From a virus: 64,000 nt of DNA. The stretch is from the IMG/VR virus record IMGVR_UViG_3300020442_003756, positions 2,400-66,399 of that record, one strand, 5' to 3'. Shown piece after piece: positions 1 through 64,000 of the stretch (positions are counted from its first letter, which is position 1; the number at the start of each line of letters is the position of its first letter). Below the pieces are notes generated by a model, which had not been told where the DNA came from, did not search any database, and was given only the letters and a program-made list of their open reading frames with translations. The translations under genes and the position numbers were made by a program.

Positions 1-147
1 ATGCTTACCTTTAGGATAAGAATTTAAAACATAAGTTACAGATGGGTAATATTCACCATTTCTTCTATAATATCTAGAATCAGGTAAAGTAATTTGTTTA
101 TGATCTTCAGAGATCTCCAATATACGGTTGTATGTTTTCTTTATCAT
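1..147 (-). CDS. Phage exonuclease (PD-(D/E)XK-like), 5' part only; runs off the window edge
   Basis: Not in ORF track. ATG at 147 overlaps the primase TGA and reads MIKKTYNRILEISEDHKQITLPDSRYYRRNGEYYPSVTYVL; R-Y..YPSVT is typical of phage exonuclease N-termini. Confidence 0.6.
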   Translation of the reverse strand, partial: MIKKTYNRILEISEDHKQITLPDSRYYRRNGEYYPSVTYVLNSYPKGKH

Positions 148-1073
148 ACTGCTAATTTTTGTTCCAATAAGGAAGAATAAGTCATTGGAACTGTTTTTTG
201 AATTAGTTTTGTGAAATTTTCAAAACCCATCTCACTTGGGTCCTTATCTTGCATGTCTACAAAATAGACTTCTTTACCTTCCATCATTAAATTTTCACAA
301 AAGTGCAAAGCTTGTTTTATAGCATCCTTATCTAATGCTATATAAATTTTATTAACAAAAGAACTAACTATTTTTTTCATTAGTTCACTTTGAATATTTT
401 TACCTAATAAAGGTATTGCATTTCTTTTTATAGCAATGGCATCAAATAATCCTTCACATAATATAATAGGTAATTTCCAATTAATTAAATGCTCATTAGG
501 AATAATGTCTCTACTAGCTGAAGGATTTCTATATTTTACATAAGGATCTTTTTCAAATGAACGAGCTGTAAAATAATTTAATCTACCATCTGCATCATAA
601 GTTGGTATAATAATCATATTAGCATATAAACCATCTTTACAATAACCAATATTATACTTTAGAATATCGTTTTTACTAATATTTCTTTTCTTTAAATATG
701 CTAACGCGTGCCTACCAATGATATTGCTGTTATCAACGGTATCCAGGCTAATAAATTCAGGTGGTAATTTAACAACATCATTAGATTTAGTAAATTTAGT
801 AACTCTTGAGTTTTTAATTAATGATTTTGCTTCATTTAGTTTAGATGAATCAGCTCCAATAGCTCTAAATAAATTATAAATTGTTTTACCTTTTTTATCA
901 CACGCCCAACAATGCCAAGGATTATTACCTTGTTTATTTTCAGTTAAATTAACTTCTAATTTAGGTTTATGGTGATGACAAAAAGGACAATGATACGCGT
1001 AATTATTACGAGCAGTTGCTTTTCCTGTTCCTAACACGGAATTTACTAAAGTTACCAATAACTGGTTTACCAT
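144..1073 (-). CDS. DNA primase (Zn-finger + TOPRIM)
   Basis: CPFC..H..CWAC zinc finger, YLKKR, EGLFDA and DKD TOPRIM motifs. Confidence 0.9.
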   Translation of the reverse strand: MVNQLLVTLVNSVLGTGKATARNNYAYHCPFCHHHKPKLEVNLTENKQGNNPWHCWACDKKGKTIYNLFRAIGADSSKLNEAKSLIKNSRVTKFTKSNDVVKLPPEFISLDTVDNSNIIGRHALAYLKKRNISKNDILKYNIGYCKDGLYANMIIIPTYDADGRLNYFTARSFEKDPYVKYRNPSASRDIIPNEHLINWKLPIILCEGLFDAIAIKRNAIPLLGKNIQSELMKKIVSSFVNKIYIALDKDAIKQALHFCENLMMEGKEVYFVDMQDKDPSEMGFENFTKLIQKTVPMTYSSLLEQKLAV

Positions 1074-1081
1074 AACGATAT

Positions 1082-1110
1082 AATATACACTAACAATCTT
1101 TAATTTCCAA
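1082..1110 (-). promoter_or_regulatory. Early/middle promoter TTGG-N18-GTATATT upstream of primase
   Basis: Same bipartite motif with exact 18-nt spacer recurs at 49655, 50026, 52367 and 54734; resembles the Bacteroidota -33/-7 promoter. Confidence 0.7.
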
Positions 1111-1575
1111 GGGATCTTCGTACTCTATCTCTTCAAAATCCTTAGTATAAAATTTACCTAATATATTATCATTAAAAAATTCATCAGGTTTTTCTAATAC
1201 TTGGTATAAAAATTGGTATTTTGTTTCAAAATAAGTTAATAATTTTTTATTTGGTACAATTTTAAGTATTTCTCTTTTAAAATCTGTAGCTTTACTTTCT
1301 AACAGTAATTGTTTTAATTGTTTTTGCGAACCATAATAATTTTTCCAATCTGATTCTTTTATAGCCAATTTATAGGCTGGTCTTCTACCTACTAGGCCTT
1401 GCATTTTAGCTAATTCTTTTTTACCTATTTTTACTTTTTTAGAAAAATAAAGTACTTTTTTACCAATATATTTTTTATTAGTAGGTTTATGTGTAATTAC
1501 ATAAATAAATCCGTAAGAATTTGGTGGAAAATCTGTTATTTCTTTTTTGGTTTCGCCTTTATAGGTCCAACTCAT
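1090..1575 (-). CDS. GIY-YIG family endonuclease
   Basis: GFIYVIT...KKYIGKK, YYGS and N-DNI motifs of T4-like GIY-YIG proteins. Confidence 0.8.
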   Translation of the reverse strand: MSWTYKGETKKEITDFPPNSYGFIYVITHKPTNKKYIGKKVLYFSKKVKIGKKELAKMQGLVGRRPAYKLAIKESDWKNYYGSQKQLKQLLLESKATDFKREILKIVPNKKLLTYFETKYQFLYQVLEKPDEFFNDNILGKFYTKDFEEIEYEDPLEIKDC

Positions 1576-1623
1576 ATTGTGCTATTTAATTAAACTGAAG
1601 GTTTAATGCAACAATGATAAATA

Positions 1624-1974
1624 TTATAATTTACCTTCATGTCGCATTTTTTCCCTTATTTTAGTAGCTGATATATCATGTATATCAGTTGGGGGAACAT
1701 GTTCAATAACTTCATAACCAACTCCTCTTCCATAATTTATGGATTCAATATCAGGGATTATTGTTATTTTTACTCTACCTTCTTCAATTAAATCTTGTAA
1801 CTCATTAGAAATATTCATTAAAATTTCTTGTGCAGACCAAGGTTGTTTCTCGTTAGGTTCAACATCTCTTATGCAAATTAATACGTTTTTACCGTCATTT
1901 AAACGTTGGTCAATTAACCAACGATGACCTTGGTGCCATGGTTGCCACCTACCAATAAACATTGAGTATTTCAT
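1624..1974 (-). CDS. HxGH nucleotidyltransferase (cytidylyltransferase-like; possible minimal ATP sulfurylase)
   Basis: GRWQPWHQGH and ISATKIR motifs; overlaps the APS kinase gene. Confidence 0.75.
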   Translation of the reverse strand: MKYSMFIGRWQPWHQGHRWLIDQRLNDGKNVLICIRDVEPNEKQPWSAQEILMNISNELQDLIEEGRVKITIIPDIESINYGRGVGYEVIEHVPPTDIHDISATKIREKMRHEGKL

Positions 1975-2417
1975 AAATTTAATTTAGTTGCTATATTAAT
2001 AATAGATTCAATTTCGGTTTGTTTTGTTGTATCCACATCAATAAAATCATTAATTGGTTTACCAAAATTTTGTACATGATATTTTTCTCTACCACGTTGT
2101 ACATAAGAAGTATTATAATGTACAAAAATTTCTCTTATTTGCCAATCTAATAAAGTTTTAAATTCTTCACGTTGATCTAAATAAGGAGACACTAAAGAAA
2201 CTATAACATCTTTACCTTGATTATGTAAATAATGGGATATTTTTTGTGCCGTATCTATATTAGTAACTCTACCTTTTATAGAATAATCCTTATTAGTAAA
2301 TAAATCTCTCATTTCATCTCCATCAATACGAAAAGCATGAGGAAGAAATTTTTCTTTTAATAAATTTGCAAGAACAGTTTTGCCTGAACCTGGTTGTCCT
2401 GTAAACCAATAAATCAT
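1971..2417 (-). CDS. cysC: Adenylyl-sulfate (APS) kinase-like
   Basis: WFTGQPGSGKT, IDGDEMR, YSIKGR..N, VSLVSPY motifs. Confidence 0.85.
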   Translation of the reverse strand: MIYWFTGQPGSGKTVLANLLKEKFLPHAFRIDGDEMRDLFTNKDYSIKGRVTNIDTAQKISHYLHNQGKDVIVSLVSPYLDQREEFKTLLDWQIREIFVHYNTSYVQRGREKYHVQNFGKPINDFIDVDTTKQTEIESIINIATKLNL

Positions 2418-2422
2418 AATTA

Positions 2423-3688
2423 TTATTTAAACATATAATTTTTAACAGGTAATACTTCTGTTAAGGGTACTTTTATTTTATCAATGATTTTTTCATTAAT
2501 TAAATCAGGATGTACCCACCAATCTTCAAATGGACATTCTTCATCCATAGAAATATTACCTGCAATCAAAATATATCCTTGTGATTCAAAAATATTACGT
2601 GATTCTCTTCTTACTTTTCTTGTAGCATCATTATAATGATCATGTTCAAAAGTAATTACCCCAAATTTAACATCTTCAAAAGGTATTCTTTTTAATACTT
2701 CTAATGATTGATAAGCTGGGTCAATATCTATTGATAGATAATCTATTTCTTTACCTAAATTATATTCATTAATTAAATCTAGGTAATTTAAATGAGTAGC
2801 ATCTTCACGTATAATAGGATTTTCTCTTAAAGATTCATTCCATTTATCAACATAAGGTTGATGTAAATCAATAGATAAACCTTTCCATCTATTCTTTTTT
2901 TCTAGTAAAGCAGTATTATTACCTTCATAAGGTCTACCACCACCTATTTCAAGATAAGTACCATACATTTTATTATCATGGCATCTTAAAACAAATAAAT
3001 CTTGTAAAGCTTGAGAATTAGTGTGATCTATTTTACCACAACCAGCATATCTCATTCTACTATGTAATTTTTGAAAATTTTCTCCTACGTAAGTAATTGG
3101 TTCATGTTCAATAGGAAGTAAATCAAAATTTTTAAGATTATTTAAAATAATATTAAAATACTCTTCATTGTCAATATTAGGATCTTTATATAATTCTTTC
3201 CATAAGTTGTAAGAATGTTCTCTTTGTCCTCTCCACCAGCAAGTAAATGCTTCTTGAAATTTTAAACCCCAATGACCAACATAACCAACATCAGAACCCA
3301 AGGGTTTAGCTTCTAAATCACATATTTTTTGACCTGCAACTGCAAAATAATGGGCTTCTGTCCATTCTTCTCTTGCACTATGCCATTGACTTAATAAAAA
3401 ATAAGCTTCAGGTCTATTTGGCATATGAGTCATAGCTATCATTAATTGTTCTTTTTCCCAAACTGGTCTTCTAGTTTGTTCAGCAACACATCTATAAGTT
3501 TTTAGTAGTGCTTCATAAGCTAATAAATCATCATCAGTTAATTCAGCACACCTTAAATAAAAAGAAAGAGCAGCAGCCGTTTGACCTAATGATTCATAAT
3601 ATAAACCTGTATCAAAATTAACTCCAGGATTTAAAGGAGCATCAATGTATTTATATATTTGTTCTTGTAATTGTTTTTGACTAACCAT
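2423..3688 (-). CDS. TPR-like domain fused to FkbM-like SAM methyltransferase
   Basis: N-terminal helical repeats (PNRPEAYFLLS); C-terminal SQ..QD.FV, YLEIGG, IDYLSIDID, ITFEHD, EDWWVHP. Confidence 0.75.
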   Translation of the reverse strand: MVSQKQLQEQIYKYIDAPLNPGVNFDTGLYYESLGQTAAALSFYLRCAELTDDDLLAYEALLKTYRCVAEQTRRPVWEKEQLMIAMTHMPNRPEAYFLLSQWHSAREEWTEAHYFAVAGQKICDLEAKPLGSDVGYVGHWGLKFQEAFTCWWRGQREHSYNLWKELYKDPNIDNEEYFNIILNNLKNFDLLPIEHEPITYVGENFQKLHSRMRYAGCGKIDHTNSQALQDLFVLRCHDNKMYGTYLEIGGGRPYEGNNTALLEKKNRWKGLSIDLHQPYVDKWNESLRENPIIREDATHLNYLDLINEYNLGKEIDYLSIDIDPAYQSLEVLKRIPFEDVKFGVITFEHDHYNDATRKVRRESRNIFESQGYILIAGNISMDEECPFEDWWVHPDLINEKIIDKIKVPLTEVLPVKNYMFK

Positions 3689-3689
3689 A

Positions 3690-4733
3690 TTATTTTAGTT
3701 TTTCTAAATCTTCCCATTCTAACCTATCAAGTAAATGCTTAGGCCACCTTAAAATAAAAGCAGCATTATCTTGATACCCAAATGTGATTAATAAATCATC
3801 TCCATCAAGTGCTAATCCACAAGTAAATTCAATTCTAGTACCCATGTATTGGAATTGTTTTGATACTTTTACTAAATTCCAATCTTCATCCCACATAACA
3901 AATCTGTGGTAATAAAAAGCATCTTTATATTTACCTTCATGATGGAAGAAATCTACTTCATGGGTAATACAAGTATATAAACCGTCTACTTTTATAACTT
4001 GAGAACCACCCCTTAAATCCCAAGGTAATTTTACATAATTATCTTTAGTAATTACAGTTTCACATTCGACAGTATTTAAAATACCTTCTTGTACTTTTTC
4101 TTTTCCTTTTTTATCTAGATTAACTTTAACTATTTCTAAAGGATTAGTCCATTTTAAAAAGTGATAAGGCATATCCAATACTGGCATCCAATTTTTTTCT
4201 AGATAGTTTTGAGAAGGGTGTTGAATTCTTTCTCTTGTTTTTTCAATAATAGCATCTTCAGTCCAATCAACTTCACATAATTCCATTCTACCTTGTCCAT
4301 TATCATAAACATCTCTTCTAACACCACAAATATATAACTTACCTTCCCATCTAAAAACTCTAGCATCTTCAAGGCCTACAAAAGACCAAATTGGTTTAAT
4401 GTCATGTTTTGAAGTATCTACATTTCTAAATTCAAGTATTTCATGTGTTTCTCTATCTAATTTACAAAGATAATTACCTGTAGTAAGGGTTAAATCATCT
4501 TCAGGATTTAAATAAGCTAAAGCACCCCATTTACAATAAAATTTCTGATTATATTCAGAATGATATAAGGTATAATGTACGTGTCTAATATTTGCTAATA
4601 AATCTCCATTTTCATCTAAATAAACAGAAACATTACATAAACCTGTACCTCCAGTTAATTCAGAAGGTATAATTAATGGTGTTAAACTTCCACCATTATG
4701 GATTGCTATTTGCGATATATTGTCTAAAATCAT
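3690..4733 (-). CDS. Putative five-bladed beta-propeller (GH130-like) carbohydrate enzyme
   Basis: GLEDARV, EKNWMP, LRGGSQ, IEFTCGL, ITFGYQD motifs. Confidence 0.65.
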   Translation of the reverse strand: MILDNISQIAIHNGGSLTPLIIPSELTGGTGLCNVSVYLDENGDLLANIRHVHYTLYHSEYNQKFYCKWGALAYLNPEDDLTLTTGNYLCKLDRETHEILEFRNVDTSKHDIKPIWSFVGLEDARVFRWEGKLYICGVRRDVYDNGQGRMELCEVDWTEDAIIEKTRERIQHPSQNYLEKNWMPVLDMPYHFLKWTNPLEIVKVNLDKKGKEKVQEGILNTVECETVITKDNYVKLPWDLRGGSQVIKVDGLYTCITHEVDFFHHEGKYKDAFYYHRFVMWDEDWNLVKVSKQFQYMGTRIEFTCGLALDGDDLLITFGYQDNAAFILRWPKHLLDRLEWEDLEKLK

Positions 4734-4736
4734 ATT

Positions 4737-5363
4737 TTATATATAATGTCCACCACCTAACCATAAAACAAAAGATTTCCTAGTTCCTGATAACACAGGA
4801 GCTACTCTGTGCATCATAAAAGAAGGAAAAATAAAAACACAACCTCTTTTTCTTGGTGCTTTAATAATGTGAGAATGATTTGAATCTTTTGCATCCTCAG
4901 GAAAAGGACCTCCTTTAAATAATTCTAAATCTCCTCCTTCATAATCATCAGCTTCTGAAAGTTGGACTGTTATTGAAATTTTTCTTTGTGAACCATGAGA
5001 AGGTCCAATATCTTGATGCCATTCATATTTTCCTCCTTTACTACCTACATATTCTGTATATTGAATTTGTTCAGGCATTGTATGTAAACTAAAATTCCAT
5101 AAATTACTATTAGCTTCTATAGCCATATGATTTAATTTTTCATATAACCACCACCATTGAGTATTTTGTGGTACCCATTTTACTCTAGATACTCTAGTTC
5201 TACCATCATTCTCCCCTCCAAAAGTTGAAGCAGTATGTAAAGGTAATTTTATAACATCTTTTTCTATTTTTTTTAATTCTTCTTCGCTAAAACCTTGTTC
5301 AAAATAATAATAATTAGTTTGATCAAGTGAATCAGGTTGAGTCATTTGTAGTACTCTATTCAT
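4737..5363 (-). CDS. 2OG-Fe(II) oxygenase (PKHD/prolyl-hydroxylase-like)
   Basis: WHQD, RKISITVQLS, YEGGDL, FPSFMMHRVAPVLSGTRKSFVLW. Confidence 0.9.
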   Translation of the reverse strand: MNRVLQMTQPDSLDQTNYYYFEQGFSEEELKKIEKDVIKLPLHTASTFGGENDGRTRVSRVKWVPQNTQWWWLYEKLNHMAIEANSNLWNFSLHTMPEQIQYTEYVGSKGGKYEWHQDIGPSHGSQRKISITVQLSEADDYEGGDLELFKGGPFPEDAKDSNHSHIIKAPRKRGCVFIFPSFMMHRVAPVLSGTRKSFVLWLGGGHYI

Positions 5364-6262
5364 TAGTCTTTATTAATTGATTGAAATATTTTATTAATAT
5401 CAAAAACATCTTCTCCTTTATCCCAAGGAAAATCAAGTATTCCTTCATTTAATTCATATTGAGAATATGTTTTAGAGTTTGTTGTAAATTCTTTTTTATG
5501 TGGTTCAGCCATAATATTATCATGTAAATCATATCCAAACACAATTGGATTAGTAGTAACCCAACAAACAGTAGAAGGTAAATTTAATGCCGCAGCCATA
5601 TGTTGAGCAAAACTATCAATGAAAACTCTTTTTTCTGAAGTTAATAACATATAAGCAACGGATCTAGGGCTATCAACACATTCAAAAGTATCAGGATAAC
5701 CTTGTTGATCTGGTCTTTTTATATGAACAATATTATATGAATCTCTATATTCTTCTATTAATTGAATAATAATTTCTTGGGGTAAATCTCTTGCCCAATT
5801 ATAACCAGGATGAACTTGAGGAGATATAACACCTCCGTTAGTATGAATTGCCATAACCGGTTTTTGAACATCTGCTGGGTTAATGTCAAATATTTTACCA
5901 TAATATTCTTTTTCACCTTCAGTAAAAAATATTTCTGGTTGTTCACCATTATATTTAATATCATTTATTTTACACCATGTTTCTATTAGATGAGCTTTTT
6001 CAGTAATAAAATCATTATGATGAAAGGGATCAATAGCAAATACCTTACACTCTTTACCTTTAATATAAAGTTCATAAACAGCATTTCCTAATTCTTCATT
6101 TTTATGCGTAATATCAATATTAGGATTATTTTTAAAAATTTGTGGATATTGAGAAATAACAATAACTGTAGAATCAGGATATTGTGTTTTAATTGCTTTT
6201 AAAACAGCCGTAGCAGCTATACATTTTCCAATTCCACCTATTATGGTAAAGATAATATTCAT
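5363..6262 (-). CDS. GT9-like (heptosyltransferase-fold) glycosyltransferase
   Basis: GGIGKCIAAT N-terminus, NNPNID, IDSFAQHMAAALNLPSTV. Confidence 0.75.
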   Translation of the reverse strand: MNIIFTIIGGIGKCIAATAVLKAIKTQYPDSTVIVISQYPQIFKNNPNIDITHKNEELGNAVYELYIKGKECKVFAIDPFHHNDFITEKAHLIETWCKINDIKYNGEQPEIFFTEGEKEYYGKIFDINPADVQKPVMAIHTNGGVISPQVHPGYNWARDLPQEIIIQLIEEYRDSYNIVHIKRPDQQGYPDTFECVDSPRSVAYMLLTSEKRVFIDSFAQHMAAALNLPSTVCWVTTNPIVFGYDLHDNIMAEPHKKEFTTNSKTYSQYELNEGILDFPWDKGEDVFDINKIFQSINKD

Positions 6263-6282
6263 TTTTAAAACGTTTTATATAA

Positions 6283-6313
6283 CAATGTAAATAACTTTTT
6301 TTAATTTTCCAAA
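6283..6313 (-). promoter_or_regulatory. Promoter TTTGG-N18-TTACATTG driving modification cluster I
   Basis: Same spacing as the other early promoters; -7 variant close to the Bacteroidota TAnnTTTG consensus. Confidence 0.5.
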
Positions 6314-6329
6314 TAATTTTATAATTATT

Positions 6330-7226
6330 TTATACTGGTCCTCCAGGTGATCCAGGACAAGAACTAGCAGGGAAAAAATTACTACTAACACTATTCCAAT
6401 AACGATATAAACTACCCTGTGAAATATAACCTGAAGGGTATTTAACAGTACCACCAGAATTTGACCAAACAGGACCAGCTTGGGTCATAATATCTCCTGA
6501 AGTTCCAGGAAGATAAAAAGTATAACCACCAGCTATTTGTTCACAAGCAGTACCAGCAGAAGCTGTACCAAATTTACCTGTTGTTGACCAAATATCAGGT
6601 CCTGAAGCTTGATTTCTTGCAAACCATCTTGCATTATTATAAACATTTGAAAAATTATAATAAGCATTATAACTAGTACTATTTGTAAGTAAACTACCCC
6701 CAGATTTAGCAGTATACCAACCTGTAAAAGAATAACCTGATGATGGTGTTGATGTAATTCTAAAGTATTGAGAAGTAGAAGAATTATTAATAACAGGATG
6801 ACCAATTTTACCAGTATCACCTGAACCTGAGTTAACAGTAGTTGTTGCAGTAGCCCCAGGGAAAAAACCAGGAGAACCATAAGGTGTAGCACCTGGGTTT
6901 TGTATACTTATAGTATTATTAGTTGTATTAATAAATTGAACATAATAAGCATATGCTGTAGCTCCACTCCAATAAGAATTTATGCTATAATCTTCTCCAC
7001 CATCATATCCCTTTTGACCAACTTGATTATTAGTACCAACAACATAAGGCCAAATTTGATAATTTAAAAATTTACATAAACTTAAATTTCTGGGATCACT
7101 TAAGTCATTAGCAGGACCATAATTAAAAGCATTTACTACAGCATTTGTTTGAAGTGATCTCCAACAACCAGCGTAAAGATTATTTTTAAATGAAATATTT
7201 GTATTACCTATTGAATGTCTTCCCAT
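6330..7226 (-). CDS. Ser/Gly/Asn-rich virion protein, putative fibre-tip adhesin with InlB-B-repeat-like segment
   Basis: GYSFTGWYTAKSGG motif; paralogue of 7239-7997; downstream of the giant fibre; late motif upstream. Confidence 0.55.
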   Translation of the reverse strand: MGRHSIGNTNISFKNNLYAGCWRSLQTNAVVNAFNYGPANDLSDPRNLSLCKFLNYQIWPYVVGTNNQVGQKGYDGGEDYSINSYWSGATAYAYYVQFINTTNNTISIQNPGATPYGSPGFFPGATATTTVNSGSGDTGKIGHPVINNSSTSQYFRITSTPSSGYSFTGWYTAKSGGSLLTNSTSYNAYYNFSNVYNNARWFARNQASGPDIWSTTGKFGTASAGTACEQIAGGYTFYLPGTSGDIMTQAGPVWSNSGGTVKYPSGYISQGSLYRYWNSVSSNFFPASSCPGSPGGPV

Positions 7227-7238
7227 AATAATAAATAT

Positions 7239-7997
7239 CTACATTAAACATAACATTGAACTACCACTCCAACCTGAACTACCATTCCAAAATCTAACAA
7301 TTGTACTATTAGAAACATAGGTAGAAGTACCCCAGTTTGAGGATAAAGTTGAAAATCTAGATAAGGTTGGTGAAGACATTACAGTATAAGAATCGTTGTA
7401 ATAAATGTTAATTGAATTACTGTAAAAACAAGCTCTAAATGATGGAGTACCATATCCAATTATCGCAGATTCGGAACTTGGTCCAGAAGCTTGAGTATAG
7501 GTGTACCAGAAATTTTTATTATATACATTAGCATTAGTATGATAAGCATTATAATTTGTTGAAGTAGTTATTAATGAACCACCACCATTAGCTGCACTTC
7601 TCCAACCATTAAATTGCCCACCAGCAGAAGTAACAAATCTAATATTAATAAAAGAATAATTTGCACTTACAAAACAATTATTTGTATTAGTGCTACCTCC
7701 ATTAGTTGCTGTTGAAGTAACTAAAGTTGTTCCTCTATAAACTTGAATAGTTCCATAAGAAGGTGAATCATTAACTAAACCTAAACTATAAACATACCCT
7801 TTATTGTAAACATAAGTACCATAGTTTGAATTAGTTGAACCACTATTACCAAAATATAAAAAGGGATCAACACTTGATCTAATATAATCAGATTGAGATT
7901 GATTATATATAGGAATCATACGTATAGCTCTGAAACAGCTATAGTATAAACTATTATTGGATGATAAATTAGTTGTTCCCCAAGTTGCTCTTGCCAT
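7239..7997 (-). CDS. Ser/Gly/Asn-rich virion protein, putative adhesin paralogue
   Basis: Shares F.GW..A..GG.L.T.ST.YNAY....NVYN...W....QASGP with 6330-7226. Confidence 0.55.
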   Translation of the reverse strand: MARATWGTTNLSSNNSLYYSCFRAIRMIPIYNQSQSDYIRSSVDPFLYFGNSGSTNSNYGTYVYNKGYVYSLGLVNDSPSYGTIQVYRGTTLVTSTATNGGSTNTNNCFVSANYSFINIRFVTSAGGQFNGWRSAANGGGSLITTSTNYNAYHTNANVYNKNFWYTYTQASGPSSESAIIGYGTPSFRACFYSNSINIYYNDSYTVMSSPTLSRFSTLSSNWGTSTYVSNSTIVRFWNGSSGWSGSSMLCLM

Positions 7998-8549
7998 TTA
8001 TATTAAATCTTTTACGTTCTCAGAACCAAATGTTTTATTATAAATATTCTTAACTCCATTATAAGCAAACTCAATTAAATTATCTTTTTTAAAATCATGA
8101 TCATAAGTTTTAGTTTTTTCTTCTATTCTACTACTAGAAACTAAAACTCTAATTTTTTTAGTATCAAAAGTTTTTATTTCATTACCATCATCATCATAAT
8201 CAATTACTTCTTCTTCAACAACTTTCCAATCTTGTTCATAATCCCAAACTTCAACTGGTTGAGCAGAAGAAGCAGTTAAAGAAAGAGAAATAATTCTTGG
8301 AACAGAAACAATACCTTCACCTTCAACTGTTAATTCATAAGGTAAAGTTGCTGAAGCATCATTTTTAGCTACATCTTCCCAATAAGGTGGTAAAGCTTTA
8401 TCTGCACCTTCTTTATCTACATAATGTCCAACAATTAAATCTAATTGTCCTACACTTTTATGAAATTGATAAGATTCAATTCGAGCGTAAAAACTATCAA
8501 TATTTAAACCCCCTGGGAAGTTAATTTTTTTGTTTATAATAAGACCCAT
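7998..8549 (-). CDS. Hypothetical protein, possible fibre assembly/accessory protein
   Basis: Acidic 183 aa ORF directly after the fibre gene; function inferred from position only. Confidence 0.45.
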   Translation of the reverse strand: MGLIINKKINFPGGLNIDSFYARIESYQFHKSVGQLDLIVGHYVDKEGADKALPPYWEDVAKNDASATLPYELTVEGEGIVSVPRIISLSLTASSAQPVEVWDYEQDWKVVEEEVIDYDDDGNEIKTFDTKKIRVLVSSSRIEEKTKTYDHDFKKDNLIEFAYNGVKNIYNKTFGSENVKDLI

Positions 8550-8561
8550 AACTTTTCATTT

Positions 8562-11500
8562 TTATTTATTATCAATATATTCTTTTAATTCTTTGATTGC
8601 TTGAATTAATACTGCAATTAATCTATCATATTTAACAGCTTTGTATCCATTTACTCTTGTTTCAACAATTTCTGGGAATATTTCTTCAACTTCTTGGGCA
8701 ATAACTCCAATATCTGCTCCTTCATTTTCATGTATTCCTGGTTTTGCAATCCAATCAAAATGTATACCACTTAATGCCATTATTTTATCTAAAGCATTTT
8801 CAATAATTTTTCTATTATCTTTTAATCTAATATCTGATGAATAATAAGCTGTAATATCATTAGTAGCTCTTATTGTTCCACCTGTACCACTTGCAGAAAC
8901 ACCAACACCTAAACTATTAATTTGTGTATCTGAACCAGTACTTACACCTGGTCCAGTTGGTCCTACGTTACCTTGAGCTCCAATTGATCCTTTATTACCT
9001 TGAGGACCTTGTGATCCTACTTCACCTTTTTGTCCTTTAGCACCAGTTGGTCCAACGTTACCCTGAGGTCCAACATTACCTTGAGCACCTATTGCACCTT
9101 TAGCACCTTGAGGTCCCACATTACCTTGAGCACCAATAGCACCTTTTGAACCTTGAGCACCAACATTACCTTGAGGTCCTACTGGTCCTATAGGTCCTAT
9201 TGAACCGATTGCACCTTTTGCACCTGTAGGTCCTACATTACCTTGAGGTCCTACATTACCTTGAGCACCAATATTACCCTGAGGTCCTGTTGTACCAGTT
9301 ATACCTTGAAGACCAGTATCACCTTTACCACCTTTAGCACCTTGAGCACCAACGTTACCTTGAGGTCCTACGTTACCTTGAGCACCTGGTGCACCTTTTT
9401 GTCCTTTAGGTCCTGTTGGTCCAACGTTACCTTGAGGTCCTACGTTACCTTGAGCACCTATTGCACCTTTAGCACCTTGAGGTCCAGTAGTACCTTGTGT
9501 ACCAACATTACCTTGAGGTCCTGTTGCTCCAATTGCACCTTTTGGTCCGGTAGGTCCTACATTACCTTGAGGTCCTGTATCACCTTGTGCACCAATTGCC
9601 CCTTTTGCACCTTGAGGTCCTACGTTACCTTGAGAACCAATTGCACCTTTTGCACCTTGTGCACCTGTTGTACCAGTAATACCTTGAGCACCAACGTTAC
9701 CTTGAGGTCCTGTTGCTCCAATTGCACCTTTTGAACCTTGAGCACCAACATTACCTTGAGGTCCTGTTGTACCAGTTATACCTTGAAGACCAGTATCACC
9801 TTTACCACCTTTTGCTCCTTGAGGTCCTACATTACCTTGAGCACCAATATTACCTTGAGGTCCCGTTGAACCAGTAGTACCTTGGATACCTTGAACACCC
9901 TGAGCTCCAATATTACCTTGAGGTCCTGTAGCTCCAATTGCACCTTTATCTCCTTGTGGTCCTACATTTCCTTGTGGACCAGTTGTACCAGTAATACCTT
10001 GTGCACCTGTTGCACCTTTATTACCTTGAGCTCCTACTTCTCCTTTTTGTCCTTTAGGTCCAGTTGGTCCTACAGGTCCTGTTGTACCTTGAATACCTTG
10101 AGCACCTGTTGCACCTTTATTACCTTGAGGCCCTGTTGTACCTTGTGTACCAGTAGTTCCTTGAGAACCAGTTGTTCCTTGAGCTCCTGTAGCACCTTTT
10201 TGTCCTTTTGAACCAGTAGTACCTTGAATACCCTGAGCACCAGTATCACCTTTATCACCAGTTGTAACAAAAGAACAAATTATATCTTCTGAATTACTAA
10301 ATGGTGAAGTAGCTGAACTTGCTTCATTTGTTATATTTAATGTCCACCAAGTTCCATTATCTGTTAGATCAGTAATTGCAAATGTTAAGAATTGTGTTGC
10401 ATCTGTTCTATTTGAAATTCTTATATGTCCCTTAACTGCTGAAGTAACACTATCAATTGTTGATAATGTAGAAGCAATACTTGTTCCATTATCATCAGTT
10501 TCATCAATGTATGAAAGTGTTGCAGAATTTTGAGTTGAATTATTTAATCTTATTTTTCCAGTTCCTGGGTCAGCAGATGATGTAGATGAATCAAATGTAA
10601 AATCAAATGAATTACCACCAAAGTTACCATCTGTACCTTGTATACCTTGTGTACCTTGGGTACCTTGTATTCCTTGTGTTCCTTGAACTCCCTGAGCACC
10701 TGTAGCACCTTTTTGTCCTTTTGAACCTGTTGTACCCTGAATACCTTGTGTACCCTGAATACCTTGTGTTCCTTGAATTCCTTGAGCTCCAGTAGCACCT
10801 TTTTGTCCTTTTTGTCCTTTTGTACCTGTTATACCTTGAATACCTTGTGTACCTTGTGTTCCTTGGATACCTTGAGTACCTTGAGTACCAGTATCACCTG
10901 TAGTTCCTTGGGCTCCTGTAGCACCTTTTTGTCCTTTTGTACCTGTAATACCTTGAGCACCTGTAGTACCTTGAGCACCTGTTATACCCTGTATACCTTG
11001 TATTCCTTGAGTACCTTGTGTTCCTTGAGAACCAGTATTACCTGTAGTACCTTGAATACCTTGAGCACCAACTTCTCCTTTTTGTCCTTTTGTACCTGTT
11101 ATACCCTGAGCTCCAGTTGCACCTTTTTGTCCTGTAGTACCTTGAGCTCCAGTTTCACCTTGTGTACCAGTTGTACCTTGGGCACCTGTTGCACCTTTTT
11201 GACCTGTTGTACCTTGAGCTCCAGTAATACCTTGAATACCTTGAATTCCTTGGGTTCCTTGAGTACCTTGTGTACCAGTTGTTCCTTGAGAACCAGTTGT
11301 ACCAGTTGTTCCTTGAATACCTTGTGAACCAGTTATACCTTGAGCACCAGTGTTACCTGTAGTTCCTTGAGCACCTGTAACTCCTTTTTGTCCTTTTTGT
11401 CCTTTTGTACCTGTTATACCTTGAATTCCTTGAGTACCTTGAATACCTTGAGTTCCTTGTATACCCTGAGTACCTTGTATACCCTGAGTACCTTGTGTAC

Positions 11501-14500
11501 CAGTAGTACCTTGAGCTCCTGTAATACCTTGAATACCCTGTATTCCTTGTATTCCTTGAGTACCTTGAGTTCCTTGTGTTCCCTGAGCTCCAATTTCTCC
11601 TTTTTGTCCTTTTTCTCCTGTCTCACCTTGAGCACCAGTTGCACCTTTTTGTCCTTTTGTACCTGTAATACCTTGTGTACCCTGTGTTCCTTGAGCACCT
11701 GTTATACCTTGAATACCTTGAATACCTTGAGCACCAGTAGTACCTTGAGTTCCAGTTGCTCCTTGTGCACCAGTATCACCTTTTTGTCCAGTTATACCTT
11801 GAGTACCTTGAGTACCAACTGCTCCTTTTTGTCCTTTTTGTCCAGTTTCACCTTGAGCTCCAGTTGTACCTTGTGAACCAGTTGTTCCTTGAGTACCCTG
11901 GATTCCTTGTGCCCCAGTTATACCTTGTATTCCTTGAGTTCCCTGAATACCTTGTGCACCTACTTCACCTTCAGCACCTTGTACTCCTAAAGGTCCTGTT
12001 GTACCTTGAATACCTTGAGTACCAGTTTCACCTTGAGTTCCAACCGCACCTTGTGCACCTGTTAAACCTGCTGTACCTTGAATTCCTTGTACACCCTGTA
12101 TACCCTGTATACCTTGAACACCTTGTGTTCCTTGAATACCTTGAGCCCCAGTTGTCCCTTGAGCACCAGTATCTCCTTTATCACCTGTACTTACAAATGA
12201 ACAAATAATATCTTCTGCATTACTAAAAGGAGATGTTGCAGAACCTGCTTCATTTGTTATGTTAAGAGTCCACCAACCAGTATTATCAGTTAAATCGGAA
12301 ATTGCAAATGTTAAGAATTGAGTTGCATCCGTTCTATTTGAGATTCTAATATGTCCTTTTACAGCTGATGTTACACTATCTATTGTTTGTAGTGTTGAAG
12401 CAATACTATTACCATCATCATCAGTTTGATCAATATAAGCAGCTGTAGCACTATTTTGTGTTGAATTATTTAATCTTATTTTTCCAGTACCAGGATCTGA
12501 AGCTCCTGTACCTGTATCAAAAGTATAATCAAATGAATTACCTCCAAAGTTACCATCAGTACCTTGAACACCTTGTGTTCCTTGAACACCTTGTGTTCCT
12601 TGTACTCCTTGTGTTCCCTGAATACCTTGAATTCCTTGAGTACCCTGTGTTCCTTGTATCCCTTGAATACCTTGAGCACCTAATTGTCCTAAAGTTCCTT
12701 GAATACCTTGTGTTCCTTGAACACCTTGTGCACCAGTTGTACCTTGTGTACCAGTTGTTCCTTGTGAACCAGTTGTTCCTTGTGTACCGGTTGTTCCTTG
12801 AGTACCTTGTGTACCAGTTATACCTTGTATACCTTGAATACCTTGAGTTCCTTGTGTTCCTGTAGCACCTTGAATTCCTTGAGTACCTTGTGTTCCAGTT
12901 TCTCCTTGAGTACCTGTTTCTCCTTGAGCACCAGTTACACCTACTTCTCCTTTTTGTCCTTTTGTACCTGTAATACCTTGAGTACCTTGTGTACCTTGAG
13001 TTCCAGTTATACCCTGTATGCCTTGTGTTCCTTGTGTTCCTTGTGTACCAGTTTCACCTTGAGTACCAGTTGAACCAGTAGTACCTTGAGTACCTTGAAT
13101 ACCTTGTGTACCAGTAGTACCCTGAGTTCCTGTTATACCTTGTATACCTTGTGTACCCTGTGTTCCTTGTATTCCTTGAGTTCCCTGAGTTCCTTGTGCT
13201 CCTGTTATACCCTGTATTCCTTGAGTACCTTGTGTACCTTGAATACCTTGAATACCTTGTACTCCCTGAGTGCCTTGTGTTCCTTGAATTCCTTGTGTGC
13301 CTTGTGTTCCTTGTGCACCAGTTATACCTTGTATACCTTGAGTACCTTGTGTTCCAGTTTCTCCTTGTGCCCCAGTAATACCTTGAATACCCTGAATACC
13401 TTGAGTTCCTGTTTGACCTTGAGCACCTGTAGCACCTTTTTGTCCAGTTGTACCTTGAATACCTTGAGCACCGGTTGTACCTTGAGTTCCAGTTGCTCCT
13501 TGTGCACCTGTTATACCTTGTATACCTTGTGTTCCTTGTGTACCTTGAGTTCCTTGAGAACCAATAGTACCCTGAATTCCTTGAATACCTTGTGTACCTT
13601 GAATACCTTGTGTTCCTTGAGTACCTTGAGTACCTTGAGCACCATCTGATAAAGTTTCAATATCAAGTTGACCACCCATTCCTGAGTGATTCTGGCAATA
13701 ATAATATAATGTATTTGGCGCATCTTGTGGTACTTTAAATGTAGAAATTAAATCAGTACCAGCTGTTCCGCCATTTGTACTCCAACCATCTGTATATTGA
13801 GATCCACCGTTATGAGTACCATCATTAGTTGTTGAAATAGCTATTGGGTGAGTACTGTTTGTTCCAGCTGATTGATCAAATGTATAAGTAAATCCTCTTA
13901 ATAATTCTAATGTTGGTTGTGATGATCCATCTATAATATAAACACCACCTCCTACTGTAACAATAAATGCATCAGTAATTGGTTCACTACCTGTTATACC
14001 TTGAACACCCTGTGTACCTTGAATTCCTTGTGTTCCTTGAGTACCTTGAGCTCCAGTTATACCTTGAATTCCTTGTGTACCTTGTGCACCTGTAATACCT
14101 TGGATACCTTGAGTTCCTTGAATTCCTTGTGTGCCCTGTGTTCCTTGTGCTCCTGTTATACCTTGTATACCTTGTATTCCTTGAGTACCTTGAGTACCAA
14201 TTTCTCCTTTTTGTCCTTTTGAACCTTGATCACCAGTATTACCTTGTGTACCTGTAGATCCTTGAGTACCAGTAGTACCTTGAGTACCAGTTGTTCCTTG
14301 AATACCTTGAGTTCCTTGAATACCCTGAACACCTTGTGTTCCTTGAGTACCTTGAGCTCCAGTTATACCTTGAATTCCTTGTGTACCTTGAGGACCTGTA
14401 GTTCCTTGATTACCTGTTGTACCTTGTATTCCTGTAGCACCTTGAGTACCTGTTATACCTTGTATACCTTGAATACCTTGTGCACCTGTTGTACCTTGTG

Positions 14501-16676
14501 TACCTTGAGCACCAGTATCTCCTTTGTCTCCAACTGCAACAAAAGAACAAATTATATCTTCAGCATTTGAAAATGGTGAAGCAGCTGAACTTGCTTCATT
14601 AGAAATATCTAAAGTCCACCAAGAACCATTATCTGTTAAATCTGTTATAGCAAATGTTAAGAATTGGGTGGCATCAGTTCTATTAGAAATTCTAATATGT
14701 CCTTTAATTGCGGAAGTTACTGAATCTAAAGTTTGTAAAGTTGATTCAATACTTGCTCCACCTCCATCATTTTGAGAAATATAAGCAGCTGTAGAGCTAT
14801 TTTGTGTTGAATTATTTAATCTTATATCACCTGAACCTGGGTCTGCTGCACTTGTAGAAGAATCAAATGAATAATCAAAAGAGTTACCTCCAAAATTACC
14901 ATCTGTACCTTGAATACCTTGAGTACCTTGTGTACCAGTTTCTCCTTGTGCCCCAGTAATACCTTGTATTCCTTGAGTACCTTGTGTTCCTGTTGTTCCT
15001 TGAATACCCTGAGCTCCAGTTGTTCCTTGTGTTCCAGTTGTTCCTTGTGCACCAGTAATACCTTGAATACCTTGAGTTCCTTGAGTTCCTGTTTCACCTT
15101 GAGTTCCATCTGTACCTTGTGTACCAGTATTACCTTGTGTACCAGTAGCACCTTGCGTTCCAGTTGTTCCCTGAGAACCAGTAATACCTTGAGCTCCAGT
15201 TGCTCCTTGAGTTCCTAACTCACCTTTTTGTCCTTTTACACCATCAGTAGAAGAACCAGAAATACCTTGAATACCTTGTATTCCTTGTGTACCTGTTGTA
15301 CCCTGAATACCTTGAGTACCTGTTGTACCTTGTGTTCCAGCTCCTGTTATACCTTGAATACCTTGAGTACCCTGAGTTCCAGTTTCTCCTTGAGCACCTT
15401 TTGATCCAGTAATACCTTGAATACCTTGAATACCTTGTGTTCCTTGAATACCTTGAATACCTTGGTTACCTGTTTCACCCTGTGCACCAGTTGTACCTTG
15501 AATACCTTGAGTTCCCTGAATACCTTGAGTTCCTTGAATACCTTGTGTACCTTGAGTTCCTTGAGCACCTGTAATACCCTGAATACCTTGAATACCTTGA
15601 ATACCTTGTGTACCAGTTGTACCTTGTGTTCCTGTTTCACCTTGTGTACCAGTTGTACCTTGTGTTCCTGTTTCACCTTGTACCCCAGTATCTCCTTTTT
15701 GACCAGTTGCTCCTTGTGAACCTGTTATACCCTGAGTACCTTGAGCTCCTGTTATACCTTGTATACCTTGTATACCTTGAATTCCTTGTGTGCCCTGTGT
15801 ACCTTGTGTTCCTTGTGCTCCAGTTATACCTTGTATACCCTGAGTTCCGGTTTCACCTTGAGCACCTACTTCTCCTTTTTGACCTTTTGTACCAGTAATA
15901 CCTTGAGTACCTTGTACACCTTGAGTACCCTGAGTACCAGTAACACCTTGAATACCTTGTATACCTTGGGTACCTTGAGTACCTTGTGTTCCTTGTGTAC
16001 CAGTAGCTCCCTGTGTACCAGTTGCACCTTGTGTTCCAGTTATACCTTGAATACCTTGTATACCTTGTATACCTTGAGCACCTTGATCACCTTCAGCTCC
16101 TTTTTGTCCTTTTGTACCTGTTATACCTTGAGCACCTTGAGTTCCAGTTTCTCCTTGAGCACCCTTTTCTCCTTTTTGACCTTTTTCACCTGTTTCACCT
16201 TGTATACCCTGTATACCTTGGGTACCTTGAGTACCTTGTGTTCCTTGTGTACCAGTCTCACCTTGTGTACCTGTTGTTCCTTGGGTACCTTGAGTTCCAG
16301 TTGCACCTTGTGCACCAGTAATACCTTGAATTCCCTGAATACCTTGTGTGCCTTGAGTACCTTGAGTACCTTGAGCACCTGTAATACCTTGACTACCAAT
16401 TGGACCAGTTTCACCTTGAGTACCTGTTGTACCAGTTGCTCCTTGAGCACCTTTTGCACCTTTTTGACCAGTAGTACCTTGGGCACCTGTTGTACCTTGA
16501 GAACCTACACCTGAGGCAAATGATAAGTTACCGGATCCATCTGTTTTTATTACTTGGTCTGCTGAACCATCTGAGGTTGGATAGATAAGTCCACTAGCGG
16601 TAAGTGCTGTGGATACATTTAATTTGTTTAATTCTGCGTTAGAACCACTAACGACAACTTTTTTCCAATTGGGCAT
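8562..16676 (-). CDS. Giant collagen-like tail/fibre protein with C-terminal S74 intramolecular chaperone
   Basis: Long Gly-X-Y tracts, four globular interruptions, C-terminal [28 protein letters not shown]. Confidence 0.92.
8945..16500 (-). repeat. Collagen Gly-X-Y coding repeat tracts (9-nt periodicity, CCTTG-rich on + strand)
   Basis: Directly visible repeated acc/ttg codon pattern. Confidence 0.95.
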
Positions 16677-16689
16677 ATATCTAAATTAA

Positions 16690-16735
16690 TTATGGTTGGT
16701 AACTCAAAATGAGCCCACTTCCGTTAGGCCTATAA
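16690..16735 (-). promoter_or_regulatory. Candidate structured 5' leader RNA of the giant fibre gene
   Basis: GC-rich island with nested complementarity: UUAU(A)GG/CCAUAA, CC-UAAC-GG, GCUC-AUUUU-GAGU. Confidence 0.45.
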
Positions 16736-16745
16736 TTTATTTTGT

Positions 16746-16754
16746 TATAAATAT
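16746..16754 (-). promoter_or_regulatory. Putative late promoter ATATTTATA
   Basis: Motif recurs in intergenic gaps upstream of structural genes. Confidence 0.65.
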
Positions 16755-16772
16755 ATAAGATGGAATTAAATA

Positions 16773-19700
16773 TTACTTTTTATCCCTAAGATTGTTGATT
16801 TGTTTTTGTTGTTCTTTAATCGCTTCAATTAATAAAGGAACTATTTTGTCATAGTTAACAGCTTTATATCCATTTTCTCTAGTTTGAACAACTTCTGGTA
16901 ATACTTCTTCAATTTCTTGTGCTATAACACCAATATCAGATCCTTTATTTCCATGAATATATTTAATACCTTCTTCATCTAATTTTTTCCAATCAAAGTT
17001 AACACCACTTATTTGAAGAACTTTTTCAATTGGATTATCAATTGGTAAAATATTTTCTTTTAATCTTTTATCTGAAGTAGAGTAAGCAACAATATCATTA
17101 GTAGCTTCAATTTTACCTATTGTTGTAGTAGCAGTAATATTTCCAACAGTAAGACCATTACTTACAGTTAAAGAACCACTTACTTCTAAAGCTTGAGAAG
17201 GAGAACTATCATGAATACCAATATAACCAGAACTTCCATCTACAAAGAATGCGTGTGTTGGTGTTGTACCAGTATCTGATTCAACCCTAAAATCAACATT
17301 TACACTATTATCATTAATAATAACTTCTCCTAATCCTGGTGTTGAACCTGGATTAAGAGCAGAAAATAATCTTCTTGTTCCTACTACTACATCAAATCTA
17401 TCAACAGTACCAACTCTTGAAGCACTAATATTAGTATCACTATCAGGTCCAAATACTATACTTGTTTCATTTGCTGATAATTTTAATTGATCACTATCCT
17501 CATGCCATTTAATATCGGAAGAACCAGTTATACCACCATTACCACCTAATATTGCAAAAGCTCTATTAGCATCATTAGTAATATCAGCAGCAGCTCCTTT
17601 TTGTCCTTTAGTACCAGTAATACCTTGAGCACCATTTGAACCATTAGATCCATTTTTAACATATTGAACAAGTACATCTTCACTATTAGAAAAAGTACCA
17701 TTTTGTTCTACGTCTGCAGAACTAACATCTAGTAAAGCTCTTGTACCATTAACTGTATTAATAGTATAAGAAGCAACAGTAATTATATCACCAGCTGTTG
17801 TTCCATAAATTATAAATTGAGAATTTTTAGAAAATAAATTATTATGAGTAGCACCATCTGCATCTTCTAAAGCAATTGAAATTTGTGTTGAACTACCTAT
17901 AGTTGAATTATTAAATCTAATTTGTCCAGCTGCACCCGCCATATCAGTACTAGTACTATAAGTATAATTTAATCCTGCTGTAGCACCTTTTTGACCAGTT
18001 ATACCTTGAGCTCCAGTAATTCCTTGTGCACCCGTTATACCTTGAGTACCTGTTATACCTTGAGCACCCGTAATACCTTGTACACCTTGTATACCTGTTA
18101 TACCTTGTGCACCCGTTATACCTTGAGCTCCAGTAATACCTTGAGTACCTGTTATACCTTGAGCACCCGTAATACCTTGTGCACCTGTTATACCTTGTGC
18201 ACCTGTTATACCTTGAGCTCCAGTAATACCTTGGGCTCCAGTAATACCCTGTGCACCTGTTATACCTTGAGCTCCAGTAATTCCTTGTGCACCCGTTATA
18301 CCTTGTGCACCTGTTATACCTTGTGTACCTTGAGAACCTGTAATACCTTGTACACCTTGTATACCTGTTATACCTTGTGCACCCGTTATACCTTGAGCTC
18401 CTGTTTCTCCTGTTATACCTTGAATACCTTGAATACCTTGAGTACCTGTTATACCTTGAATACCTTGTGTACCCTGTGTTCCTTGAGTACCCGTTATACC
18501 TTGGATACCTTGTACGCCTTGAGCTCCAGTAATACCTTGAGCACCTTGAGCACCAGTATCACCTTTATCACCTGTAGTAACAAATGAACATATAATATCT
18601 TCTGAATTACTAAATGGTGAATCTGATGAATAAGCTTCTTGTGAAATATCTATTGTCCACCAACCCGTATTATCAGTTAAATCACTAATAGCAAATAAAA
18701 TAAATTGAGAAGCATCAGTAATATTAGATAACCTAACATGTCCTTTAACGGCTGAACCAACTGAATCTATTGATTGCATGAATGATGAAATATCATTTCC
18801 ATTATCATCAGTATCATCAATATACATTGCGGTAGCACCTTTTTGTCCAGCTGCTGCACCTGAAAGTGAATTTAATCTAACTTTTCCAGTACCTGGATCT
18901 GCTGGTGAAGCCGAAGAACCATCAAAAGTATAATCAAATGTAGCACCCCCAAAATTACCATCAGTACCTTGAGCACCTGTTGTACCTTGGGTACCTGTGG
19001 TACCTTGAGGACCAACAGTACCAACTCCTGTTGTACCTTGAATACCTTGAGAACCTAAAATACCTTGAATACCTTGAATACCTTGGGCACCAGTTGTTCC
19101 TTGTGTTCCTTCACCTATTTCACCTTTTTGTCCTTTTTCTCCAGTTGCGCCTTGAGCACCGGTAGCACCTTTTTGTCCTTTGGTTCCAGTAATACCTTGA
19201 GTACCTTGGGCACCAACTTCACCTTTTTGTCCTTTTTCTCCTTTTTCTCCTGTTTCACCTTGAGCACCAGTAATACCTTGAATACCTTGAACACCTTGTG
19301 CACCAACTTCTCCTTTAGCACCTTTTGAACCTTTTTGACCAGTTATACCTTGAATACCTTGAGCACCAGTTGCACCTTTTTCACCTGTTATACCTTGTAT
19401 CCCTTGAGCACCTGTTGCACCTTGTGCACCAGTTTCACCTTTTTGTCCTTTTTGTCCTTTTTGACCTGTTATACCTTGAATACCTTGAATTCCTTGTACA
19501 CCTTGTGCACCTGTAGTTCCTTGAATACCCTGAATACCTTGAGTACCTTGTGCTCCAATTTCTCCTTTTTGTCCTTTTTCTCCTGTTTCACCTTGTGTAC
19601 CAGTAGCACCTTGTGTACCTGTTTCACCTTGAGCACCCTTTTGTCCTGTAATACCCTGAATACCTTGAGTTCCAGTTGCTCCTTGAGTACCTGTTGCTCC

Positions 19701-20570
19701 TTGAGATCCTGTTATACCTTGAATGCCCTGAGCACCTGTAGTACCTTGAGCACCTTTTGCACCTTCTATTCCTTGTGCACCTGTTATACCTGTAATACCT
19801 TGTGGACCTGTAGCTCCTGTTATACCTTGAACACCTTGAGCTCCTTGTGTACCCGTTGCTCCTTTAGCCCCACTTGAACCAGTAGTACCTTGAATACCCT
19901 GAGGACCTACATTACCTAAATTACCTTGAGGTCCTGTAGCACCTTGTGCACCTGTATTACCAGTTGTTCCTTGTATACCTTGAGCACCTGTAGTACCTTG
20001 GGTACCAGTTTCACCCTGAGTACCAGTAGCACCTTGAGTACCAGTTGTACCTTGTGTACCAAAAGTACCTTGAATACCTTGAGCACCAGTTGTTCCTTGA
20101 ATTCCTTGTTGTCCTGTAGCTCCTTGAGTACCTGTTGTACCCTGTGTACCTGTAGGACCAGTTGTACCACTAATACCTTGAGTACCTGTTGCACCTTGAG
20201 CACCTGTACTACCTTGAATACCTTGAGCTCCAGTTATACCTTGTGTTCCTTGAATACCTTGAGCACCAGTAGCTCCTTGAGCACCAATAGAAGAATCATA
20301 ATATAAAACACCAGAACCTGTATCAGCTACTAAAACTTGTAATGCATTTGAAGCGGAAGGATTTGATTGAACATTTTCAATTTTAAATTTATCTGCAGAA
20401 GTAGCTAAGTGAAAAGTAGATGAACCAGAAACTGCTAAAGAACCTGAAATGCCAATTTCATATCCAACTGTAGAACTAGGGTTAAATGCATCAAATGATT
20501 GGGATACCTGTAACGCTTCAATAGTTTGTCCCGTTTCTACACCAGTTTTTATTATCTTTTTAAGAGCCAT
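16773..20570 (-). CDS. Collagen-like tail/fibre protein 2 with C-terminal S74 chaperone
   Basis: Gly-X-Y tracts, VDFRVESD beta segment, SDKRLKEN..FDW..GVIAQEIE..Y.KIVPLLIEAIKEQ. Confidence 0.92.
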   Translation of the reverse strand: MALKKIIKTGVETGQTIEALQVSQSFDAFNPSSTVGYEIGISGSLAVSGSSTFHLATSADKFKIENVQSNPSASNALQVLVADTGSGVLYYDSSIGAQGATGAQGIQGTQGITGAQGIQGSTGAQGATGTQGISGTTGPTGTQGTTGTQGATGQQGIQGTTGAQGIQGTFGTQGTTGTQGATGTQGETGTQGTTGAQGIQGTTGNTGAQGATGPQGNLGNVGPQGIQGTTGSSGAKGATGTQGAQGVQGITGATGPQGITGITGAQGIEGAKGAQGTTGAQGIQGITGSQGATGTQGATGTQGIQGITGQKGAQGETGTQGATGTQGETGEKGQKGEIGAQGTQGIQGIQGTTGAQGVQGIQGIQGITGQKGQKGQKGETGAQGATGAQGIQGITGEKGATGAQGIQGITGQKGSKGAKGEVGAQGVQGIQGITGAQGETGEKGEKGQKGEVGAQGTQGITGTKGQKGATGAQGATGEKGQKGEIGEGTQGTTGAQGIQGIQGILGSQGIQGTTGVGTVGPQGTTGTQGTTGAQGTDGNFGGATFDYTFDGSSASPADPGTGKVRLNSLSGAAAGQKGATAMYIDDTDDNGNDISSFMQSIDSVGSAVKGHVRLSNITDASQFILFAISDLTDNTGWWTIDISQEAYSSDSPFSNSEDIICSFVTTGDKGDTGAQGAQGITGAQGVQGIQGITGTQGTQGTQGIQGITGTQGIQGIQGITGETGAQGITGAQGITGIQGVQGITGSQGTQGITGAQGITGAQGITGAQGITGAQGITGAQGITGAQGITGAQGITGAQGITGAQGITGTQGITGAQGITGAQGITGIQGVQGITGAQGITGTQGITGAQGITGAQGITGQKGATAGLNYTYSTSTDMAGAAGQIRFNNSTIGSSTQISIALEDADGATHNNLFSKNSQFIIYGTTAGDIITVASYTINTVNGTRALLDVSSADVEQNGTFSNSEDVLVQYVKNGSNGSNGAQGITGTKGQKGAAADITNDANRAFAILGGNGGITGSSDIKWHEDSDQLKLSANETSIVFGPDSDTNISASRVGTVDRFDVVVGTRRLFSALNPGSTPGLGEVIINDNSVNVDFRVESDTGTTPTHAFFVDGSSGYIGIHDSSPSQALEVSGSLTVSNGLTVGNITATTTIGKIEATNDIVAYSTSDKRLKENILPIDNPIEKVLQISGVNFDWKKLDEEGIKYIHGNKGSDIGVIAQEIEEVLPEVVQTRENGYKAVNYDKIVPLLIEAIKEQQKQINNLRDKK
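17995..18420 (-). repeat. Near-perfect (GIT-GAQ)n hexapeptide tandem repeat
   Basis: GITGAQ repeated many times in the translation. Confidence 0.9.
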
Positions 20571-20595
20571 TAGGTAGAATTATATTTTTATTTAT

Positions 20596-20605
20596 TATAA
20601 ATATT
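20596..20605 (-). promoter_or_regulatory. Putative late promoter AATATTTATA
   Basis: Recurrent motif about 25 nt upstream of ATG. Confidence 0.7.
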
Positions 20606-20645
20606 AAACAGAGAAGAATAAGTGTAACCCATTAAAGAAAATAAT

Positions 20646-22586
20646 TTATGAATAAATATAAATATCACCATTTTCGTCTACATACATGTTACCTACTGCT
20701 TGGAATGTTGAAGATCCTGAAATACCATTATTATTAGCAATTGCAGTAACAAAAGATTTTGGTACAAAACCACTTCCAGCACCTGGGTCAAATGATGAAG
20801 TGAATCCCCATCTATTAGCGTTGTAATCAAATCCAAATAATTCTGTATTGGTAGGAGTTGTTTGTTGTATTGCTATACCTCCATCTCCATTTGAAGTAGA
20901 ACCAGAAGCTAATCTAATAAATCTATCAGCTACATTTAAATTACTTTCATGTTGGAAAGAAGCAGTACCTTGAACTGTTAAATCACCTTGTACAACAGCA
21001 TTTCTTGTTACTGTTAAATCTTGATTTATAGTAGCATCTAAACCAACTGTTAAATCTTCCCCAATTGACATTGTAGGAATTGATAAACTATTAGCTAAAG
21101 AAACAGCACCAGAAGAAACTTGAAAATCACTTGAATCAAATGAAGCAATACCTTTATTAGTTGTAGTAGCATCTTCACCTGAAATTGTAATTGTATTATT
21201 TGATCCTGAAGTGTCTAAACCTTCACCAGCTAAAATATTAAATGCTTGAGTTTTTAAATTTACACTTCCAGATCCTAATGACGCAGTATATTGTAAAGTT
21301 GAAGCAATTCCAGTTAAACCTGAACCATCACCTTCAAATGAACCACTAAATGAACCACTTAATTGTCCTGAAGCAGTTACAGCAGTTAAATTTAATTTAT
21401 TTAAAGTTGTTTTTGTATCACCTAAGTCAACAACAGTATCACCTAAAGTAAAACTTGATGTTGCTAATGAAGAAGTTGGTAAACCACCTGTTACAACACT
21501 TAATGAACCACCTGAAATTTCAATTGTATTACCATCAACTTGAACACCTAATTTTGTTCCACCACCACCAAATAATGCACCTGAAGACGAAACGGCTGAA
21601 GATGAAATTTGGAATGAAGTAATACCACTATCAGCAACTCTTACTCCATTTGCTCCTGCTTCTAAAGTGGAACCTGAAACTTGTACAGAAACGGTTGCAG
21701 CACTACTACCATCAAAACTAAAATCAGTTATACCACTACCATCTGTTAATGCGTTTGTTAATTTTGAAGCTGTAATATCTCCTTTAAATGATCCAGTAAA
21801 TGAACCACTAAATGAACCTGTACCACCTGTTGAAGTACCACTACCAGTAGCAAAAGTATCAAATACGGTATCAACAGCAGTTTGGTAACCAGCTAAAGAA
21901 TAACCAGTACTAATACTAATATCAGCAGCAGAAAATATAGGTGCCATTGATTCAGAAACTGATTGTTCTACAATGGCAAAAGTTGTATTTGTTGTTACTT
22001 GTGTTTTTCCAGTTGGTATACCATTAACACCATCTGAACTTGCAGTTATATAAAAAGAAGCATTAACATTAGAAGTTCTACTTCCAAATTTAGAAATTTT
22101 TAATTGAGCAAAATCACCAACAATAGTTGAACCTGCTGATGAAGTACTAGCTAATGGGAATATCATACCATATGTTCTAGTACCATCTTGATAAGTTGCA
22201 TCATCACTACCAGTAACATCTGTTAATCTAAAAGCTGCATTATTAGGTACAGTTAATGAACCAGATTCAATATAGAATGAATCAGCAGCAGGTGAAATTC
22301 TTGCTAAGGCACCTGAAGTACTTGCAGAAGAATTATCACTAACAGTAATAGTTGAACCAACTATATTTGTAATTGTTGTACCAGAAGGAAAAGCTGAGGA
22401 TTGAACTAATTTTTGTCCAATTAAGGCTTCCGAATAATTAACAGCACCACCAGCATTATTTACTGCATTTGTTATAGTGGGTGAACCACTAGTAAAATCA
22501 CCATTAATTCTTATAAATGAGTTATCACCGTTTTTATAAACGGTAGATGCTATTATTTTTCCAAAGTTAAGTCTATTCGACGCCAT
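20646..22586 (-). CDS. Ser/Gly/Thr-rich virion fibre/structural protein
   Basis: SGSFSGSFEGDGSGLTG, GDLTVQGT..L.VADRFI.L and beta-repeat motifs common in phage fibres. Confidence 0.75.
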   Translation of the reverse strand: MASNRLNFGKIIASTVYKNGDNSFIRINGDFTSGSPTITNAVNNAGGAVNYSEALIGQKLVQSSAFPSGTTITNIVGSTITVSDNSSASTSGALARISPAADSFYIESGSLTVPNNAAFRLTDVTGSDDATYQDGTRTYGMIFPLASTSSAGSTIVGDFAQLKISKFGSRTSNVNASFYITASSDGVNGIPTGKTQVTTNTTFAIVEQSVSESMAPIFSAADISISTGYSLAGYQTAVDTVFDTFATGSGTSTGGTGSFSGSFTGSFKGDITASKLTNALTDGSGITDFSFDGSSAATVSVQVSGSTLEAGANGVRVADSGITSFQISSSAVSSSGALFGGGGTKLGVQVDGNTIEISGGSLSVVTGGLPTSSLATSSFTLGDTVVDLGDTKTTLNKLNLTAVTASGQLSGSFSGSFEGDGSGLTGIASTLQYTASLGSGSVNLKTQAFNILAGEGLDTSGSNNTITISGEDATTTNKGIASFDSSDFQVSSGAVSLANSLSIPTMSIGEDLTVGLDATINQDLTVTRNAVVQGDLTVQGTASFQHESNLNVADRFIRLASGSTSNGDGGIAIQQTTPTNTELFGFDYNANRWGFTSSFDPGAGSGFVPKSFVTAIANNNGISGSSTFQAVGNMYVDENGDIYIYS

Positions 22587-22599
22587 TTAATTTTTTTAT

Positions 22600-22609
22600 T
22601 ATAAATATT
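22600..22609 (-). promoter_or_regulatory. Putative late promoter AATATTTATA
   Basis: Recurrent motif upstream of ATG. Confidence 0.7.
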
Positions 22610-22645
22610 AAAGCAACTATTAAATGGAACCTTTTTTATCACTTT

Positions 22646-24607
22646 TTAAATAGTGACTTTAAGTATTATTGGACCAAATTGATCAACACTACCTACTTTT
22701 AAAATATTAAAATTAGAACCTAGCGCAAATTGTTGTGATGGTACAAAACTTGTAGAATTACCAGCACCTGTGACACCTAAACCACTCATTACTACTGGAT
22801 TAATATTTGACTTACTTCCATATGTACCTGCACCTTCTTGAGTTCCAGCTGGTAATGTTATATTCATTGGTGAAGTTTGTTGATTATTAGCAAATAATCT
22901 AACACTATTCAATTGACTACTTCCACTTAATCCACCTGGAGCAGTAATTGTTATAGCAGTTACATCACCTGAACTATTAGTTACACTAGCAGAAAAAGCA
23001 GTTATGTAAGCTAATGCATCACCCGAAGAGCCATTACTATTAGCTACTGCACAACTAAAATGATTATCATCAATTCTTGTTATTGCTCTAAGTAAATAAT
23101 CTTGACCACCAGCATTTCTTACCATTACAACATCACCATTAGTTAAACCATGATTAGAACTTGTAACATTAAGTGTTGTAGTTACTCTATTCCATGATTT
23201 GCCTCCTAATTGATTTCCTGTTGAAGTTAATTCTAATGTATAATCAGAACCGCCTTGATCAATAATATATCTAATTTGACTATTATAAGAAGTAGAACCA
23301 CCACCTGGTGCAGAACTTCCACTTGCACCTGTAATTCCTTGAATACCTTGAACACCTTGAGCACCAGTTGTTCCCTGAGTACCTTGTGTTCCAGTACCTA
23401 TAATACCTTGTATACCTTGAACACCTTGTATACCTTGAACACCTTGTGTTCCTTGTATACCTTGTGCACCAGTAGTACCTTGTGTTCCAGCACCTGTTAT
23501 ACCTTGTATACCTTGTGTTCCTTGTGTTCCTGTAGTACCTTGAATTCCTTGAATACCTTGAATTCCTTGTATACCTTGTGCACCTGTTATACCCTGAATA
23601 CCTTGTGTTCCTTGAGTACCAGTTCCTGTTATACCTTGAATACCTTGAGTTCCTTGAATACCTTGTTGTCCCGTTTGACCTTGTGTACCAGTTTCTCCTT
23701 GAGTACCTGCACCGGTAATACCTTGAATACCTTGAATACCTTGTGTTCCTTGTGTACCAGTAGCACCCTGAGCACCTGTTATACCTTGAGCCCCTGTTGC
23801 ACCTGTAATACCTTGAATACCTTGTGCACCAGTAATACCTTGAGCACCTGTATCACCAGCCGCTCCTTGAACACCTTGGATTCCTTGAATTCCTTGTGTA
23901 CCTGTATCACCTTGAGCTCCAGTAATACCTTGAATACCTTGAATTCCTTGGGTTCCTTGAGCACCAGTAGCTCCTTGAGTTCCAATTGCATCAGCACCTT
24001 GTATACCTTGTATACCTTGTATTCCTTGGGTACCTTGTGTTCCAGTTGAACCACCCGCACCAGTTTCTCCTTGTGTACCTGTTATACCTTGAATACCTTG
24101 AATACCTTGAGCGCCAGTAGTACCTTGTGAACCACTTATACCAGCAATACCTTGAATACCTTGTGCACCTGTTATACCCTGAATACCTTGAGCACCTGTT
24201 GTTCCTTGAGTACCTCCAGGACCTGAAGGTCCTGTTATACCTTGAATACCTTGAATACCTTGTGTTCCTTGAGTACCTGTAGTACCTTGTGCACCAGTAG
24301 TACCCTGAGCACTTGCTAAAGAGTTAAAAAATACTTGACCATCAGCTGTATTAATTGCTAAAGCTTCTACTCTACCATCTAAACTACCTGATATATCCGT
24401 TAAACCATGTAAATGGATACCAGAAGTAATTGAACCTGAAGTAAAAGATTGACTAACTTGGAATGAACCAGTTACTAATAATGAGCCTGAAGTTTTAATC
24501 TGGTAATCTTGTATACCCGTAAATGCATCGACAGATTGAGAAACCTGTAGTGCTTCTATGGTTTGCCCAGTTGCGATCCCAGTTTTGGATAATGATTTAA
24601 GAGCCAT
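22646..24607 (-). CDS. Collagen-like fibre protein 3 (no S74 domain)
   Basis: Gly-X-Y tract about 23325-24305; N-terminus paralogous to fibre 2; HGLTNGDVV C-terminal beta domain. Confidence 0.9.
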   Translation of the reverse strand: MALKSLSKTGIATGQTIEALQVSQSVDAFTGIQDYQIKTSGSLLVTGSFQVSQSFTSGSITSGIHLHGLTDISGSLDGRVEALAINTADGQVFFNSLASAQGTTGAQGTTGTQGTQGIQGIQGITGPSGPGGTQGTTGAQGIQGITGAQGIQGIAGISGSQGTTGAQGIQGIQGITGTQGETGAGGSTGTQGTQGIQGIQGIQGADAIGTQGATGAQGTQGIQGIQGITGAQGDTGTQGIQGIQGVQGAAGDTGAQGITGAQGIQGITGATGAQGITGAQGATGTQGTQGIQGIQGITGAGTQGETGTQGQTGQQGIQGTQGIQGITGTGTQGTQGIQGITGAQGIQGIQGIQGIQGTTGTQGTQGIQGITGAGTQGTTGAQGIQGTQGVQGIQGVQGIQGIIGTGTQGTQGTTGAQGVQGIQGITGASGSSAPGGGSTSYNSQIRYIIDQGGSDYTLELTSTGNQLGGKSWNRVTTTLNVTSSNHGLTNGDVVMVRNAGGQDYLLRAITRIDDNHFSCAVANSNGSSGDALAYITAFSASVTNSSGDVTAITITAPGGLSGSSQLNSVRLFANNQQTSPMNITLPAGTQEGAGTYGSKSNINPVVMSGLGVTGAGNSTSFVPSQQFALGSNFNILKVGSVDQFGPIILKVTI

Positions 24608-24626
24608 GGTTTTATTTTGTATTTAT

Positions 24627-24636
24627 TATAAATATT
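24627..24636 (-). promoter_or_regulatory. Putative late promoter AATATTTATA
   Basis: Recurrent motif upstream of ATG. Confidence 0.7.
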
Positions 24637-24642
24637 ATTTAA

Positions 24643-25752
24643 TTATTGTCTATCAATGTTTATTAAAATAGTTGTGTCAGTAGTTTGAGAAGTTGGTAAT
24701 GGTTGTGCCAATTTCCCAACTGCTAACAATTCATTTGCCTCATTATACATACCAACAGCTGTAACATAAGGACTAAAAAATGAGCTAGTAGCAAAGTTTT
24801 TATAAACCCCAGTATTAGTCGAACCCGAAATTATTGTTGGGTTTTGTGAATAATTAAATTCATCTTCTGAGATTGTTGCTTTGTACTGCGTTTCATAAAT
24901 AGTAAAAGAACTTGAAAATGAAGCAGTTATTTCAGTACATAAAGCAAAATCGGCTATATCATTAGCACCAACTAATCTACCACCATAAGTATCATCACCA
25001 TATTCTGCTGAATTATATTTTGAAAATTCACCTGTTACTTCTTTTCTGCTACCACCTGTAAGAATAACCATACCATGTTGATAAATAACATTACCAACAT
25101 AAATTGAAGATGAATTAAATCTATTTTGTCTTTTTAATCTTCCTTCTCCATCATCAAAATAGCTACCACTTGGGCAAGTTATTCTAAGTGAACCAGGCAT
25201 AATTTGATCTCCATAAAGTTGTTGTGGTATTGACATTATGGCAATTGTTGGTTCAATAACCGAAACACTATATTTATCTATACCATAAATTGCTTTACCA
25301 TAAATTGAACCGTTTTGTGATGGTGTTAATGCATGGTAAGAGCTTGTAGGAAAATATTTAAATGGTTTTAAATCTGACTGTTCATAATTCCAAAAAGCAT
25401 TAGAACCAACTCTGCCTTGTATAGTTCCATCTACAGCAAAACTTGCAGTATTCATAGGTTGAACTTCACCGTTACTACTAGAAATATAATTTGTATAATA
25501 TAATTGCTTTACTGAATTATAAGCATCAGAAGAGGTTACTTTAAAATTAAAACCAGTTGAGCCAGATAGGTTAAAAGGATTACCTAAATATCTTTCAATT
25601 GAATAATAATTTGAACCTGTATATTGGTTAGAAGAAGAGATTGATAGCGAAGCAGTAGCTAAAGTGCCACCTCCTTTAAAATGAAACCCTTTAGTTAATT
25701 GTAAGGGAGATATTATTATATCTTGCGAATTGAATTGTTTGTACGCCGCCAT
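24643..25752 (-). CDS. Baseplate/fibre-attachment structural protein
   Basis: C-terminal FNYS.NP...PYVT.VG.YN..NELLAV.KL..PL shared with the next gene. Confidence 0.7.
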   Translation of the reverse strand: MAAYKQFNSQDIIISPLQLTKGFHFKGGGTLATASLSISSSNQYTGSNYYSIERYLGNPFNLSGSTGFNFKVTSSDAYNSVKQLYYTNYISSSNGEVQPMNTASFAVDGTIQGRVGSNAFWNYEQSDLKPFKYFPTSSYHALTPSQNGSIYGKAIYGIDKYSVSVIEPTIAIMSIPQQLYGDQIMPGSLRITCPSGSYFDDGEGRLKRQNRFNSSSIYVGNVIYQHGMVILTGGSRKEVTGEFSKYNSAEYGDDTYGGRLVGANDIADFALCTEITASFSSSFTIYETQYKATISEDEFNYSQNPTIISGSTNTGVYKNFATSSFFSPYVTAVGMYNEANELLAVGKLAQPLPTSQTTDTTILINIDRQ

Positions 25753-25758
25753 CCATTC

Positions 25759-26793
25759 TTAAAAATCTAATTTAACTCTAATAAGAGCTTCTTTTGTAAA
25801 GTTTTTGTTTAACGGTTTAGATAATTTTGCAACTGCAAGTAAATCATTTGAATCATTATATAATCCAACTGTAGTCATATATGTTTGTGGATTATTAATA
25901 AAATAATTATAAATTACTTCACCAGTTGATCCTGAAATATATGAAGGATTTTCAGAATAGTTAAACTCACTATTTCTTGCTCTTACAAATACAAAATCTG
26001 AAGTTACAGTTTCTTCAGAATTTAAAGCAAAATTAGAACCTGAAACAATTGCATTAAACATTCTTCGGTTATTATTACCATTTGTATTAGCTGTAGTAAC
26101 AGTTCCTAAATTGATACCTTGACCATCATTTGTACCAGTACTACCTGCAGATGAATTATCATCTAAAGCAGCTGCATTTAAAATAATAGTTGAAGTATCA
26201 GGGAAAAATAAACCATAAGAACCACTATAAGAATAACCATTACCACTCCAAGCACTTCCATCTGAACCACTTACAATTTGGTATCCTCTTTGTGTACCAT
26301 AATAAGTTGGTAAAGTTACATCTTTTGAATTATCTGTTAATTGAATTGTTTTAGAACCACTACCAATAGTTAAATTTAAACTACCAGGTAATAAACTTTC
26401 TTTATATCTTGCTCTTTCAACACTTAAAGCATAAATTGAACTTCCAGTAAAGTTACCAAAAATAAAACTTGAATTTTCATCTTCTAACATTAATGTTCTA
26501 TATTGACCATAAATTGTAGAAGCTGGTGAAACACCTGCTGCAGCTGAGTTGTTATAAGCTAAAGCACCTCCACCATTTGCATTACCATAAGCAATTTGAA
26601 ATTGAGAAGCTCTATCAGCAGAACCTGAATCGGCATTGAATACATTTGTATAATATTTACCTGAAATACTCGCTACTTGATTTGATTGAGTAAAAAAGGT
26701 TGTTAAAGTTGTAGCATTGCCTGACCAACAAGTTGAAGTTATTGATTGAGCACTTACTACAAAATCATCTGGATCTAATCTTTTAAAGCCCAT
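25759..26793 (-). CDS. Baseplate/fibre-attachment structural protein (paralogue)
   Basis: FNYSENP...TYMTTVGLYNDSNDLLAVAKLSKPL. Confidence 0.7.
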   Translation of the reverse strand: MGFKRLDPDDFVVSAQSITSTCWSGNATTLTTFFTQSNQVASISGKYYTNVFNADSGSADRASQFQIAYGNANGGGALAYNNSAAAGVSPASTIYGQYRTLMLEDENSSFIFGNFTGSSIYALSVERARYKESLLPGSLNLTIGSGSKTIQLTDNSKDVTLPTYYGTQRGYQIVSGSDGSAWSGNGYSYSGSYGLFFPDTSTIILNAAALDDNSSAGSTGTNDGQGINLGTVTTANTNGNNNRRMFNAIVSGSNFALNSEETVTSDFVFVRARNSEFNYSENPSYISGSTGEVIYNYFINNPQTYMTTVGLYNDSNDLLAVAKLSKPLNKNFTKEALIRVKLDF

Positions 26794-26803
26794 TTATTTT
26801 ATT

Positions 26804-27472
26804 TTAAGTTGTTGTTCTTGTTACAGTTAAAGGTACAGTTATTCTAGCACCACTATCTAAACCAGTAACAGTTAATGTTGTTACTATTGATGTTGACCCT
26901 GAACCATATAATGTATTTACTGTAGTTGCTCTTAAATTAATTTGAGTTCCAATTACAGTAGAAGATACATTTGTTCCAATTGTTTGGGTAGATGAAGCAT
27001 TAGCTGCGGTAGCAGCACTTGTATTAATACCAGTTGCATCAAATGTATTTAATAATCTTACATCAGCAACAGTACAACTATATCCACTAGTTTCAAAGGT
27101 CTGGTCATTACCTAAATAATTCAGTGTTTGTGGGGTAATAGCTAAACTTGCTCCTTGTTGTAATGTTATTGCAGCAAAACCAATATCAAGTACAGGTAAT
27201 TTAGCTGTACCTCTTGGTAAAGTTGCTAATTTATATTTCATTATTTGGTTAGCTTCAGGAAATGCTTCTAATAATGGCATTCCGTCTATTGCTTCACCAT
27301 AAAATGCAGAACCTGATGGGTGTTGTGGATTATATAAAGTATAATCAATCTCATCATCTGCAAGAGCGAATTGTGTTATTCTAAAAGAACCGTCATTTTG
27401 AGCTAATAATTGTCTACCTTTTGTAGTCAAGATAGCATCAACTGTTATTACTGAATTATTTAAATATCCCAT
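26804..27472 (-). CDS. Virion structural protein (tail-collar-fibre-like N-terminus)
   Basis: DAILTTKGRQLLA...RITQFALADDEIDY. Confidence 0.65.
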   Translation of the reverse strand: MGYLNNSVITVDAILTTKGRQLLAQNDGSFRITQFALADDEIDYTLYNPQHPSGSAFYGEAIDGMPLLEAFPEANQIMKYKLATLPRGTAKLPVLDIGFAAITLQQGASLAITPQTLNYLGNDQTFETSGYSCTVADVRLLNTFDATGINTSAATAANASSTQTIGTNVSSTVIGTQINLRATTVNTLYGSGSTSIVTTLTVTGLDSGARITVPLTVTRTTT

Positions 27473-27484
27473 TTTGTTTTTTTA

Positions 27485-27514
27485 TATAAATATTGTTATA
27501 TGTTCATAAATATT
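27485..27514 (-). promoter_or_regulatory. Tandem putative late promoters (AATATTTAT x2)
   Basis: Copies at 27485-27494 and 27505-27514. Confidence 0.65.
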
Positions 27515-27515
27515 A

Positions 27516-30500
27516 TTAATCTATAAGCTTATTATTTCTTAGTGCATCAAGGAGTAAATCAGGCTGATTATTAATATCAGCTGTTGGAAATACTGGAAAT
27601 ACAATCGCAGAAGTAGTTAATTGTTTCTTTGATAATGGTTCAGCAGGTAAATTTTGAAATCCTGGAATTGTTGAACCTGATACCTGACGGTTTTTGTTAT
27701 AAACTGATCTAAGTCCAGTTGTTCCTGGATAAGGGAATTCATTTTCAATTATTATTGTTGAAGCATCATCAACATATCTTCTTAATAAAAAGAAATCTTT
27801 ATTAACTGAGGCATCAATATCTCTATCAACTTGTAGCCTTAATTCAAATCGAGGGGTACCACCTTGTGACGATAAAGATTCATTATCAGAAGGATTAGTT
27901 ACATTTATAATTTTATAAGCTTGACTTTCAACGTTTTCAAATCTAATTTCATCACCAACTTCAACAGTAAAAGGTAATCTTTGTTGTGGCCAAGTAGTAT
28001 CAATTGGTTCTAAGTTACCAGGGAAATAAGTACTTGTACTTCCTGAATATGCTAAAGTTCTTTGAATTGAATTTCCGTAAACTACATTACCATTAGAAGA
28101 AGATAAATGTATTATATCTAAACCAGTATTTCCTGGTTCTCCAAAATCTGTTGATGATGTAATTGATGAACCTGTTACATCAGTAAAAGGAAAATACCAA
28201 AATGGTGAATTCATTGCATTATCAGTAGAATTTTGTCCAGTCATTAATCCCGCTATTCTTATTAAAGCCGTTGGGAATGGAGGTGGATTAATTGGAGCAT
28301 TTTGGTTTGTTGGACTTGCTACGTGAGTTGGGTTCCAGAAATTAAATTTCGTTGAAGCAACGGTTTCTGCATCATAATTACAATTTGTTCTCCATCTATA
28401 ATATCTATTTGTTTTTAAAGTTCCTGTGGTTTTTAAATTAAGAAGGAAATCAACATAAGTACAATCAGCATAATTTCTACCTTTTTGGGTTATTATAGTG
28501 CTTATATTAGAAACATTAACTGTTATTCTATATTTATTCCCATTAAATCCAATATTTCCACCACCTAATACTTCTTGTGTTGGTATTGTGATAAAATCAT
28601 TACCAAAATAAAATTTCATTTGTGGTGGTGCTACTAATTCTAAAGGTTCTTGTACTACAGAACTATTAAAGTTTTGACTTGTAGAAGATTCTAAACCTAC
28701 TTCATAAAAACCAACTTCATTATCCCATTGAGATTTTTTCCAAAATGAACCAGCTTTTGTTAAACGAGGCAATGGTTTAGTACTTGGTTGAATATAAGCT
28801 AATTGTATACTATACGCGTCAGAAAGTGAATTAGGTATATTTGGAGGTGCTAGAGGATCTGGGGCAAATTTAATAACACCAGATAAAGAACTGGTTGGAC
28901 TAGTTAGTAAAGCTGGATAACCTACATTACCTGCAGTTGCAATTGTAACACTTTGAGAAGCAGCTAATGGAGTTCTTTGGAATTGTTTACTCATTCTATT
29001 ACCACCCCAAGCAGTACCTCCTGCTGTTAAACTATAATCAGTAAAGTCAGCTTCATAGTTTGAAACAACACCTGCAAAACCACCCATTGGTACAACTCTA
29101 GTATACCCAATTGATGAAGTTTGAGAATAAAGTACCGGTTCAATTCTTTTAGCAACTTTAAGTAATGATTTTACTCCATTTAATGCTAAATATTGTGTTT
29201 GTGAATCTTGTGGGTTTACAGCAATTCTTGCTTTATTTTCATATGCTCCTAAAGCTGTATTATTTGGATTATTATCTGTTTCGCTAACGGCATAAGTTGC
29301 TTGTAAATCAAAAGCACCCCAATCAGATAAGTTTGGTTGTACCGCTTTACCAGTTCCGTCAACTAAATATTTTATATTTGCTTGTGTAGCACCATTAAGT
29401 AATGGATAAGGATCAGTTACTTCATTTGCGTATCCAAAGTAAGATGTTAAGTAATCAATTGGAGGTAAACCATATCCACCTTCTAAACCATCAATTGAAT
29501 TTAAATTAAATGCTGTTGATGTTGAACCAACATATCTTGGTGCAATAATTCTTGTTGTAGTGTAATTTGAATCTTGTACATCTGCTAATTCTGCAGTTCC
29601 ACTAATAATTTGATCAAAGTTAACTGGGGTGTATATTCCATAGGAATAATCAACATCATAAAAATTACTACTATCTCTATCTTTATTAATATTATTTAAA
29701 GTTGGTTGACAATCAGTAGCAAAATCAAAAGGTAAAGTACCAGAAAATGCTCCTTCTAAATTTGTAGGAACTAAACCATCACCTTCAATTAAAGGTAAGT
29801 TTTGAAACTCCATATAATAATCTTTAACAAATAAAGCATTTTGTACTGATGAAGAAGCTGCAGAACCAGAAGAAACTGAAATTGCCATATTAATACAATC
29901 TCTATAATAGATTGATTCAGTAATCATAAAACTCATAGTATGTTGAGTTTCAGTTCCTTGATTTACATGAAATACAGATTCTGTTAAAATTGATTGTGAA
30001 ACAGTACTTATTAAACTACCAGTAATATCAACTGTAGGTACATGGTTGGGAAAGTTTCCTTTAAATAATTTTATTGAACAAGTAGGCCAAGTATCACCAT
30101 CACCTAATTCCCCCGCACCATAACTTGCAGTACCATATAAAGAGCCAGTAGCACCATAAACAGCACCTGCGGAAGGGTCACTACCAGTCCAAGCATCAAC
30201 TCTAATACTAGCAGTTATCATTATATTAGTTTGAGGTACTTGATTAAAGATGTATAAACCATCTAAAGAAGAACTTAATGATGAAGAATAAGAAGCATAA
30301 ACTTTATCAATTCTATAAGCATAATAATCAGGAACTGTTACACCTGAAGCTTGAACACTATTAACAGCAAAACCAGAACCACTCGTAACAAGACCAATAA
30401 AACTAGAAGATGGGGTACCCACTAATGCATCAAAATTTGCTTGTTTTCCTGGTTCAACATCAAAAAACGAACTTGTTAAATTTGAAGCAGTATAAGTAAT

Positions 30501-31439
30501 TCTTAAATCCCCTGTTGAAGTAGCATCATTAAATGCTCTATATTCAGCATAATTACCATAATTACAAAATAAACCAAATACTGTACTACCATAAGCTACT
30601 GCATTATTAACCCCAGTGCTATCAAATAAACTACTAGTGTAACTATAAATTCCTCTTGATAGATTAGTTGAATCTAATTTAAATGGTGAAGTATTTGTTA
30701 ATGAATTTTGTGTTTGAGTTAACGTATAAGTAGAACCACTATCAACACCACTTTGTGCTCTAATAGTAAATTGAGCTCCAAAAGCTGGTGGATTATAAGA
30801 ACCCCCAATATATCTTGTCCAAACATAAGGACTTACATTTCTTTGTGGATGATAAACTTCAAAAGAACCACTAACTGAGGCAGTTGTGTAACTTTGAGTA
30901 GTTGGGTTTCCAATTTCAGCTAATGCAGCTGCTTCAATCATATTAAATTGAGTTTGGAAATATTGATTATTTGTTTGTTGTGAACCACCATAACCACCTA
31001 AAATGTTACCTCCTAAAGCACCCAAACTACCTCCACTATTAGCAGGTGAAGTACCTTGGAATAAAACACTACCTGAAGGTAACCATGGGTTTGCAGGCAC
31101 ACCAGATTGTGTAGAAACTACAGAATATAATTTATAAGGTCTATGAAAATAAGGATTATAATTGTAAGCATTAGTATCACCAGCTCCAATTCTTTGATAA
31201 CCTCTATAAACCCATAATTCTTCCGATGAAGAAATTGGAATAATTTGACCTTCTCCAGTTTGGTAACTTATTAAATTATTTAAACCAACAATTCTTGCAT
31301 TATAATTAGGATTTATGCTTGCATTAGGCAATTTAATAGCAGAGACATCAGCCGCAATTGAAGCTGATGTTCCTCCAGAACCTGAAATGTAAACTGTTTG
31401 ATCAGTTTCTCTAAATTTATATGATATTATTCTTGCCAT
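27516..31439 (-). CDS. Large Ser/Thr/Gly-rich virion structural protein
   Basis: 1307 aa ORF within the baseplate/fibre module; late motif at 31445-31453. Confidence 0.7.
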   Translation of the reverse strand: MARIISYKFRETDQTVYISGSGGTSASIAADVSAIKLPNASINPNYNARIVGLNNLISYQTGEGQIIPISSSEELWVYRGYQRIGAGDTNAYNYNPYFHRPYKLYSVVSTQSGVPANPWLPSGSVLFQGTSPANSGGSLGALGGNILGGYGGSQQTNNQYFQTQFNMIEAAALAEIGNPTTQSYTTASVSGSFEVYHPQRNVSPYVWTRYIGGSYNPPAFGAQFTIRAQSGVDSGSTYTLTQTQNSLTNTSPFKLDSTNLSRGIYSYTSSLFDSTGVNNAVAYGSTVFGLFCNYGNYAEYRAFNDATSTGDLRITYTASNLTSSFFDVEPGKQANFDALVGTPSSSFIGLVTSGSGFAVNSVQASGVTVPDYYAYRIDKVYASYSSSLSSSLDGLYIFNQVPQTNIMITASIRVDAWTGSDPSAGAVYGATGSLYGTASYGAGELGDGDTWPTCSIKLFKGNFPNHVPTVDITGSLISTVSQSILTESVFHVNQGTETQHTMSFMITESIYYRDCINMAISVSSGSAASSSVQNALFVKDYYMEFQNLPLIEGDGLVPTNLEGAFSGTLPFDFATDCQPTLNNINKDRDSSNFYDVDYSYGIYTPVNFDQIISGTAELADVQDSNYTTTRIIAPRYVGSTSTAFNLNSIDGLEGGYGLPPIDYLTSYFGYANEVTDPYPLLNGATQANIKYLVDGTGKAVQPNLSDWGAFDLQATYAVSETDNNPNNTALGAYENKARIAVNPQDSQTQYLALNGVKSLLKVAKRIEPVLYSQTSSIGYTRVVPMGGFAGVVSNYEADFTDYSLTAGGTAWGGNRMSKQFQRTPLAASQSVTIATAGNVGYPALLTSPTSSLSGVIKFAPDPLAPPNIPNSLSDAYSIQLAYIQPSTKPLPRLTKAGSFWKKSQWDNEVGFYEVGLESSTSQNFNSSVVQEPLELVAPPQMKFYFGNDFITIPTQEVLGGGNIGFNGNKYRITVNVSNISTIITQKGRNYADCTYVDFLLNLKTTGTLKTNRYYRWRTNCNYDAETVASTKFNFWNPTHVASPTNQNAPINPPPFPTALIRIAGLMTGQNSTDNAMNSPFWYFPFTDVTGSSITSSTDFGEPGNTGLDIIHLSSSNGNVVYGNSIQRTLAYSGSTSTYFPGNLEPIDTTWPQQRLPFTVEVGDEIRFENVESQAYKIINVTNPSDNESLSSQGGTPRFELRLQVDRDIDASVNKDFFLLRRYVDDASTIIIENEFPYPGTTGLRSVYNKNRQVSGSTIPGFQNLPAEPLSKKQLTTSAIVFPVFPTADINNQPDLLLDALRNNKLID

Positions 31440-31451
31440 TTAAAATAAATA

Positions 31452-34400
31452 TTATAATATACCTGAGAGTCCTCCGCCTCCTCCACCTGGTCCTCCACCA
31501 CCACCTGGTCCAGTTTGGAAATGATATGTTTGTGTTACTAAACAAGTACCTGCACTTGTAAATGTTCCTTGTATGTCTTCAAATATATGAATTCTGAGGC
31601 TTCTAGCATAATAAACAAAACTACCCGGTCCTGTATAGCCACCATTATAGTTAATTATTATTGTTGAATTACCTGTTCCTGTTCCACCTGCTGTTACAAA
31701 AGCCCATGGTACTGTAGTTTGGTTATTTGAAACTGATGGTAAAATAAATTCTAAACTAGAAGAATAGTTAGTTGTTGAACTTAAAGGTGTAACAAATATA
31801 CTAAATGAAGAAGCTGGGTTACTTAAATTAGTTAGTAGACCAGGACATGTAAATGTTAAAGTTGGTAATGGTGGTGCAGTTGTAGTAAATAATTGATTTG
31901 CATTTAATACCGGGGCTGAAGCTGTATAAACTGTATAGCTTGGACCAAAATCAACTGACTCACTTAAAAATCTATTCAATACTGCTGAACTTGTAAAATT
32001 ATTTGTTATTGTAAAAGGTATAAAATTTGATGAAGTTAGCATTGATTGACTAGGTGCTGCATTCATAAACCAAGGATAAGTACTTGCTTGGTATTGATTA
32101 TTTTGAGCACTTAAATAATCAGCATCAAATTCTTTAGAACCGGTATTAAAGTTTTGGTTTTGGTCTGATAAAAATGCTGAACCTGTCCCTACATAAGTTG
32201 GTACACCATTTTGATTTCCATAATAAGTTGCACTACCCCAACCTTTTTGAAATTGTGTTGTTGGGTAAGTATCAACTGGTGGGAAATAACCTTGTGGTGA
32301 AGATTGTGTTAAATTAACAGCAGGTGTTACATTTGGATCAATTCCGGAACCTGTTGCATACCAAATAAATTGCCCACTAGAACTAAATGAGAAATTAGTA
32401 AATAAAGGATCATTAGAATTAACTGCTAATGATGACCCTTGTGGGTTAATAAATAAAAGTGAACAATCAGCAGTTTGTGGTATTCCATCATCCATTACTG
32501 TTGCATTTCCTATATACCATGTTTGGAAACCACTAACAACATATCCTTGACTACCAGCTGTTCTTGCTTCATTTAATTTAAATGTTATATATTCAGCATA
32601 AGGAATATATTGATTAATTAAAAAGTTATTAGCTGTTTTATTTGATATTTTAATATATTTTACTTTTTGTCCTGCTTGATTAAACGCTGTCCAAAACCAA
32701 GCATAACCATCACCAGGACAATTTGCTTCATCTAAAAACCAAGATTCTGGTTTTTGGAATTGTGGGTCAACTGGGGCAAAAGATGAAGTTGGAATTAATT
32801 GGACATTAATATTTTGATTATCAGTAAATGGTGTGTTTGCTGAAGAACTAGCACTAGTACCTAAATTGATTTGGAACCAATCACCTGAAGCTGTTGGTAC
32901 AATTGACCAATCAACTCTTGTAAAATCTGGGAATGGGGTACCACTACCAGTAATTAATGAACCAAAATTAATTGAAACATAGGCACCAGAAGAATAAGTT
33001 ACACTATTAACTTTCCACCCAACAACTTGACTAGTTGTACCTGTACCAGCTGTATTAGTGAAAATAACATTACCCATATCTTGTCCAGCTGATGAAGAAG
33101 CAACTAAAGAAGCTAATGAAGCAGATTGATCAGGAAAACCAGTAGAAAAATCACTACCAGTAAAACTTACATAAGCAACTGTAGAAGAAGTTACTGCTGC
33201 ATTGTTAAATAAAATCTCCATTCTTTCCGCTGGTGGAAGATATGTTCCTGTTCTATACATGTTTTGGAAAGAAGAAGAAGTATTTGGATTGTAATATTCA
33301 ATTTTTTCAATTGGCCATTCTAAATAATCACTATTATCATCACTAACTAATTTTATACTCCCTAAAGAAGTTTCTTTTGATAAATTATTTAAAATATTAT
33401 AAACAGATCCACTAGTATTATCTTGAGCACTAAGTGACATAGTAGAAGAAACATATTGACTTGCATTACTTAATGATAAATCACCTAATAGTTGAAGCCC
33501 TATATTAGCTGTAGAATTGAAAGTATAAGGTAAAGTTGTTTCATTTACATTTTGACCAAAGAACCATTCTATTCTATAAAAATAATCTTCTAAATTATCA
33601 TTACCAAAATAAGCTTTACAAATTTCAGGATTTTCAAAATCAATAGCTCCTCCATCAGTTTGAAATTCTCCATTATAAAATTCTCTTTGATCATCTCTTA
33701 AAACAGTAACTAAACCTTTAGATGAACTAACTGATTCAGTAAAACTTTGTGTTACTTGAGGATAAACTTTGTAGAATGAAGAAGTAGCAACTTGTTGAGT
33801 TGTTAAAGAACTATAAGGAGTTGTACTTCCAGAATAGTAAACTGGAGCTGCATATAAGTTATTAAATGGTTCAAAAGTTCCCCCAGTACCACCTTGATAA
33901 GTATAAATTGATGAACCACTAACTAAATTATATTGTGGGTAATCATTTGAACCTGTATTATAATCTCTTGAGGTTGGTTTTATCGACCCAGATAATGTTT
34001 CATCTGTATAAGAAGCAGAAGGTGGGGCATATCTATTTCTTTCTAATAAATTTTGTTTAATTACTACACCTGAACTTAAAGTTGTTCTTGCGGGTGTAAA
34101 ATCTTCTATCATTTTAAATAATGAATTATCGAAGAATTTAATTAACCTTATAAAATCATTAATATCATAACTGTTAATATATTTAAGGAAATAAGCATCT
34201 CTTAAAGAATCTAAAGTTGGATAATTATAAGGATTTAAATCTTTTTCTGGGGTACTAGAAGCTGGTTGGGCATAAGGATAAGAAGAACCTGAAGCATACT
34301 CACCGGCTAATCTGTTTTGCATTACTTGTCTTGGATCACCAATATAATCTCCTAAATTATAAGCACCAATTTGAGCTATAATATCATCATTAATTTGATC

Positions 34401-37199
34401 TTGTGGTGAAAATGCTACTTCTAAATAATTTATATTAGGTTCACTTCCACTTATGTATGGTGATTGTGAAACTTTTCTAAATGGTGATAATGTTGAACCT
34501 GAAGGTATTACATTATTAGCAATTTGGATTTTATCACTAACTCTATTTTTTATACCTCCGGGTGTTTGATTTAATAATATTTCTTCTTTATTGTTATAAA
34601 ATTTTGTACCATCACTTAAATAATAATCACTTCCTCCAGTCTTAAATGATTGAGTTGTTGCCCATGAACCTGTTACTCTTGGATGTATAGAAGTTCTACT
34701 ACTTGTGTTTAATTCAGAACCTAATGGGGCTCTAAATACCAATGTATTTTCAGCACTATTTACTGTATTACCTTCAGTTGAATAAGGGTTAACAACATAG
34801 TCTAAAAACTTACTTTCACTAATTTCTTGATTCCAATATCTAATTTCTTGTATTGAAGCTGTTAATGGGTTATGATCTTGCCCCCCAATATTAATACCTC
34901 TACCTTCAACTGATGGAAATGAAGAAGTAACTACACTATTCCATCTTGCACTAACAATACCAGTAACTGAATTGGAAGATGAATATTGTAACTTTCCATT
35001 AAGTTTATTTCCAACAAATAAGGAAGCAGTAGTATCAGTAACAGAAGCTTGAACCGACCACCAATCATTATTAAAGAATGGTACTTGAACACTTGCACTA
35101 ACTGTTAAATCTGAAGTTCCTTCAGGATAGAATCTCATTGTAGCAAATTGATTCGAAGCACTAACAACGGAACCAGAATAAGAACCTGTTGCAAGACCTG
35201 AACCTGTATATTCTAAAGTAATTAAAGCCGTTGAATTGTTACCAGCCCAAACATTTTGGTATAATGAAGCTGTTGGTACTGAAATTGTTTTAAATCTAAA
35301 CTGTAAAGTTCTTGGTGTTACAATACCTGAAGCAGGTCTAAAACTAGAAGACATTTCAAACGAAGAACTAAAATAAGTACTTCTATCTAATAAATAAGCA
35401 TTATTAAACTGATTTTGTTTTAAATCCCAATCTTTAGTTGAAACTCTATCTTTACCACCAAATTCATTAATTCTTAAAATTGTATCTGGAATACCATAAG
35501 AAGTAATTAAAGCTCTTAAACCAGTAATTGTTCCCTTAGTTTTAAGTAAATAAGGAATATTATGGTAGATACGTTTATATAACTGCTTATTAACATCATC
35601 TAATGGGACTATGTCATCTGAAGCTGATATTTTAGTATCTACGTATTCAAACCCAGAAGCTGCGGGATATGATGATGTGATATTGCTTAGAGGGAATGTA
35701 CTTCCTGATGGGGTTAGTCCTAAAAAGGCTGTATAAAGATCGTCAGTATTAAAGTTATTAGCATATAATTTAACTCCAAAACTTTTAATAGCATCTGCTA
35801 CTAAATCTTTTGAAATACCATAATTTAATCTATTATCGCCATCAAATCTATTAGTTAAATCTTTTGTATAAGTCCAAATGTTATCATAATGTTGACCAAC
35901 CATATCAACAAATAATTCATATCTTGCATTATTAGGATCAGATCTTAAATATTCTGGTATTGCATAATATAATGAATTATTATTTTCATCATCATAATTT
36001 GATGCTGATATTGCTTGTTGTGTTTCCCAGTCCCTAGCTGTTACACTACTTGTTGGGGCTAAAACATAAGGTGGGGTTGAAGTTATTTTTGGATATGAAT
36101 GTTTTGAACCACTATTAAAATATAAGAAATATTCATAACCATCAAAATTAGTTATAATATCATTTATTTTAGCTTCCTCTACAGCCTTACTTGAACTATA
36201 AACATAAGACCCTGTTGTTGAACCCTCTACTGCCCCAAATGAAGCAGATAAAACAGCACTTGAGGATTGAATTAAACCAACTTTATAAACAAAATTTTCT
36301 AATCTAGTTTTTGCAGTTGAAAAATTAACAAATTGACTATAATCCTCATAATCAATGTTAATATTAATTTCTTTTCTATCTAATAAACTTTTTATTTGAC
36401 TTACAGAACTTGTAACATCAGAATTTATTAAGGTGTTATAGCTAAAAATTTCACTTGATTCACCAGTTTCATTTTTAATATTTAAACTATAATTAGGTCC
36501 TGCTATATAATTTAAATTTTCACTATCAAGATTAATTTGGGGAAATATTACATTATATGCTTGTGGAGTTGATATTTCTTCTACAACCCAAAGTGTTGAT
36601 TTAACTTGAAAATTATTAGGAAGTGGTTCATATAATTTAACTAATAATGAAGCATCTTCTTCTGATTGTGTATCAAGTTGTAAATTATTAGCAATAACTT
36701 GTTGATCATTACCAAAATTAAGTAAAAAATCAACAAAATAATCAGCTTCCTCTCTTTGTGTAATAAATTCTAAACTTGAACTTACTACTACATCATTTGG
36801 AATAGAAGTTGTTTTTAATCTTAATTCAGTTCTATCTGAACTTATTTCACTAATATAATAGTTTATTGTTATTCCTGAACCTAATTTAGTTCTATAAAAA
36901 TTATAAGTTGTGTAATAACTACCTTGTACATAGCCAATTTCTTCTAAATCTTTATCTGGATAAAGTAATGTATCACCCTGAATAACTTTAAAAGATGTTA
37001 CTTCTGCTGCCTTAACTGGTGGGGTTGGGTATAATTGATTTCTATTCTCATCATAAGCATAAAATTCAATATAATCAGTTGAACTTGAAAATACAGTATC
37101 AAGAACGGAAGCAGAAATCAATTGATTATCTTCGGCAGAGTAATTTTGATAATCAAAAGTACCTGGTAATACTGGTAATATTTGTAATTGTTCAGCCAT
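31452..37199 (-). CDS. Large baseplate wedge-like structural protein with possible LamG-like domain
   Basis: EISSDRTELRL, LLKTKGTITGLRALITSYGIP (tail protein I-like), SIQEIRYWN. Confidence 0.7.
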   Translation of the reverse strand: MAEQLQILPVLPGTFDYQNYSAEDNQLISASVLDTVFSSSTDYIEFYAYDENRNQLYPTPPVKAAEVTSFKVIQGDTLLYPDKDLEEIGYVQGSYYTTYNFYRTKLGSGITINYYISEISSDRTELRLKTTSIPNDVVVSSSLEFITQREEADYFVDFLLNFGNDQQVIANNLQLDTQSEEDASLLVKLYEPLPNNFQVKSTLWVVEEISTPQAYNVIFPQINLDSENLNYIAGPNYSLNIKNETGESSEIFSYNTLINSDVTSSVSQIKSLLDRKEININIDYEDYSQFVNFSTAKTRLENFVYKVGLIQSSSAVLSASFGAVEGSTTGSYVYSSSKAVEEAKINDIITNFDGYEYFLYFNSGSKHSYPKITSTPPYVLAPTSSVTARDWETQQAISASNYDDENNNSLYYAIPEYLRSDPNNARYELFVDMVGQHYDNIWTYTKDLTNRFDGDNRLNYGISKDLVADAIKSFGVKLYANNFNTDDLYTAFLGLTPSGSTFPLSNITSSYPAASGFEYVDTKISASDDIVPLDDVNKQLYKRIYHNIPYLLKTKGTITGLRALITSYGIPDTILRINEFGGKDRVSTKDWDLKQNQFNNAYLLDRSTYFSSSFEMSSSFRPASGIVTPRTLQFRFKTISVPTASLYQNVWAGNNSTALITLEYTGSGLATGSYSGSVVSASNQFATMRFYPEGTSDLTVSASVQVPFFNNDWWSVQASVTDTTASLFVGNKLNGKLQYSSSNSVTGIVSARWNSVVTSSFPSVEGRGINIGGQDHNPLTASIQEIRYWNQEISESKFLDYVVNPYSTEGNTVNSAENTLVFRAPLGSELNTSSRTSIHPRVTGSWATTQSFKTGGSDYYLSDGTKFYNNKEEILLNQTPGGIKNRVSDKIQIANNVIPSGSTLSPFRKVSQSPYISGSEPNINYLEVAFSPQDQINDDIIAQIGAYNLGDYIGDPRQVMQNRLAGEYASGSSYPYAQPASSTPEKDLNPYNYPTLDSLRDAYFLKYINSYDINDFIRLIKFFDNSLFKMIEDFTPARTTLSSGVVIKQNLLERNRYAPPSASYTDETLSGSIKPTSRDYNTGSNDYPQYNLVSGSSIYTYQGGTGGTFEPFNNLYAAPVYYSGSTTPYSSLTTQQVATSSFYKVYPQVTQSFTESVSSSKGLVTVLRDDQREFYNGEFQTDGGAIDFENPEICKAYFGNDNLEDYFYRIEWFFGQNVNETTLPYTFNSTANIGLQLLGDLSLSNASQYVSSTMSLSAQDNTSGSVYNILNNLSKETSLGSIKLVSDDNSDYLEWPIEKIEYYNPNTSSSFQNMYRTGTYLPPAERMEILFNNAAVTSSTVAYVSFTGSDFSTGFPDQSASLASLVASSSAGQDMGNVIFTNTAGTGTTSQVVGWKVNSVTYSSGAYVSINFGSLITGSGTPFPDFTRVDWSIVPTASGDWFQINLGTSASSSANTPFTDNQNINVQLIPTSSFAPVDPQFQKPESWFLDEANCPGDGYAWFWTAFNQAGQKVKYIKISNKTANNFLINQYIPYAEYITFKLNEARTAGSQGYVVSGFQTWYIGNATVMDDGIPQTADCSLLFINPQGSSLAVNSNDPLFTNFSFSSSGQFIWYATGSGIDPNVTPAVNLTQSSPQGYFPPVDTYPTTQFQKGWGSATYYGNQNGVPTYVGTGSAFLSDQNQNFNTGSKEFDADYLSAQNNQYQASTYPWFMNAAPSQSMLTSSNFIPFTITNNFTSSAVLNRFLSESVDFGPSYTVYTASAPVLNANQLFTTTAPPLPTLTFTCPGLLTNLSNPASSFSIFVTPLSSTTNYSSSLEFILPSVSNNQTTVPWAFVTAGGTGTGNSTIIINYNGGYTGPGSFVYYARSLRIHIFEDIQGTFTSAGTCLVTQTYHFQTGPGGGGGPGGGGGGLSGIL

Positions 37200-37717
37200 T
37201 AGTAACTACCACCTCCTCCTCCGGTTGCCATTGGAGAACTACCTCCTGGTATTATTGTGTTTGTATTATTAGTTGTTGTTCCATCTACTGCTGCTACTTC
37301 ACCATTTTCATTTAATATAAGATTAGCTTCATTTCTAATAGCATCACCAATTTCTTTATTTCCTGTTACCTCATCAGCATCAGATGCAACACTTTCTATT
37401 TGTAATTGTAATAATTCTTCTCTCAATCCTGTTATTTCTTGTCTTAATGCTTCAATTTCCTCATTATCTTGATCAAATCCAACATATTCACCACTTGTTT
37501 TTGCTAAATATTCATGAGAATTTGTTTCACCCTCTACGGGTATATCATAAAAAAGATCATTGTAATATCCAAAGAATTGTTCAACTGTTATTTCATTTTC
37601 TTCTTCTTCAGCAATAGTTGAAACACCTAATTGAGTAAAATTAGTATTGATAATTTTAGTGTATTCTGATTTTGAATATACTTTTCGCAATAAATCTATT
37701 CTTTCTGATTTTGCCAT
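37199..37717 (-). CDS. Structural-module protein with coiled coil and Gly-rich tail
   Basis: FF..Y..LFY.IP..G..NSH.YL, EIEALRQEITGLREELL. Confidence 0.6.
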   Translation of the reverse strand: MAKSERIDLLRKVYSKSEYTKIINTNFTQLGVSTIAEEEENEITVEQFFGYYNDLFYDIPVEGETNSHEYLAKTSGEYVGFDQDNEEIEALRQEITGLREELLQLQIESVASDADEVTGNKEIGDAIRNEANLILNENGEVAAVDGTTTNNTNTIIPGGSSPMATGGGGGSY

Positions 37718-37719
37718 AA

Positions 37720-38880
37720 TTATCCGTTTACAACTTTAAAGTAATAATCTTCATCTAAAATAATTGTATTACCAGCAATATTAGTTTTAACTAGTATTTT
37801 ATAATTTCTTTCAGGTTCTAATCCATTCATATATACTTTAAAGTAGCTTCCGGTTGCATCACAACTTATTTGAGTAAAATCGTTATCAAATTCAACAACA
37901 TATTCATTGGTTGCTAAATCTTTTATAGCGTAATAAGATTCAGATGGTAAAGCATGGTTTGTAGTATATAACGAAGAAGTTTTATATGTTCTTGCTGGAA
38001 ATTCAGGTCTACAATTTAATCTAAAATTATTAATACTTTGACTATAAAAAGTTCCTAAATTATTATCCAAGGAAACATATAAATCTGGGGTATTAATAAC
38101 TTCTAGGCTTCCAGTATTATAAACAAAATCTCTCCATTTTATTTCTAAAGCAGGAGGATAAATTGTATTTGTATCAACTGAATAGAATTTTAACCAGGGT
38201 TGAATAGCATCTGAAGAATTAAATTCTTCACTACTACCCCATCTTAATAAGAAACCTTCATTTTCCTGATCTATTAAACCTGAGTTAAGTCCTTTTGAAG
38301 ATGAATACCACATTTTAACAATATTAGTAACATCAGCATTTAAATCTTTAGTACTTCTTAAATTAAAATTTTGTGAACCAGTAATTTCGTTTAAGCCAGC
38401 ATAACCACTAGCGGTTGTAAACCAGTTAGCACCACCAGCATTTGAATTACCAACCCAAGAACCAGTTGAATTAGAAGGAAAACCACCAGTTCTCCATTTT
38501 CTTGAACCAGAATAATTTGCGTAAACCCAACTTGCTCCGTTAGTTACTTGTTCATTATCAAGATATTGACCCGAACCATTATTCCAAGAACCTGAAACAG
38601 CATAAATTTTTAAATTAGAATCCATTATTATTCCTGTAGCTTTAGCTATATAAGCTTTTAAACTCGCAGAAATATTTAAACTACCAGTAATTTGATTATC
38701 AACAACATTTTCAATTTCTGATTGATCAAATTTAATAATTGATCTAGCTACTCTTGGAGTATCTCCAGAAGAAGTTACTTCATTTTTAACCTCTAAAATA
38801 GCATCTAATCCTGTATTCATAGCAGGATAAGCACTATAAAGTGTTGCGTCTTGAGAAGGAAATAATTTATATACTGCCAT
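37720..38880 (-). CDS. Virion protein with DNRLRE/CBM96-like domain
   Basis: DATLYS..P..N.G.D..LEV, RSIIKFD, DVTNIVKMW, NEGFLLR, F.S..T...P.LEI. Confidence 0.6.
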   Translation of the reverse strand: MAVYKLFPSQDATLYSAYPAMNTGLDAILEVKNEVTSSGDTPRVARSIIKFDQSEIENVVDNQITGSLNISASLKAYIAKATGIIMDSNLKIYAVSGSWNNGSGQYLDNEQVTNGASWVYANYSGSRKWRTGGFPSNSTGSWVGNSNAGGANWFTTASGYAGLNEITGSQNFNLRSTKDLNADVTNIVKMWYSSSKGLNSGLIDQENEGFLLRWGSSEEFNSSDAIQPWLKFYSVDTNTIYPPALEIKWRDFVYNTGSLEVINTPDLYVSLDNNLGTFYSQSINNFRLNCRPEFPARTYKTSSLYTTNHALPSESYYAIKDLATNEYVVEFDNDFTQISCDATGSYFKVYMNGLEPERNYKILVKTNIAGNTIILDEDYYFKVVNG

Positions 38881-38884
38881 AATT

Positions 38885-40729
38885 TTATATTGCTACTACT
38901 TGTCCTTTAATATCACTATTTGGATATTTTATTTCAAATATACTTGGATCTAATGAAGGAAATATTGTCCCATTTTGGGTTGCACCTTCAATATCATAAG
39001 CATATTGTGAATATCCTTTTGAAACACCAACTAAATTACTAAATTTAACTTTTTTAACAGTTTGTACACCTTCAATTTCATCTAATAAAACTGAAATAGG
39101 ATTTAATAAAATTGGTTGATTTATTTGCCATCTATCTGTAGCAAAATAATTTTGTAATGCTACAATACATCTTTCAATTACTTGATTATTATTATAATTT
39201 GGTAAAGTAATTATTTGAAAATCAATACCAATATTAATAATAAAAGCATCTTTTATACTTAACGTATCACCAATCATTCTAGATTGATTTAAATAAGTTT
39301 TTAAATTTTCTTTTAAAGCAGTTGAAGCAGGAGATAATTTACCATTAATATCTTGACCTAAAACAAAAATATCTAAAGTTGTATTAGCACTAGTTGCATC
39401 AGGTTTTTGTGTTATTGCCTTTGAAATTGTACCAAATTTAGAAGGCATACTTAATGTTCTAACTAAATAATCATCAGCAGTAACATTTCTTTGTTGAGAA
39501 CCAAAATTTGAAACAATATTATTTCTTATTTCTTCAATAGTATCTCCATCTGAACCACCACTAGCTGCTATTGGGTTATTTGTTGCTATTGAATCAAAAA
39601 CTGTACTTGCAAGTGTTGGATTTAATCCTCCATTAATAAATTGAATTGTATTTGTATTAGGATTAGTTAAAGTATTAGCTAAAATATTTGCACTAACTCC
39701 ACCACCTGTATAGTATCTAACTGTTAATGTAGTATTTGTAGGGGCAACACCATAAGTATTTGTAAATATAAAATTAGTGGGTGAATAAGCCGCCATTAAT
39801 TTATTTTGTTGGAAAGGTAAACCTACACCAACATTAAAAGAATTTGGAATAATTTCTTCGGTTGTATCACTAGGATTACCTGAACCAAATTGAATTTGAA
39901 GGGTTGTTTCGTTTAAAAATCTTGTAGCAAATCTATTTTGTACTTGTTTTGTTTTTAAAATATAAGGTGTATCACTTCCACTAACATAATTATTTGGGTC
40001 ATTAATATTAGTATTTTTAATATTATCATAAACTAAATCTTGACCTAAATAATCAACTTCATACCAAATATTACCATCTGAATCAACAATATCTAAAATT
40101 CCAGCAATATTTGTTGCGGAAATGTTTACTGTTGGAAAAGCTTGAGGAGCACCAAAAGTAAATTGAGTTGAATTAATTGTACCAGAAAAACCTCTTGCTG
40201 TTTTCTTTAAAAGATATTGTGAAGGATTTCCACTTGTTATTTGGGCAATTGAAACTGAAGTTGGATTATCAGAACTTGATACTGAAAAGTCTATTGGTTC
40301 TTCAATTGTAAAAGTAGTTGGTGTACCAGCTCTTGTACTTACTTGAGTATTTGCGTTAACATAAAGTGCATAATCGTAATCTGGTACATATTGACTTGCT
40401 GAAACTTTTGAAGGTACAATTTGGTAAAAATCAATGTCTGTAGTAGCTAAAGATGTTACAGTTGGTTTATAACCAAACATGTAAGCCATATCAAATAGGT
40501 TATTACTTTGTCTTGCAAATTGAACAAAATTTTCTTGAATTTGATTATCTAAATAAAATGATAAAACATCTCCAACATAAGCAGCTTGTTCTATAAACAT
40601 CATACCAGGTGATGTTTCTGTAAAATCAGTGTAAGTTGAAGGGAAATAAGTTTTAGAGTAATTAATTAATTGAGCTCTATACTCACTAAAATCCTTATTA
40701 ATATAATTTATATTTCTTCTAATAGCCAT
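38885..40729 (-). CDS. Baseplate wedge subunit (T4 gp6/baseplate J-like)
   Basis: KDFSEYR, YVGDVLSFYLD, GGSD.DTIEEIR, QQRNVTADDY. Confidence 0.88.
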   Translation of the reverse strand: MAIRRNINYINKDFSEYRAQLINYSKTYFPSTYTDFTETSPGMMFIEQAAYVGDVLSFYLDNQIQENFVQFARQSNNLFDMAYMFGYKPTVTSLATTDIDFYQIVPSKVSASQYVPDYDYALYVNANTQVSTRAGTPTTFTIEEPIDFSVSSSDNPTSVSIAQITSGNPSQYLLKKTARGFSGTINSTQFTFGAPQAFPTVNISATNIAGILDIVDSDGNIWYEVDYLGQDLVYDNIKNTNINDPNNYVSGSDTPYILKTKQVQNRFATRFLNETTLQIQFGSGNPSDTTEEIIPNSFNVGVGLPFQQNKLMAAYSPTNFIFTNTYGVAPTNTTLTVRYYTGGGVSANILANTLTNPNTNTIQFINGGLNPTLASTVFDSIATNNPIAASGGSDGDTIEEIRNNIVSNFGSQQRNVTADDYLVRTLSMPSKFGTISKAITQKPDATSANTTLDIFVLGQDINGKLSPASTALKENLKTYLNQSRMIGDTLSIKDAFIINIGIDFQIITLPNYNNNQVIERCIVALQNYFATDRWQINQPILLNPISVLLDEIEGVQTVKKVKFSNLVGVSKGYSQYAYDIEGATQNGTIFPSLDPSIFEIKYPNSDIKGQVVAI

Positions 40730-41136
40730 TATTGAAAGCTTAAATTTAATTCATCTTCTATACCTGTATTAGCCACAGCATAATTAATATTAACTACAAC
40801 CTCATTATAATCTTGGTTACCAACAACACTTACTTTATCTACTATTACATCAGGAAAAAATGTTTGTAATTTTTGTCCTATATCTTCTTTTAAAAAATCT
40901 AAATTTTCTTCCGCTAATTGTTGAAAAATAAATCCTCTTAAACCTCCTCCAAAAGTAGGGTTACCAGGTCTTTCACCTGGATTTGTTAAAAAATAATTGA
41001 CTAGATTATTCTTTATTGCTTCTCTAGTTGAATAATTTGGAGTAAATACCCCACCCGCACTAAACGGAATATCAACACCAACACCAACTCTTGGTCTTGT
41101 GTCATTAGGGAATTTTTTTATTGCTCCAAATGCCAT
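40729..41136 (-). CDS. Baseplate wedge subunit gp25-like
   Basis: LTNPGERPGNPTFGGGL motif. Confidence 0.88.
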   Translation of the reverse strand: MAFGAIKKFPNDTRPRVGVGVDIPFSAGGVFTPNYSTREAIKNNLVNYFLTNPGERPGNPTFGGGLRGFIFQQLAEENLDFLKEDIGQKLQTFFPDVIVDKVSVVGNQDYNEVVVNINYAVANTGIEDELNLSFQ

Positions 41137-41138
41137 TT

Positions 41139-41495
41139 TTATCCTTTACTATTCATAAAACCCATAATTTGATCCATACTAACATTTCCTTCAGGTAAAC
41201 TACCATTTGGAGAAGTTGTATCTATAGTACCACCTACTTGTAAAGGCATATCTGCCGTTGTAGCTTTAATTGTACCATCTGTACCTGGCATCATCCCATT
41301 TAAAACATTCATATAGTTTTCTCTAATTTCCTGTTTAGATTTTTTATCTAAAGGTTTAGATTCAGGGGTTGAAATTACAGGGGTTTGTTTACTAGATCTG
41401 ACAGCTTCTAAAAGAATATCTTTCATTTCTTCTTGAATTGCTTCTTTTACAGCGTCTTTTACTATGTTTTTTAGTTGACTTAACTTCATTTTCAA
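41139..41495 (-). CDS. Hypothetical protein (late)
   Basis: MKLSQLKNIVKDAVKEAI N-terminus; late motif at 41509-41518. Confidence 0.6.
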   Translation of the reverse strand: MKMKLSQLKNIVKDAVKEAIQEEMKDILLEAVRSSKQTPVISTPESKPLDKKSKQEIRENYMNVLNGMMPGTDGTIKATTADMPLQVGGTIDTTSPNGSLPEGNVSMDQIMGFMNSKG

Positions 41496-41524
41496 AAAAT
41501 TTGTTTATTATAAATATTATATAC

Positions 41525-43078
41525 TTAAGCTTTTAAATTATTACTTGTAATATAAAAAGCTAATTCATCAATTAAGATTTGATCCGTTGCACTAAATGAA
41601 GGTTCTCCTCTTAATACAATAATTCCTTTAGAATCTTTAGCAACCGCTCTTCTTCTATCTAATGTACCAACTTTAAATTTTGGATCAGTCATAACATCCA
41701 TTGTAAAACCATTTACAATTTTTATAACTGGTGCTTCATCTTCCTCTGCTTGTTGGTTAGAAAGAGCAACAAGTTCTGCGCTTAAAGCTAATTGGGTTAC
41801 TTCAACATCACCTAATTCTTCAAGACATTGTTGTGTTTTTTCATCTGCAATTTTTAATAATGCTAAAACCTGTGTTAGTAAAGCTCTTAATAAAATTAGG
41901 GCTGTTAAAACAATACCACCAATTTTTGCAAATATTTTTAATTTACCTTTTATATTTTCATACTTGTCATCTAATCTAAGTAATCTACCATAGGAAGCAG
42001 ATAAAATAACCCCACCATAAGGTCCTGGTGGTGTACCAATTGTACTAGGTATAGGAAGACGTTTAAATATATTAATAATTAACTGAAATATTTTAAGTAA
42101 ACCAAGTGCAATACCAATAGCTTTTGTTGCTGTATCTATTATTTTAAATAGATTATTTAATTGTTTAACTACCTTATTTCTTTTTCTTACTTGTTGAAGT
42201 AATTTAGCTCTTGAGGGACAAGTAGTTTTTGTATTTTGAAAATTTTTCTTTCCATTCAACCAATTTTGAACTTGTGCAATACCAAAAACCGCTAATATTC
42301 CAATAACATAAGGAATTAATCTGTTAGAAACAGTATCAACAGCTTTCATAATTGCTTTTTGGGGTGTAGGTAAAGGTCTTGTACCTCCAGCTTGTATTTT
42401 TTTAGCTGTTTTTGTATCTACAGTTCCTGTTTGTGCAACATCTTTTTCTACTGCTTTTTCTATTGTTTCAAGTTTTACAACATTAAGTACTCTTTTTATA
42501 GTATTATCTTGTTTATATGGTGTTCTAGATTGAGGATTATATTTTGGAAAATTATAATCAATATTAGGGAATTCATTAGCTTTATATCCTATAATAGTTT
42601 TTTCTTCAATTACTCCATCATCATAATCAAAAATTTTATCATAAAGTAGGGCAATTGCATTTTCTTTTCTTTCTCTTATTAATAAACCAATACTACTTCT
42701 TAACCTAGTTGTTTTTTTATCTGTAACAACATTAAATACTTGTCCCTTATATTTGTAACTAATGCTATAACCAACTCTTATTTCATCATCAAAAGTTGTA
42801 ACTGTTTCTTTATTTAATAAAATATTATCTCTAATATAATCTTTTGATTCATCCCAATACCAATCAGTTTTAATTATATCAGTTATAGGAACAACCTCAA
42901 TTTTAAAAGTTAAAGTATAACCACCAGAAGGATCTGTTTTAGTACTATAATTTCCTTGTGAAGTATTAATACTAACATCAACGCCTTGTAAAGCATCAGA
43001 ATTACCCTGTTGAGCAACTTTACCCGTAACTGAATACTCTCTTATCTCTGTATTTTCTGATGTTGGGGTTAAAGACAT
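41525..43078 (-). CDS. Hypothetical virion-module protein: N-terminal beta-sandwich, C-terminal hydrophobic helices
   Basis: VTGKV...LQGVDV...TKTDPSGGY (carboxypeptidase-regulatory-like); long hydrophobic segments. Confidence 0.55.
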   Translation of the reverse strand: MSLTPTSENTEIREYSVTGKVAQQGNSDALQGVDVSINTSQGNYSTKTDPSGGYTLTFKIEVVPITDIIKTDWYWDESKDYIRDNILLNKETVTTFDDEIRVGYSISYKYKGQVFNVVTDKKTTRLRSSIGLLIRERKENAIALLYDKIFDYDDGVIEEKTIIGYKANEFPNIDYNFPKYNPQSRTPYKQDNTIKRVLNVVKLETIEKAVEKDVAQTGTVDTKTAKKIQAGGTRPLPTPQKAIMKAVDTVSNRLIPYVIGILAVFGIAQVQNWLNGKKNFQNTKTTCPSRAKLLQQVRKRNKVVKQLNNLFKIIDTATKAIGIALGLLKIFQLIINIFKRLPIPSTIGTPPGPYGGVILSASYGRLLRLDDKYENIKGKLKIFAKIGGIVLTALILLRALLTQVLALLKIADEKTQQCLEELGDVEVTQLALSAELVALSNQQAEEDEAPVIKIVNGFTMDVMTDPKFKVGTLDRRRAVAKDSKGIIVLRGEPSFSATDQILIDELAFYITSNNLKA

Positions 43079-43079
43079 T

Positions 43080-44366
43080 TTATATAGTTTTACTTACTTT
43101 AGATACTAATGATCCTTTTTTTACTACTTGTTGTATTTTAGTTATTTGAGATTGAACAGTTGAAGCAATAGGAGGAATAGATGGACTTGGTACTGGAGCA
43201 CCGCCTGGCCAATCTAAAGAACTTTGTAGTGCAACTGCTAAATTAGAAATATTTTGTAATAAAATATCAAATTGAGTCATAAAATCATCTCCTAAAACTA
43301 AAGATTGTTCTGCTTCTAGATCACCTAAATTAATCTTTGGTGCAACTATTGTAACTGCATTTGTTGCATCTAAACCAATTTCTTCATTTGAATTTAATAA
43401 AATAGATTTTTGAGAAGATAATAGTATACTATCAATGTTTGTATTAAATACAAGTCTACCTGAATTTAGTATTACTTGGTTTGAAACATATTGTTCAGGC
43501 TCTTCAGGTTTATTTTTTATTGAATCTGTAGTAAATTTTGAAATTTCTATAGGTATTTTTTGATTTGAAGTTAAATAAATTGAACTTAAATCTTTATTTA
43601 TATCTTCAGTTGTTGGAACCCAACCAGGGGGTTCTAAATCAGGATCTTGTCCATTACGAATAATAGAAATTGGATTTCCATCTTCACCTTCTTCGGACCA
43701 ATTATTTTTAATACTACCATCAATTTTAGAGGTATTACCTAATCTAATTGAATTACCAAATCTTCCTTCTAAAATGTTATCTCCAGCAAAAGGTAATATT
43801 GGGTGAATATTCCCATTTTCAATAAATGTACCACCACTAGCCCCATTTAAATCAATTTCACTTGATTCATCACTAACTTTTCTTGTATTACCTGCTTCAA
43901 TTTGTTGGTAATCTGATTTTTGTGAATCACTATTTTGACTAACTAAAGGATTTGGATAAGCATTTTGTTCTGGGTGGTTCCAAATTGATAAGGGTGTAAA
44001 ATAGTAATAGGTTGTTGCTCCACTTATATTTGCTATTGAAGATTTATTTGGGAGTTTTATTAGTAAAACAATTTCATTTACTAAAGGATAATTTTTTATT
44101 TGAGGAAATAAAGGTTTAGCTAAATTAAGTTTTGAAGAACTTATTGATTCATCAGAAGTAGGACTATCAACAACTTGAAATTGAATAGTTCCTATACCTT
44201 GCCATTCACCTGTTTGACTATATAAAGTTGAATCACTATTTAAGGAAATATCAATAACACGAGCTGCAACAACTTTATCTTTTAAAGAATCAAGTGCTCC
44301 ATCTACACGTCTAATTGATTTTTGTACAAAATTACTAAGAAAGGATAAACCTCTATTTACTGCCAT
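43080..44366 (-). CDS. Baseplate hub/central spike protein (gp5-like)
   Basis: YPLVNEIVLL, GDNILEGRFGNSIRLG, QVILNSGRLVFN, LVLGD; adjacent to gp25/gp6 genes. Confidence 0.7.
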   Translation of the reverse strand: MAVNRGLSFLSNFVQKSIRRVDGALDSLKDKVVAARVIDISLNSDSTLYSQTGEWQGIGTIQFQVVDSPTSDESISSSKLNLAKPLFPQIKNYPLVNEIVLLIKLPNKSSIANISGATTYYYFTPLSIWNHPEQNAYPNPLVSQNSDSQKSDYQQIEAGNTRKVSDESSEIDLNGASGGTFIENGNIHPILPFAGDNILEGRFGNSIRLGNTSKIDGSIKNNWSEEGEDGNPISIIRNGQDPDLEPPGWVPTTEDINKDLSSIYLTSNQKIPIEISKFTTDSIKNKPEEPEQYVSNQVILNSGRLVFNTNIDSILLSSQKSILLNSNEEIGLDATNAVTIVAPKINLGDLEAEQSLVLGDDFMTQFDILLQNISNLAVALQSSLDWPGGAPVPSPSIPPIASTVQSQITKIQQVVKKGSLVSKVSKTI

Positions 44367-44718
44367 CTTTACTTTCTTTGGATTTGAAACTATTGTTTAA
44401 TTCATCCAATTGTGCCATTAATTCCTCTTTTTCAGCTTCTGTAATACCTAATGCATCTTCGCCATTACTACTATTAAGCGCACGTTGTACTATAGTAGCC
44501 ATTTTAATTAATTGTTCATCGTTACGGACACCAATTTCTAAATAATCTTTTATTAATGGGACGATTAAAGTTGCATCACCAATATCAGAAACTAATGGTT
44601 TTAATTCTGAAATTAATCCACTTATTTGTGTTTCTTTTTTCTTTTGGTTTTGGTAAATTTCACCCAAAATATCGGAGAATTTTTTCTTTCCAAATACTAT
44701 GTTATCTAAATTTGCCAT
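44353..44718 (-). CDS. Hypothetical protein (late)
   Basis: Helical 121 aa ORF; late motif at 44730-44739. Confidence 0.6.
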   Translation of the reverse strand: MANLDNIVFGKKKFSDILGEIYQNQKKKETQISGLISELKPLVSDIGDATLIVPLIKDYLEIGVRNDEQLIKMATIVQRALNSSNGEDALGITEAEKEELMAQLDELNNSFKSKESKDGSK

Positions 44719-44751
44719 AATGTTTTGGTTATAAATATTATACCAATAAAT

Positions 44752-45465
44752 TTATTGGAATCTAGTGTAACCGTGTTCTAAGAAATGTATATAATTACTT
44801 TTAAAGATATCATAAAGTTTATCGGCTATCTTAGTAATTTTTGGCGTTTTAACTTCTACCATTTCACGAATGTAAATGTAAAGTGCTTTTTTATTAAATA
44901 CTTCTAATACTTCTCTTTTTCTAAATAATTCTAAAATTGCATCCGCTATTTGAGCATCATTTTTTTTAGGAAATAATTCAAGTATATTTTCTGTAGTATA
45001 ATCAACAAATAAATCAATATATTCACTCAATTCATCTTTTTTCTTATTGTAATTATCTACATTATTCCAAACATATGTTGAATTTTCTTTTAATAAAGTA
45101 TCAGTAGGTACTTTTTTTATTTTTTTATTATAATTTTTAGTATTATATAATATTAACCATCTTTTTACAATTGTACCAAAATAAGAATAAGCTTTAGCTC
45201 CTTTACTCGGATCAAATAAATGCATTTTGGTTAATAGGAAAGTTATAATTTCATGTTGTAAATGTTCTAAATTATTTACCTCAGTATGGTAAAATTTAAA
45301 CGTATGAATTATATTTTCTGTTAACTTAAAAAACGCGTAATGGATTCGCGCTTCATAAATTTTAGATCTTATTTCAGAATCAGAAGTATTATTATATAAT
45401 ACAATAGCATCTTCTGTATCTTGAGTAAAATAATTTTTACTCTTTTTTCTTCTTTTTCTTGCCAT
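44752..45465 (-). CDS. Phage sigma factor, T4 gp55-like (late transcription)
   Basis: NYF, FDPSKGAKAYSYFGTIVKRW resembles region 2 of gp55-type sigma factors; sits upstream of the structural module. Confidence 0.75.
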   Translation of the reverse strand: MARKRRKKSKNYFTQDTEDAIVLYNNTSDSEIRSKIYEARIHYAFFKLTENIIHTFKFYHTEVNNLEHLQHEIITFLLTKMHLFDPSKGAKAYSYFGTIVKRWLILYNTKNYNKKIKKVPTDTLLKENSTYVWNNVDNYNKKKDELSEYIDLFVDYTTENILELFPKKNDAQIADAILELFRKREVLEVFNKKALYIYIREMVEVKTPKITKIADKLYDIFKSNYIHFLEHGYTRFQ

Positions 45466-45740
45466 TAGTCGACTTTAAATCTTGATACATCATCTTGTAA
45501 CCTTTTTACTTGTTTAAAAAACCAACCAATTTCATCATCACTCTTAAAAATACCTTTAGCGTCTATTTCTTTTAAACGAGTTTCAGTATTTTCTATCTGT
45601 TTACTATACTCTGATATGAATCTATCATATCTAATGACTACGTCCTCAATCTTTTCTACTTTACGCATTAAATTAAATGTTGTATAAACAAATACAACAA
45701 TAATTAAACTTAAAAAACCAATTATAAATTCTAAAATCAT
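45465..45740 (-). CDS. Membrane-anchored small protein
   Basis: N-terminal TM helix, coiled coil, FKSDDEIGWFF. Confidence 0.6.
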   Translation of the reverse strand: MILEFIIGFLSLIIVVFVYTTFNLMRKVEKIEDVVIRYDRFISEYSKQIENTETRLKEIDAKGIFKSDDEIGWFFKQVKRLQDDVSRFKVD

Positions 45741-45741
45741 C

Positions 45742-46518
45742 TTATAAATTATCTAACATATTTTTTAAACCTTCACTTTTTACAGTGTTTAACGCTCTAT
45801 TTTTAGTAGATGTTTTTTTGTTATTAGATAATGTAGGTACCTTTTTTTGCCCCTCCAAATTATCTTGAGAAAATTTTGGTAACCACTCCATTTCAAATTC
45901 TAATCTAGCAGCCATTAAATCAGCTTGGTGTAAAATAAATGGTAAAGAAGTACGTGGTTTTTGTTCTGGCATGTAGGCAAATAAATATTTTTTATTAGCT
46001 TCATCATATAAACCATCATGTGTTTTAATAGCTAACATTTCATTAAAAGTAACCTGAATGTCGTGTTGTTGTAGTAAAAATAAACTTCTATCTGGGACAG
46101 AACAGTAAGGTACTTTTTTATTAAACATATAATCCTCACCTAATTTATCTTTTCTCCACTGATCAGTTTGAGGGATATAAGCTTCATTATCTTTATCTCC
46201 CATTTTACCTAAATCATGGTTTATAGCAGAAAATACTAATTCTTCTTTTGTAAATGTAGTCATATCACAACCTAAATTTTCCCAAATAGGTAATAATTGT
46301 AAAGCAGCATCAACTACTCTATTTACATGATAAACATAACCACCTGGAAAAGCTGAATGGTATTCTTTTTTATGTGCCGCTGGCATTAGAATAATTCTAT
46401 CTTCATATCTCTGATAGAATTTATAAAGTTGATCACCTCTATTTCCTGAGATGTGTGTTTTGATGTTGTTAAGGAATACTTCCCAATTTGATTGAATCTG
46501 TTCTGCTGTTAGTTTCAT
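45742..46518 (-). CDS. HD-domain phosphohydrolase
   Basis: YHSAFPGG...H, NHDLGK, HDGLY, LHQAD. Confidence 0.85.
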   Translation of the reverse strand: MKLTAEQIQSNWEVFLNNIKTHISGNRGDQLYKFYQRYEDRIILMPAAHKKEYHSAFPGGYVYHVNRVVDAALQLLPIWENLGCDMTTFTKEELVFSAINHDLGKMGDKDNEAYIPQTDQWRKDKLGEDYMFNKKVPYCSVPDRSLFLLQQHDIQVTFNEMLAIKTHDGLYDEANKKYLFAYMPEQKPRTSLPFILHQADLMAARLEFEMEWLPKFSQDNLEGQKKVPTLSNNKKTSTKNRALNTVKSEGLKNMLDNL

Positions 46519-46641
46519 AACTTATTTATTTTAATTATTAATGTTTTTCCTTCCCCCCGTGTTACGCCTTGTTTCTCATCCCATTTTTTAAACAACCCGT
46601 GTTTCCAAGGTATATAAAATAGATTGGGGAGGCACGGAATT

Positions 46642-47076
46642 TTAAACTTCTTTTTTTAAATTGATTATTTTAAGTAAAAACGCACATCTTTCATATTGTT
46701 CAATTTCTGGATCTGAAAAATATTCAAGTGCTGATTCTAATGCTTGTAAGAATGGATCTCTTTTAAATTCAATAATAGCTTTTAAATCATTTTCGTTGTC
46801 AATATCTATTTTTCTAATATAATGCCAAGCTCTATTGTACACAGTAAAGTCAGAAGCTCTTTTAGTATCTTCAATATCATAGTTAGGTTGTTCTTTTGAT
46901 AAGAATTGTTGTAATTTTTGGTGAAATACCCAATTATTTACTATAAGTTTTGTAAACATTCCAATTTTGGCAAATGGTTTTTCTAAAAAATCTTTTTCAA
47001 GATTAATTAACACCTGAGCATCTTCTTTTTCCTCAGGACTTCCAAAAAGTTGAAATAATTTATTTTTATCTATCAT
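46642..47076 (-). CDS. Hypothetical protein with C-terminal UVR-like motif
   Basis: EQYERCAFL C-terminus. Confidence 0.55.
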   Translation of the reverse strand: MIDKNKLFQLFGSPEEKEDAQVLINLEKDFLEKPFAKIGMFTKLIVNNWVFHQKLQQFLSKEQPNYDIEDTKRASDFTVYNRAWHYIRKIDIDNENDLKAIIEFKRDPFLQALESALEYFSDPEIEQYERCAFLLKIINLKKEV

Positions 47077-47411
47077 CTTTTACCACCATAATATTTCCAA
47101 GCATGACCTTCTTTTACTAATGTTTTATTAACATTTACATCACCAACATGTAAAGTACCTAAACATCTTCCAAATTTGCCAACTCCATGAGATTCTAAAA
47201 TAAATTTTTCTTCTTCTAGTAATTCTTCTAATCTAATTTTAGCAGCTAATCCTTTAGCTTTTTCTTCTAAATCCCTAGTCCTGGATTCTGGGGCATTAAT
47301 ACCCATCATTCTGATTCTTACTTTTTTGAAAGTACTAAATCCTAAATCTACAAGAGCATCAACAGTATCGCCATCAACTACTCTAATTACTTTAGCATTA
47401 TATTTAAACAT
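47073..47411 (-). CDS. Thermonuclease (SNase-like)
   Basis: RVVDGDT, RIRMMGINAPE, GKFGRCLG, LVKEGHA; late motif at 47426-47435. Confidence 0.9.
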   Translation of the reverse strand: MFKYNAKVIRVVDGDTVDALVDLGFSTFKKVRIRMMGINAPESRTRDLEEKAKGLAAKIRLEELLEEEKFILESHGVGKFGRCLGTLHVGDVNVNKTLVKEGHAWKYYGGKR

Positions 47412-47438
47412 GATGATTATTTAATTATAAATATTAAA

Positions 47439-47633
47439 TTAATCTTCATTTTTTGCCAAGAATTTGGCCTTGTGTATAGCTTTTAATTTTTCCTTACGTT
47501 TAAGAGCTGAGGGTTTAATAAATTCCTTCCTTTTTCTGATTTCTTTAATAACACCAGTATCTCTAAATTTACGTTTGAAACGTTTTAAAGCTTGGTTAAT
47601 ATTTTCGTTTTTCCTTATTTTTACAATTAACAT
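47439..47633 (-). CDS. rpsU: 30S ribosomal protein bS21
   Basis: ENINQALKRFKRK...GVIKEIRKRKEFIKPS..KR signature. Confidence 0.93.
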   Translation of the reverse strand: MLIVKIRKNENINQALKRFKRKFRDTGVIKEIRKRKEFIKPSALKRKEKLKAIHKAKFLAKNED

Positions 47634-47634
47634 A

Positions 47635-47907
47635 TTATTCTGATTCGTTAGCCCATTGATTATCTAATTCAGTAGAATCAGGAACCTCAATATATTCCTT
47701 TAATTTATCTTCTACATCTTCAATTTCTTTCTCAATGTCTACTTTAATCTGTTGTAATTTGTCATATTCTTCCTTAATTGGAAGTCTTTTAGGATTATCT
47801 GGATGGTAACTCCAAAGCTCCTCTGAAATAGTAACAGTAGCCATTAAATCATTTATTAATTCTACTTTTTGTTTTTCTAATTCTATTTTACTCATTATTA
47901 TTATCAA
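47635..47907 (-). CDS. Hypothetical protein
   Basis: Tightly packed ORF with LWSYHPDNP. Confidence 0.6.
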   Translation of the reverse strand: MIIIMSKIELEKQKVELINDLMATVTISEELWSYHPDNPKRLPIKEEYDKLQQIKVDIEKEIEDVEDKLKEYIEVPDSTELDNQWANESE

Positions 47908-48088
47908 TTTTAGTTATACTTAATCTTTTTTTCATATATCTATGGTTTGTTGCTAACTCAATTTCTAAATTAGCATAAGTAGAGGCTTCAATTATAATTT
48001 CTCTTTGAACTATTCTATCCCCTATTTTTTTACCATTTTTACATCTTTTGGCTTCACCAACAAGATATTCAATTTTATATTTTGCCAT
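47888..48088 (-). CDS. Hypothetical protein
   Basis: Fills the gap in the operon, with overlapping start/stop. Confidence 0.55.
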   Translation of the reverse strand: MAKYKIEYLVGEAKRCKNGKKIGDRIVQREIIIEASTYANLEIELATNHRYMKKRLSITKIDNNNE

Positions 48089-48735
48089 TAGTGTACTATT
48101 ATATTGAACATTTCTTCAGTTACTACATTTTCACCTACATCTATATTATAAGTGGTTTTAGTAAATATTTTTAATGTATCCCCAACCATAGTATTATCTA
48201 AATAAAACTGTTGTCTGGGGTTATAATTATATCTACTATTTGTACCTAATAAAGTTATTGCATAAGGACATTCCCAACAAAAATTCTTTTGTATTTGATA
48301 TCCTGCTATATTTAATGGAGGTTGAATCTGGGCTAAATCAGTAAGTGTATATTCTAAATTACCTACAGGTACAGGATTATTATATCCTCCCCCAGTAAAC
48401 CAACTTAAAACTGAATAAGTAGGTACAGTAAAAGTAATACTATCAAAAGCAATCCAATAATCAGAATCATATTCAGTCATAATTAAAGGAACATCATTAA
48501 TAACATAATGATCAGCTAATTCATCTAACTCACCTCTAATAGTAAAATATTTTGGCCCATAAAATTCAATATGCCAATAACCGTTTGCATCTTGATATGC
48601 ATTGGGTTGAACTAATTCATCAATATAAAATCTTGAATTACAATCCCCATCTAAACATGGATAGGGAGCGATCTCCTCCTTACTACAACTAGCAAGGAGA
48701 AAACCAAAACCTAATATTAATAAAAACCTATTCAT
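48088..48735 (-). CDS. Lipoprotein (Bacteroidota-type surface export signal)
   Basis: Signal MNRFLLILGFGFLLAS-C followed by SKEE. Confidence 0.75.
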   Translation of the reverse strand: MNRFLLILGFGFLLASCSKEEIAPYPCLDGDCNSRFYIDELVQPNAYQDANGYWHIEFYGPKYFTIRGELDELADHYVINDVPLIMTEYDSDYWIAFDSITFTVPTYSVLSWFTGGGYNNPVPVGNLEYTLTDLAQIQPPLNIAGYQIQKNFCWECPYAITLLGTNSRYNYNPRQQFYLDNTMVGDTLKIFTKTTYNIDVGENVVTEEMFNIIVH

Positions 48736-49619
48736 TATGCTTGTGCATATTCAAGTGCAATATCAAACATTTTACTATTCAGATCCATATCTTGTTTAAA
48801 GTTTTTAATCTGTCTAGCTTTTCTATGCTTAGTACCTATTGTATAATCAAAATCACCTTCAATAATTTTTTCTTGGATTACATTAAATACACTCCATAAA
48901 TCATCACCTTTATCTTCAGGTCTAACTGGAGTAATAAACTCATCCATATCAATAGTAATTCTTTTTAATTCATCCTCTGGGAATCTAACTGCAAGCATAT
49001 CCTTAGCAAATTTAAGAATTGACTTTTGCTCCATTTTAGTATCAATCATTTTATTCATTGATTCTACTGTTAATGGTAACCTCTCAGTCATTTCAGTAAC
49101 TTGTTTTTGTAATTCTTCAAAATCATATCCCATATGTCTAATTGCTACTTTTTCAAATTCATTAGTAGAAACAACTAAACCATTTTCACAAACCATTCTA
49201 AATAAACCAGCAGTAAAGGTAAATGCATTTTTACCATCATGTGAATTAGTTAATAATATTTGTGGAAAAACAGTATCAATTGGGTTTTTCTTTGCGAATG
49301 TACCATCAGTTCTTCTATAACCTGTAGGAGAAGTAATTGATTCTCTAATATCATTAGGCATCTGATTAATTACAATATCTGGATTTCTAAATACTACAAG
49401 GTGTTTTTGGAAACCTCTAGTACCTTTTGTTCTAGCATTAACTTCTTTAGCATCAATAACTTTCCATCCTAATAAATCCATATCATCAATTAATTTATCA
49501 GTTGGAATGTGTGAATATTTCTTTGATACCTCAGGAGAAGGCTTAGTTGAGAAAATACTTGGAGCGATTTCTCTTAACTCATCTTTACTCTTATAATTTG
49601 TACTTTGTAAATCTAACAT
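48735..49619 (-). CDS. DUF932/DUF945 family protein
   Basis: APSIF, Y.HIPT, NSHDG, AGLFRMVCENGL, DLWSVFNVIQE. Confidence 0.85.
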   Translation of the reverse strand: MLDLQSTNYKSKDELREIAPSIFSTKPSPEVSKKYSHIPTDKLIDDMDLLGWKVIDAKEVNARTKGTRGFQKHLVVFRNPDIVINQMPNDIRESITSPTGYRRTDGTFAKKNPIDTVFPQILLTNSHDGKNAFTFTAGLFRMVCENGLVVSTNEFEKVAIRHMGYDFEELQKQVTEMTERLPLTVESMNKMIDTKMEQKSILKFAKDMLAVRFPEDELKRITIDMDEFITPVRPEDKGDDLWSVFNVIQEKIIEGDFDYTIGTKHRKARQIKNFKQDMDLNSKMFDIALEYAQA

Positions 49620-49654
49620 AACTTTTATTTTTTTTTAATTATTAATATACCGTA

Positions 49655-49704
49655 AATATACGAAAGGGAGCCTGTACAGCCAAGCTCCCTGCGCATTACT
49701 TTTT
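49655..49704 (-). promoter_or_regulatory. Early promoter cassette TTGG-N18-GTATATT with overlapping hairpin AGGGAGC/GCTCCCT
   Basis: Motif at 49655-49683; inverted repeat 49665-49690; upstream 25 nt nearly identical to 50050-50074. Confidence 0.75.
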
Positions 49705-49993
49705 ATTTTCTTACAAGTAAACTTGGTGAAACTGTATATATTCCTCCAACTCTACCATTACCAACATCACTAGCTTGAACTTTAATATTCTTATTATTAA
49801 TTTTAATAACTCTAAAATTTTGATTAGGATCTATTTTCTTATGATCTATACCAACAATATCTCCAATACTAAATGACATTTTAGCAGAATACTGTAATTC
49901 TGATCTACGAATAGAAACAGCATCTCTAATTTTATTAATTTCTGATTGATCTGAATTTTTAATGAATTCTAACACTTGATCTAAATTTGACAT
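49703..49993 (-). CDS. Hypothetical early protein (SH3-like C-terminus)
   Basis: FSIGDIV...VIKINNKNIKV...Y.VSPSLL; has its own promoter cassette. Confidence 0.65.
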   Translation of the reverse strand: MSNLDQVLEFIKNSDQSEINKIRDAVSIRRSELQYSAKMSFSIGDIVGIDHKKIDPNQNFRVIKINNKNIKVQASDVGNGRVGGIYTVSPSLLVRK

Positions 49994-50025
49994 AACCTTT
50001 ATTATTTTTAATTATTTATGCTATA

Positions 50026-50074
50026 AATATACGAACAGTATCCTGGGGAGCCAAGTTTCCTGTGCATTACTTTT
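50026..50074 (-). promoter_or_regulatory. Early promoter cassette TTGG-N18-GTATATT
   Basis: Motif at 50026-50054; repeat of the 49655 cassette. Confidence 0.75.
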
Positions 50075-50096
50075 AAAGCGTCATATTAACGTCATA

Positions 50097-50465
50097 TTAA
50101 CTAATCTGAACACCAATATTACCTGTACTTCTTAACATTGAAGAACTTACGGCAACATTTACTGCGGGAGTAAATTTATAGGATACAGCTGTTGGGGAAG
50201 TTTTATGTACAACTATTGATGATTTATAATCATCTTTAATTAACCCATCTGAAGGGATATTAACTAAAGTAGCATACGAACCTGAAGCGTTTTTTTCTTG
50301 ACCAGCATAAGAACCAGTAGCATTTCTAACAGTTTCTACTGTAAAATAACCTGACCCACTTAAACCTGTAGGTACTACCATTACAAAAGTGTATTGTGTG
50401 TTTTTTGTAAGTGCTGGGATTGGTTGCCCTGCTCCTCTTAATTGTGCTCCAGAATAATTAGGCAT
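50097..50465 (-). CDS. Small Ser/Gly/Thr-rich late protein, possible virion decoration
   Basis: Late motif at 50478-50487; SGS/TGS/SSS composition like the structural genes. Confidence 0.55.
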   Translation of the reverse strand: MPNYSGAQLRGAGQPIPALTKNTQYTFVMVVPTGLSGSGYFTVETVRNATGSYAGQEKNASGSYATLVNIPSDGLIKDDYKSSIVVHKTSPTAVSYKFTPAVNVAVSSSMLRSTGNIGVQIS

Positions 50466-50485
50466 AAAATATTTTATTATAAATA

Positions 50486-51334
50486 TTATATATTGTAAGT
50501 AAATTGATAACCAGAAAAAGAAGCATTAAATTTAGGTATTCTATAATTTTTTAATTCGACTTCAGGTTCAGGTAAAGTATTTCCTAATACAAAAGATTTT
50601 GATGTCCAAATACCATCACCCGCTGTATGGGAAGTATAATCCTCAACATCTTCTTCTGTCATATCAACAAATGGTAAATAATTTTCATTTTGTTTTCTTA
50701 CCCACCTTACTTGTTCAAATTGATTCATTCTAGGTGCGTAAATATCAAAAGGTAAATGTTCAAGATAAACATCTAAAGCTTTACTTACAGGTAATTGATT
50801 TTTATATAACCATTGAGCCCCTTTTCTATTTAAAATATAGGCATGAGCCGCCCATTGATTAGGCATAAAACGTCTATATGCCCCCCAAGTTGAATTTCCA
50901 TGTAATGGTCTATAATCTCTATCATCAACTAATTTGATTCTTTTATTATATTTACCGAGAAAAATACAACCCCAATTTTTTTCTTCAATTCCATCTCTTA
51001 TTTCTTCAATTGTTTCATAATTAAATACTGAGGTTTTAACTATATCATCTTCAAAAAAACAAGCTGTTTCATCTCCACTATCTAAAAATTGTTTCCAAGC
51101 CATTCTATGAGATAAAGCACAACAAATAATTCCAACAGTCCACCAACCATTAGGATCAACAACAACAGGAGCTAAATTTTCTTTAATAAATTCTTTATCA
51201 TGTTGATATACTTGTCCATCAAGAGCAGTAACAACAGTTGTATTTTCAGTACCTAATAATTCTAAGGTTCTATCTCTTCTATGTTTATGTCTTTCTAAAT
51301 TAATGACATAATTTCTTCCAAATCCTAAATTCAT
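50486..51334 (-). CDS. GT25 family glycosyltransferase
   Basis: YVINLERHKHRR, ALDG, CALSH..AW, FFEDD, AHAYILNRKGA, ALDVYL. Confidence 0.88.
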   Translation of the reverse strand: MNLGFGRNYVINLERHKHRRDRTLELLGTENTTVVTALDGQVYQHDKEFIKENLAPVVVDPNGWWTVGIICCALSHRMAWKQFLDSGDETACFFEDDIVKTSVFNYETIEEIRDGIEEKNWGCIFLGKYNKRIKLVDDRDYRPLHGNSTWGAYRRFMPNQWAAHAYILNRKGAQWLYKNQLPVSKALDVYLEHLPFDIYAPRMNQFEQVRWVRKQNENYLPFVDMTEEDVEDYTSHTAGDGIWTSKSFVLGNTLPEPEVELKNYRIPKFNASFSGYQFTYNI

Positions 51335-51660
51335 ATTGATTTACTTAATTCTTCTTCCATTTCATCATCCATAAAAGCAGCCCATTTACCTTTGGGGCAG
51401 GATGAAGACATAGATCTTATTTTTAAAGCTAATATACAACCACAATCTGCACAACAAGGAGCTGTACCAGGCATTGCACAATGATCTCCTTTTCTATCTA
51501 TAAATTCACATCTATCACAAATTGACCATCTTATATCAGCAATTTGCTCAACATCATCTTTAGTGAATACTTTATTTTTAATCCCTTCCGCTATCGCAGG
51601 TAGATTACCAAATGCATTTATTAATTTATTTAGTCTACTCATACTATTTTCATTAACCAA
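51331..51660 (-). CDS. Cys-rich small protein (DUF6171-like)
   Basis: R.SICDRC...C...CCADCGC.L..K......CPKGKW. Confidence 0.65.
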   Translation of the reverse strand: MVNENSMSRLNKLINAFGNLPAIAEGIKNKVFTKDDVEQIADIRWSICDRCEFIDRKGDHCAMPGTAPCCADCGCILALKIRSMSSSCPKGKWAAFMDDEMEEELSKSI

Positions 51661-52256
51661 CTTTCATCTCCAAAATGGAAAACTTCTTTACCATATGATT
51701 TAATTAAACCCTCTACACCTGGCCAATTATAATCATGACCCGCAATAAAAGAACTATCTTTTAATTTAGGTAGATATAAATCTATATCACTCCTTATATC
51801 TTCTATTTTATGACTTCCATCAATGTAAATAAAGTCTATACTTTTATCTTCAAATTTATCAACAACATTATAACTATAATCACTAATTAATTCAACTTCG
51901 GTTTCTCCTAATTCTTTTCCATTACCATTAAACCATTTTGTATTTTGCCAAAAGTCTGCTTGAACATCTGTCCATATTTTATTATTTATTTCATTCATTC
52001 CTTCTTCACCTTCAAAAGGATCAATACAATATATTTTATCAAAGGCTAAAGAAGAGGCAAATAATAAAGTAGATTCACCACTATAAGAACCAATTTCAAT
52101 CATTTTAGTATTTTCTCTATAAGGGAAAGAAAAATGATGAGCAACAGCACCAATCATATCAATTAAACCAAAAAAGTATCTATTAATTCTAGTTTTTTGA
52201 TTATCCATAACAGTAGGATTCCATTCTATTGGAGGATTAAAACGTGTACTTTTCAT
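51639..52256 (-). CDS. Class I SAM methyltransferase (Methyltransf_24-like)
   Basis: IEIGSYSGES, CIDPF, IDFIYIDGSH, AGHDY. Confidence 0.88.
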   Translation of the reverse strand: MKSTRFNPPIEWNPTVMDNQKTRINRYFFGLIDMIGAVAHHFSFPYRENTKMIEIGSYSGESTLLFASSLAFDKIYCIDPFEGEEGMNEINNKIWTDVQADFWQNTKWFNGNGKELGETEVELISDYSYNVVDKFEDKSIDFIYIDGSHKIEDIRSDIDLYLPKLKDSSFIAGHDYNWPGVEGLIKSYGKEVFHFGDESWLMKIV

Positions 52257-52349
52257 AAACTTAAATTTATCATAAATATTACTTCAAACCAAACTCTGTC
52301 TCTCTTATACAATACATCATCCAGCTATACATATATACTATATAACCAT

Positions 52350-52395
52350 AAGATACACAAAATTATTTGGATTGGCAAGGGGTCTTTAGTATATT
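52350..52395. promoter_or_regulatory. Overlapping divergent promoters
   Basis: + strand TTGG(52367)-N18-GTATATT(52389-52395); - strand TTGC(52378)-N18-GTATCTT(52356-52350). Confidence 0.6.
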
Positions 52396-52401
52396 GTCGT
52401 T

Positions 52402-52743
52402 ATGCAGAATCAGTATATACACTTGAAAACGGACAATCTTGAGACCATCGTTGAAAACGAAAAGAAGGTCATAGTAATGTTTGGTTCAAGATTTTGTGGT
52501 TGGTGTAGAATTATTTTAGAAAAATACCTAAATAGTTTGGCTTCCCAAAATAGTGATAGTATATTTGTGTATATAGAAGCAGAAGATCAAATGGGAAGGT
52601 GGATATATCCAAAGTCCATGGGATTACTACCTAAAGAACCCGATCAATGGCCTTGGTGGGCATGCTTTAAAGATGGTAAATGTATTGATACCATCTCCAC
52701 ATCGGCAGTGTGGGATATAAATAAATGGTTAAATAATTTATAA
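52402..52743 (+). CDS. Thioredoxin-like protein
   Basis: VIVMFGSRFCGWC, FVYIEAE, WP...FKDGK. Confidence 0.75.
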   Translation: MQNQYIHLKTDNLETIVENEKKVIVMFGSRFCGWCRIILEKYLNSLASQNSDSIFVYIEAEDQMGRWIYPKSMGLLPKEPDQWPWWACFKDGKCIDTISTSAVWDINKWLNNL

Positions 52744-52747
52744 TATT

Positions 52748-53158
52748 ATGGAATTAATTATTTTTTATGGTTTTGGAGTTATCTCCGTTAGTATTGCTTG
52801 GTTGCTATATAAGGGTGATAAAATAAGCAAACAGAATGATCACATGCTGAGTCGGCTACAACATCACCTAAATATTTCATCTCTCCGAGAAGCAGATTAT
52901 AAAGAAAAGCTGGAGGGGATAGAGGCGTATATTGGTGATATTAATTCAGATATGAAGAAAGATTCGTATAATTCAGTATCTAAACAGAATAGGAAGCTGA
53001 ATGAATTAAACAAGGAGCTAGACAGGTTAAAGGAAGTGTTTAGTATGGAGCAAGTTAAATGTGATACGCATTTTAAATCGGTGGAAGCTTCTATTAAAAG
53101 AACTAGTGATACGTTGGATGCTTTGAGGAATGATCCTAACTTGTTATCTAGATATTAG
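52748..53158 (+). CDS. Membrane-anchored coiled-coil protein
   Basis: N-terminal TM segment followed by heptad-rich region. Confidence 0.6.
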   Translation: MELIIFYGFGVISVSIAWLLYKGDKISKQNDHMLSRLQHHLNISSLREADYKEKLEGIEAYIGDINSDMKKDSYNSVSKQNRKLNELNKELDRLKEVFSMEQVKCDTHFKSVEASIKRTSDTLDALRNDPNLLSRY

Positions 53159-53361
53159 TATATACTTGGTATATCGCAACCTCTTTTTAAAAGCTCTCTT
53201 TTGATGATGTTGCGTTTTCTAGGCAAAGATTTATAAAGTTTCTGTAATTCGTCTGTGGGGGTTCCTGAAACAGTATAATGTTTCCACGTCCACTGATTAG
53301 TCATACGATTATTCCTATCTCTCTTATATTCTTTAGTACTAGGTTTTAACTTGCTTGGCAT
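53155..53361 (-). CDS. Hypothetical basic protein
   Basis: 68 aa ORF, translationally coupled to the upstream small ORF. Confidence 0.6.
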   Translation of the reverse strand: MPSKLKPSTKEYKRDRNNRMTNQWTWKHYTVSGTPTDELQKLYKSLPRKRNIIKRELLKRGCDIPSIY

Positions 53362-53508
53362 TTAAATTGTTCTGAAGCGTCTGGATGAATTCCAATAAAC
53401 ACGTGGTGTATTTCCTAAGAATTTCTTACGATCTATACGTGTGTTAAAATCATTTCTTATTTGATTTAACTGGGTATTTCCATTGTCTTGGTTAGGTGTT
53501 GAGTTCAT
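53362..53508 (-). CDS. Small hypothetical protein (48 aa, not in ORF track)
   Basis: MNSTPNQDNGNTQLNQIRNDF...RRFRTI; stop abuts the next ATG; ATATTTATA motif at 53519-53527. Confidence 0.55.
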   Translation of the reverse strand: MNSTPNQDNGNTQLNQIRNDFNTRIDRKKFLGNTPRVYWNSSRRFRTI

Positions 53509-53840
53509 AAATTATTTATATAAATATATTTACTATACATATATAGTTCCGGATCAAAATCGCCAAATTGTTATATGAAGTTTCCATTACTTACGTATAT
53601 ATTTGTATATACCAATCGATGTGTAAGATCGTGTTCGAGTTATAAATGGCCCCCAACCTTTTTAAGACGTATACACGCATATATGGACATTAGTGCGCGT
53701 GGATTATGTACATAATATGGCGTACGGTATATATATAGAATATGGTAGTAAGTAAGCATACAGGTATAGGTTATAAAGGTGTACCGCCCACATATTTATA
53801 CCGGGGGTTATAAAGCATATAGTAATAAGTATAGATAACA

Positions 53841-53862
53841 GAAGGGCGCGGATGCGCCCCTC
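53841..53862 (-). terminator. Intrinsic terminator candidate after the RadA-like gene
   Basis: GGGCGC-ATCC-GCGCCC stem followed by TTCTGTT on the minus strand. Confidence 0.5.
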
Positions 53863-53906
53863 TAGGTATTCGGTACCAAGTGAGTACCAATGTAAATAAT
53901 TAAAGG

Positions 53907-54701
53907 TTATATTGCCATATTCAATGGCTCGGTAAATAACCACCCGACATGATTCGCGGTATCTAAACTGAAGAATTGCTTATTCATTTCACCACCACGT
54001 CTATTCTTACTAAACCATATCGCTCTACCTCCCTCAGCATTAAACTTCATATGCGCCATAGCAGTAATCATATGTTTAAATCTATTTGAACCAGCGAATT
54101 CACCACCTTTAGTTACCTGTTGAATAATCATAAAACAAGTATTTTTATTTGATTGGTTTTCACCTTTATTATGTTGCTCAAATATATTAAGTAACTTTGT
54201 TTCAGCATTCTTCATTGTACCACCATGAAAATCTACTACCGCAACTGCTAACTCAGCAAATGAATCTACTAATACTGCATCCCAACCTTCATGTAATATA
54301 GATTTTAATATAACAAGTGGATCATGCTCAATCCAATCACCCATAAATAAAATAGGCAACTGACCGAATTTAGGGAATCGCTTAACCATTCCAACCATAT
54401 CAATTTGGTTCATCTCACCTGATATGAATAATGTTTTATTACCGTTGGATTTTAGGTCTGATAGTATATCTAATAATACAGTTGTTTTACCAACTCCAGG
54501 ATCACCAACGAATGCTACGTTAGTACCTTTCATTAATCCACCTTCACTAGATAATAGATTATCAATTTTCTTATTTGTTTTCATTGGAACGAATAATTCT
54601 GGATTGAATTTGAAATCGTCCATTACCATTGTAGTTGGTTTGAAACGTCTTACAACATTACCACCAATACCTTTGTTTAATTTTACTGTTCTATTTAACA
54701 T
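53907..54701 (-). CDS. RadA/Sms-like RecA-superfamily ATPase (ATPase core only)
   Basis: GDPGVGKTT, FISGEM, VLVDS, QVTKGGEFAGSNRFKH, KNRRG (cf. the Sms KNRFG motif). Confidence 0.8.
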   Translation of the reverse strand: MLNRTVKLNKGIGGNVVRRFKPTTMVMDDFKFNPELFVPMKTNKKIDNLLSSEGGLMKGTNVAFVGDPGVGKTTVLLDILSDLKSNGNKTLFISGEMNQIDMVGMVKRFPKFGQLPILFMGDWIEHDPLVILKSILHEGWDAVLVDSFAELAVAVVDFHGGTMKNAETKLLNIFEQHNKGENQSNKNTCFMIIQQVTKGGEFAGSNRFKHMITAMAHMKFNAEGGRAIWFSKNRRGGEMNKQFFSLDTANHVGWLFTEPLNMAI

Positions 54702-54733
54702 AACCTTTATTATTATTAATTATTTACGATGTA

Positions 54734-54778
54734 AATATACGACTATTTCTTGCGGTATCCAAATATTTCCGCGGAAAT
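54734..54778 (-). promoter_or_regulatory. Early promoter TTTGG-N18-GTATATT with upstream perfect 14-bp palindrome ATTTCCGCGGAAAT
   Basis: Motif at 54734-54763; palindrome at 54765-54778. Confidence 0.7.
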
Positions 54779-54990
54779 GTTATGAACAATCGCGGTTCAC
54801 GTATATACTTTCGTTTTACTCGAAAGGGTTGGCTGCGCGGAATAAAGGGGTTAACACCCACTTCAAATTATCCTCGGCACTATATATCCAACTTTCCATA
54901 CATAACTATGTTTTTATATTACAATATTCAAATATTAATAACTAAGGACATACGTAGATCTAAATTCCCACACGTTCACGAATGAATTAT

Positions 54991-55014
54991 AAACGCATCG
55001 CTTAACATGCGTTT
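54991..55014. terminator. Hairpin AAACGCAT-N8-ATGCGTTT, possible terminator of the glycosylation operon
   Basis: Perfect 8-bp stem in the intergenic region downstream of the GT4 gene. Confidence 0.4.
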
Positions 55015-55102
55015 TAAAATGTATATTACGTTATTTGCTTACAAAGCTTTCCCAAGCCACGTCATCATTTGAATATAAAACCCAGGCTACTACACACGGA
55101 TT

Positions 55103-56233
55103 CTACAGCGTATTCATTAAGTGTAACCATTCCTCTACTCGTTTTTCCCACGACTGTTCTATAACCCATTTCTTATTATCCACCGTTTGCTTATACCACT
55201 TATAATGAAACTCCTTATCATCATGACACGAACCATTATCCCTGAATATAACATCCATCATCAATTGCCTCACATCCGAATCTATCCTCCCACTATCAAT
55301 TATATTTCCTCTGCCTATCAACAATGAATCTAAATTACCCGTATTTGTAGAACATATTTTAACTCCACCCATCATCATTTCCAAGGCAGTTATACAATAC
55401 GTTTCTGGGTACTTACTAGGATATAACCAATATTCTGCTTTACTAATTTCCCTATACAAGTCATCTGGCGCTAAGGCTCCCTTCCAAGTCACACCATCTT
55501 GCTCATCTGGAACATGACCCCACCTCTCACTATAAGGCGGACAACAAACAACCAAAGTAGCATCTGGTAATCCCTGTTTTATTTGAGGCCACATAGCAAG
55601 TAAATTATCTAACCCTCTATCTGTTGCACTACTATAAATAAACCTATTATTGACCTTATCTTCCTCAATGTATTCCCAATCTCTAGGATCAATAGCATTA
55701 TTCACTACTTGTATATACGTATGATCATTTTGGGGTATGTAGCCAAGAGCTTTGTTCACTTCTTTTTTAATTAAAGGTACTTGCCATTCACTCACACATA
55801 TCATTTTAGTTAATCTCTCATCATGTAATGTTGCTTTTACTTCATCATTACTTAATTTCCCACCTTTATAATACTCATGCCAATATTCATTATGAACCCA
55901 AAATAATGATTTTTTAAAATTTATATTACAATCATCTAAGACTTTCATATAATTAATATAGTTGATAGCTATTACCCAATCAAAATCTACAAACGCAATT
56001 GCATTAACTCCTCTATTATTGCCTTGATTTATTATCACATCATGATGAATGTAAGTTACTTTATTTACATAACAACCTTCAACATCACCTACTACATAAA
56101 CGCTATGTCCTTTCTTAGCTAATTCCTCACTTAGTTTAATAACACAATATTCACTTCCACCTATACCTTGATCAACCCAAGTTTGACTATTCCATTTCGG
56201 ATTAGCATAGCCGACATAAAACATTATTTTCAT
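55103..56233 (-). CDS. GT4-like (GT-B) glycosyltransferase
   Basis: GIGGSEY, WVHN, CVSEWQ, YSSATDRGL, YPSKYPETYCITALE. Confidence 0.88.
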   Translation of the reverse strand: MKIMFYVGYANPKWNSQTWVDQGIGGSEYCVIKLSEELAKKGHSVYVVGDVEGCYVNKVTYIHHDVIINQGNNRGVNAIAFVDFDWVIAINYINYMKVLDDCNINFKKSLFWVHNEYWHEYYKGGKLSNDEVKATLHDERLTKMICVSEWQVPLIKKEVNKALGYIPQNDHTYIQVVNNAIDPRDWEYIEEDKVNNRFIYSSATDRGLDNLLAMWPQIKQGLPDATLVVCCPPYSERWGHVPDEQDGVTWKGALAPDDLYREISKAEYWLYPSKYPETYCITALEMMMGGVKICSTNTGNLDSLLIGRGNIIDSGRIDSDVRQLMMDVIFRDNGSCHDDKEFHYKWYKQTVDNKKWVIEQSWEKRVEEWLHLMNTL

Positions 56234-56805
56234 TACTCTATTGTTATTGTTCCTTCTTTAACTGCTACTAATTCACTTTGCCAAATGTTAATTGCAATAG
56301 CATATCTAACACCTCTGGTCACTTGTGTTACTCTATGTAAGTGATTACCTGCATTAAATATTACTAATCTATTAAATTTAGCTTCAATTCTTTCTGGTGT
56401 ATTTTCTCTACCTCTGGAGTGTATTTCTAAATAACCACCATCTATATCCATTGGTTTAGGATAAAATACTGTTCCAACTAATGGTGTTAATATTTCACCT
56501 CCATTATTACCACCTGTTCTAGCCCAATGTTCTTCATCCTTATCAAAATGTTGCATTAAATCACTTTGTGGATGTCCATCACCATAAACACCTGTCCAAT
56601 ATTCAAAACCAATTAGGTTATTAAGTACCAACTGGGAATTATATCTCCAAATGTATTCAATTAATCGTTTTTTAATTGTATTTGCTTCACTATTCCACCA
56701 ACCATTCCACCACATGAAATTTCCATTTGGTCCAAAGAATGATTCATCGTTATCAATTGCTTCTAATAACGGTTTATCTTTTATAAAATCGTCTATTACT
56801 ATCAT
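56233..56805 (-). CDS. 2OG-Fe(II) oxygenase
   Basis: EYW, HFDKDE, GGYL, FNRLVIF, HRVT.V..G.RYAIAINIW. Confidence 0.85.
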   Translation of the reverse strand: MIVIDDFIKDKPLLEAIDNDESFFGPNGNFMWWNGWWNSEANTIKKRLIEYIWRYNSQLVLNNLIGFEYWTGVYGDGHPQSDLMQHFDKDEEHWARTGGNNGGEILTPLVGTVFYPKPMDIDGGYLEIHSRGRENTPERIEAKFNRLVIFNAGNHLHRVTQVTRGVRYAIAINIWQSELVAVKEGTITIE

Positions 56806-56806
56806 A

Positions 56807-58237
56807 TTATTTATGGTCTAAATTTTTAATAAAACTTACTACTACGTATCTTGTTCCTTCAGTTACAGGTCTAGCTCCATGTTTATGAGTTATATTACCT
56901 GGATGAAGTGTACACATTCCAATTTCACTTGGATTAGCTAAATATTTGTATTTAGGGAACCAAGTACCCCCACCTTTAAATTCACCTGGATTTAAATTAA
57001 CTAATGTTGTTATATTACTATAATCATGATGAATATCTAAATGTGGTTGTTCATCTGCTTTATATCTAATAACAAATGATTCATCTCTTAAATGTTTCCA
57101 ACTAGAACCTTCTAATTCGAATCTATCTATAGCTAATGGTTTAATATAATGATTAATTACTTTATTATAAATTTCCTTCATACCTAATGTTTCCATTAGA
57201 TTATCTGTTGTAGGATAAAATTCATGTCTATCAGTAGTCCACTTATGTGCTTCAGCTAAGTTAATTAGTTCCTTACAAAAACGTTTTGTAAATAAAGGAA
57301 ATAAATAAACATGAGTAGCTGGTTCATCAATAATTAAATCATATTTTCTGTCAATTAATTGTTTATTAATGTATTTATAGCTCCATTCTTCCCAATTACT
57401 AGCATCTAATATTTCAAATTTAGTTCTTGGTGATTCAAAATTTTCATCAATTGTTACTGTATTGCCTATATTAATTGAAGGTTTTTCTGCTTCAGCTTTA
57501 ACTTGTTTTACATATTCAGGTGTAAATTCAGTTAATGAATCTTTATCATAATGAGATGATTGATTAATATAATCAACATTAAAAGCATAGGCCCTAAAAT
57601 CTGAATTACCTAATACTTCATTACAATCTTGTCTAGGATGTTTACAATGAATAGCAGACATAAATTCATCATATGGTATTAAATTATCTAAGTAACCTGA
57701 ATCTAATATTTCTTTCATACCCTTTCTAGATATCATATAAGCATGAGTATTAAAAGTATAATCACATCTAACTAATGCCTCATTTACTCGTTCTTCCTTA
57801 TCTTTTTCTAAAGCACTTCTACCTAAGTAACAAATACTCCAATCATCATTTAAATGATTAAGTTCAAATTCAGGAAATTTATCAAATTCCTTGTTTAAAT
57901 AAAAATCTTCTTCTAATATTAGAACATTATGATGACCAGCATTATAAGCACCTTCAATTACTTGATAATGAGATAAAGCACAGCCTATTTCACCTGGAGT
58001 TAAGTCTCTACTCCACCAATCATTTTGAGGTTCTTTAGGGTTACTAGGTAATTTCCACCAATCAGCTTGTTTAAACCCATAAGGTGAATCAATATTACCC
58101 TTAACTAAATCCCAACCATTAATAGCAGGAAATTCATACCATGGAACTGGGTCTTTGAAATTTAGTTGTTCAAGATTATCATATATTCTAGCCGAGTCTG
58201 TAGCTAAGTTAATAACGTAAGTAAAATCTATTTTCAT
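56807..58237 (-). CDS. Fusion of COLGALT-like GT25 glycosyltransferase and PLOD-like lysyl hydroxylase
   Basis: N-half LTPGEIGCALSHY..LILEED..WSICYLGR..THAYMIS..IPYDEF..KHP; C-half VYLFPLFT..FC.ELI, FVIRYKADEQPHLDIHHD, GGGTWF, HPGNITHKHG.RPVTEGTRYVVVSF. Confidence 0.88.
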   Translation of the reverse strand: MKIDFTYVINLATDSARIYDNLEQLNFKDPVPWYEFPAINGWDLVKGNIDSPYGFKQADWWKLPSNPKEPQNDWWSRDLTPGEIGCALSHYQVIEGAYNAGHHNVLILEEDFYLNKEFDKFPEFELNHLNDDWSICYLGRSALEKDKEERVNEALVRCDYTFNTHAYMISRKGMKEILDSGYLDNLIPYDEFMSAIHCKHPRQDCNEVLGNSDFRAYAFNVDYINQSSHYDKDSLTEFTPEYVKQVKAEAEKPSINIGNTVTIDENFESPRTKFEILDASNWEEWSYKYINKQLIDRKYDLIIDEPATHVYLFPLFTKRFCKELINLAEAHKWTTDRHEFYPTTDNLMETLGMKEIYNKVINHYIKPLAIDRFELEGSSWKHLRDESFVIRYKADEQPHLDIHHDYSNITTLVNLNPGEFKGGGTWFPKYKYLANPSEIGMCTLHPGNITHKHGARPVTEGTRYVVVSFIKNLDHK

Positions 58238-58401
58238 AACGTTTCTGTTTTAATTATTTTCCAGTTAAAAGGTTGTCTATTTCTTTGGTATTGATCCATA
58301 GACCATTCAATTCTATCTGTTTCTAATTCTATATTATATGGTTTAGTAGAACAATACTTAGTTTCAGTTATGTATTGTATTTCTATAGTATATTTTTTCA
58401 T
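58234..58401 (-). CDS. Small hypothetical protein (55 aa, not in ORF track)
   Basis: MKKYTIEIQY...IEWSMDQYQRNRQPFNWKII; ATGA overlaps at both ends. Confidence 0.6.
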   Translation of the reverse strand: MKKYTIEIQYITETKYCSTKPYNIELETDRIEWSMDQYQRNRQPFNWKIIKTETL

Positions 58402-58742
58402 TGTAACGAATTAATAAAGTGTAACGTCCAAGCAATTAAACCGTTTAATTGCAGCGCAACTAGATTCCATTGTCTTCTTACAGCTACCTGAAATATAACA
58501 CAAATAAATCCAGTCATAAATAATAAAGGTTCTAAAGTCCATTGTCCAGCTATTAAAAAACCAGTACCCATATAACCAATTCGAGATGACATTCTCTCAA
58601 TTGGTGTAAGTTTTCTTTGTCTTACCATCATTCTTAATACTTCTCTCCACCACCTATACTCACATCTACGGCAAGTTTTCTTATCAGATGTTTTATACAT
58701 CCAATCAGGTTGTTTTTGATTACATTGATTACATTTCCTCAT
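58398..58742 (-). CDS. Zn-finger plus membrane hypothetical protein
   Basis: CNQC...CRRC followed by hydrophobic helices. Confidence 0.6.
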   Translation of the reverse strand: MRKCNQCNQKQPDWMYKTSDKKTCRRCEYRWWREVLRMMVRQRKLTPIERMSSRIGYMGTGFLIAGQWTLEPLLFMTGFICVIFQVAVRRQWNLVALQLNGLIAWTLHFINSLQ

Positions 58743-59098
58743 TCTAACTCATCTATAATTACATCAATATCACCTGGATCATCTATTATATTTTGATAAT
58801 ATTTAGTCCACAACTTATGATCTGTAACTAAACATTGTTTACATATTGTTTTTCTAGTCACTGTACTTAATAATTCATCATAAGCTAATAATTCCATTTC
58901 AAAAGCAGGAGGTAAATTTAATTTACCCCAATCTGAATTTTCACCCCAAATTAATTTTCTATTTATTTTTTGAGCTGCAGAAACCATATTAATTTTTTCT
59001 TCCATCCATTCCATTAATGGAGTAGCTGCAGCATATACAGCGGGTAAATTGGTTGGTTTACTACACCAAGCACATGTTTTACTTTTGCCACTCATCAA
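58739..59098 (-). CDS. Hypothetical protein with two CxxC motifs
   Basis: CAWC and CKQC. Confidence 0.55.
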   Translation of the reverse strand: MMSGKSKTCAWCSKPTNLPAVYAAATPLMEWMEEKINMVSAAQKINRKLIWGENSDWGKLNLPPAFEMELLAYDELLSTVTRKTICKQCLVTDHKLWTKYYQNIIDDPGDIDVIIDELE

Positions 59099-59678
59099 CT
59101 ATATCTTTAGGAACAAAATAACCAAAACTAAGTAATACCCTAGGTTTATCTAAGGCTACTTGGGTAGTATAATGCTCATCAATACCAGCAATACACCTCC
59201 ATATTTCATTTTCTTCTACTTTATATTCTATTTCTTTTATTACTGGATTACCTCCAACTAATGGTTTAGAAATTAATGTATTAAATCTAACATGAACAAC
59301 ATCACCTAAATAATCATGAGGTAAATCTTCATTTAATGATTCATCAGGACCTTCAACATTAAAATTAGCATCATTATGTTTATGCACCTGATGTCCTTGA
59401 GTTGAATAACAAATTATAAACCCATAATTAGGTTCAATTTGTAAATCCCAAGGTAATCTATAAAATTCTAATATCTCAGTAGCTATTTTATCTAATTCAG
59501 CATAAGGAAATTTTGCTTCAGCTAATTCTTCATCTATGATGTGTAAATAATCTCTGGCTCTTACATTACCCCCATGTTCTGGTTCATCAGTAATATATTT
59601 AATCCTATTTTCTTCAACCAAAATCCAGTCTAAAATAGGTTGTGTTAATTTTTTAGGTAAAATATAATTGCTTTTCAT
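59079..59678 (-). CDS. Putative 2OG-Fe(II) oxygenase
   Basis: VHKHND, RFN.LISKP..GG.P, H.T..V....PR..LSFG. Confidence 0.7.
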   Translation of the reverse strand: MKSNYILPKKLTQPILDWILVEENRIKYITDEPEHGGNVRARDYLHIIDEELAEAKFPYAELDKIATEILEFYRLPWDLQIEPNYGFIICYSTQGHQVHKHNDANFNVEGPDESLNEDLPHDYLGDVVHVRFNTLISKPLVGGNPVIKEIEYKVEENEIWRCIAGIDEHYTTQVALDKPRVLLSFGYFVPKDIVDEWQK

Positions 59679-60316
59679 TATTGTACTTGTCTTTCACCAT
59701 CTCTACCTACAAAATACCAATAATTATTTGTAAATTGATGGTCATTTCTTAATATATTATCTAATTCAGGTCTAACTACAACATTGCCACTTATAGATAT
59801 ACGATTTTCGTTTGAAGAATTTCTAGTAACAAAATGTAAAATGTCTCTAGAAAAAATATAGATTTTACCTGGTGTTGAATTTATTTCCCACATTATTCTT
59901 TTTGTTTCAACTTGACAGTGGAATATTAAATTACCAGCACCCTTAGGCATATGTGGATAATATACCCAAGATAAACCTAAAACCCCTTTCTCATAATGAT
60001 TATGAATCATTGTTTGTTCACCTGGTGGTGTAAAATGACCCCAAATTTCATTTATTGCTGTTGCTTGATCCATATTAAAAATACCATCAAAAATGTTACT
60101 TACTTTTCCACTTATAGCATCAAAAGTATCATCTTTTAGAGGTACATCTTCATAAAATGTATGTTGCATGTCAACTTCCTTATGAGATGGTCTAGAATCA
60201 TTTAAATTATCACCTGGATTCTCTCTAGTAGTTGTTATTTCTTCAATAAGCGATTCGTTATTTAATTCGAGATCATGCTCGTAATAAAATAAACCGTTAA
60301 TTAATTTTAAACTCAT
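59678..60316 (-). CDS. Putative 2OG-Fe(II) oxygenase (TIGR02466-like)
   Basis: W, HNH, LSWVYY, GNLIF, LHFV..N.S...RISISGN. Confidence 0.8.
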   Translation of the reverse strand: MSLKLINGLFYYEHDLELNNESLIEEITTTRENPGDNLNDSRPSHKEVDMQHTFYEDVPLKDDTFDAISGKVSNIFDGIFNMDQATAINEIWGHFTPPGEQTMIHNHYEKGVLGLSWVYYPHMPKGAGNLIFHCQVETKRIMWEINSTPGKIYIFSRDILHFVTRNSSNENRISISGNVVVRPELDNILRNDHQFTNNYWYFVGRDGERQVQ

Positions 60317-60534
60317 TCTATAATTTGGGCGTCTTCTACTTCCCTACAAATTAATAATTTATCACCTTCTCTTAATACATGATTTGCATCATGATAGTTA
60401 ACATATAATCCTAATAATTCTTTATCAATTTTAGAATCATGTTTTTTTGGAATTATCATTTGGCTAACCTTATAGGTTTTAACTACTTGAAATAACCTAT
60501 CATTAACATACTTAAGATAACTCCCATACATCAT
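60313..60534 (-). CDS. Hypothetical protein
   Basis: Operonic ORF with overlapping start/stop. Confidence 0.6.
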   Translation of the reverse strand: MMYGSYLKYVNDRLFQVVKTYKVSQMIIPKKHDSKIDKELLGLYVNYHDANHVLREGDKLLICREVEDAQIIE

Positions 60535-60764
60535 ACTAATTCTGAATCAGAAACTAACATTACACCAGAATTATTAGCGGGAATATAATAATCAAATTTA
60601 TGGGGGCCAAGTATTTCATTAATTATTTTCTCCTGTAATTCAGGTGATTTACCTGTTATAATCTTAACTTCAACTAATTTACATACTGAATTAATCAGTA
60701 AATATTCCTCAATCTTATTTAAAGCTTTTTCATGGCTTAAACCATGACAATCAATTTCCCACAT
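60531..60764 (-). CDS. Stand-alone Smr-domain protein
   Basis: IDCHGLSHEKA, IITGKS, NSG motifs. Confidence 0.7.
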   Translation of the reverse strand: MWEIDCHGLSHEKALNKIEEYLLINSVCKLVEVKIITGKSPELQEKIINEILGPHKFDYYIPANNSGVMLVSDSELV

Positions 60765-60879
60765 CTTTACTTAATAGCTGTTGTAGCTTTTGAATTTTTA
60801 ATTTAATTTCTTGTGTTTGAGGTTTTAATAACTTCAATTTCACAATCTGTTCTATAATGCTTTCTTTAATTTCTTGCAT
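60751..60879 (-). CDS. Small hypothetical protein (42 aa, not in ORF track)
   Basis: MQEIKESIIEQIVKLKLLKPQTQEIKLKIQKLQQLL fills the gap between genes. Confidence 0.45.
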   Translation of the reverse strand: MQEIKESIIEQIVKLKLLKPQTQEIKLKIQKLQQLLSKDVGN

Positions 60880-61207
60880 AATCGTCTTCAATTCGAACTA
60901 TATCGTCTTCACCGAAATAAGTTCCTGTTTGTACTTCTATAAATAACACTTCCTCATCGGTTTCATTCCAAGCCCTGTGTTTTGCTCCTAAAGGTATGTG
61001 AATTGATTCACCTGGACCTCTAAATACTTTTTCATCATCTAAAACTATAGTTAAATTACCTCTAACTACAGTCCATTGTTCTCTTCGTTTATCATGATAT
61101 TGATATGATAATCTACTATTAGGGTTAACTAATATTTGTTTTACTTTACAATAAGGGGCATCTAATAATACCTCGTATCTACCCCATGGTCTTATACTAC
61201 GTTCCAT
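60866..61207 (-). CDS. Mannose-6-phosphate isomerase type II cupin (ManC C-terminal-like)
   Basis: RPWG.Y, RLSYQYH..R.E.W.VV.G, IEVQTGTYFGEDDIVRIEDDY. Confidence 0.9.
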   Translation of the reverse strand: MERSIRPWGRYEVLLDAPYCKVKQILVNPNSRLSYQYHDKRREQWTVVRGNLTIVLDDEKVFRGPGESIHIPLGAKHRAWNETDEEVLFIEVQTGTYFGEDDIVRIEDDYARN

Positions 61208-61208
61208 T

Positions 61209-62003
61209 TTAAAATCCTAAATGTTTATCTCTACAAAATTCTAAATCAACAATACTGCTTCTAATATCCATCCCCTCTATATTAAATGGGTTTTTCCAAG
61301 GATTAACTGTTCTCCAACCTGGTCCCCATTTTTTAAATAAATACTCAAAATTTTTATCATTTGAGTATGATAATTTTTTGTATAGTTCGGGACTATACTT
61401 TTTAGTGTTCATTCCTGTTTCATAATAATCATGATCAGCTCCATCACTCATTGTACCATTGCCATGATAATATTTAGATTCCAAATTTAACACTGTCTTT
61501 ACCGGTTTTATATGCAGTCTCATTATGTAGTCACTATCTTCGCCGTAGCAAGGATATAGATTTTCATCAAAATAACCATGACTTTGCACTACCCAATCTT
61601 TAATTAAAAACAAATCAAATGAACCTAAACCAAAATCTCCACCATTCCCAAACACTAATCCTGTTTCTTCATCTTGAGCTGCTTCATACATTTCTTTTAA
61701 AAACCCACTACCAAAACTACAATCATGATTAATAATAATCCAATAAGGGGAATGCATAAATGATTTCATAATCATATTCCAACCACCAGCACAACCAATG
61801 TTATAAGGCATATGAAATACCTTTAGATTTTTAATATGTTTGTGCATCCAATTATCAGCAACTAATTTTTCTAATTCCTGATCTAATTCGCCCCCACTAT
61901 TATTAATAATAATATAATTTTCAACTGGGAAGTCAACACTATTAATTTGGCGTTTTAGCCATTTTATTTCGTTAACTATTAATGTTCCAACTACTGGTAT
62001 CAT
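61209..62003 (-). CDS. GT2-like glycosyltransferase
   Basis: IIINN, NIGCAGGWN, INHD, FDENLYPCYGEDSDY. Confidence 0.85.
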   Translation of the reverse strand: MIPVVGTLIVNEIKWLKRQINSVDFPVENYIIINNSGGELDQELEKLVADNWMHKHIKNLKVFHMPYNIGCAGGWNMIMKSFMHSPYWIIINHDCSFGSGFLKEMYEAAQDEETGLVFGNGGDFGLGSFDLFLIKDWVVQSHGYFDENLYPCYGEDSDYIMRLHIKPVKTVLNLESKYYHGNGTMSDGADHDYYETGMNTKKYSPELYKKLSYSNDKNFEYLFKKWGPGWRTVNPWKNPFNIEGMDIRSSIVDLEFCRDKHLGF

Positions 62004-62887
62004 ATTTGTTCTTTTAAGTATTCTTCTAATGTTTTTAATTTACCTATGTTTAATAAGCTAGTTTTTAAAGCATATTTTCTATCATGACCTAACCTATCTT
62101 CTACAAATTTATATTTTACTTTTTTACCTAATAATTCACCTACCTTTTGTACTACTTCTTTATTAGTCCATCTATCACCTGAACCTATATTTAAAGCACC
62201 TGTATTTAGTAAGCTATCATTTTGCATCATATCAAAGATAATTCTAACATTATCCTCAACCCACATCCATTCTCTAACTTGTTCACCATCACCATAAATT
62301 GGAATTGGAATATCATTTTTAATACTATTAAATATAGTAGGTAAAAACTTTTCACTGTTTTGATCAGTACCAAAATTATTACAAGTACGAGTTATAATAT
62401 GAGGTAAACCATAAGTTCTACCTGCAGCCATAACTAACATTTCAGCTGCTGCTTTAGTAGCTGAATAATAAGATGATGGTTCTAATCTATCAAATTCATG
62501 TGATGGTTTTTGTCCTTCAACATCACCATATACTTCATCAGTTGATATTTGTACAAATCGTTTTAATGAAGGTATTTGTCTAGCTATTTCAAGCATATTA
62601 AATGTACCTTCAACATTAGATTTTATAAATGGTTTACCATCTTTTATTGATCTATCAACATGTGATTCAGCAGCAAAATTAACTATGTAATCAGCATCTT
62701 GGCAAGCAAAACTAACATCATCACAAATATCTTTTATTATTAAATCATAGCTGTAACCATCTAACCTACTTTTATCAGCAGCATAAGTCATATTATCAAT
62801 CACAATACAATGAGCACCCTGATCAGTAGCATATCTAACAAAAGCGGAACCAATAAATCCTAAACCACCTGTAACTACTATTTTCAT
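62000..62887 (-). CDS. rmlB: dTDP-glucose 4,6-dehydratase
   Basis: VTGGLGFIGS, NFAAESHVDRSI, ISTDEVYG, YSATK, DRLGHDRKYA. Confidence 0.93.
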   Translation of the reverse strand: MKIVVTGGLGFIGSAFVRYATDQGAHCIVIDNMTYAADKSRLDGYSYDLIIKDICDDVSFACQDADYIVNFAAESHVDRSIKDGKPFIKSNVEGTFNMLEIARQIPSLKRFVQISTDEVYGDVEGQKPSHEFDRLEPSSYYSATKAAAEMLVMAAGRTYGLPHIITRTCNNFGTDQNSEKFLPTIFNSIKNDIPIPIYGDGEQVREWMWVEDNVRIIFDMMQNDSLLNTGALNIGSGDRWTNKEVVQKVGELLGKKVKYKFVEDRLGHDRKYALKTSLLNIGKLKTLEEYLKEQI

Positions 62888-63363
62888 TGACCTATTTTAT
62901 CTTTATTACTTATTACTATATCTTTAACATGGTTAACTTTATCAACTATTACTTTTACTACCCCAGGAATTGAATGCCAAGGTATACTATGGTCATGTTC
63001 AGGAGCATAATGATTATCTATTAAATAAGTAACTATAGTATTGGGTTCTAATGTTAAAAAACCATGTGCTTTAGTTTTAGGAACAAATATAGCTTCCTGG
63101 TCATTTAATTCAAACCATTCTACTTCTTTAGTTTCTAAATCATATAAAAAATCAATTATTTTACCTTGTATTACTTTAAGATATTTATTTTGTGCTGTTT
63201 CAAATGCTTGGTAGTGCATACCTCTAAATGTATGAACATTAGGGTTAACACTAATATTAGCTTGTAACCATTTTTTAACTGATTCAGGACCGCATTGTAA
63301 ATCTATTGGCGTAAAAGAACCTCTATCATCAATAAAGGTTTTATGATTTCTTACTTTTGGCAT
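62884..63363 (-). CDS. rmlC: dTDP-4-dehydrorhamnose 3,5-epimerase-like
   Basis: DDRGSF, FRGMHYQ, QNK, AHGFLTL, Y.P, SNKD. Confidence 0.85.
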   Translation of the reverse strand: MPKVRNHKTFIDDRGSFTPIDLQCGPESVKKWLQANISVNPNVHTFRGMHYQAFETAQNKYLKVIQGKIIDFLYDLETKEVEWFELNDQEAIFVPKTKAHGFLTLEPNTIVTYLIDNHYAPEHDHSIPWHSIPGVVKVIVDKVNHVKDIVISNKDKIGQ

Positions 63364-63799
63364 TTATTATATCTGGATTTTGTTTATAAGTTTGTTGTGT
63401 TATTAAATCTTTTAATTTAGTAGTTGACCAACCATGAGCTCTACTAGTATATAATACAGGAATATTTAGATGGTCTCCTGTAAATCGTTTGCCTAAATAA
63501 TCTTCGCCTAATACTCTTAAATCAGGTTTAAAGTGTTCAATTAAACCTAATAATTCATCTTCAGTACTATAAATAAATACTTCATCTATATACTGAATTG
63601 ACATTAATGCTCTATATCTTTCATATAATGGAATTACTGGTTTGTATTTGTTTCTATTATACGCAGATGGATCAGCATGTAAAAACACTATGAAATGATC
63701 ACAATGTTTTTTAGCATCCTCAAATGTATAAATGTAACCTGGATGTAATAAATCGAAATTACCAGCAGTAAAACCTACAATTTTTTTAATAGCCTTCAT
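63341..63799 (-). CDS. Cytidylyl/adenylyltransferase (TagD/RfaE-II-like)
   Basis: AGNFDLLHPGY, ER, IDEV, LGEDY, SRAHGWSTT. Confidence 0.85.
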   Translation of the reverse strand: MKAIKKIVGFTAGNFDLLHPGYIYTFEDAKKHCDHFIVFLHADPSAYNRNKYKPVIPLYERYRALMSIQYIDEVFIYSTEDELLGLIEHFKPDLRVLGEDYLGKRFTGDHLNIPVLYTSRAHGWSTTKLKDLITQQTYKQNPDIINAKSKKS

Positions 63800-63999
63800 T
63801 TAAAAACCCCTTTTTTTAATTCATTTTTTAATTTAACAATAACTTCATGATACTCACCCCACTTATCTCTATCCTCTTCATAGTAAGATTGTTCACAACC
63901 TCGTTTACATTCACTTTCTACTACTTCTAATAACTTAATAAATTGATCTTTTATCATGACGTTTTCCAAAACACCTGTATGCTTATAAGTATTAAACAT
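63796..63999 (-). CDS. Hypothetical protein (start uncertain at window edge)
   Basis: ORF overlaps the next gene start; the true start may be the internal Met. Confidence 0.45.
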   Translation of the reverse strand: MFNTYKHTGVLENVMIKDQFIKLLEVVESECKRGCEQSYYEEDRDKWGEYHEVIVKLKNELKKGVFK

Positions 64000-64000
64000 A

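Follow-up and report, generated by a model that had tools for sequence, protein, structure and literature searches.

Collagen-like tail fibres of a marine phage and a co-encoded enzyme predicted to hydroxylate and glycosylate their lysines

Based on comparative sequence analysis, we propose that a marine myovirus related to Flavobacterium phage immuto encodes three trimeric collagen-like tail fibres, the lysines of which are probably hydroxylated and glycosylated by the phage's own fusion of a GT25 glycosyltransferase with a lysyl hydroxylase (GT25-LH). The window, by which we mean the whole 64,000-nucleotide stretch analysed (positions 2,400 to 66,399 of IMG/VR record IMGVR_UViG_3300020442_003756), would specify triple helices approximately 587, 190 and 92 nm long at 0.286 nm per residue, split into rods by small β-rich nodes. 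In the proposed mechanism, the LH domain would hydroxylate lysines in the context G-X-K-G before the chains zip up, using Fe2+, 2-oxoglutarate (2OG) and O2, and the GT25 domain would then add a hexose to the new hydroxyl, either galactose as in animals or glucose as in mimivirus L230. A neighbouring GT4 enzyme may lengthen this glycan, leaving a fibre decorated with glycans, and we consider a role in surface properties (solubility, protease resistance, host contact) more likely than essential stabilisation of the helix. The collagen code involved is already known; a phage counterpart of the mimivirus L230 system seemingly has not been described.

The interval 8562-24607, in which a sequence-only reading had reported three collagens, begins and ends precisely where a cluster of four ORFs on the minus strand does (Table 1). 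Three of these (P0001, P0002 and P0004) are collagens with 1012 Gly-X-Y triplets in total, longest uninterrupted runs of 175, 131 and 35 triplets, and Pfam Collagen (PF01391) matches at 2.4e-295, 6e-99 and 4e-45 (953, 324 and 152 bits; cut-off 27.2), respectively. The fourth, P0003, lacks Gly-X-Y runs and matched neither a Pfam nor a PHROG family. P0002 matched PHROG tail-fibre families at E-values down to 4e-141, and its C-terminal 166 amino acids had tail-fibre matches in 1254 phage records, the best being Synechococcus phage S-SRM01 (45.5%). The baseplate module is collinear with that of immuto (wedge protein 44% identity), and the collagen genes sit in immuto's fibre and spike slot.

Both P0001 and P0002 are predicted to end in a Peptidase_S74 chaperone domain (57.4 bits, 1.7e-15, and 59.6 bits; Pfam cut-off 22), with the motif S-D-x-R-L-K at the start of each Pfam match. 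S74 domains cleave themselves at a Ser that forms a dyad with a Lys close by, and in known fibres the chaperone first brings the chains together as a trimer and is then released by its own cleavage. A C-terminal S74 chaperone, as predicted here, is also carried by the K1F endosialidase and the T5 L-shaped fibre; in such classical examples it folds a triple β-helix or fibre, whereas in P0001 and P0002 it comes after a collagen helix. P0004 has no S74 domain according to Pfam, and its N-terminus is similar to that of P0002. The node domain that breaks the triple helix was modelled by AlphaFold2 as β-rich (pLDDT 75), with no convincing relative among solved structures.

Table 1 Features of the collagen block and of the predicted modification genes in the window. 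Triplets are counted in runs of at least six Gly-X-Y triplets.
Feature	Position	Strand	Length	Details
2OG-Fe(II) oxygenase, P4H/PKHD type	4737..5363	-	208 aa	3.2 kb downstream of P0001, same strand; Pfam 1.5e-13
P0001, collagen-like tail fibre	8562..16676	-	2704 aa	684 triplets; 66 Lys in Y
P0001, five main triplet blocks	14883-16505, 13983-14531, 12537-13643, 10611-12185, 8946-10259	-		
P0001, C-terminal Peptidase_S74 domain	8664..8837	-		residues 2614-2671; PF13884; intramolecular chaperone
P0001, node domain	14511..14900, 12165-12554, 10239-10628	-	~117 aa	three copies; tblastn and alignment
P0002, collagen-like tail fibre	16773..20570	-	1265 aa	221 triplets; 23 Lys in Y
P0002, triplet blocks	18942-20285, 17979-18572, 17589-17651	-		
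P0002, C-terminal Peptidase_S74 domain	16887-17075	-		
P0002, node domain	18552-18959, 17631-17972 (divergent)	-		two copies; tblastn
P0003, Ser/Thr/Gly-rich, between collagen genes	20646..22586	-	646 aa	not a collagen
P0004, collagen-like fibre	22646..24607	-	653 aa	107 triplets at 23312-24304
GT4/GT1-type glycosyltransferase	55103..56233	-	376 aa	Pfam
2OG-Fe(II) oxygenase	56233..56805	-	190 aa	directly downstream of fusion gene; Pfam 2OG-FeII_Oxy_3 8e-9
GT25 + lysyl-hydroxylase fusion, predicted bifunctional	56807..58237	-	476 aa	
Collagen lysyl-hydroxylase domain of fusion	~56828-57400	-		Pfam OGFOD2-like 3.9e-8; PDB phmmer
GT25 domain of fusion	~57659-58222	-		Pfam GT25 2.9e-15, 57.1 bits, cut-off 24

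Tabulation of all 1012 triplets confirmed the position code described in the sequence-only reading, namely Gln, Thr or Lys in Y and Pro almost exclusively in X. Gln (549), Thr (271) and Lys (89) together occupy 909 of the Y positions, X is mostly Thr (286), Ile (252) or Ala (208) followed by Glu (49), Gln (43) and Pro (43), and the seven triplets named in that reading do dominate the tracts (GTQ 191, GIQ 152, GAQ 132, GIT 93, GTT 74, GAT 42 and GET 27; 711/1012). Lys is absent from X and accounts for 8.8% of Y (0 vs 89, Fisher p 4e-28), and Pro occurs 43 times in X and once in Y (p 3e-12), in the single GAP already noticed, so that stabilisation by hydroxyproline is not possible. Gln strongly favours Y (43 in X vs 549), Glu (49 vs 4) and Asp (19 vs 6) favour X, and Thr has no preference for Y (p 0.49). 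The residues preceding tract Lys are Q (38), A (12), T (10), E (8), S (7), D (5), N (3), P (3), G (2) and V (1), and G-E or G-D follows in only 23 of 89 cases. The claim that Lys occurs essentially only as G-X-K-G holds within the tracts but fails beyond them, where the following Gly is often missing (Lys-Gly over whole proteins: 69 of 85 Lys in P0001, 26/49 in P0002 and 0/7 in P0004). Arg is confined to the regions outside the tracts (35 vs 0 inside).

These fibres follow the ordinary viral and bacterial code, in which X is small, β-branched or acidic with few Pro and Y is Gln, Thr or Lys. They agree with the published viral/bacterial position code (Rasmussen 2003; Ghosh 2012) for Pro, Asp/Glu, Lys and Gln, with the exception of its Thr preference for Y. 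The label "non-animal" attached earlier to this code therefore captures a real pattern, but one that is neither new nor specifically non-animal, judging from the available text of Ghosh et al. 2012 and its Table 4 (PMC3368898). There, viral collagens have Pro at 22% of X and 9% of Y, Asp/Glu at 35% of X, Arg/Lys at 6% of X and 38% of Y, and Gln and Thr preferentially in Y; E. coli prophage collagens have Arg/Lys at 0.3% of X and 31% of Y, and the charge preference of human collagens runs in the same direction.

A code of this kind may suffice on its own, and the foremost alternative to our proposal is that the fibres are unmodified, being stabilised by hydration networks of Gln and Thr, by salt bridges within Lys-Gly-Glu/Asp and by the low temperature of a marine habitat, while GT25-LH acts on another phage or host protein or on a surface glycan. 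We regard this as unlikely overall, though it is favoured by the E. coli prophage collagens, which share the code and which, in the available text of PMC3368898, have a melting temperature of 42 °C on expression in E. coli, a host without prolyl hydroxylases, with no Thr glycosylation seen. Because these proteins are stable unmodified, Y-only Lys and low Pro are by themselves no sign of modification, and the earlier suggestion that the helices depend on modification for stability is unsupported. As described in that text, the prophage proteins EPclA-D are likewise tail-fibre proteins with a collagen domain, carrying Pro and Asp/Glu in X and Gln/Thr and Lys/Arg in Y; unlike the fibres described here, they are short, Pro-rich (48% of X vs 4%) and use Arg beside Lys. 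The 12 phage records in which LH or GT25 was matched include no coliphage or E. coli prophage. Also compatible with unmodified fibres are the P0004 tracts, which contain no Lys, the small share of Lys among Y positions (8.8%), and the marine-phage 2OG oxygenases, which are numerous and whose use has been called cryptic (PMC9301287; PMC2938197).

The case for modification begins with the enzyme itself, which by sequence closely resembles an L230/LH3-like collagen lysyl hydroxylase fused to GT25. In phmmer searches of the PDB, GT25-LH matched LH3/PLOD3 (3.6e-26), mimivirus L230 (1.3e-23; 6AX6) and COLGALT1 (7e-16); all 10 solved sequences matched at E ≤1 belong to these three proteins, and the LH domain (residues 280-470) matched no other 2OG oxygenase in the PDB at that threshold. 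That collagen lysyl hydroxylases are its sole solved relatives argues against another substrate. Residues H403, D405, H453, R463 and Y392 do not vary across 15 homologues. The first four align with His667, Asp669, His719 and Arg729 of LH3, a protein whose Fe ligands (HxD...H), Arg for 2OG binding, and pocket Tyr656 and Cys691 have been defined (PMC6082870). Tyr656 corresponds to the conserved Y392, and Cys691 to an invariant Thr (T425). In the GT25 domain, residues 73-232 align with the catalytic GT2 domain of COLGALT1 (372-536; 2.7e-16), the catalytic and metal-binding EDD motif of which (PMC12003778) lines up with E109-E110-D111, a stretch that does not vary within the phage family and has Glu in place of the middle Asp. 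This Glu and the Thr at T425 count against the proposed activity. The GT25 family also includes LPS galactosyltransferases, and the naming of GT25 homologues as LPS enzymes in one source's annotation counts in favour of a substrate other than the fibres.

The genes accompanying the enzyme recur in other phages, and the window carries every part of the module: oxygenase, GT4, GT25 and LH. The GT4/GT1-type glycosyltransferase adjoins the LH gene in 11/11 contigs of the window's clade; in other phages its orthologue forms the N-terminal domain of GT4-(GT25)-LH fusions, and it is 32-40% identical to the N-terminal parts of those at loci L073, L027, L021 and L013. The 190-aa oxygenase keeps its place directly downstream of the fusion gene in 9/11 contigs of that clade. 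The P4H/PKHD-type oxygenase near P0001 shares 45-50% identity with oxygenases of ~200 aa at the same four loci and is the orthologue of one lying between collagen and LH genes in other phages. It is adjoined by a GH130-like propeller, and an APS-kinase-like gene lies near it.

Synteny ties this module to collagen fibres across phages. From 151 relatives found, 80 viral loci were kept, 50 of which had at least 3.4 kb of upstream sequence, and 40 of these have a collagen gene upstream in the same orientation, in the conserved order collagen, oxygenase, LH. Where at least 3.4 kb of downstream sequence was available (67 loci), collagen was never found downstream of LH, nor was it found on the opposite strand at any of the 80. 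The loci are interrelated, forming six clusters at 70% LH-domain identity, three of which are positive. Lys in the linked collagens is nearly confined to Y (L068, for instance, has 125 Lys in Y and none in X). The same arrangement was seen in all four cultured phages examined (S-CAM9, S-8S55, S-PRM1 and Roseobacter phage CRP-6), where the gene directly upstream of the 2OG oxygenases and LH encodes a collagen tail fibre carrying 22-26 Y-position Lys and none in X. Full-length orthologues of the S-CAM9 fibre occur in only nine phage records, all LH-positive, and the related phage immuto lacks both LH (being absent from the 12 LH/GT25 records) and any collagen tract in the 49 kb examined. This recurrent order and the shared distribution of the S-CAM9 fibre and LH speak against unmodified fibres. 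The window's own clade speaks for them: its LH gene lies 32 kb from the fibres, and collagen occurred within 10 kb of LH in 0/8 eligible loci (L001-L008). Four of five clade records searched whole, all fragments of 22-44% completeness, had no collagen, and L070 and L079 likewise had none upstream. In support of modification, the clade relative G005 repeats the window's arrangement, its LH being 35 kb away from a collagen that has 101 Lys in Y and 0 in X.

The sequence-only reading had coupled modification of Lys with that of Thr. The first part gains support from the phage GT25-LH enzyme and its synteny with fibre genes, so that this reading is partly supported overall; for Thr the support is circumstantial, the glycosyltransferase and dTDP-sugar genes of the contig showing no link to Thr or to the fibres. 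The glycan of Bacillus BclA is linked to Thr of its collagen region, and the fibres could be modified and stabilised mainly by Thr O-glycosylation as in BclA or vent-worm cuticle collagen, using phage-made deoxyhexose and other glycosyltransferases of the contig. Such a scheme could draw on the 271 Thr in Y, on contig genes for a GT2, a GT4, a second GT25, RmlB-like and RmlC-like proteins and a nucleotidyltransferase, and on the GH130-like propeller; the available text on BclA describes a rhamnose-containing tetrasaccharide. We nevertheless consider it improbable, as Thr is equally common in X, no Thr-specific transferase family was recognised, and marine phages commonly carry sugar-pathway genes for other reasons; save for GT4 and an unrelated GT2 in some lineages, the contig's sugar genes are not syntenic with collagen elsewhere. 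Thr glycosylation is unsupported. That the repetitive ORFs are assembly artefacts or non-coding open frames, as a metagenomic contig with highly repetitive DNA of 9-bp period might suggest, is scarcely credible given reading frames that run unbroken for 2704 and 1265 codons and have proper N-terminal domains as well as S74 domains at their C-termini, matches to many PHROG tail-fibre families, the same architecture including the node domain in the independent contig G005, and repeats so diverged (59-89% matches) that the X/Y pattern is not the product of one recent duplication.

Lysine modification by GT25-LH would have its closest precedent in mimivirus, which likewise encodes both collagens (L71, R196, R239-241, L668 and L669) and a single-chain GT-LH enzyme. 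According to the available text of PMC9614988, L230 has the order GT (GLT25D1-like)-LH and hydroxylates and glucosylates viral collagen peptides, and the mimivirus collagens contain little Pro and frequently place Lys in Y. The two LH domains are homologous, only the C-terminal domain of L230 having been solved; the phage enzyme is shorter (476 vs 895 aa) and lacks the long middle region. Unlike in mimivirus, the enzyme would act on tail fibres that carry S74 chaperone domains, modification would take place in the bacterial cytoplasm since the host is a bacterium, and other phages add GT4 to the fusion and encode a second 2OG oxygenase beside it. Iyer et al. 2010 share the notion of hydroxylation of a collagen-like protein by a co-encoded dioxygenase, followed by decoration of the hydroxyl by another enzyme; the bacterial operons they predicted contain 2OG dioxygenases, sulfotransferases and PAPS synthetase together with genes for collagen-like or tail-collar proteins. 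The APS-kinase-like gene is a parallel to these operons, whereas no sulfotransferase was found in this phage DNA, and Iyer et al. 2010 describe neither lysyl hydroxylase nor GT25. The best solved relatives of the phage LH and GT domains are human LH3/PLOD3 and GLT25D1/COLGALT1, from which the phage enzyme differs in combining both predicted activities in one chain, GT then LH, in lacking the LH3-type GT and accessory domains and the COLGALT1 GT1 domain, and in the E-E-D and Thr substitutions described above, while keeping the Fe and 2OG ligands of LH3. LH3 and COLGALT1 occur together in one solved entry, 8ZGC.

The window takes up almost the whole of a 66.4-kb viral contig and has a G+C content of ~30%, with closely packed minus-strand genes. 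The interval 8562-24607 coincides exactly with a block of four open reading frames (ORFs), three of which (P0001, P0002 and P0004) are collagen-like tail-fibre ORFs. At the established collagen helix rise of 0.286 nm per residue, the predicted helices of these three span ~587, 190 and 92 nm, respectively. For P0002 and P0004, matches to phage tail-fibre PHROGs run into the dozens. When 24 kb of the window were compared by megablast with the phage collection, no match emerged; a tblastn query there with a collagen tract was also empty, low-complexity filtering having masked it.

Counting only triplets in runs of at least six, we obtained 1012 Gly-X-Y triplets (684 in P0001, 221 in P0002 and 107 in P0004), with Gln (549), Thr (271) and Lys (89) prominent in Y, and Thr (286), Ile (252), Ala (208), Glu (49), Gln (43) and Pro (43) in X. 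The X/Y pattern described in the sequence-only reading is correct and non-random. The seven triplets it named make up 711 of the 1012, Lys is confined to Y (0 in X vs 89 in Y, P = 4e-28) and Pro lies almost only in X (43 vs 1, P = 3e-12), both far beyond chance; it had left unnoted that Thr is equally frequent in X and Y. The tracts contain no Arg, and those of P0004 no Lys. Tract Lys is often paired or tripled, with G-Q-K following 27 of the 89 residues and G-E or G-D following only 23. Gln occupies 29% of non-Gly tract positions compared with 3.8% in the window's other proteins, and Pro 2.2% compared with 4.1%, so tract composition is selected and does not reflect AT bias alone. The DNA repeats of the collagen tracts have diverged.

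The code put forward as non-animal is not new: microbial collagens are already known to follow it, and the code itself has little novelty. In the accessible text of Ghosh et al. 2012 (PMC3368898), Table 4 lists viral collagens with Pro at 22% of X and 9% of Y, Asp/Glu at 35% of X, Arg/Lys at 6% of X and 38% of Y, and Gln and Thr favouring Y. The same text gives Arg/Lys at 0.3% of X and 31% of Y for E. coli prophage tail-fibre collagens, reports a charge preference in the same direction for human collagens, and attributes the finding of missing Y-Pro in microbial collagens to Rasmussen 2003; the accessible part of a 2022 review restates the code. Nor need the helices depend on modification, since a prophage collagen made unmodified in E. 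coli melts at 42 C (PMC3368898, same text). As unmodified prophage collagens with the same code are stable, Y-only Lys and low Pro are by themselves no evidence of modification, and we consider it unlikely that helix stability of the window fibres depends on modified Lys.

Candidate modifying genes are encoded elsewhere on the contig, comprising three small 2OG oxygenases, a GT2, a GT4, two GT25, an RmlB-like and an RmlC-like gene. One GT25 is fused to a lysyl-hydroxylase (LH) domain, and this GT25-LH enzyme, searched against all solved structures at E up to 1, matched human LH3/PLOD3 (3.6e-26), mimivirus L230 (1.3e-23) and human COLGALT1 (7e-16), and nothing else. L230 comprises a GLT25D1-like glycosyltransferase followed by an LH and hydroxylates and glucosylates collagen peptides (PMC9614988, accessible text); the order of glycosyltransferase then LH is common to both enzymes. 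The LH3-type iron ligands, 2-oxoglutarate Arg and pocket Tyr, with roles as assigned in the accessible part of PMC6082870, are invariant across 15 homologues, and the LH3 pocket Cys position is Thr in the phage homologues. The GT25 part aligns to the catalytic GT2 domain of COLGALT1, and the position of that domain's EDD metal motif (PMC12003778, accessible part) is an invariant E-E-D in the phage enzymes. A word-indexed search returned 550 proteins at E<=1e-5, all metagenomic, and the LH domain alone retrieved 2200 cluster representatives at E<=1e-3, 80 of them at <=1e-30. Protein lengths in the LH family suggest LH-alone, GT25-LH, GT4-LH and GT4-GT25-LH forms; the two architectures with GT4, examples of which are tabulated, receive no mention in the papers covered.

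Coordinates of features in the window and in related loci of other contigs
Feature	Contig	Coordinates	Strand	Length	Description
P0001	window	8562-16676	minus	2704 aa	Pfam Collagen, E 2e-295; Peptidase_S74 (S74) domain at C-terminal end
P0002	window	16773-20570	minus	1265 aa	Pfam Collagen, E 6e-99; S74 domain at C-terminal end
P0003	window	20646-22586	minus	646 aa	Non-collagen; matches no family
P0004	window	22646-24607	minus	653 aa	Pfam Collagen, E 4e-45
Node domain copies	window	14511-14900, 12165-12554, 10239-10628, 18552-18959, 17631-17972			Between helix segments
Node domain copies	L081	550-945, 2095-2490			Clade relative
P0001 insert	window	13632-13994		113 aa	Non-collagen, residues about 895-1015
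GT25-LH enzyme	window	56807-58237	minus	476 aa	GT25 domain N-terminal, oxygenase domain C-terminal
Small 2OG oxygenase	window	4737-5363			Fibre-linked
GT4	window	55103-56233			Orthologue of fusion GT4
GT4-GT25-LH proteins	L013; L021; L027	8237-10564; 8592-11024; 7789-10155		775-810 aa	One protein each
GT4-LH protein	L073	8936-10633		565 aa	One protein
Propeller ORF	window	3690-4733		347 aa	No Pfam family
TPR/FkbM ORF	window	2423-3688			Weak TPR and FkbM matches
Neighbouring ORF	window	5363-6262			No PDB or Pfam match
Kinase-like pair	window	1624-2417			APS-kinase-like and cytidylyltransferase-like
Sugar-nucleotide genes	window	62000-63799			RmlB-like (7e-85, under curated cut-off), RmlC-like, nucleotidyltransferase
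GT2	window	61209-62003			Adjoins sugar-nucleotide genes
Second GT25; methyltransferase	window	50486-51334; 51639-52256			GT25 stands alone
Endonuclease	window	1090-1575			SegE-type GIY-YIG, Pfam 3e-25
Halogenase	L091	11530-12987			Synechococcus phage S-SRM01

Synteny between such enzymes and collagen fibres is conserved in other phages. From 151 viral-contig relatives of the enzyme found by alignment-based search, 80 loci were kept; a single-protein query for related loci had returned no relative. Fifty loci have 3.4 kb or more of sequence upstream, and in 40 of them a same-strand collagen gene lies on that side. In the 67 loci that extend equally far downstream, no collagen gene was found there, and in none of the 80 does one lie on the opposite strand. 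The gap between collagen and LH genes is 1.4-3.4 kb and constant inside each lineage. The usual order is collagen fibre, a ~200-aa 2OG oxygenase, sometimes a GT2, and a GT4-(GT25)-LH fusion of 558-810 aa; at one exceptional locus, L013, the fusion gene comes first and the small oxygenase after it. Every part of this module has an orthologue in the window, including the small oxygenase 3.2 kb downstream of P0001 (45-50% identical) and the GT4 (32-40% identical to that of the fusions). The LH-adjoining collagens vary greatly in composition, being Pro/Ile-rich, Ser-rich or Ala/Gln/Thr-rich, and in all of them Lys occurs almost only in Y. The loci are mutually related; among LH-identity clusters with eligible loci, 14 of 23 were collagen-positive at 90% identity, and 3 of 6 at 70%.

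Cultured phages show the same arrangement. The enzyme matched 12 of 50,697 phage records, 11 of the 12 matches falling within the LH part, and in all four phages examined (Synechococcus phages S-CAM9, S-8S55 and S-PRM1 and Roseobacter phage CRP-6) a collagen tail fibre lies directly upstream of oxygenases and LH. Their fibres carry 22-26 Lys in Y and 0 in X, and full-length orthologues of the S-CAM9 fibre occur in nine phage records only, all LH-positive. LH-less phages were sampled via the S74 domain, and of four records examined among 1254 matched, two had runs of just 10-12 triplets and two had none; the published Table 4 of Ghosh et al. 2012 and the related Flavobacterium phage immuto served as the LH-negative control.

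The ten viral loci closest to the window in its clade, eight of them reaching 3.4 kb or more upstream, show no collagen within up to 10 kb on each side of LH. A metagenome-assembled genome (MAG) contig, L099, was placed in this clade by gene order, and all 11 contigs of the resulting set retain GT25-LH and GT4 in the block, 9 of them with the small oxygenase as well. In the whole record of one clade relative (G005), the collagen genes lie 35 kb from LH, compared with 32 kb in the window, in like order and orientation, and carry 101 Lys in Y and 0 in X. Four of the five clade records searched whole had no collagen, all five being estimated as 22-44% complete. Kinship with immuto is evident from a baseplate wedge 44% identical and a collinear baseplate module. 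At the position of the window's collagen genes, immuto carries ordinary fibre and spike genes. The 49 kb of immuto that were examined hold no collagen tract, and the phage gave no LH match; this single comparison is consistent with a joint gain of collagen and LH. Among contigs of 185,579 species genomes, L099 (9755 bases, ~9.7 kb) was the only relative; it is assigned to a Flavobacteriaceae MAG, shares a collinear gene order with the enzyme block of the phage and is probably phage DNA binned into the MAG. Together with the kinship to immuto, it gives a weak hint of a flavobacterial host.

S74-ended collagen fibres, an intact L230/LH3-like enzyme and synteny conserved elsewhere are demonstrated. 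We propose that LH would hydroxylate Lys of G-X-K-G on unfolded chains, a stage chosen in view of known LHs, which work ahead of helix formation (2022 review, accessible part); GT25 would then hexosylate the hydroxyl, with GT4 perhaps extending the sugar, and the C-terminal S74, an intramolecular-chaperone domain, would trimerise the chains before the helix zips up. The sequence-only reading had supposed that the fibres may depend on phage-encoded modification of both Lys and Thr. Its interpretation was partly right, since this phage, outside the fibre interval, and many other marine phages encode an L230-type LH/glycosyltransferase genomically tied to collagen fibres; for Thr there is no specific support, and Thr glycosylation of the fibres is possible. 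We regard modification of Lys in the window fibres as somewhat probable. More tentatively, and with the balance slightly against it, marine phages of several families (among them immuto-like myoviruses, Kyanoviridae and a small Roseobacter phage) may carry a self-contained collagen maturation pathway of LH, GT25 hexosyltransferase, GT4 extender and second 2OG oxygenase, which would place glycosylated hydroxylysine on tail fibres in the bacterial cytoplasm.

We found no literature on a bacteriophage lysyl hydroxylase or phage-fibre hydroxylysine, most subscription journals and supplements being outside the scope of the search, and within the literature covered the association of an L230-type LH/glycosyltransferase with phage collagen fibres appears undescribed. 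Bacterial and phage collagens are stated to be neither hydroxylated nor glycosylated (2022 review; PMC3368898; accessible parts), with mimivirus L230 given as the exception outside animals (PMC9614988, accessible text). Bacterial dioxygenases have been predicted to modify co-encoded collagen-like and tail-collar proteins (Iyer et al. 2010, PMC2938197), a Baltic virome paper (PMC9301287) calls the use of viral prolyl 4-hydroxylase 'cryptic', and a 2026 LH paper leaves phage, virus and bacteria unmentioned. An LH/GT module tied to collagen fibres in many marine phages, cultured Synechococcus and Roseobacter phages included, would alter the picture of unmodified phage collagen and bear on the origin of collagen lysine modification. 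Among the auxiliary metabolic genes tallied in marine viromes, some 'cryptic' 2OG oxygenases and glycosyltransferases would gain a function. If the proposed pathway exists, glycosyl-hydroxylysine, so far regarded as a feature of animals and giant viruses, would be common throughout the ocean virome. The phage enzymes would then be compact relatives of PLOD/COLGALT that suit a prokaryotic cell, and possibly the ancestors of these enzymes; being small and expressible in bacteria, they could serve to make modified recombinant collagen.

The fibres also contain a node domain of ~117 aa between helix segments, with five copies in the window and two in G005, which may register or nucleate these segments. 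Its model is small and beta-rich (pLDDT 75). It has no Pfam family, its Atlas matches are viral hypothetical or collagen clusters only, and among solved structures the best Foldseek E was 0.07 and the best VIA Z 6.0, inside the noise range. The P0001 insert carries a His and, near its end, Cys-x2-His-x2-Met, an arrangement that we take to be reminiscent of type-1 copper (cupredoxin) sites; Pfam gave no support for a cupredoxin, its best match (E 0.067) being a family unrelated to these.

The propeller ORF beside the fibre-linked oxygenase has 5060 metagenomic homologues, often fused to an FkbM methyltransferase. This ORF and the one at 5363-6262 were considered as the sulfotransferase of a hydroxylation-sulfation system, and neither has a PDB or Pfam match. 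For the propeller ORF the idea was rejected, as its model (pLDDT 80.6) is a five-bladed propeller like GH130 mannoside phosphorylases/mannosyltransferases (Foldseek E 3.5e-8, TM about 0.5). Near the same oxygenase, each ORF of the kinase-like pair matches one half of a single PHROG 'kinase' profile, which suggests a split gene or a two-gene form; the pair recalls the PAPS-synthetase operons of Iyer et al. 2010 (PMC2938197), and no sulfotransferase was found. The RmlB-like, RmlC-like and nucleotidyltransferase genes suggest a phage-encoded dTDP-deoxyhexose pathway. The second GT25 and the methyltransferase gene are kept in part of the clade. The immuto 'NAD synthetase' annotation looks wrong, since that gene is 47% identical to the window's SegE-type endonuclease. 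In Synechococcus phage S-SRM01, a gene flanked by tail-fibre and adhesin genes is annotated as a flavin-dependent halogenase, a further modifying enzyme sited in a fibre locus.

Follow-up and report, generated by a model that had tools for sequence, protein, structure and literature searches.

A predicted collagen lysine hydroxylation and O-glycosylation module in an uncultured marine myophage

Does a tailed phage carry its own enzymes for decorating its collagen-like fibres with sugars, and how complete is such a system? The question is raised by the window, the whole stretch of 64,000 nucleotides analysed here, which belongs to an uncultured marine myophage and for which a first-pass annotation had proposed a complete-looking glyco-tailoring system. 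The source contig is 66,399 bases long, with an estimated completeness of about 41% of a genome (CheckV), its end being the right edge of the window, and the nearest cultured relative, judged by the baseplate protein, is Flavobacterium phage vB_FspM_immuto. Gene calls were confirmed with Pfam, NCBIfam and PHROGs, and all listed genes lie on the minus strand (Table 1). Most of the genes named earlier were found again, that is, RmlB, RmlC, the ManC-type cupin, the nucleotidyltransferase, GT2, GT4, the stand-alone GT25, the GT25-hydroxylase fusion, one methyltransferase, the APS-kinase-like protein and the three collagen-like fibres. Two did not fare so well: the "GT9-like" enzyme (3690-4733) has no Pfam match even at E 5 and, in the ESM Atlas, hits nothing but unnamed phage clusters, and the second methyltransferase amounts to an FkbM match of E 0.035 in 2423-3688. 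In addition, three stand-alone 2OG-Fe(II) oxygenases had gone unmentioned. At the core stands a module for the hydroxylation and O-glycosylation of collagen lysines, narrower than a full glyco-tailoring system, and since collagen-type enzymes occur together with fibre lysines placed only at their sites, the phage probably sugar-coats its own fibres.

Table 1. Genes of the window considered here, in order of position
Feature	Length (aa)	Position	Strand	Family matches
APS-kinase-like protein		1971-2417	-	Pfam 57.7 bits; below every NCBIfam cut-off
Second P4H/PKHD-type 2OG-Fe(II) oxygenase, downstream of collagen genes	208	4737..5363	-	PF13640 51.9 bits
Collagen-like tail fibre A	2704	8562..16676	-	PF01391 953 bits; PF13884
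Collagen-like tail fibre B	1265	16773..20570	-	PF01391 324 bits; PF13884
Collagen-like fibre C	653	22646..24607	-	PF01391 152 bits
Stand-alone GT25 glycosyltransferase	282	50486..51334	-	PF01755 57.5 bits
Class I SAM methyltransferase (Methyltransf_24)		51639..52256	-	PF13578 69 bits
GT4-type (GT-B) glycosyltransferase, the hydroxylase's partner		55103..56233	-	Pfam Glyco_trans_1_4 28.5 bits
P4H/PKHD-type 2OG-Fe(II) oxygenase	190	56233..56805	-	PF13640 36.8 bits
Fusion of GT25 (COLGALT-like) and collagen lysyl hydroxylase (PLOD/L230-like)	476	56807..58237	-	PF01755 57 bits; OGFOD2-like and 2OG-FeII_Oxy_3 (Pfam)
Three small conserved proteins between the fusion and the next oxygenase	199, 119 and 114	58398..59678	-	
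2OG-FeII_Oxy_5 oxygenase, in this lineage's conserved block	212	59678..60316	-	PF13759 29.6 bits; phrog_81 E 1.8e-22
ManC C-terminal-type cupin (PMI-like)	113	60866..61207	-	PF01050 96.9 bits
GT2 glycosyltransferase	264	61209..62003	-	PF00535 28.1 bits; phrog_29879 E 1.7e-23
RmlB-type dTDP-glucose 4,6-dehydratase	295	62000..62887	-	TIGR01181 285 bits, under its 365 cut-off
RmlC-type dTDP-4-dehydrorhamnose 3,5-epimerase	159	62884..63363	-	PF00908 90 bits
CTP_transf_like nucleotidyltransferase (cytidylyl/adenylyl; RfaE domain II / TagD-like)	152	63341..63799	-	PF01467 47 bits; phrog_7878 E 1.9e-29

The fusion enzyme and the fibre lysines

Judged by alignment and by a predicted structure, the fusion matches a collagen-type lysyl hydroxylase joined to a COLGALT-like GT25, with metal and 2-oxoglutarate ligands kept. 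In PDB phmmer searches its residues 281-470 resemble the hydroxylase domains of human LH3 (E 3.6e-26) and mimivirus L230 (6ax6, E 1.3e-23, 30% identity), both far stronger matches than any prolyl hydroxylase, and residues 73-232 resemble COLGALT1 (E 7e-16). The AlphaFold model (pLDDT 83) superimposes in Foldseek on L230 6ax6_B with a TMt of 0.85 and an rmsd of 2.3 over 204 columns, and on COLGALT1 9evj with an rmsd of 3.8 over 250 columns. Among 26 homologues Y392, H403, D405, H453 and R463 are invariant and are spaced like Y814, H825, D827, H877 and R887 of L230, which PMC5802723 gives as Fe and 2-oxoglutarate ligands. E109-E110-D111 are invariant as well, this metal motif being E-E-D in the fusion versus E-D-D in COLGALT1 and L230.

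Fibre A contains 684 G-X-Y triplets in seven runs, that is, five main blocks split by four domains of 113-117 aa, and its Y position is occupied by Q (56%), T (25%) and K (10%) and its X position by T (32%). Fibres A and B both carry a C-terminal Peptidase_S74 chaperone domain. Lysine occurs in their triplets 66 and 23 times at Y, respectively, and never at X, a placement (89 versus 0) that the first-pass annotation does not mention. Fibre C, the N-terminus of which resembles that of fibre B, has no lysine at X or Y, and no modification by the hydroxylase is therefore predicted for it. The fibre collagens are rich in Q and T and contain hardly any proline. The predicted chemistry is more specific than generic Ser/Thr glycosylation, with glycans linked to hydroxylysine at G-X-K-G, and the many G-X-T triplets may in addition undergo threonine O-glycosylation.

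Partner enzymes and related viral loci

The hydroxylase domain occurs in 80 related viral loci, where it is fused to GT4 (54), GT25 (19), both (5) or neither (2), and these fusions in 78 of the 80 constitute Rosetta-stone evidence. A GT4 homologue is found within 10 kb of the domain in 75 loci, in 59 of which the two are fused. The GT4 of the window is modelled with a pLDDT of 91.8, its nearest folds are GT4 enzymes (TM about 0.65), and E277 and E285 are invariant. The oxygenase beside the fusion has H86-x-D88 and a later His and Arg, and its homologues immediately follow the fusion in 8 of 24 GT25-hydroxylase loci and also in L322. The oxygenase downstream of the collagen genes has homologues in 53 of the 80 loci and directly follows the collagen gene(s) in all five collagen-bearing loci among six mapped; in G078, a lysine-free and hydroxylase-free relative, it is absent with flanking genes retained. 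The third oxygenase has homologues in L011, L012, L013, L017 and L322. The three small proteins next to it match no Pfam family at E 0.01, and their homologues are found at the same place in L012, one of the three also in L322.

The first-pass annotation had proposed profiling the enzymes against collagen fibres in related phages. In favour of fibre modification, 54 of the 80 loci and, at 90% identity, 14 of 28 clusters have a collagen ORF (12 triplets or more) no further than 10 kb from the hydroxylase, versus 0 of 80 baseplate-centred control loci of the same phage group, the 80 loci being related to one another and the counts not independent events. The collagen ORF is on the hydroxylase gene's strand in 54 of 54 loci and upstream in all five collagen-bearing loci of the six mapped. 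In the T4-like relative L042 two collagen genes, a P4H-like gene, GT2 and GT4-hydroxylase are followed by tail-sheath-stabiliser, sheath and tube genes, and L054 has the same order, so that the module lies there within the block of virion structural genes. Moreover, G078 and G079 span the corresponding region without a hydroxylase, and their collagens contain no lysine; informative lysine-free relatives numbered these two only, and the records compared are fragments in general. Another relative (G100) has the fusion, and its collagens, about 35 kb away, carry K at Y in 27 of 90 and 106 of 263 triplets and never at X. On the other side, three records (G101 to G103) have the hydroxylase, yet the collagens adjacent to it have just 4 lysines among 139 to 164 triplets. 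Furthermore, Y-lysine-rich collagens occur in hydroxylase-free records within an arbitrary sample of collagen-bearing viral records, e.g., G003 and G001, the latter 85% complete with 19 K at Y in 114 triplets. Y lysine is not specific to hydroxylase-bearing phages, and triple-helix stability also favours it. No cultured phage with the module was found in the GenBank phage set, where all matches are partial and below 30% identity, and literature searches turned up no description of a phage version.

Sugar-supply and peripheral genes

The sugar-supply genes are loosely tied to the hydroxylase-glycosyltransferase core. The nucleotidyltransferase (TIGR02199 68.6 bits and TIGR01518 58 bits, both under cut-off) and the cupin accompany the module in this lineage, where they form a single fused ORF adjoining the hydroxylase block in L016, L018 and L322, and the cupin is absent from 30 of 30 hydroxylase-free relatives. 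In the window RmlC, RmlB and GT2 stand between these two, with stops and starts that overlap or abut. RmlB carries STDEVYG and YSATK stretches and its top PDB matches are dTDP-glucose 4,6-dehydratases (best 2hun, E 2.2e-57), while those of RmlC are all dTDP-4-dehydrorhamnose 3,5-epimerases (best 3ryk, E 1.6e-18). However, unlike the nucleotidyltransferase and cupin, RmlB and RmlC do not accompany the module: they stand beside it only in this window, the 24 GT25-hydroxylase loci giving one weak RmlB match (26% identity) and no RmlC. RmlA and RmlD, noted earlier as missing from the window, were not found across the whole contig either, PF00483 having no match and the rmlD model matching only the RmlB gene, under cut-off. 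The rhamnose pathway is without its first and last steps in the available DNA.

GT2 has homologues only in L011 and L012, and those of Methyltransf_24 occur close to the fusion in L012, L013, L015 and L018. The stand-alone GT25 matches COLGALT1 best in the PDB (E 7.7e-11 versus 0.012 for bacterial GT25), and its E-D-D motif lines up with the one in COLGALT1. No sulfotransferase partner accompanies the APS-kinase-like gene. With the rhamnose steps missing, RmlB and RmlC untied to the module, the GT9-like enzyme unsupported and the APS-kinase-like gene alone, the idea of a complete-looking system finds no support. By their position and operon structure, the nucleotidyltransferase, cupin, RmlB, RmlC, GT2, second GT25 and methyltransferase may elaborate the same fibre glycan in this lineage, a suggestion made with some doubt.

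Proposed fibre maturation, alternatives and known systems

The phage is likely to mature its own collagen-like tail fibres with its own hydroxylase and glycosyltransferases, although all steps are inferred. In the host cytoplasm, before the fibre chains fold, the hydroxylase domain at the C-terminus of the fusion would hydroxylate the Y lysines of G-X-K-G using Fe2+, 2-oxoglutarate and O2, and the fused COLGALT-like GT25 would move a hexose from a UDP-sugar onto the new hydroxyl. GT4, which is fused directly to the hydroxylase in most related phages, would add or extend sugar, the two P4H-type oxygenases would hydroxylate other fibre residues, and the chains would trimerise via the S74 domain. 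Such a reaction seems feasible in bacteria, PMC9546862 describing the hydroxylation of L71 by co-expressed L230 in E. coli. For four genes (the fusion, GT4 and the two P4H-like oxygenases), homology, fold, retained catalytic residues, domain fusions and the gene neighbourhood in related viral contigs lend good support to the earlier prediction of giant-virus-like self-modification of collagen fibres, and it is the completeness of sugar supply that falls away.

The glycosyltransferases and sugar-nucleotide enzymes might instead alter host LPS, capsule or another surface glycan, e.g., for superinfection block, with fibres unglycosylated, as has been published for marine T4-like pelagimyophages, whose host-recognition cluster holds glycosyltransferases (discussed in PMC7029224). 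Pfam and homologue sources name GT25 an LPS biosynthesis family, O-antigen and capsule genes typically include RmlB, RmlC, an RfaE-like transferase and GT2, and neither RmlB nor RmlC follows the hydroxylase module across loci. This is nevertheless unlikely for the core, as it leaves unexplained the covalent fusion of GT25 or GT4 to a collagen-type lysyl hydroxylase and the module's place after collagen genes, and both GT25 proteins are nearer to COLGALT1 than to bacterial GT25; for the peripheral genes only, it is plausible.

Bacterial P4H/PKHD-type enzymes modify EF-Tu and ribosomal proteins. Structures of such enzymes are among the weaker fold matches of the fusion, and the oxygenases could act on another protein or a small molecule (e.g., a translation factor of the host, or a secondary metabolite), their nearness to fibres reflecting a common hypervariable accessory region; cyanophage dioxygenase arrays were proposed in PMC2938197 to serve secondary metabolism, and in this window enzymes and fibres are non-adjacent, 32 to 48 kb apart. 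The specifically collagen-type hydroxylase domain, the collagen neighbourhood and the absence of the enzyme from lysine-free relatives make this improbable. Least probable is DNA hypermodification, in which oxygenases and glycosyltransferases would hydroxylate and glycosylate phage bases to evade restriction. Phage glycosyltransferases classically glucosylate hydroxymethylcytosine (as outlined in PMC9614988), the PHROGs family of the methyltransferase is labelled "DNA methyltransferase", and the contig covers only part of the genome; however, the four oxygenases show no match to TET/JBP or thymidine hydroxylase families, no gene for a base hydroxymethylase was recognised in the window, and the fusion partners are collagen-type enzymes.

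The preferred reading, maturation of the phage's own fibres, can be compared with four known systems. Mycobacteriophage Che8 and its relatives are tailed phages which also glycosylate virion proteins with their own glycosyltransferases (PMC11256854, citing Freeman et al. 2023), but there capsid proteins and not collagen are targeted, no hydroxylase step is involved, and host group and enzyme families are unrelated. BclA of the Bacillus anthracis exosporium is described as a prokaryotic collagen-like filament with rhamnose-containing O-glycans, which recalls the threonine-rich fibres and the RmlB and RmlC of the phage. BclA glycans are threonine-linked, with a full rmlACBD operon nearby. No lysyl hydroxylase is involved in BclA, and the window has only two of the four Rml steps.

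The animal pathway of PLOD/LH1-3, COLGALT1/2 and the LH3 glucosyltransferase resembles the phage module in both enzyme domains and in the predicted site, the Y lysine in X-K-G; human hydroxylase and galactosyltransferase associate physically (title of PDB entry 8zgc), and the phage versions are fused. In contrast, the phage reaction would run in the bacterial cytoplasm and not in the ER lumen, the phage lacks both the GT-A glucosyltransferase and the accessory domain of LH3, with GT4 (GT-B) in place of the former, neither a lysyl oxidase nor a cross-linking enzyme was seen, and the fibre collagens differ in composition. The fourth system is L230 of Acanthamoeba polyphaga mimivirus, a bifunctional collagen lysyl hydroxylase and hydroxylysine glucosyltransferase. 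The phage is a tailed virus with a bacterial host, its fusion is shorter (476 versus 895 aa) and without the long middle region of L230, the metal motif differs, its activity and sugar donor are predicted, and the module has an extra GT-B enzyme. Nevertheless, the domain order is the same, with a GLT25D1-like glycosyltransferase N-terminal and lysyl hydroxylase C-terminal (as given for L230 in PMC9614988), the hydroxylase domains agree in fold and ligand spacing, and both viruses encode proline-poor collagens with lysine at Y.

The fused enzyme and its glycosyltransferase partners

It is well supported by sequence comparison and structural models that this phage encodes a predicted lysine hydroxylase for collagen, with glycosyltransferases fused to it or adjacent, and that these would act on the phage's own fibres. 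The first-pass annotation had proposed an autonomous glycosylation of these fibres, a proposal that was right in kind but too broad; most of the genes it listed were confirmed. The central enzyme is a fusion protein of 476 aa. In a phmmer search of the PDB its residues 281-470 matched the hydroxylase domains of human LH3 (E 3.6e-26) and mimivirus L230 (E 1.3e-23), and its residues 73-232 human COLGALT1 (E 7e-16). For its AlphaFold model, built from 26 homologues (mean pLDDT 83), the best Foldseek matches were full-length LH3, COLGALT1, the lysyl hydroxylase (LH) domain of L230 and mimivirus R655; the values were TMt 0.85, rmsd 2.3 and 30% identity for the L230 LH domain (6ax6_B) and rmsd 3.8 over 250 columns for COLGALT1 (9evj), while prolyl hydroxylases were far weaker (E 1e-6 at best). 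Sequence and model both point to a C-terminal domain with a double-stranded β-helix 2OG-Fe(II) fold that is specifically LH-like. Residues Y392, H403, D405, H453 and R463 are invariant across the 26-sequence alignment, align with the HHD, HYH and TRY stretches of LH3, and have the same spacing as Y814, H825, D827, H877 and R887 of L230, which are described as 2-OG and Fe ligands in PMC5802723. The fusion is accordingly annotated with a predicted Fe2+ triad, H-x-D...H, and a predicted 2-oxoglutarate-binding Tyr and Arg.

The GT25 domain of the fusion has an invariant E109-E110-D111 where COLGALT1 and L230 read E-D-D, the acidic motif of L230 being given as E106-D107-D108 (PMC9614988), and the stand-alone GT25 also has an E-D-D aligned with that of COLGALT1. 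Both proteins score over the Pfam cut-off of 24 for PF01755 (57.1 bits for the fusion and 57.5 bits for the stand-alone GT25), and the best PDB match of the latter is COLGALT1 (E 7.7e-11), the bacterial GT25 8xlz reaching only 0.012. By sequence, both GT25 domains are closest to COLGALT among solved structures.

The GT4 protein is just above the Pfam cut-off for Glyco_trans_1_4 (28.5 against 27), and a search of PDB sequences brought up nothing useful for it. Its model is confident and of the GT-B type (pLDDT 91.8), with a mannosyltransferase (7qsg), BshA (3mbo) and PimA (2gej) as nearest folds (TM 0.62-0.66). E277 and E285 are invariant in 25 GT4 homologues, and their spacing is that of the E-x7-E motif of retaining GT4 enzymes. 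The protein is therefore best described as a predicted GT4-type enzyme with the two-Rossmann GT-B fold and this motif. The small oxygenases gave only generic PKHD/P4H matches in such a search.

Features of the window and their positions
Feature	Position	Remark
SegE-type GIY-YIG homing endonuclease	1090-1575	adjoins primase
NMNAT-like (116 aa) and APS-kinase-like (148 aa) genes	1624-2417	adjacent
Protein formerly read as GT9-like	3690-4733	groups with unnamed phage clusters (ESM Atlas)
2OG-Fe(II) oxygenase, P4H-like	4737-5363	missing from first-pass annotation
Collagen-like fibre A	8562-16676	2704 aa, 684 G-X-Y triplets in 7 runs
Collagen-like fibre B	16773-20570	1265 aa, 221 triplets
Collagen-like fibre C	22646-24607	653 aa, 107 triplets
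Staphylococcal-nuclease-like gene	47073-47411	
Stand-alone GT25	50486-51334	
Plus-strand island	52402-53158	thioredoxin-like protein and 136-aa protein without assigned function
GT4	55103-56233	
2OG-Fe(II) oxygenase, P4H-like	56233-56805	missing from first-pass annotation
GT25-LH fusion	56807-58237	
2OG-Fe(II) oxygenase	59678-60316	missing from first-pass annotation
Cupin	60866-61207	ManC C-terminal domain, 96.9 bits
RmlB	62000-62887	top PDB hits dTDP-glucose 4,6-dehydratases, best 2hun, E 2.2e-57
RmlC	62884-63363	top PDB hits dTDP-4-dehydrorhamnose 3,5-epimerases, best 3ryk, E 1.6e-18
Nucleotidyltransferase (NT)	63341-63799	cytidylyltransferase-like class, nearest RfaE domain II and TagD

The collagen-like fibres and the neighbourhood of the hydroxylase

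The three collagen-like fibres of the first-pass annotation were all recovered. The triplets of fibre A form five main blocks, whose separators are a 117-aa domain, present three times, and a single domain of 113 aa. Fibres A and B end C-terminally in a Peptidase_S74 intramolecular chaperone domain, which is typical of trimeric phage fibres. The collagen helix rises 0.286 nm per residue, which would make the triplet region of fibre A about 0.6 micrometres long. The Y position is occupied mostly by Gln (56% in fibre A), Thr (25%) and Lys (10%), and proline is scarce, with 5% at X and no place among the ten commonest Y residues. Lysine stands at Y 66 times in fibre A and 23 times in fibre B and at X never, and fibre C has none.

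The 117-aa globular copies of fibre A lie at residues 599-715, 1381-1497 and 2023-2139 and each begins with SFDY/F-S/T-FD; the 113-aa domain, at residues 899-1011, is unrelated to them, and the G-X-K-G sites cluster in residues 1600-2577. In fibre B, 17 of the G-X-K-G sites fall within about residues 300-520. Fibres B and C begin almost identically over about 30 N-terminal residues (MALK...TG..TGQTIEALQVSQS), a likeness which points to one attachment adaptor shared by interchangeable fibres. In close relatives, collagen-like ORFs of at least 3,334 aa (L311, G080 8000-19000) and at least 4,070 aa (L312, G084 29000-42500) contain about 590-600 G-T/S-S triplets and lack lysine; to our knowledge, they are among the longest phage fibre genes.

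Relatives of the fusion are numerous, with at least 552 protein clusters at E 0.001 and 154 viral loci. The 120 clusters listed cover 92-100% of the query length at 47-100% identity and come mostly from marine metagenomes. A single-sequence scan of viral contigs with the fusion gave no match, and an alignment-based profile scan of IMG/VR was needed to recover the 154 relatives; the locus counts use the best 80. Among these 80 loci, 54 have the LH domain fused to GT4, 19 have it fused to GT25 and five to both; in two it is fused to neither. Within 10 kb of it there lie a homologue of the window GT4 in 75 loci, a homologue of the P4H-like oxygenase at the left of the window in 53, and a collagen ORF of at least 12 triplets in 54, always (54 of 54) on the same strand; in five of the six printed maps, namely the five that hold collagen, the collagen is upstream of the LH domain. 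The 80 loci are mutually related and fall into 28 clusters at 90% LH-domain identity, with collagen beside the enzyme in 14 of the 28. As a control, 80 baseplate-centred loci from the same group of phages, together 1,019 kb, were searched, and none holds such a collagen ORF. Furthermore, a T4-like relative (L042) has two collagens, a P4H-like gene, a 429-aa GT2 and a GT4-LH fusion, followed by tail-sheath-stabiliser, sheath and tube, and another relative (L054) has the same order; the order in L042 places the module inside the virion structural block. In the collagens adjacent to the enzyme, up to about one third of the triplets have a Y lysine, and lysine at X is very rare (115 at Y versus 3 at X in L085).

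It would be attractive to take lysine at Y as a marker sufficient to discriminate the substrates of the hydroxylase, but this had to be rejected. A control sample of arbitrary collagen-bearing viral records (80 loci reduced to 68 records, 60 of them searchable) gave one weak match in the LH range and two matches in the GT25 range, and several of these records, such as G001 (85% complete), hold collagens rich in Y lysine with no hydroxylase in the record. Lysine at Y is thus necessary for the model but alone is no evidence for it. The putative hydroxylation of the Y lysine in G-X-K-G is indirectly supported by the 89 Y lysines in the window fibres, with none at X, together with the frequent placement of collagen beside the enzyme.

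Profiling of the enzymes against collagens in related phages, which the first-pass annotation had put forward, was carried out on close relatives. Among 30 baseplate-related records the hydroxylase occurs in none and collagen in 12, most of the contigs ending before the equivalent region; only G078 (87 kb) and G079 (68.6 kb) reach it and are informative, and both are without the hydroxylase and have collagens with no lysine. G078 is also without the P4H-like gene, its flanking genes being conserved. On the same side is G100, which has the fusion and, about 35 kb off as in the window, two collagens; lysine takes the Y position in 27 triplets out of 90 in one and 106 out of 263 in the other, and never the X position. 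On the other side, in G101 to G103 the fusion adjoins lysine-poor collagens (4 lysines in 139-164 triplets). At 32212-32784 (L309 12198-12875), G078 has only the N-terminal half of a GT4 homologue, which in a frame of 232 aa is 29% identical over residues 3-191 and may be left over from a module that was lost.

Sugar supply, accessory genes and the phage group

The donor-synthesis genes named earlier, that is, RmlB, RmlC, the ManC-type cupin and the nucleotidyltransferase, were found again by PDB and family-profile matches, as were, by family matches, GT2, GT4, the lone GT25, the GT25-hydroxylase fusion and one methyltransferase (a Methyltransf_24 protein). RmlB keeps the STDEVYG and YSATK stretches, and its TIGR01181 score of 285 bits is under the cut-off of 365. 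The absence of RmlA and RmlD from the window extends to the whole contig, which is 41% complete: PF00483 has no hits there, and the rmlD model matches RmlB alone (54 bits, cut-off 224). Two of the four enzymes of the dTDP-L-rhamnose pathway are therefore encoded on the contig, and the missing steps may be encoded elsewhere in the genome or provided by the host.

In the lineage of the window phage (L009 to L018 and L322) a common block runs NT, cupin, small ORFs, 2OG_Oxy_5, small ORFs, GT25-LH, P4H-like and GT4. NT and cupin are one fused ORF in L016 (8238-8969), L018 (1-621) and L322 (3048-3785), from which it follows that transferase and cupin act together. The cupin occurs in none of the 30 hydroxylase-free relatives, most of whose contigs end before the corresponding region. 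In the window NT and cupin are separated by an insertion of RmlC, RmlB and GT2, with overlaps of 23 bases (NT/RmlC), 4 bases (RmlC/RmlB) and 4 bases (RmlB/GT2) and a gap of 1 base (GT2/cupin), which argues for co-expression. Among the 24 related loci with a GT25-LH fusion, RmlB has one match (26% identity), RmlC none and GT2 matches in two. We conclude that the donor-making NT-cupin pair belongs to the module in this lineage and that the rhamnose-type genes are a recent, local addition, whose target may be the fibre glycan or the host surface. The NT-cupin ORF mimics the layout of ManC with a different nucleotidyltransferase fold.

Some other assignments fared less well. The GT9-like reading of a protein in the left part of the window was rejected, as no family match was obtained even at E 5, and the second methyltransferase has a weak FkbM match only (E 0.035). 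The APS kinase survives as an APS-kinase-like P-loop protein (57.7 bits in Pfam, under every NCBIfam cut-off), but its use as a sulfation supply is unsupported, since no family match to ATP sulfurylase or sulfotransferase was present among the window ORFs scanned. It adjoins the NMNAT-like gene, and the 'kinase' phrog_10255 matches the NMNAT-like gene with its C-terminal half and the APS-kinase-like gene with its N-terminal half; by sequence, a single phage protein seems to be present here in two parts, either split or as a two-gene form. In G078 the flanking genes are retained, but neither of the two has a match.

The IMG/VR contig is linear (66,399 bases, the window being bases 2400-66399; completeness by CheckV), and nearly every gene of the window is on the minus strand. 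From the left, the order is primase and SegE-like gene, the three fibres, very large structural proteins, baseplate genes (gp25-like and Baseplate_J-like) and the enzymes at 50-64 kb. The 13.3-kb enzyme region has no DNA match among GenBank phages by megablast. The Baseplate_J-like protein is 44% identical to those of Flavobacterium phage vB_FspM_immuto (160 kb) and Microcystis phage Mel-JY01, and its close relatives are encoded by at least 595 stretches in IMG/VR, which places the phage in a common, mostly uncultured group of marine myophages. In the sole plus-strand island the GC skew is reversed (+0.107 versus about -0.25 in the surroundings). A scan for the fusion with one genome per prokaryote species gave a single locus, L322 (PACV01000028.1), a 9.8-kb contig of 29% GC binned in a Flavobacteriaceae MAG; it bears the same phage block and is probably a phage fragment, so the MAG is a host hint at best.

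Meaning and known systems

The chemistry itself is known from animals and giant viruses, and its predicted tailed-phage form would be new; in the full-text literature searched, which takes in only a minority of subscription journals, neither a lysyl hydroxylase nor glycosylation of hydroxylysine was found described for tailed phages. If true, hydroxylysine-linked glycosylation of collagen, known from animals and mimivirus, would extend to viruses of bacteria, and a concrete function would be given to part of the unexplained "auxiliary" 2OG-Fe(II) oxygenase and glycosyltransferase genes of marine phages. Such genes are currently taken as LPS modifiers or left cryptic: marine phage glycosyltransferases of this kind are interpreted as host O-chain modifiers in PMC7029224, and the role of a viral prolyl hydroxylase is called cryptic in PMC9301287. 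The finding also bears on the origin of the animal enzymes. In addition, production in E. coli might be feasible for the 476-aa fusion and for the GT4-LH fusions (about 560 aa), since their sources are viruses of bacteria; PMC9546862 reports such production for mimivirus L230 and R699. Compact fusions of this kind might be candidates for making hydroxylated, glycosylated recombinant collagen.

These observations can be put together in a joint reading, which we offer as tentative and, taken as a whole, rather unlikely. A large clade of uncultured marine myophages would run an animal-style collagen maturation in the bacterial cytoplasm, that is, lysine hydroxylation and then a hydroxylysine-linked glycan added by the fused GT25 and/or GT4, on tail fibres with a collagen part about 0.6 micrometres long. 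In the phage studied here the glycan would be elaborated with 6-deoxyhexose and methyl groups from its own donor genes, setting host recognition or shielding the fibre, and the compact fusions would be a candidate stock for mimivirus L230 and perhaps for animal PLOD and COLGALT.

Iyer and colleagues predicted that bacterial collagen-like proteins are hydroxylated and sulfated, via other dioxygenase families, and interpreted cyanophage dioxygenase arrays as secondary metabolism (both as set out in PMC2938197), and mycobacteriophage capsids are glycosylated by phage enzymes (PMC11256854). In mimivirus, R699 glucosylates galactosyl-hydroxylysine and R655 is GLT25D-like (PMC9546862). The closest characterised system is mimivirus L230 together with its collagens: as described in PMC9614988, L230 hydroxylates lysine and adds glucose, its domain homologous to the GT25 of the fusion uses UDP-Glc, and hydroxylysine was detected in virions. 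The fusion and L230 have in common the domain order from GLT25D1-like transferase to hydroxylase, but L230 is nearly twice as long (PMC9614988).

Follow-up and report, generated by a model that had tools for sequence, protein, structure and literature searches.

Hydroxylysine and its glycosides are regarded as hallmarks of animal collagens. Outside animals, the sole case reported with biochemistry is that of L230/R699 from mimivirus (PMC5802723; PMC9546862). In L230, the Fe2+ ligands are described as His825, Asp827 and His877, Tyr814 and Arg887 as binding the C5 carboxylate of 2-oxoglutarate (2OG), and a tail-to-tail dimer as locked by Leu873 in a Tyr pocket (PMC5802723). For COLGALT1, the published descriptions place G408, G411 and C412 in the uridine pocket (PMC12003778) and have Mn2+ bound by Glu435 and Asp437 (PMC12003778; PMC12987934). 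The catalytic base is given as Asp522 with Glu523, in an acceptor cleft that includes Lys470, Tyr494 and Trp495 (PMC12987934), and Ser569 and Thr571 of a lid loop are said to touch the donor phosphate (PMC12003778; PMC12987934). Searches of the literature found no published description of a phage GT25-lysyl hydroxylase fusion and no report of hydroxylysine in any phage.

The window analysed here, a stretch of 64,000 nucleotides, corresponds to bases 2400-66399 of a 66,399-bp IMG/VR record, 41% complete according to CheckV. It is a fragment of a marine myovirus, probably a phage of flavobacteria. A first-pass annotation had proposed that this DNA encodes, in a bacteriophage, a COLGALT-like GT25 glycosyltransferase fused to a PLOD-like lysyl hydroxylase (LH). 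The phage attribution stands: the window belongs to an IMG/VR virus record and has genes for a primase, for tail fibres and for a baseplate wedge. The ORF list indeed gives a single ATG-initiated frame of 476 aa at 56807..58237 on the minus strand. The motifs pointed out in its C-terminal part (WSYKYINKQLIDRKYDLIIDEPATHVYLFPLFTKRFCKELI, FVIRYKADEQPHLDIHHD, GGGTWF and HPGNITHKHGARPVTEGTRYVVVSF) and in its N-terminal part (LTPGEIGCALSHY, LILEED, WSICYLGR, AYMISRKG and IPYDEFMSAIHCKHP) are all present in the translation, and the same Met begins 25 of 25 aligned homologues. The layout of the protein is as follows.

56807..58237, minus strand: whole fusion, 476 aa in one chain (GT25, linker, PLOD-type lysyl hydroxylase)
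57518..58237, minus strand: GT25 domain (GT-A fold), residues 1-240, from PF01755 and COLGALT1 matches
57398..57517, minus strand: variable linker, residues 241-280, from the homologue alignment and the model
56810..57397, minus strand: PLOD-type lysyl hydroxylase domain, residues 281-476, from LH3 and L230 matches

When the fusion was compared with all PDB chains by phmmer, ten distinct sequences were retrieved at E <= 1 and every one of them is a collagen enzyme (four LH3, two mimivirus L230 and four COLGALT1). The likeness of the fusion to collagen enzymes is thus far beyond chance. In the AlphaFold2 model (mean pLDDT 82, 197 residues at 90 or above), both domains are confident; the linker, whose length differs between homologues, has low confidence at residues 252-272.

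The GT25 half contains the following elements, placed by comparison with COLGALT1.

57980..57994, minus strand: GEIGC (residues G82-C86), matching G408/G411/C412 of the uridine pocket in the alignment
57905..57913, minus strand: E109-E110-D111, aligned to the Mn2+ motif Glu435-Asp436-Asp437
57749..57754, minus strand: F162-N163, standing where COLGALT1 has Tyr494-Trp495 for acceptor binding
57665..57670, minus strand: D190-E191, matching Asp522 (catalytic base) and Glu523 in the alignment
57527..57538, minus strand: S234-L235-T236-E237, candidate lid-loop motif (Ser569/Thr571/Glu572), by motif match only

Residues 6-193 match the Pfam GT25 family (PF01755) with an E-value of 2.9e-15 and 57.1 bits, for a cut-off of 24. 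COLGALT1 is retrieved with the GT25 domain at E 2.9e-16, and with the whole fusion over query residues 73-232 at E 7e-16 to 1.9e-15, while the search with the GT25 half retrieved no bacterial GT25 chain at E <= 1 among PDB chains. The model of residues 1-240, a GT-A fold with pLDDT mostly above 85, superimposes on residues 338-575 of COLGALT1 (9evj_A) with a VIA Z of 25.3 and an rmsd of 3.0 over 227 aligned residues having 25% identity; Z is 17.7 with mimivirus R655 and 15.0-16.0 with the solved bacterial GT25 galactosyltransferase. The proposed COLGALT-like character of this half is thus borne out, the COLGALT1 catalytic domain being the nearest solved structure, with metal motif, uridine pocket and base kept. 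G82, E83, G85 and C86 do not vary among the homologues (25 of 25), nor do D190-E191 and the metal motif; the latter retains both metal ligands, with Glu in place of the middle Asp. In the candidate lid loop, which lies within the structural alignment reaching residue 575 of the COLGALT1 chain, L235, T236 and E237 are conserved at 90% or more. Two of the five COLGALT1 acceptor-cleft residues are changed, Trp495 to Asn163 (an invariant Asn) and Lys470 to Ser141; therefore, the acceptor or its presentation may differ from that of COLGALT1. The place of Tyr494 is occupied by F162 here, and by Tyr or Phe among relatives. The fusion has a single GT domain, the non-catalytic N-terminal GT domain of COLGALT1 being absent as judged from Pfam and the structure alignment. 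Enzymes of the COLGALT1 type take UDP-galactose as donor and galactosylate hydroxylysine in beta linkage; as for the sugar transferred by the phage GT25, galactose is an assumption.

The position of this GT25 was viewed in a quick tree of 139 domains, the window's and those of the 138 best representatives with a long enough match, a sample with no named bacterial lipopolysaccharide (LPS) enzyme. The window's domain falls in a group of 68 rows rich in phage fusions, that is, in a phage-dominated radiation. The sole animal COLGALT row, a cluster with Holothuria procollagen galactosyltransferase 1, lies in the other half of the tree and is not sister to the window; more than 140 representative clusters outscore this animal cluster.

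In the hydroxylase half, the predicted active-site residues were placed by alignment with L230.

57062..57064, minus strand: Y392, corresponding to Tyr814
57023..57031, minus strand: H403-H404-D405, H403 and D405 corresponding to the Fe2+ ligands His825 and Asp827
56879..56881, minus strand: H453, third Fe2+ ligand, corresponding to His877
56849..56851, minus strand: R463, binder of the 2OG C5 carboxylate, corresponding to Arg887

LH3 matches query residues 281-470 of the fusion with an E-value of 3.6e-26 and mimivirus L230 with E-values of 1.3e-23 and 2.4e-22 (phmmer, all PDB chains); LH chains are the only PDB matches of this half at E <= 1 in the sequence search. The Pfam OGFOD2-like family (PF25238) is found at residues 293-369 with E 3.9e-8. 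The modelled fold is a double-stranded beta-helix preceded by the LH-specific N-terminal extension. Its comparison with L230 (6ax6_B) gives a VIA Z of 23.6, with an rmsd of 2.2 over 189 aligned residues and 30% identity. The best other oxygenases, prolyl hydroxylases included, reach a Z of 13.2 or less, and no P4H chain appears at E <= 1. The first-pass annotation's claim of PLOD likeness therefore holds, and the grouping with generic P4Hc proteins that it had named as the contrary outcome was not observed. The Fe triad H403/D405/H453 aligns with the ligands of both LH3 and L230 and is invariant in two homologue alignments (25 of 25 in one). The predicted 2OG binders Y392 and R463 are also invariant (25 of 25), with the same spacing from the triad as in L230, and an invariant Ile449 occupies the place of Leu873. 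From sequence and model, residues 281-476 are a PLOD-type lysyl hydroxylase domain, with 5-hydroxylation of X-Lys-Gly lysines as the predicted activity.

Candidate substrates of such an enzyme are encoded in the same window, where three collagen-like fibre genes are found.

8562..16676, minus strand: giant collagen-like fibre of 2704 aa with 684 G-X-Y triplets, whose 66 lysines are all in Y and none in X, candidate substrate
16773..20570, minus strand: second collagen-like fibre (fibre 2) of 1265 aa with 221 triplets, whose 23 lysines are all in Y and none in X, candidate substrate
22646..24607, minus strand: third collagen-like fibre (fibre 3) of 653 aa, Lys-free over its 107 triplets

Fibre 2 is recognized by Pfam Collagen at E 6e-99 and also by Peptidase_S74; the C-terminal stretch of the giant fibre resembles that of fibre 2, in which Pfam detects the Peptidase_S74 chaperone. 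In the G-X-Y runs of these two fibres, 89 of the 89 collagen lysines are at the Y position. The Y position is where collagen hydroxylases act. KGE or KGD sequences account for 23 of these 89 lysines; therefore, salt-bridge pairs would explain a minority of them. Fibre 3 was ruled out as a substrate, having no Lys in its 107 triplets. Lysine in Y is not in itself diagnostic of the enzyme. Lys-rich phage collagens also occur where the enzyme is absent: two of 41 searchable viral records with a (G-x-K)x4 coding pattern match the hydroxylase profile, and none of the 16 among them that are at least 90% complete does so; the (G-x-K)x4 records hold 1141 Lys in Y versus 81 in X, in a sample selected for Y-lysines.

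Other enzymes encoded in the window may act alongside the fusion.

56233..56805, minus strand: 2OG-Fe(II) oxygenase (PF13640), 190 aa, between the fusion and GT4 genes, 1 base past the fusion stop
55103..56233, minus strand: GT4-like (GT-B) glycosyltransferase, 376 aa, identified by Pfam, two genes downstream of the fusion
4737..5363, minus strand: 2OG-Fe(II) oxygenase (PF13640, E 1.5e-13), 208 aa, 3.2 kb downstream of the giant fibre gene

Aligned in full, the 376-aa GT4 shares 31-46% identity with the N-terminal regions of ORFs of the GT4-LH and GT4-GT25-LH types, and a GT4-like transferase is found in 71 of 81 loci. The 190-aa oxygenase occurs at the same place in relatives of the GT25-LH class only (8 of 81 loci). 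The 208-aa oxygenase is the orthologue of an oxygenase of about 200 aa found between the collagen and hydroxylase genes in related phages; it has matches in 51 loci, with 44-50% identity among the 11 IMG/VR loci listed and 29% to the Synechococcus phage S-8S55. No PLOD-GT domain was found in the window's record, a weak negative as the genome search matched nowhere.

A relative is encoded in 141 IMG/VR stretches. Twenty-seven related ORFs divide into 6 GT25-LH, 7 GT4-GT25-LH, 12 GT4-LH, 1 LH alone and 1 with another N-terminus. Three cultured Synechococcus phages (S-8S55, S-CAM9 and S-PRM1) have frames of about 620 aa with an LH domain; that of S-8S55, the only one scanned, combines GT25, PLOD-GT (PF25342, E 4.5e-48) and LH. 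Identity of the hydroxylase to that of the window is 36-51% in the IMG/VR classes and about 28% in the cyanophage isolates. Among the 70 loci with architectures other than GT25-LH, 38 are informative, having at least 2.5 kb of upstream sequence, and in 36 of them the hydroxylase gene has a collagen run upstream, at a distance of 0.8-2.2 kb; in the five loci with genes listed, the two share one strand. The collagens beside the hydroxylase in these loci contain 1807 Lys in Y versus 24 in X, the contigs being redundant. In the GT25-LH class, no collagen run was seen in 10 loci, within flanks of up to 10 kb on each side, and collagen was found on one of five longer fragments, within the assembled piece. 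The link of this class to collagen is thus drawn from its homology (36-51% identity) to the syntenic classes and from the fibres in the window. Large collagen ORFs and a GT25 accompany the hydroxylase in all five near-complete IMG/VR genomes that encode it. In a set of 12 complete isolate genomes, the three with the hydroxylase are exactly the three with Lys-bearing collagen (22-24 Y-lysines); two more lack the hydroxylase, their collagens having 1 Lys in 314 triplets and 0 in 216, and seven have neither (one-sided Fisher p = 0.0045, two of the three positives being of one genus).

Taken together, we estimate at roughly two in three (0.66) the probability that the fusion is a bifunctional enzyme which, in the host cytoplasm, modifies collagen-like tail fibres of the phage itself. 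This reading is supported by the domain identities, the conservation of the catalytic residues, the Y-lysine collagens in the same genome, and fusion and synteny in relatives; we infer the lysine target, the collagen-fibre substrate and the order of the steps. In such a mechanism, the C-terminal Fe(II)/2-oxoglutarate hydroxylase would convert Y-lysines of G-X-K-G in unfolded fibre chains to hydroxylysine, at up to 89 sites on the fibres encoded at 8562..16676 and 16773..20570. The GT25, an inverting metal-dependent GT-A enzyme with Asp190 as putative base and Glu109/Asp111 as putative metal ligands, would then transfer a sugar from a nucleotide donor to the new hydroxyl. The fusion probably acts with partners rather than alone: in most relatives, the hydroxylase is joined in one chain to a counterpart of the GT4 encoded here two genes downstream. 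This GT4-like enzyme (55103..56233), a presumed member of the same module, would probably add a further sugar or an alternative first sugar, and the small P4H-like oxygenases (56233..56805 and 4737..5363) would probably account for other hydroxylations of these fibres. The ways in which the family is fused and placed in other phages fit an enzyme that hydroxylates and then glycosylates collagen-like fibres.

Other readings may be envisaged. It could be imagined that only the hydroxylase half acts on the fibres, and that the GT25 and neighbouring transferases glycosylate another acceptor, such as Ser/Thr of virion proteins or a sugar already present on the fibre. The replacement of Trp495 and Lys470 would agree with this, as would the high abundance of Thr at the Y position of the giant fibre and fibre 2 (168 and 75 sites). 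The fusion gene is part of a broader glycosylation island, where a GT2, another GT25 and sugar-nucleotide genes are also found; with five transferase genes or domains in the window and enzymes for several nucleotide sugars, the transferase could serve another glycan. Moreover, the commonest architecture is GT4-LH without GT25 (12 of 27 ORFs), GT25 being encoded far off in those genomes. However, the GT25 half retains the catalytic base of the hydroxylysine galactosyltransferase as well as its metal motif and donor pocket, and the hydroxylase has been fused repeatedly with three transferase families. Such recurrent fusion is most simply explained if the transferase uses the hydroxyl made by its partner, as in LH3 and L230. 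We therefore regard a separate acceptor as rather unlikely.

There is only a slight chance that the fusion is an auxiliary gene altering host molecules, lipopolysaccharide or a host protein, unrelated to the virion. Every name in the source annotation points to LPS (such as 'GR25 family glycosyltransferase involved in LPS biosynthesis'), but these names derive from the title of the Pfam family and not from a test, and the hydroxylase half has no part in LPS synthesis. The gene does lie among sugar-nucleotide and transferase genes, not structural genes. It also has no late-promoter-like motif of the fibre type: ATATTTATA precedes the fibre genes, with 14 sites in the window, and none was found on the coding (minus) strand between 53,528 and 64,000. 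Yet the family is nearly confined to viral contigs: the nearest Atlas clusters of GT25-LH architecture are 96-100% viral, and when 185,579 species genomes were scanned by pattern, a single relative turned up, on a 9.8-kb contig collinear with the window. Outside the GT25-LH class, 36 of the 38 informative loci show the enzyme gene in an operon-like arrangement with collagen fibre genes, and Flavobacterium phage immuto, the closest complete isolate without the enzyme, has no collagen either.

Similarly small odds attach to the idea that the hydroxylase targets lysines, or some other residue, in non-collagen virion or phage proteins, its association with collagen being a by-product of a shared tail-fibre module. 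A title in the reference list of PMC12987934 reports modification of a non-collagen-like domain by human LH3 and GLT25D1, and in the window 32 kb separate the fusion gene from the nearest fibre gene end. Against this, the enzyme tracks Lys-bearing collagen in the 12 isolates, and not collagen or tail fibres generally; in S-8S55, the sole collagen segment of the genome (24 Y-lysines in 55 triplets) is in a fibre gene 1.5 kb upstream of the enzyme. Finally, an inactive relic or mis-assembled chimera is scarcely credible in view of the 552 clusters (90% identity) sharing the GT25-LH architecture, the occurrence of the exact sequence on 4 contigs, the invariance of the catalytic residues of both halves and the confident model of both domains.

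If the fibre-modifying role proposed above is true, bacteriophages would carry out the same lysine modification as animals, on their receptor-binding fibres, with widespread enzymes (552 clusters of one architecture, 141 IMG/VR stretches) in which nature has repeatedly fused the hydroxylase to differing transferases. This would bear on the ways by which phages adjust the stability of their fibres or their recognition of hosts, and would also provide a function for part of the 2OG oxygenase excess noted as unexplained in marine phages (PMC2938197), in a field where viral P4H has been called 'cryptic' (PMC9301287). Small enzymes compatible with the bacterial cytoplasm would be of use for recombinant collagen, and the presence of the system in three cultured Synechococcus phages makes the question directly testable. 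A wider picture is possible, though doubtful. Tailed phages of marine bacteria would possess a complete modular collagen-lysine toolkit, common in the ocean virome and no longer special to animals and giant viruses, in which a PLOD-type hydroxylase is recombined with GT25, GT4 or PLOD-GT partners and accompanied by P4H-like oxygenases, to make hydroxylysine-linked glycans on tail fibres; the phage GT25 and LH radiations would belong to the pool that yielded the eukaryotic and giant-virus enzymes, and the compact cytoplasmic enzymes could serve directly to produce recombinant collagen, hydroxylated and glycosylated, in E. coli.

Compared with known systems, the fusion is like L230 of Acanthamoeba polyphaga mimivirus (LH domain PDB 6ax6, 9nev), a bifunctional collagen lysyl hydroxylase/hydroxylysine glucosyltransferase acting on the virus's own collagen-like proteins: both are viral single chains of transferase and hydroxylase, with the hydroxylase C-terminal and the same Fe triad and Tyr/Arg 2OG binders. 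However, L230 has 895 aa versus 476 aa for the fusion, which comes from a tailed bacteriophage. The transferase of L230 is described as built on the same bi-functional plan as the human LHs, not GT25 (PMC5802723); the fusion lacks the PLOD-GT (PF25342, by Pfam) and accessory domains of PLOD and has GT25 instead. The alignment with human LH3/PLOD3 (PDB 6fxk) includes the LH-specific region before the beta-helix core, but LH3 is an ER-resident protein of about 738 aa with GT and accessory domains before LH, neither of which is in the fusion. With the catalytic C-terminal (GT2/CGT) domain of COLGALT1/GLT25D1 (PDB 9evj, 9u7h, 8zgc), the phage GT25 shares the GxxGC pocket, E-x-D and Asp-Glu, and probably the S-x-T-E lid, whereas Trp495, Lys470 and Asp436 are replaced by Asn, Ser and Glu. 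COLGALT1, which possesses a further N-terminal GT domain without catalytic role, is a separate protein complexed with LH3; the phage GT25 is covalently joined to its hydroxylase. Mimivirus R655 (GT25-like, PDB 9crz), whose activity had yet to be assayed in PMC9546862, matches the GT25 half but is a separate protein of a giant virus. R699, the collagen galactosylhydroxylysyl glucosyltransferase of mimivirus, also a separate protein, matches the middle PLOD-GT domain of S-8S55 (E 2e-33). The bacterial lipo-oligosaccharide GT25 (beta-1,4-galactosyltransferase, PDB 8xlz/8xkd) shares Pfam family and GT-A fold with the phage domain, but is a much weaker match (Z 15.0-16.0) and is not fused to an oxygenase. 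Lastly, GT4-LH and GT4-GT25-LH (IMG/VR) and GT25-PLOD_GT-LH (S-8S55, WLW37668.1) are phage-encoded enzymes of the same hydroxylase family. They lie directly downstream of collagen fibre genes, whereas the GT25-LH of the window is apart from the fibres and, unlike its GT4-fused relatives, has its GT4 partner as a separate gene, with the extra 190-aa oxygenase between the two.

The product of the fusion ORF, in which a GT25 domain (residues 1-240) is joined by a linker to a PLOD-type lysyl hydroxylase (LH; 281-476), is read here, with a probability of about two in three, as an enzyme that hydroxylates and then glycosylates collagen-like fibres. The first-pass annotation had claimed a GT25 domain fused to a PLOD-like domain. 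In the ORF listing of the window, the gene is a single ATG-initiated frame, each of the motifs quoted in that annotation is present in its translation, and Pfam and a sequence search of PDB chains agree on both halves.

56807..58237 (-), fusion ORF, 476 aa
Residues 6-193, GT25 (PF01755), Pfam E 2.9e-15
Residues 293-369, OGFOD2-like (PF25238), Pfam E 3.9e-8
Residues 389-470, 2OG-FeII_Oxy_3, Pfam, sub-threshold

The ORF belongs to a tightly packed same-strand gene array. There is a four-base overlap between its start and the stop of a 55-aa ORF; 56233..56805 starts one base from the stop of the fusion, and 56233..56805 overlaps the GT4-like gene 55103..56233 by one base. Compared with all PDB chains, the ORF matched ten distinct sequences at E <= 1, every one a collagen enzyme; they include human LH3 (PLOD3; residues 281-470, E 3.6e-26), mimivirus L230 (E 1.3e-23) and human COLGALT1 (residues 73-232, E 7e-16). 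Searched alone, the N-terminal half matched COLGALT1 (E 2.9e-16); bacterial GT25 chains were absent from its matches at E <= 1.

The two-domain organization was also recovered by structure prediction: an AlphaFold2 model built from 25 homologues (mean pLDDT 82.1) has two confident domains separated by a low-confidence linker at 252-272. Foldseek ranked the structure matches in the same order as VIA-align.

Table. VIA-align comparisons of the modelled domains
Residues 1-240, COLGALT1 catalytic domain (chain 338-575): Z 25.3, rmsd 3.0, 227 aligned, 25% identity
Residues 1-240, mimivirus R655: Z 17.7, rmsd 3.2, 192 aligned, 19% identity
Residues 1-240, bacterial GT25 beta-1,4-galactosyltransferase: Z 15.0-16.0, rmsd 3.5-4.1, 174-178 aligned, 21-22% identity
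Residues 273-471, L230 hydroxylase domain: Z 23.6, rmsd 2.2, 189 aligned, 30% identity
Residues 273-471, best other oxygenase (3dkq): Z 13.2, rmsd 3.0, 157 aligned, 13% identity
Residues 273-471, prolyl 4-hydroxylases: Z 12-13, rmsd 2.9-3.8, 145-169 aligned, 11-23% identity

By all the sequence and structure criteria that could be tested, the protein belongs to the Pfam GT25 and PLOD-type hydroxylase families. Residue roles were carried over via printed alignments to COLGALT1 (PMC12003778 and PMC12987934) and to L230 (PMC5802723), and the window coordinates were confirmed by translation. In the alignment, G82, G85 and C86 correspond to the uridine pocket G408/G411/C412 of COLGALT1, and D190-E191 to the catalytic base Asp522 and to Glu523. 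The metal motif Glu435-Asp436-Asp437 becomes E109-E110-D111, with both ligands kept and the middle Asp replaced by Glu. The lid-loop residues Ser569/Thr571/Glu572 plausibly correspond, by motif match only, to a conserved S-L-T-E at 234-237. The acceptor 'YW' motif of COLGALT1 is not kept, Trp495 being replaced by an invariant Asn163, nor is Lys470, which is Ser141 in the fusion protein. In the hydroxylase half, H403/D405/H453 align with His825/Asp827/His877 of L230, and Y392 and R463 with Tyr814 and Arg887; Ile449 occupies the position of the dimer-lock Leu873. The kept residues of both halves are invariant in 25 of 25 aligned homologues, and those of the hydroxylase half also in a 13-sequence alignment across other architectures.

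Judged by sequence scores, the GT25 domain has many relatives closer than animal COLGALT. Among 1.84 billion representatives, searched exhaustively, 2331 matched at E <= 1e-3. The best 150, all at 77 bits or more, are mostly stand-alone GT25 proteins of ~240 aa from marine metagenomes, or longer phage fusions; some matches lie on 178-179-kb contigs. The cluster holding Holothuria procollagen galactosyltransferase 1 ranks about 146th (77 bits, 31% identity). In a quick tree, from which 12 of these 150 were dropped (matches under 150 profile positions), the window domain is not sister to the Holothuria row; the set held no named bacterial LPS enzyme, so that 'COLGALT-like versus LPS-like' is not settled by the tree.

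Relatives of the whole protein are numerous. A word-indexed search found 552 clusters at E <= 1e-3, of which the best 120 share 49-100% identity over at least 92% of the query and the same two Pfam domains. These are named only 'GR25 family glycosyltransferase involved in LPS biosynthesis', 'glycosyltransferase family 25 protein' or 'hypothetical protein'. The nearest ESM-Atlas clusters of GT25-LH architecture are 96-100% viral. Relatives are encoded in 141 stretches of IMG/VR, of which 80 loci were retained; architectures were counted in the 27 with frames reconstructed.

Table. Architectures in 27 IMG/VR loci
GT25-LH (class of the window), ~456-498 aa: 6/27
GT4-GT25-LH, ~788-827 aa: 7/27
GT4-LH, ~558-603 aa: 12/27
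LH alone, 239 aa: 1/27 (locus L069, 9875..10606)
DUF6445-like N-terminus and LH, 461 aa: 1/27 (locus L060, 9350..10738)

A further architecture is found in cultured Synechococcus phages. In S-8S55 (OQ504983.1, 5995..7860; isolate record L092), the 621-aa WLW37668.1, labelled simply as a 2OG-Fe(II) oxygenase domain protein, combines GT25, a PLOD-GT domain (PF25342, E 4.5e-48) and LH; S-CAM9 (NC_031922, about 35.7 kb) and S-PRM1 (NC_055761, about 131.3 kb) have frames of ~618-619 aa with the same hydroxylase (83-84 bits). These cyanophage relatives are annotated in their records only as 'hypothetical' or '2OG-Fe(II) oxygenase'. The PLOD-GT domain had no match in the window's record or in five near-complete relatives, a weak negative as the family matched in no control genome. 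A counterpart of the GT4-like gene 55103..56233 can be detected at 71 of 81 loci, and along its entire length the gene matches the N-terminal domain of the GT4-containing fusions at 31-46% identity; therefore, a module made elsewhere as one polypeptide is split into neighbouring genes in the window phage.

Because one hydroxylase family is repeatedly fused to three unrelated transferase families, the transferases would be expected to use the hydroxyl made by their partner, and this recurrence is the strongest argument for such a coupling. LH3 and L230 are precedents for a transferase using a hydroxyl made by its partner. In the main rival explanation, the hydroxylase would act on collagen and the GT25 domain on some other acceptor; set against the recurrent fusions, this appears unlikely.

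For the hydroxylate-then-glycosylate reading, candidate substrates are found in the window itself, where three genes encode collagen-like fibres made of G-X-Y triplets.

8562..16676, fibre 1, 2704 aa, 684 G-X-Y triplets, Lys 66 in Y and 0 in X
16773..20570, fibre 2, 1265 aa, 221 G-X-Y triplets, Lys 23 in Y and 0 in X
22646..24607, fibre 3, 653 aa, 107 G-X-Y triplets, Lys 0 in Y and 0 in X

Fibre 2 ends in a Peptidase_S74 chaperone domain (Pfam), and the end of fibre 1 resembles that of fibre 2 in sequence. All the lysines inside the G-X-Y runs of fibres 1 and 2 (89/89) are in Y, the position on which collagen lysyl hydroxylases act. Proline is found 41 times in X and once in Y, so that a classical collagen prolyl 4-hydroxylase would have virtually no site to act on. 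Salt-bridge KGE/KGD pairs were considered as a reason for Y-position lysine, and explain only 23 of the 89 sites. Nor can lysine in Y be taken as diagnostic of a substrate, as Lys-rich phage collagens occur without a hydroxylase. A scan of IMG/VR for the (G-x-K)x4 coding pattern gave at least 120 stretches; the hydroxylase profile matched 2 of the 41 records searched, taken from the longer contigs among the 80 matches listed, and none of the 16 that were at least 90% complete. A run of at least 8 triplets is present in 66 of these 80 listed loci, where lysine counts are 81 in X and 1141 in Y, in a sample biased to Y by the pattern.

Gene order associates the hydroxylases with collagens more directly. 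Runs of at least 8 G-X-Y triplets lie within the available flanks of 48 of the 80 IMG/VR loci encoding a relative, whose collagens (on partly redundant contigs) have 1807 Lys in Y and 24 in X. Among 70 loci of architectures other than GT25-LH, 38 have at least 2.5 kb upstream, and a collagen run lies 0.8-2.2 kb upstream in 36 of these; the two exceptions are the odd-architecture loci L060 and L069. In five loci with genes listed, a collagen fibre comes first, followed on the same strand by a ~200-aa 2OG-FeII_Oxy_3 oxygenase, sometimes a GT2, and then the hydroxylase fusion. The window has such an oxygenase.

4737..5363 (-), small oxygenase, 208 aa, 2OG-FeII_Oxy_3, 3.2 kb downstream of the gene for fibre 1, the giant fibre

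This gene is orthologous to the fibre-adjacent oxygenase: matches occur in 51 loci, at 44-50% identity in the 11 IMG/VR ones listed. This orthology and its place by the fibre suggest that the ancestral cassette has been pulled apart in the window phage, the oxygenase having stayed by the fibre and the hydroxylase-transferase genes having moved to the glycosylation island. The fusion gene is 32 kb from the fibres. None of 10 GT25-LH loci has collagen in its available flanks, and just one of five longer GT25-LH fragments includes collagen on the piece that was assembled, at about 35 kb from the enzyme, a separation like that in the window. Large collagen ORFs accompany the hydroxylase in all five near-complete IMG/VR genomes that have it, as does a GT25, either fused or on its own.

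Co-occurrence among close relatives was also approached through the baseplate gene and dropped: 595 relatives gave 80 retained loci, with just one contig longer than 100 kb among them, and absences are therefore meaningless. Twelve complete isolate genomes were compared.

Table. Hydroxylase and collagen in isolates
S-8S55, S-CAM9, S-PRM1: hydroxylase; collagen in a large ORF 1.5-4 kb upstream, Lys 22-24 in Y, 0 in X
P-SSM2: no hydroxylase; collagen, 1 Lys in 314 triplets
Mel-JY01: no hydroxylase; collagen, 0 Lys in 216 triplets
immuto, S-PM2, Syn9, P-SSM4, S-RSM4, P-HM1, S-SSM7: no hydroxylase; no collagen above cut-off

In this small, hand-picked sample, where two positives share a genus, the one-sided Fisher test gives p = 0.045 for hydroxylase versus collagen and p = 0.0045 for hydroxylase versus Lys-bearing collagen. 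Six-frame triplet counts include mirror artefacts, the antisense of G-P-T repeats in the S-CAM9 and S-PRM1 fibre genes (records L307, L308) reading as G-P-V collagen-like runs; lysines were counted on the sense strand only. In P-SSM2 (record L304, NC_006883, 18.5-27 kb), Pro-rich collagen-like ORFs form a cluster; they contain 234 Pro in X and 58 in Y.

The window comes from a 66,399-bp IMG/VR virus record, estimated to be 41% complete. Aligned over its full length with the counterpart in Flavobacterium phage vB_FspM_immuto, the baseplate wedge protein shows 44% identity; for Microcystis phage Mel-JY01 the figure is 43.8%. Searching 185,579 species genomes gave a single match, a contig of 9.8 kb and 29% GC that was binned with a Flavobacteriaceae MAG and is collinear with the window at 54.6-63.8 kb. 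The phage is therefore a myovirus and not a T4-like cyanophage; its host is probably a marine flavobacterium. When 8 kb of the window was compared by megablast with 50,697 phage records, no match was obtained, and tblastn of the fusion protein matched 12 phage records, each with less than 60% identity. Next to the primase gene is a SegE-like GIY-YIG homing endonuclease (1090..1575 (-), PF19835 E 3.1e-25).

The region at 50-64 kb is a glycosylation island. It holds a second stand-alone GT25, a GT2, an NAD-dependent epimerase/dehydratase, an RmlC-like epimerase, a cytidylyltransferase-like protein and a cupin.

50486..51334 (-), second stand-alone GT25, 282 aa, PF01755 E 2.2e-15
60866..63799 (-) and 1624..2417 (-), activated-sugar/sulphate supply genes: ManC-type cupin, GT2, NAD-dependent epimerase/dehydratase, RmlC-like epimerase, two cytidylyltransferase-like proteins

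The second GT25 is distant from the fused one: compared with the domains of relatives, it has 24-28% identity across about 110-180 residues. The supply genes include an APS-kinase-like protein (PF01583, E 1.9e-15), and sulphation besides glycosylation is a possibility. The motif ATATTTATA has 14 sites in the window versus 5.6 expected, a number reached in 0 of 100 shuffles, and 13 of the 14 are on the - strand (examples at 16746, 20596, 22600, 24627, 27485, 41509, 44730, 47426 and 50478). The first four of these lie just upstream of the fibre and neighbouring structural genes, and the coding (-) strand at 54-64 kb, where the enzymes are encoded, has none. From this distribution, the enzymes may be made under different timing from their candidate fibre substrates. 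Promoter-like sites (46 versus 45.4 expected) and terminator-like sites (1 versus 2.0) at 54.5-61.5 kb are uninformative.

In the mechanism envisaged, the most parsimonious one, the C-terminal domain would act in the cytoplasm on unfolded fibre chains, hydroxylating their Y-position lysines, and the fused GT25 domain would add a sugar to the new hydroxyl by an inverting mechanism. The GT4-like enzyme, from a family of retaining transferases, would lengthen or diversify the glycan, and the small oxygenases would carry out further hydroxylations.

Neither a GT25-hydroxylase fusion nor a lysyl hydroxylase in a tailed phage is present in the literature searched; no description of a phage lysyl hydroxylase or of hydroxylysine in phage virions was found in the searchable literature, where one could have been missed. 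Two printed statements come nearest: bacterial dioxygenases were predicted in 2010 to modify collagen-like proteins, the tandem dioxygenases of cyanophages being presented as a puzzle (PMC2938197), and viral use of prolyl 4-hydroxylase is remarked on as something that 'remains cryptic' (PMC9301287). The fusion protein is not an orthologue of COLGALT1, whose N-terminal domain it lacks and from which it differs at two of five acceptor residues. Neither is it an orthologue of full-length PLOD, as it is devoid of the GT and accessory domains of that enzyme. It is proposed to work like both mimivirus L230 and the animal LH3-COLGALT1 complex.
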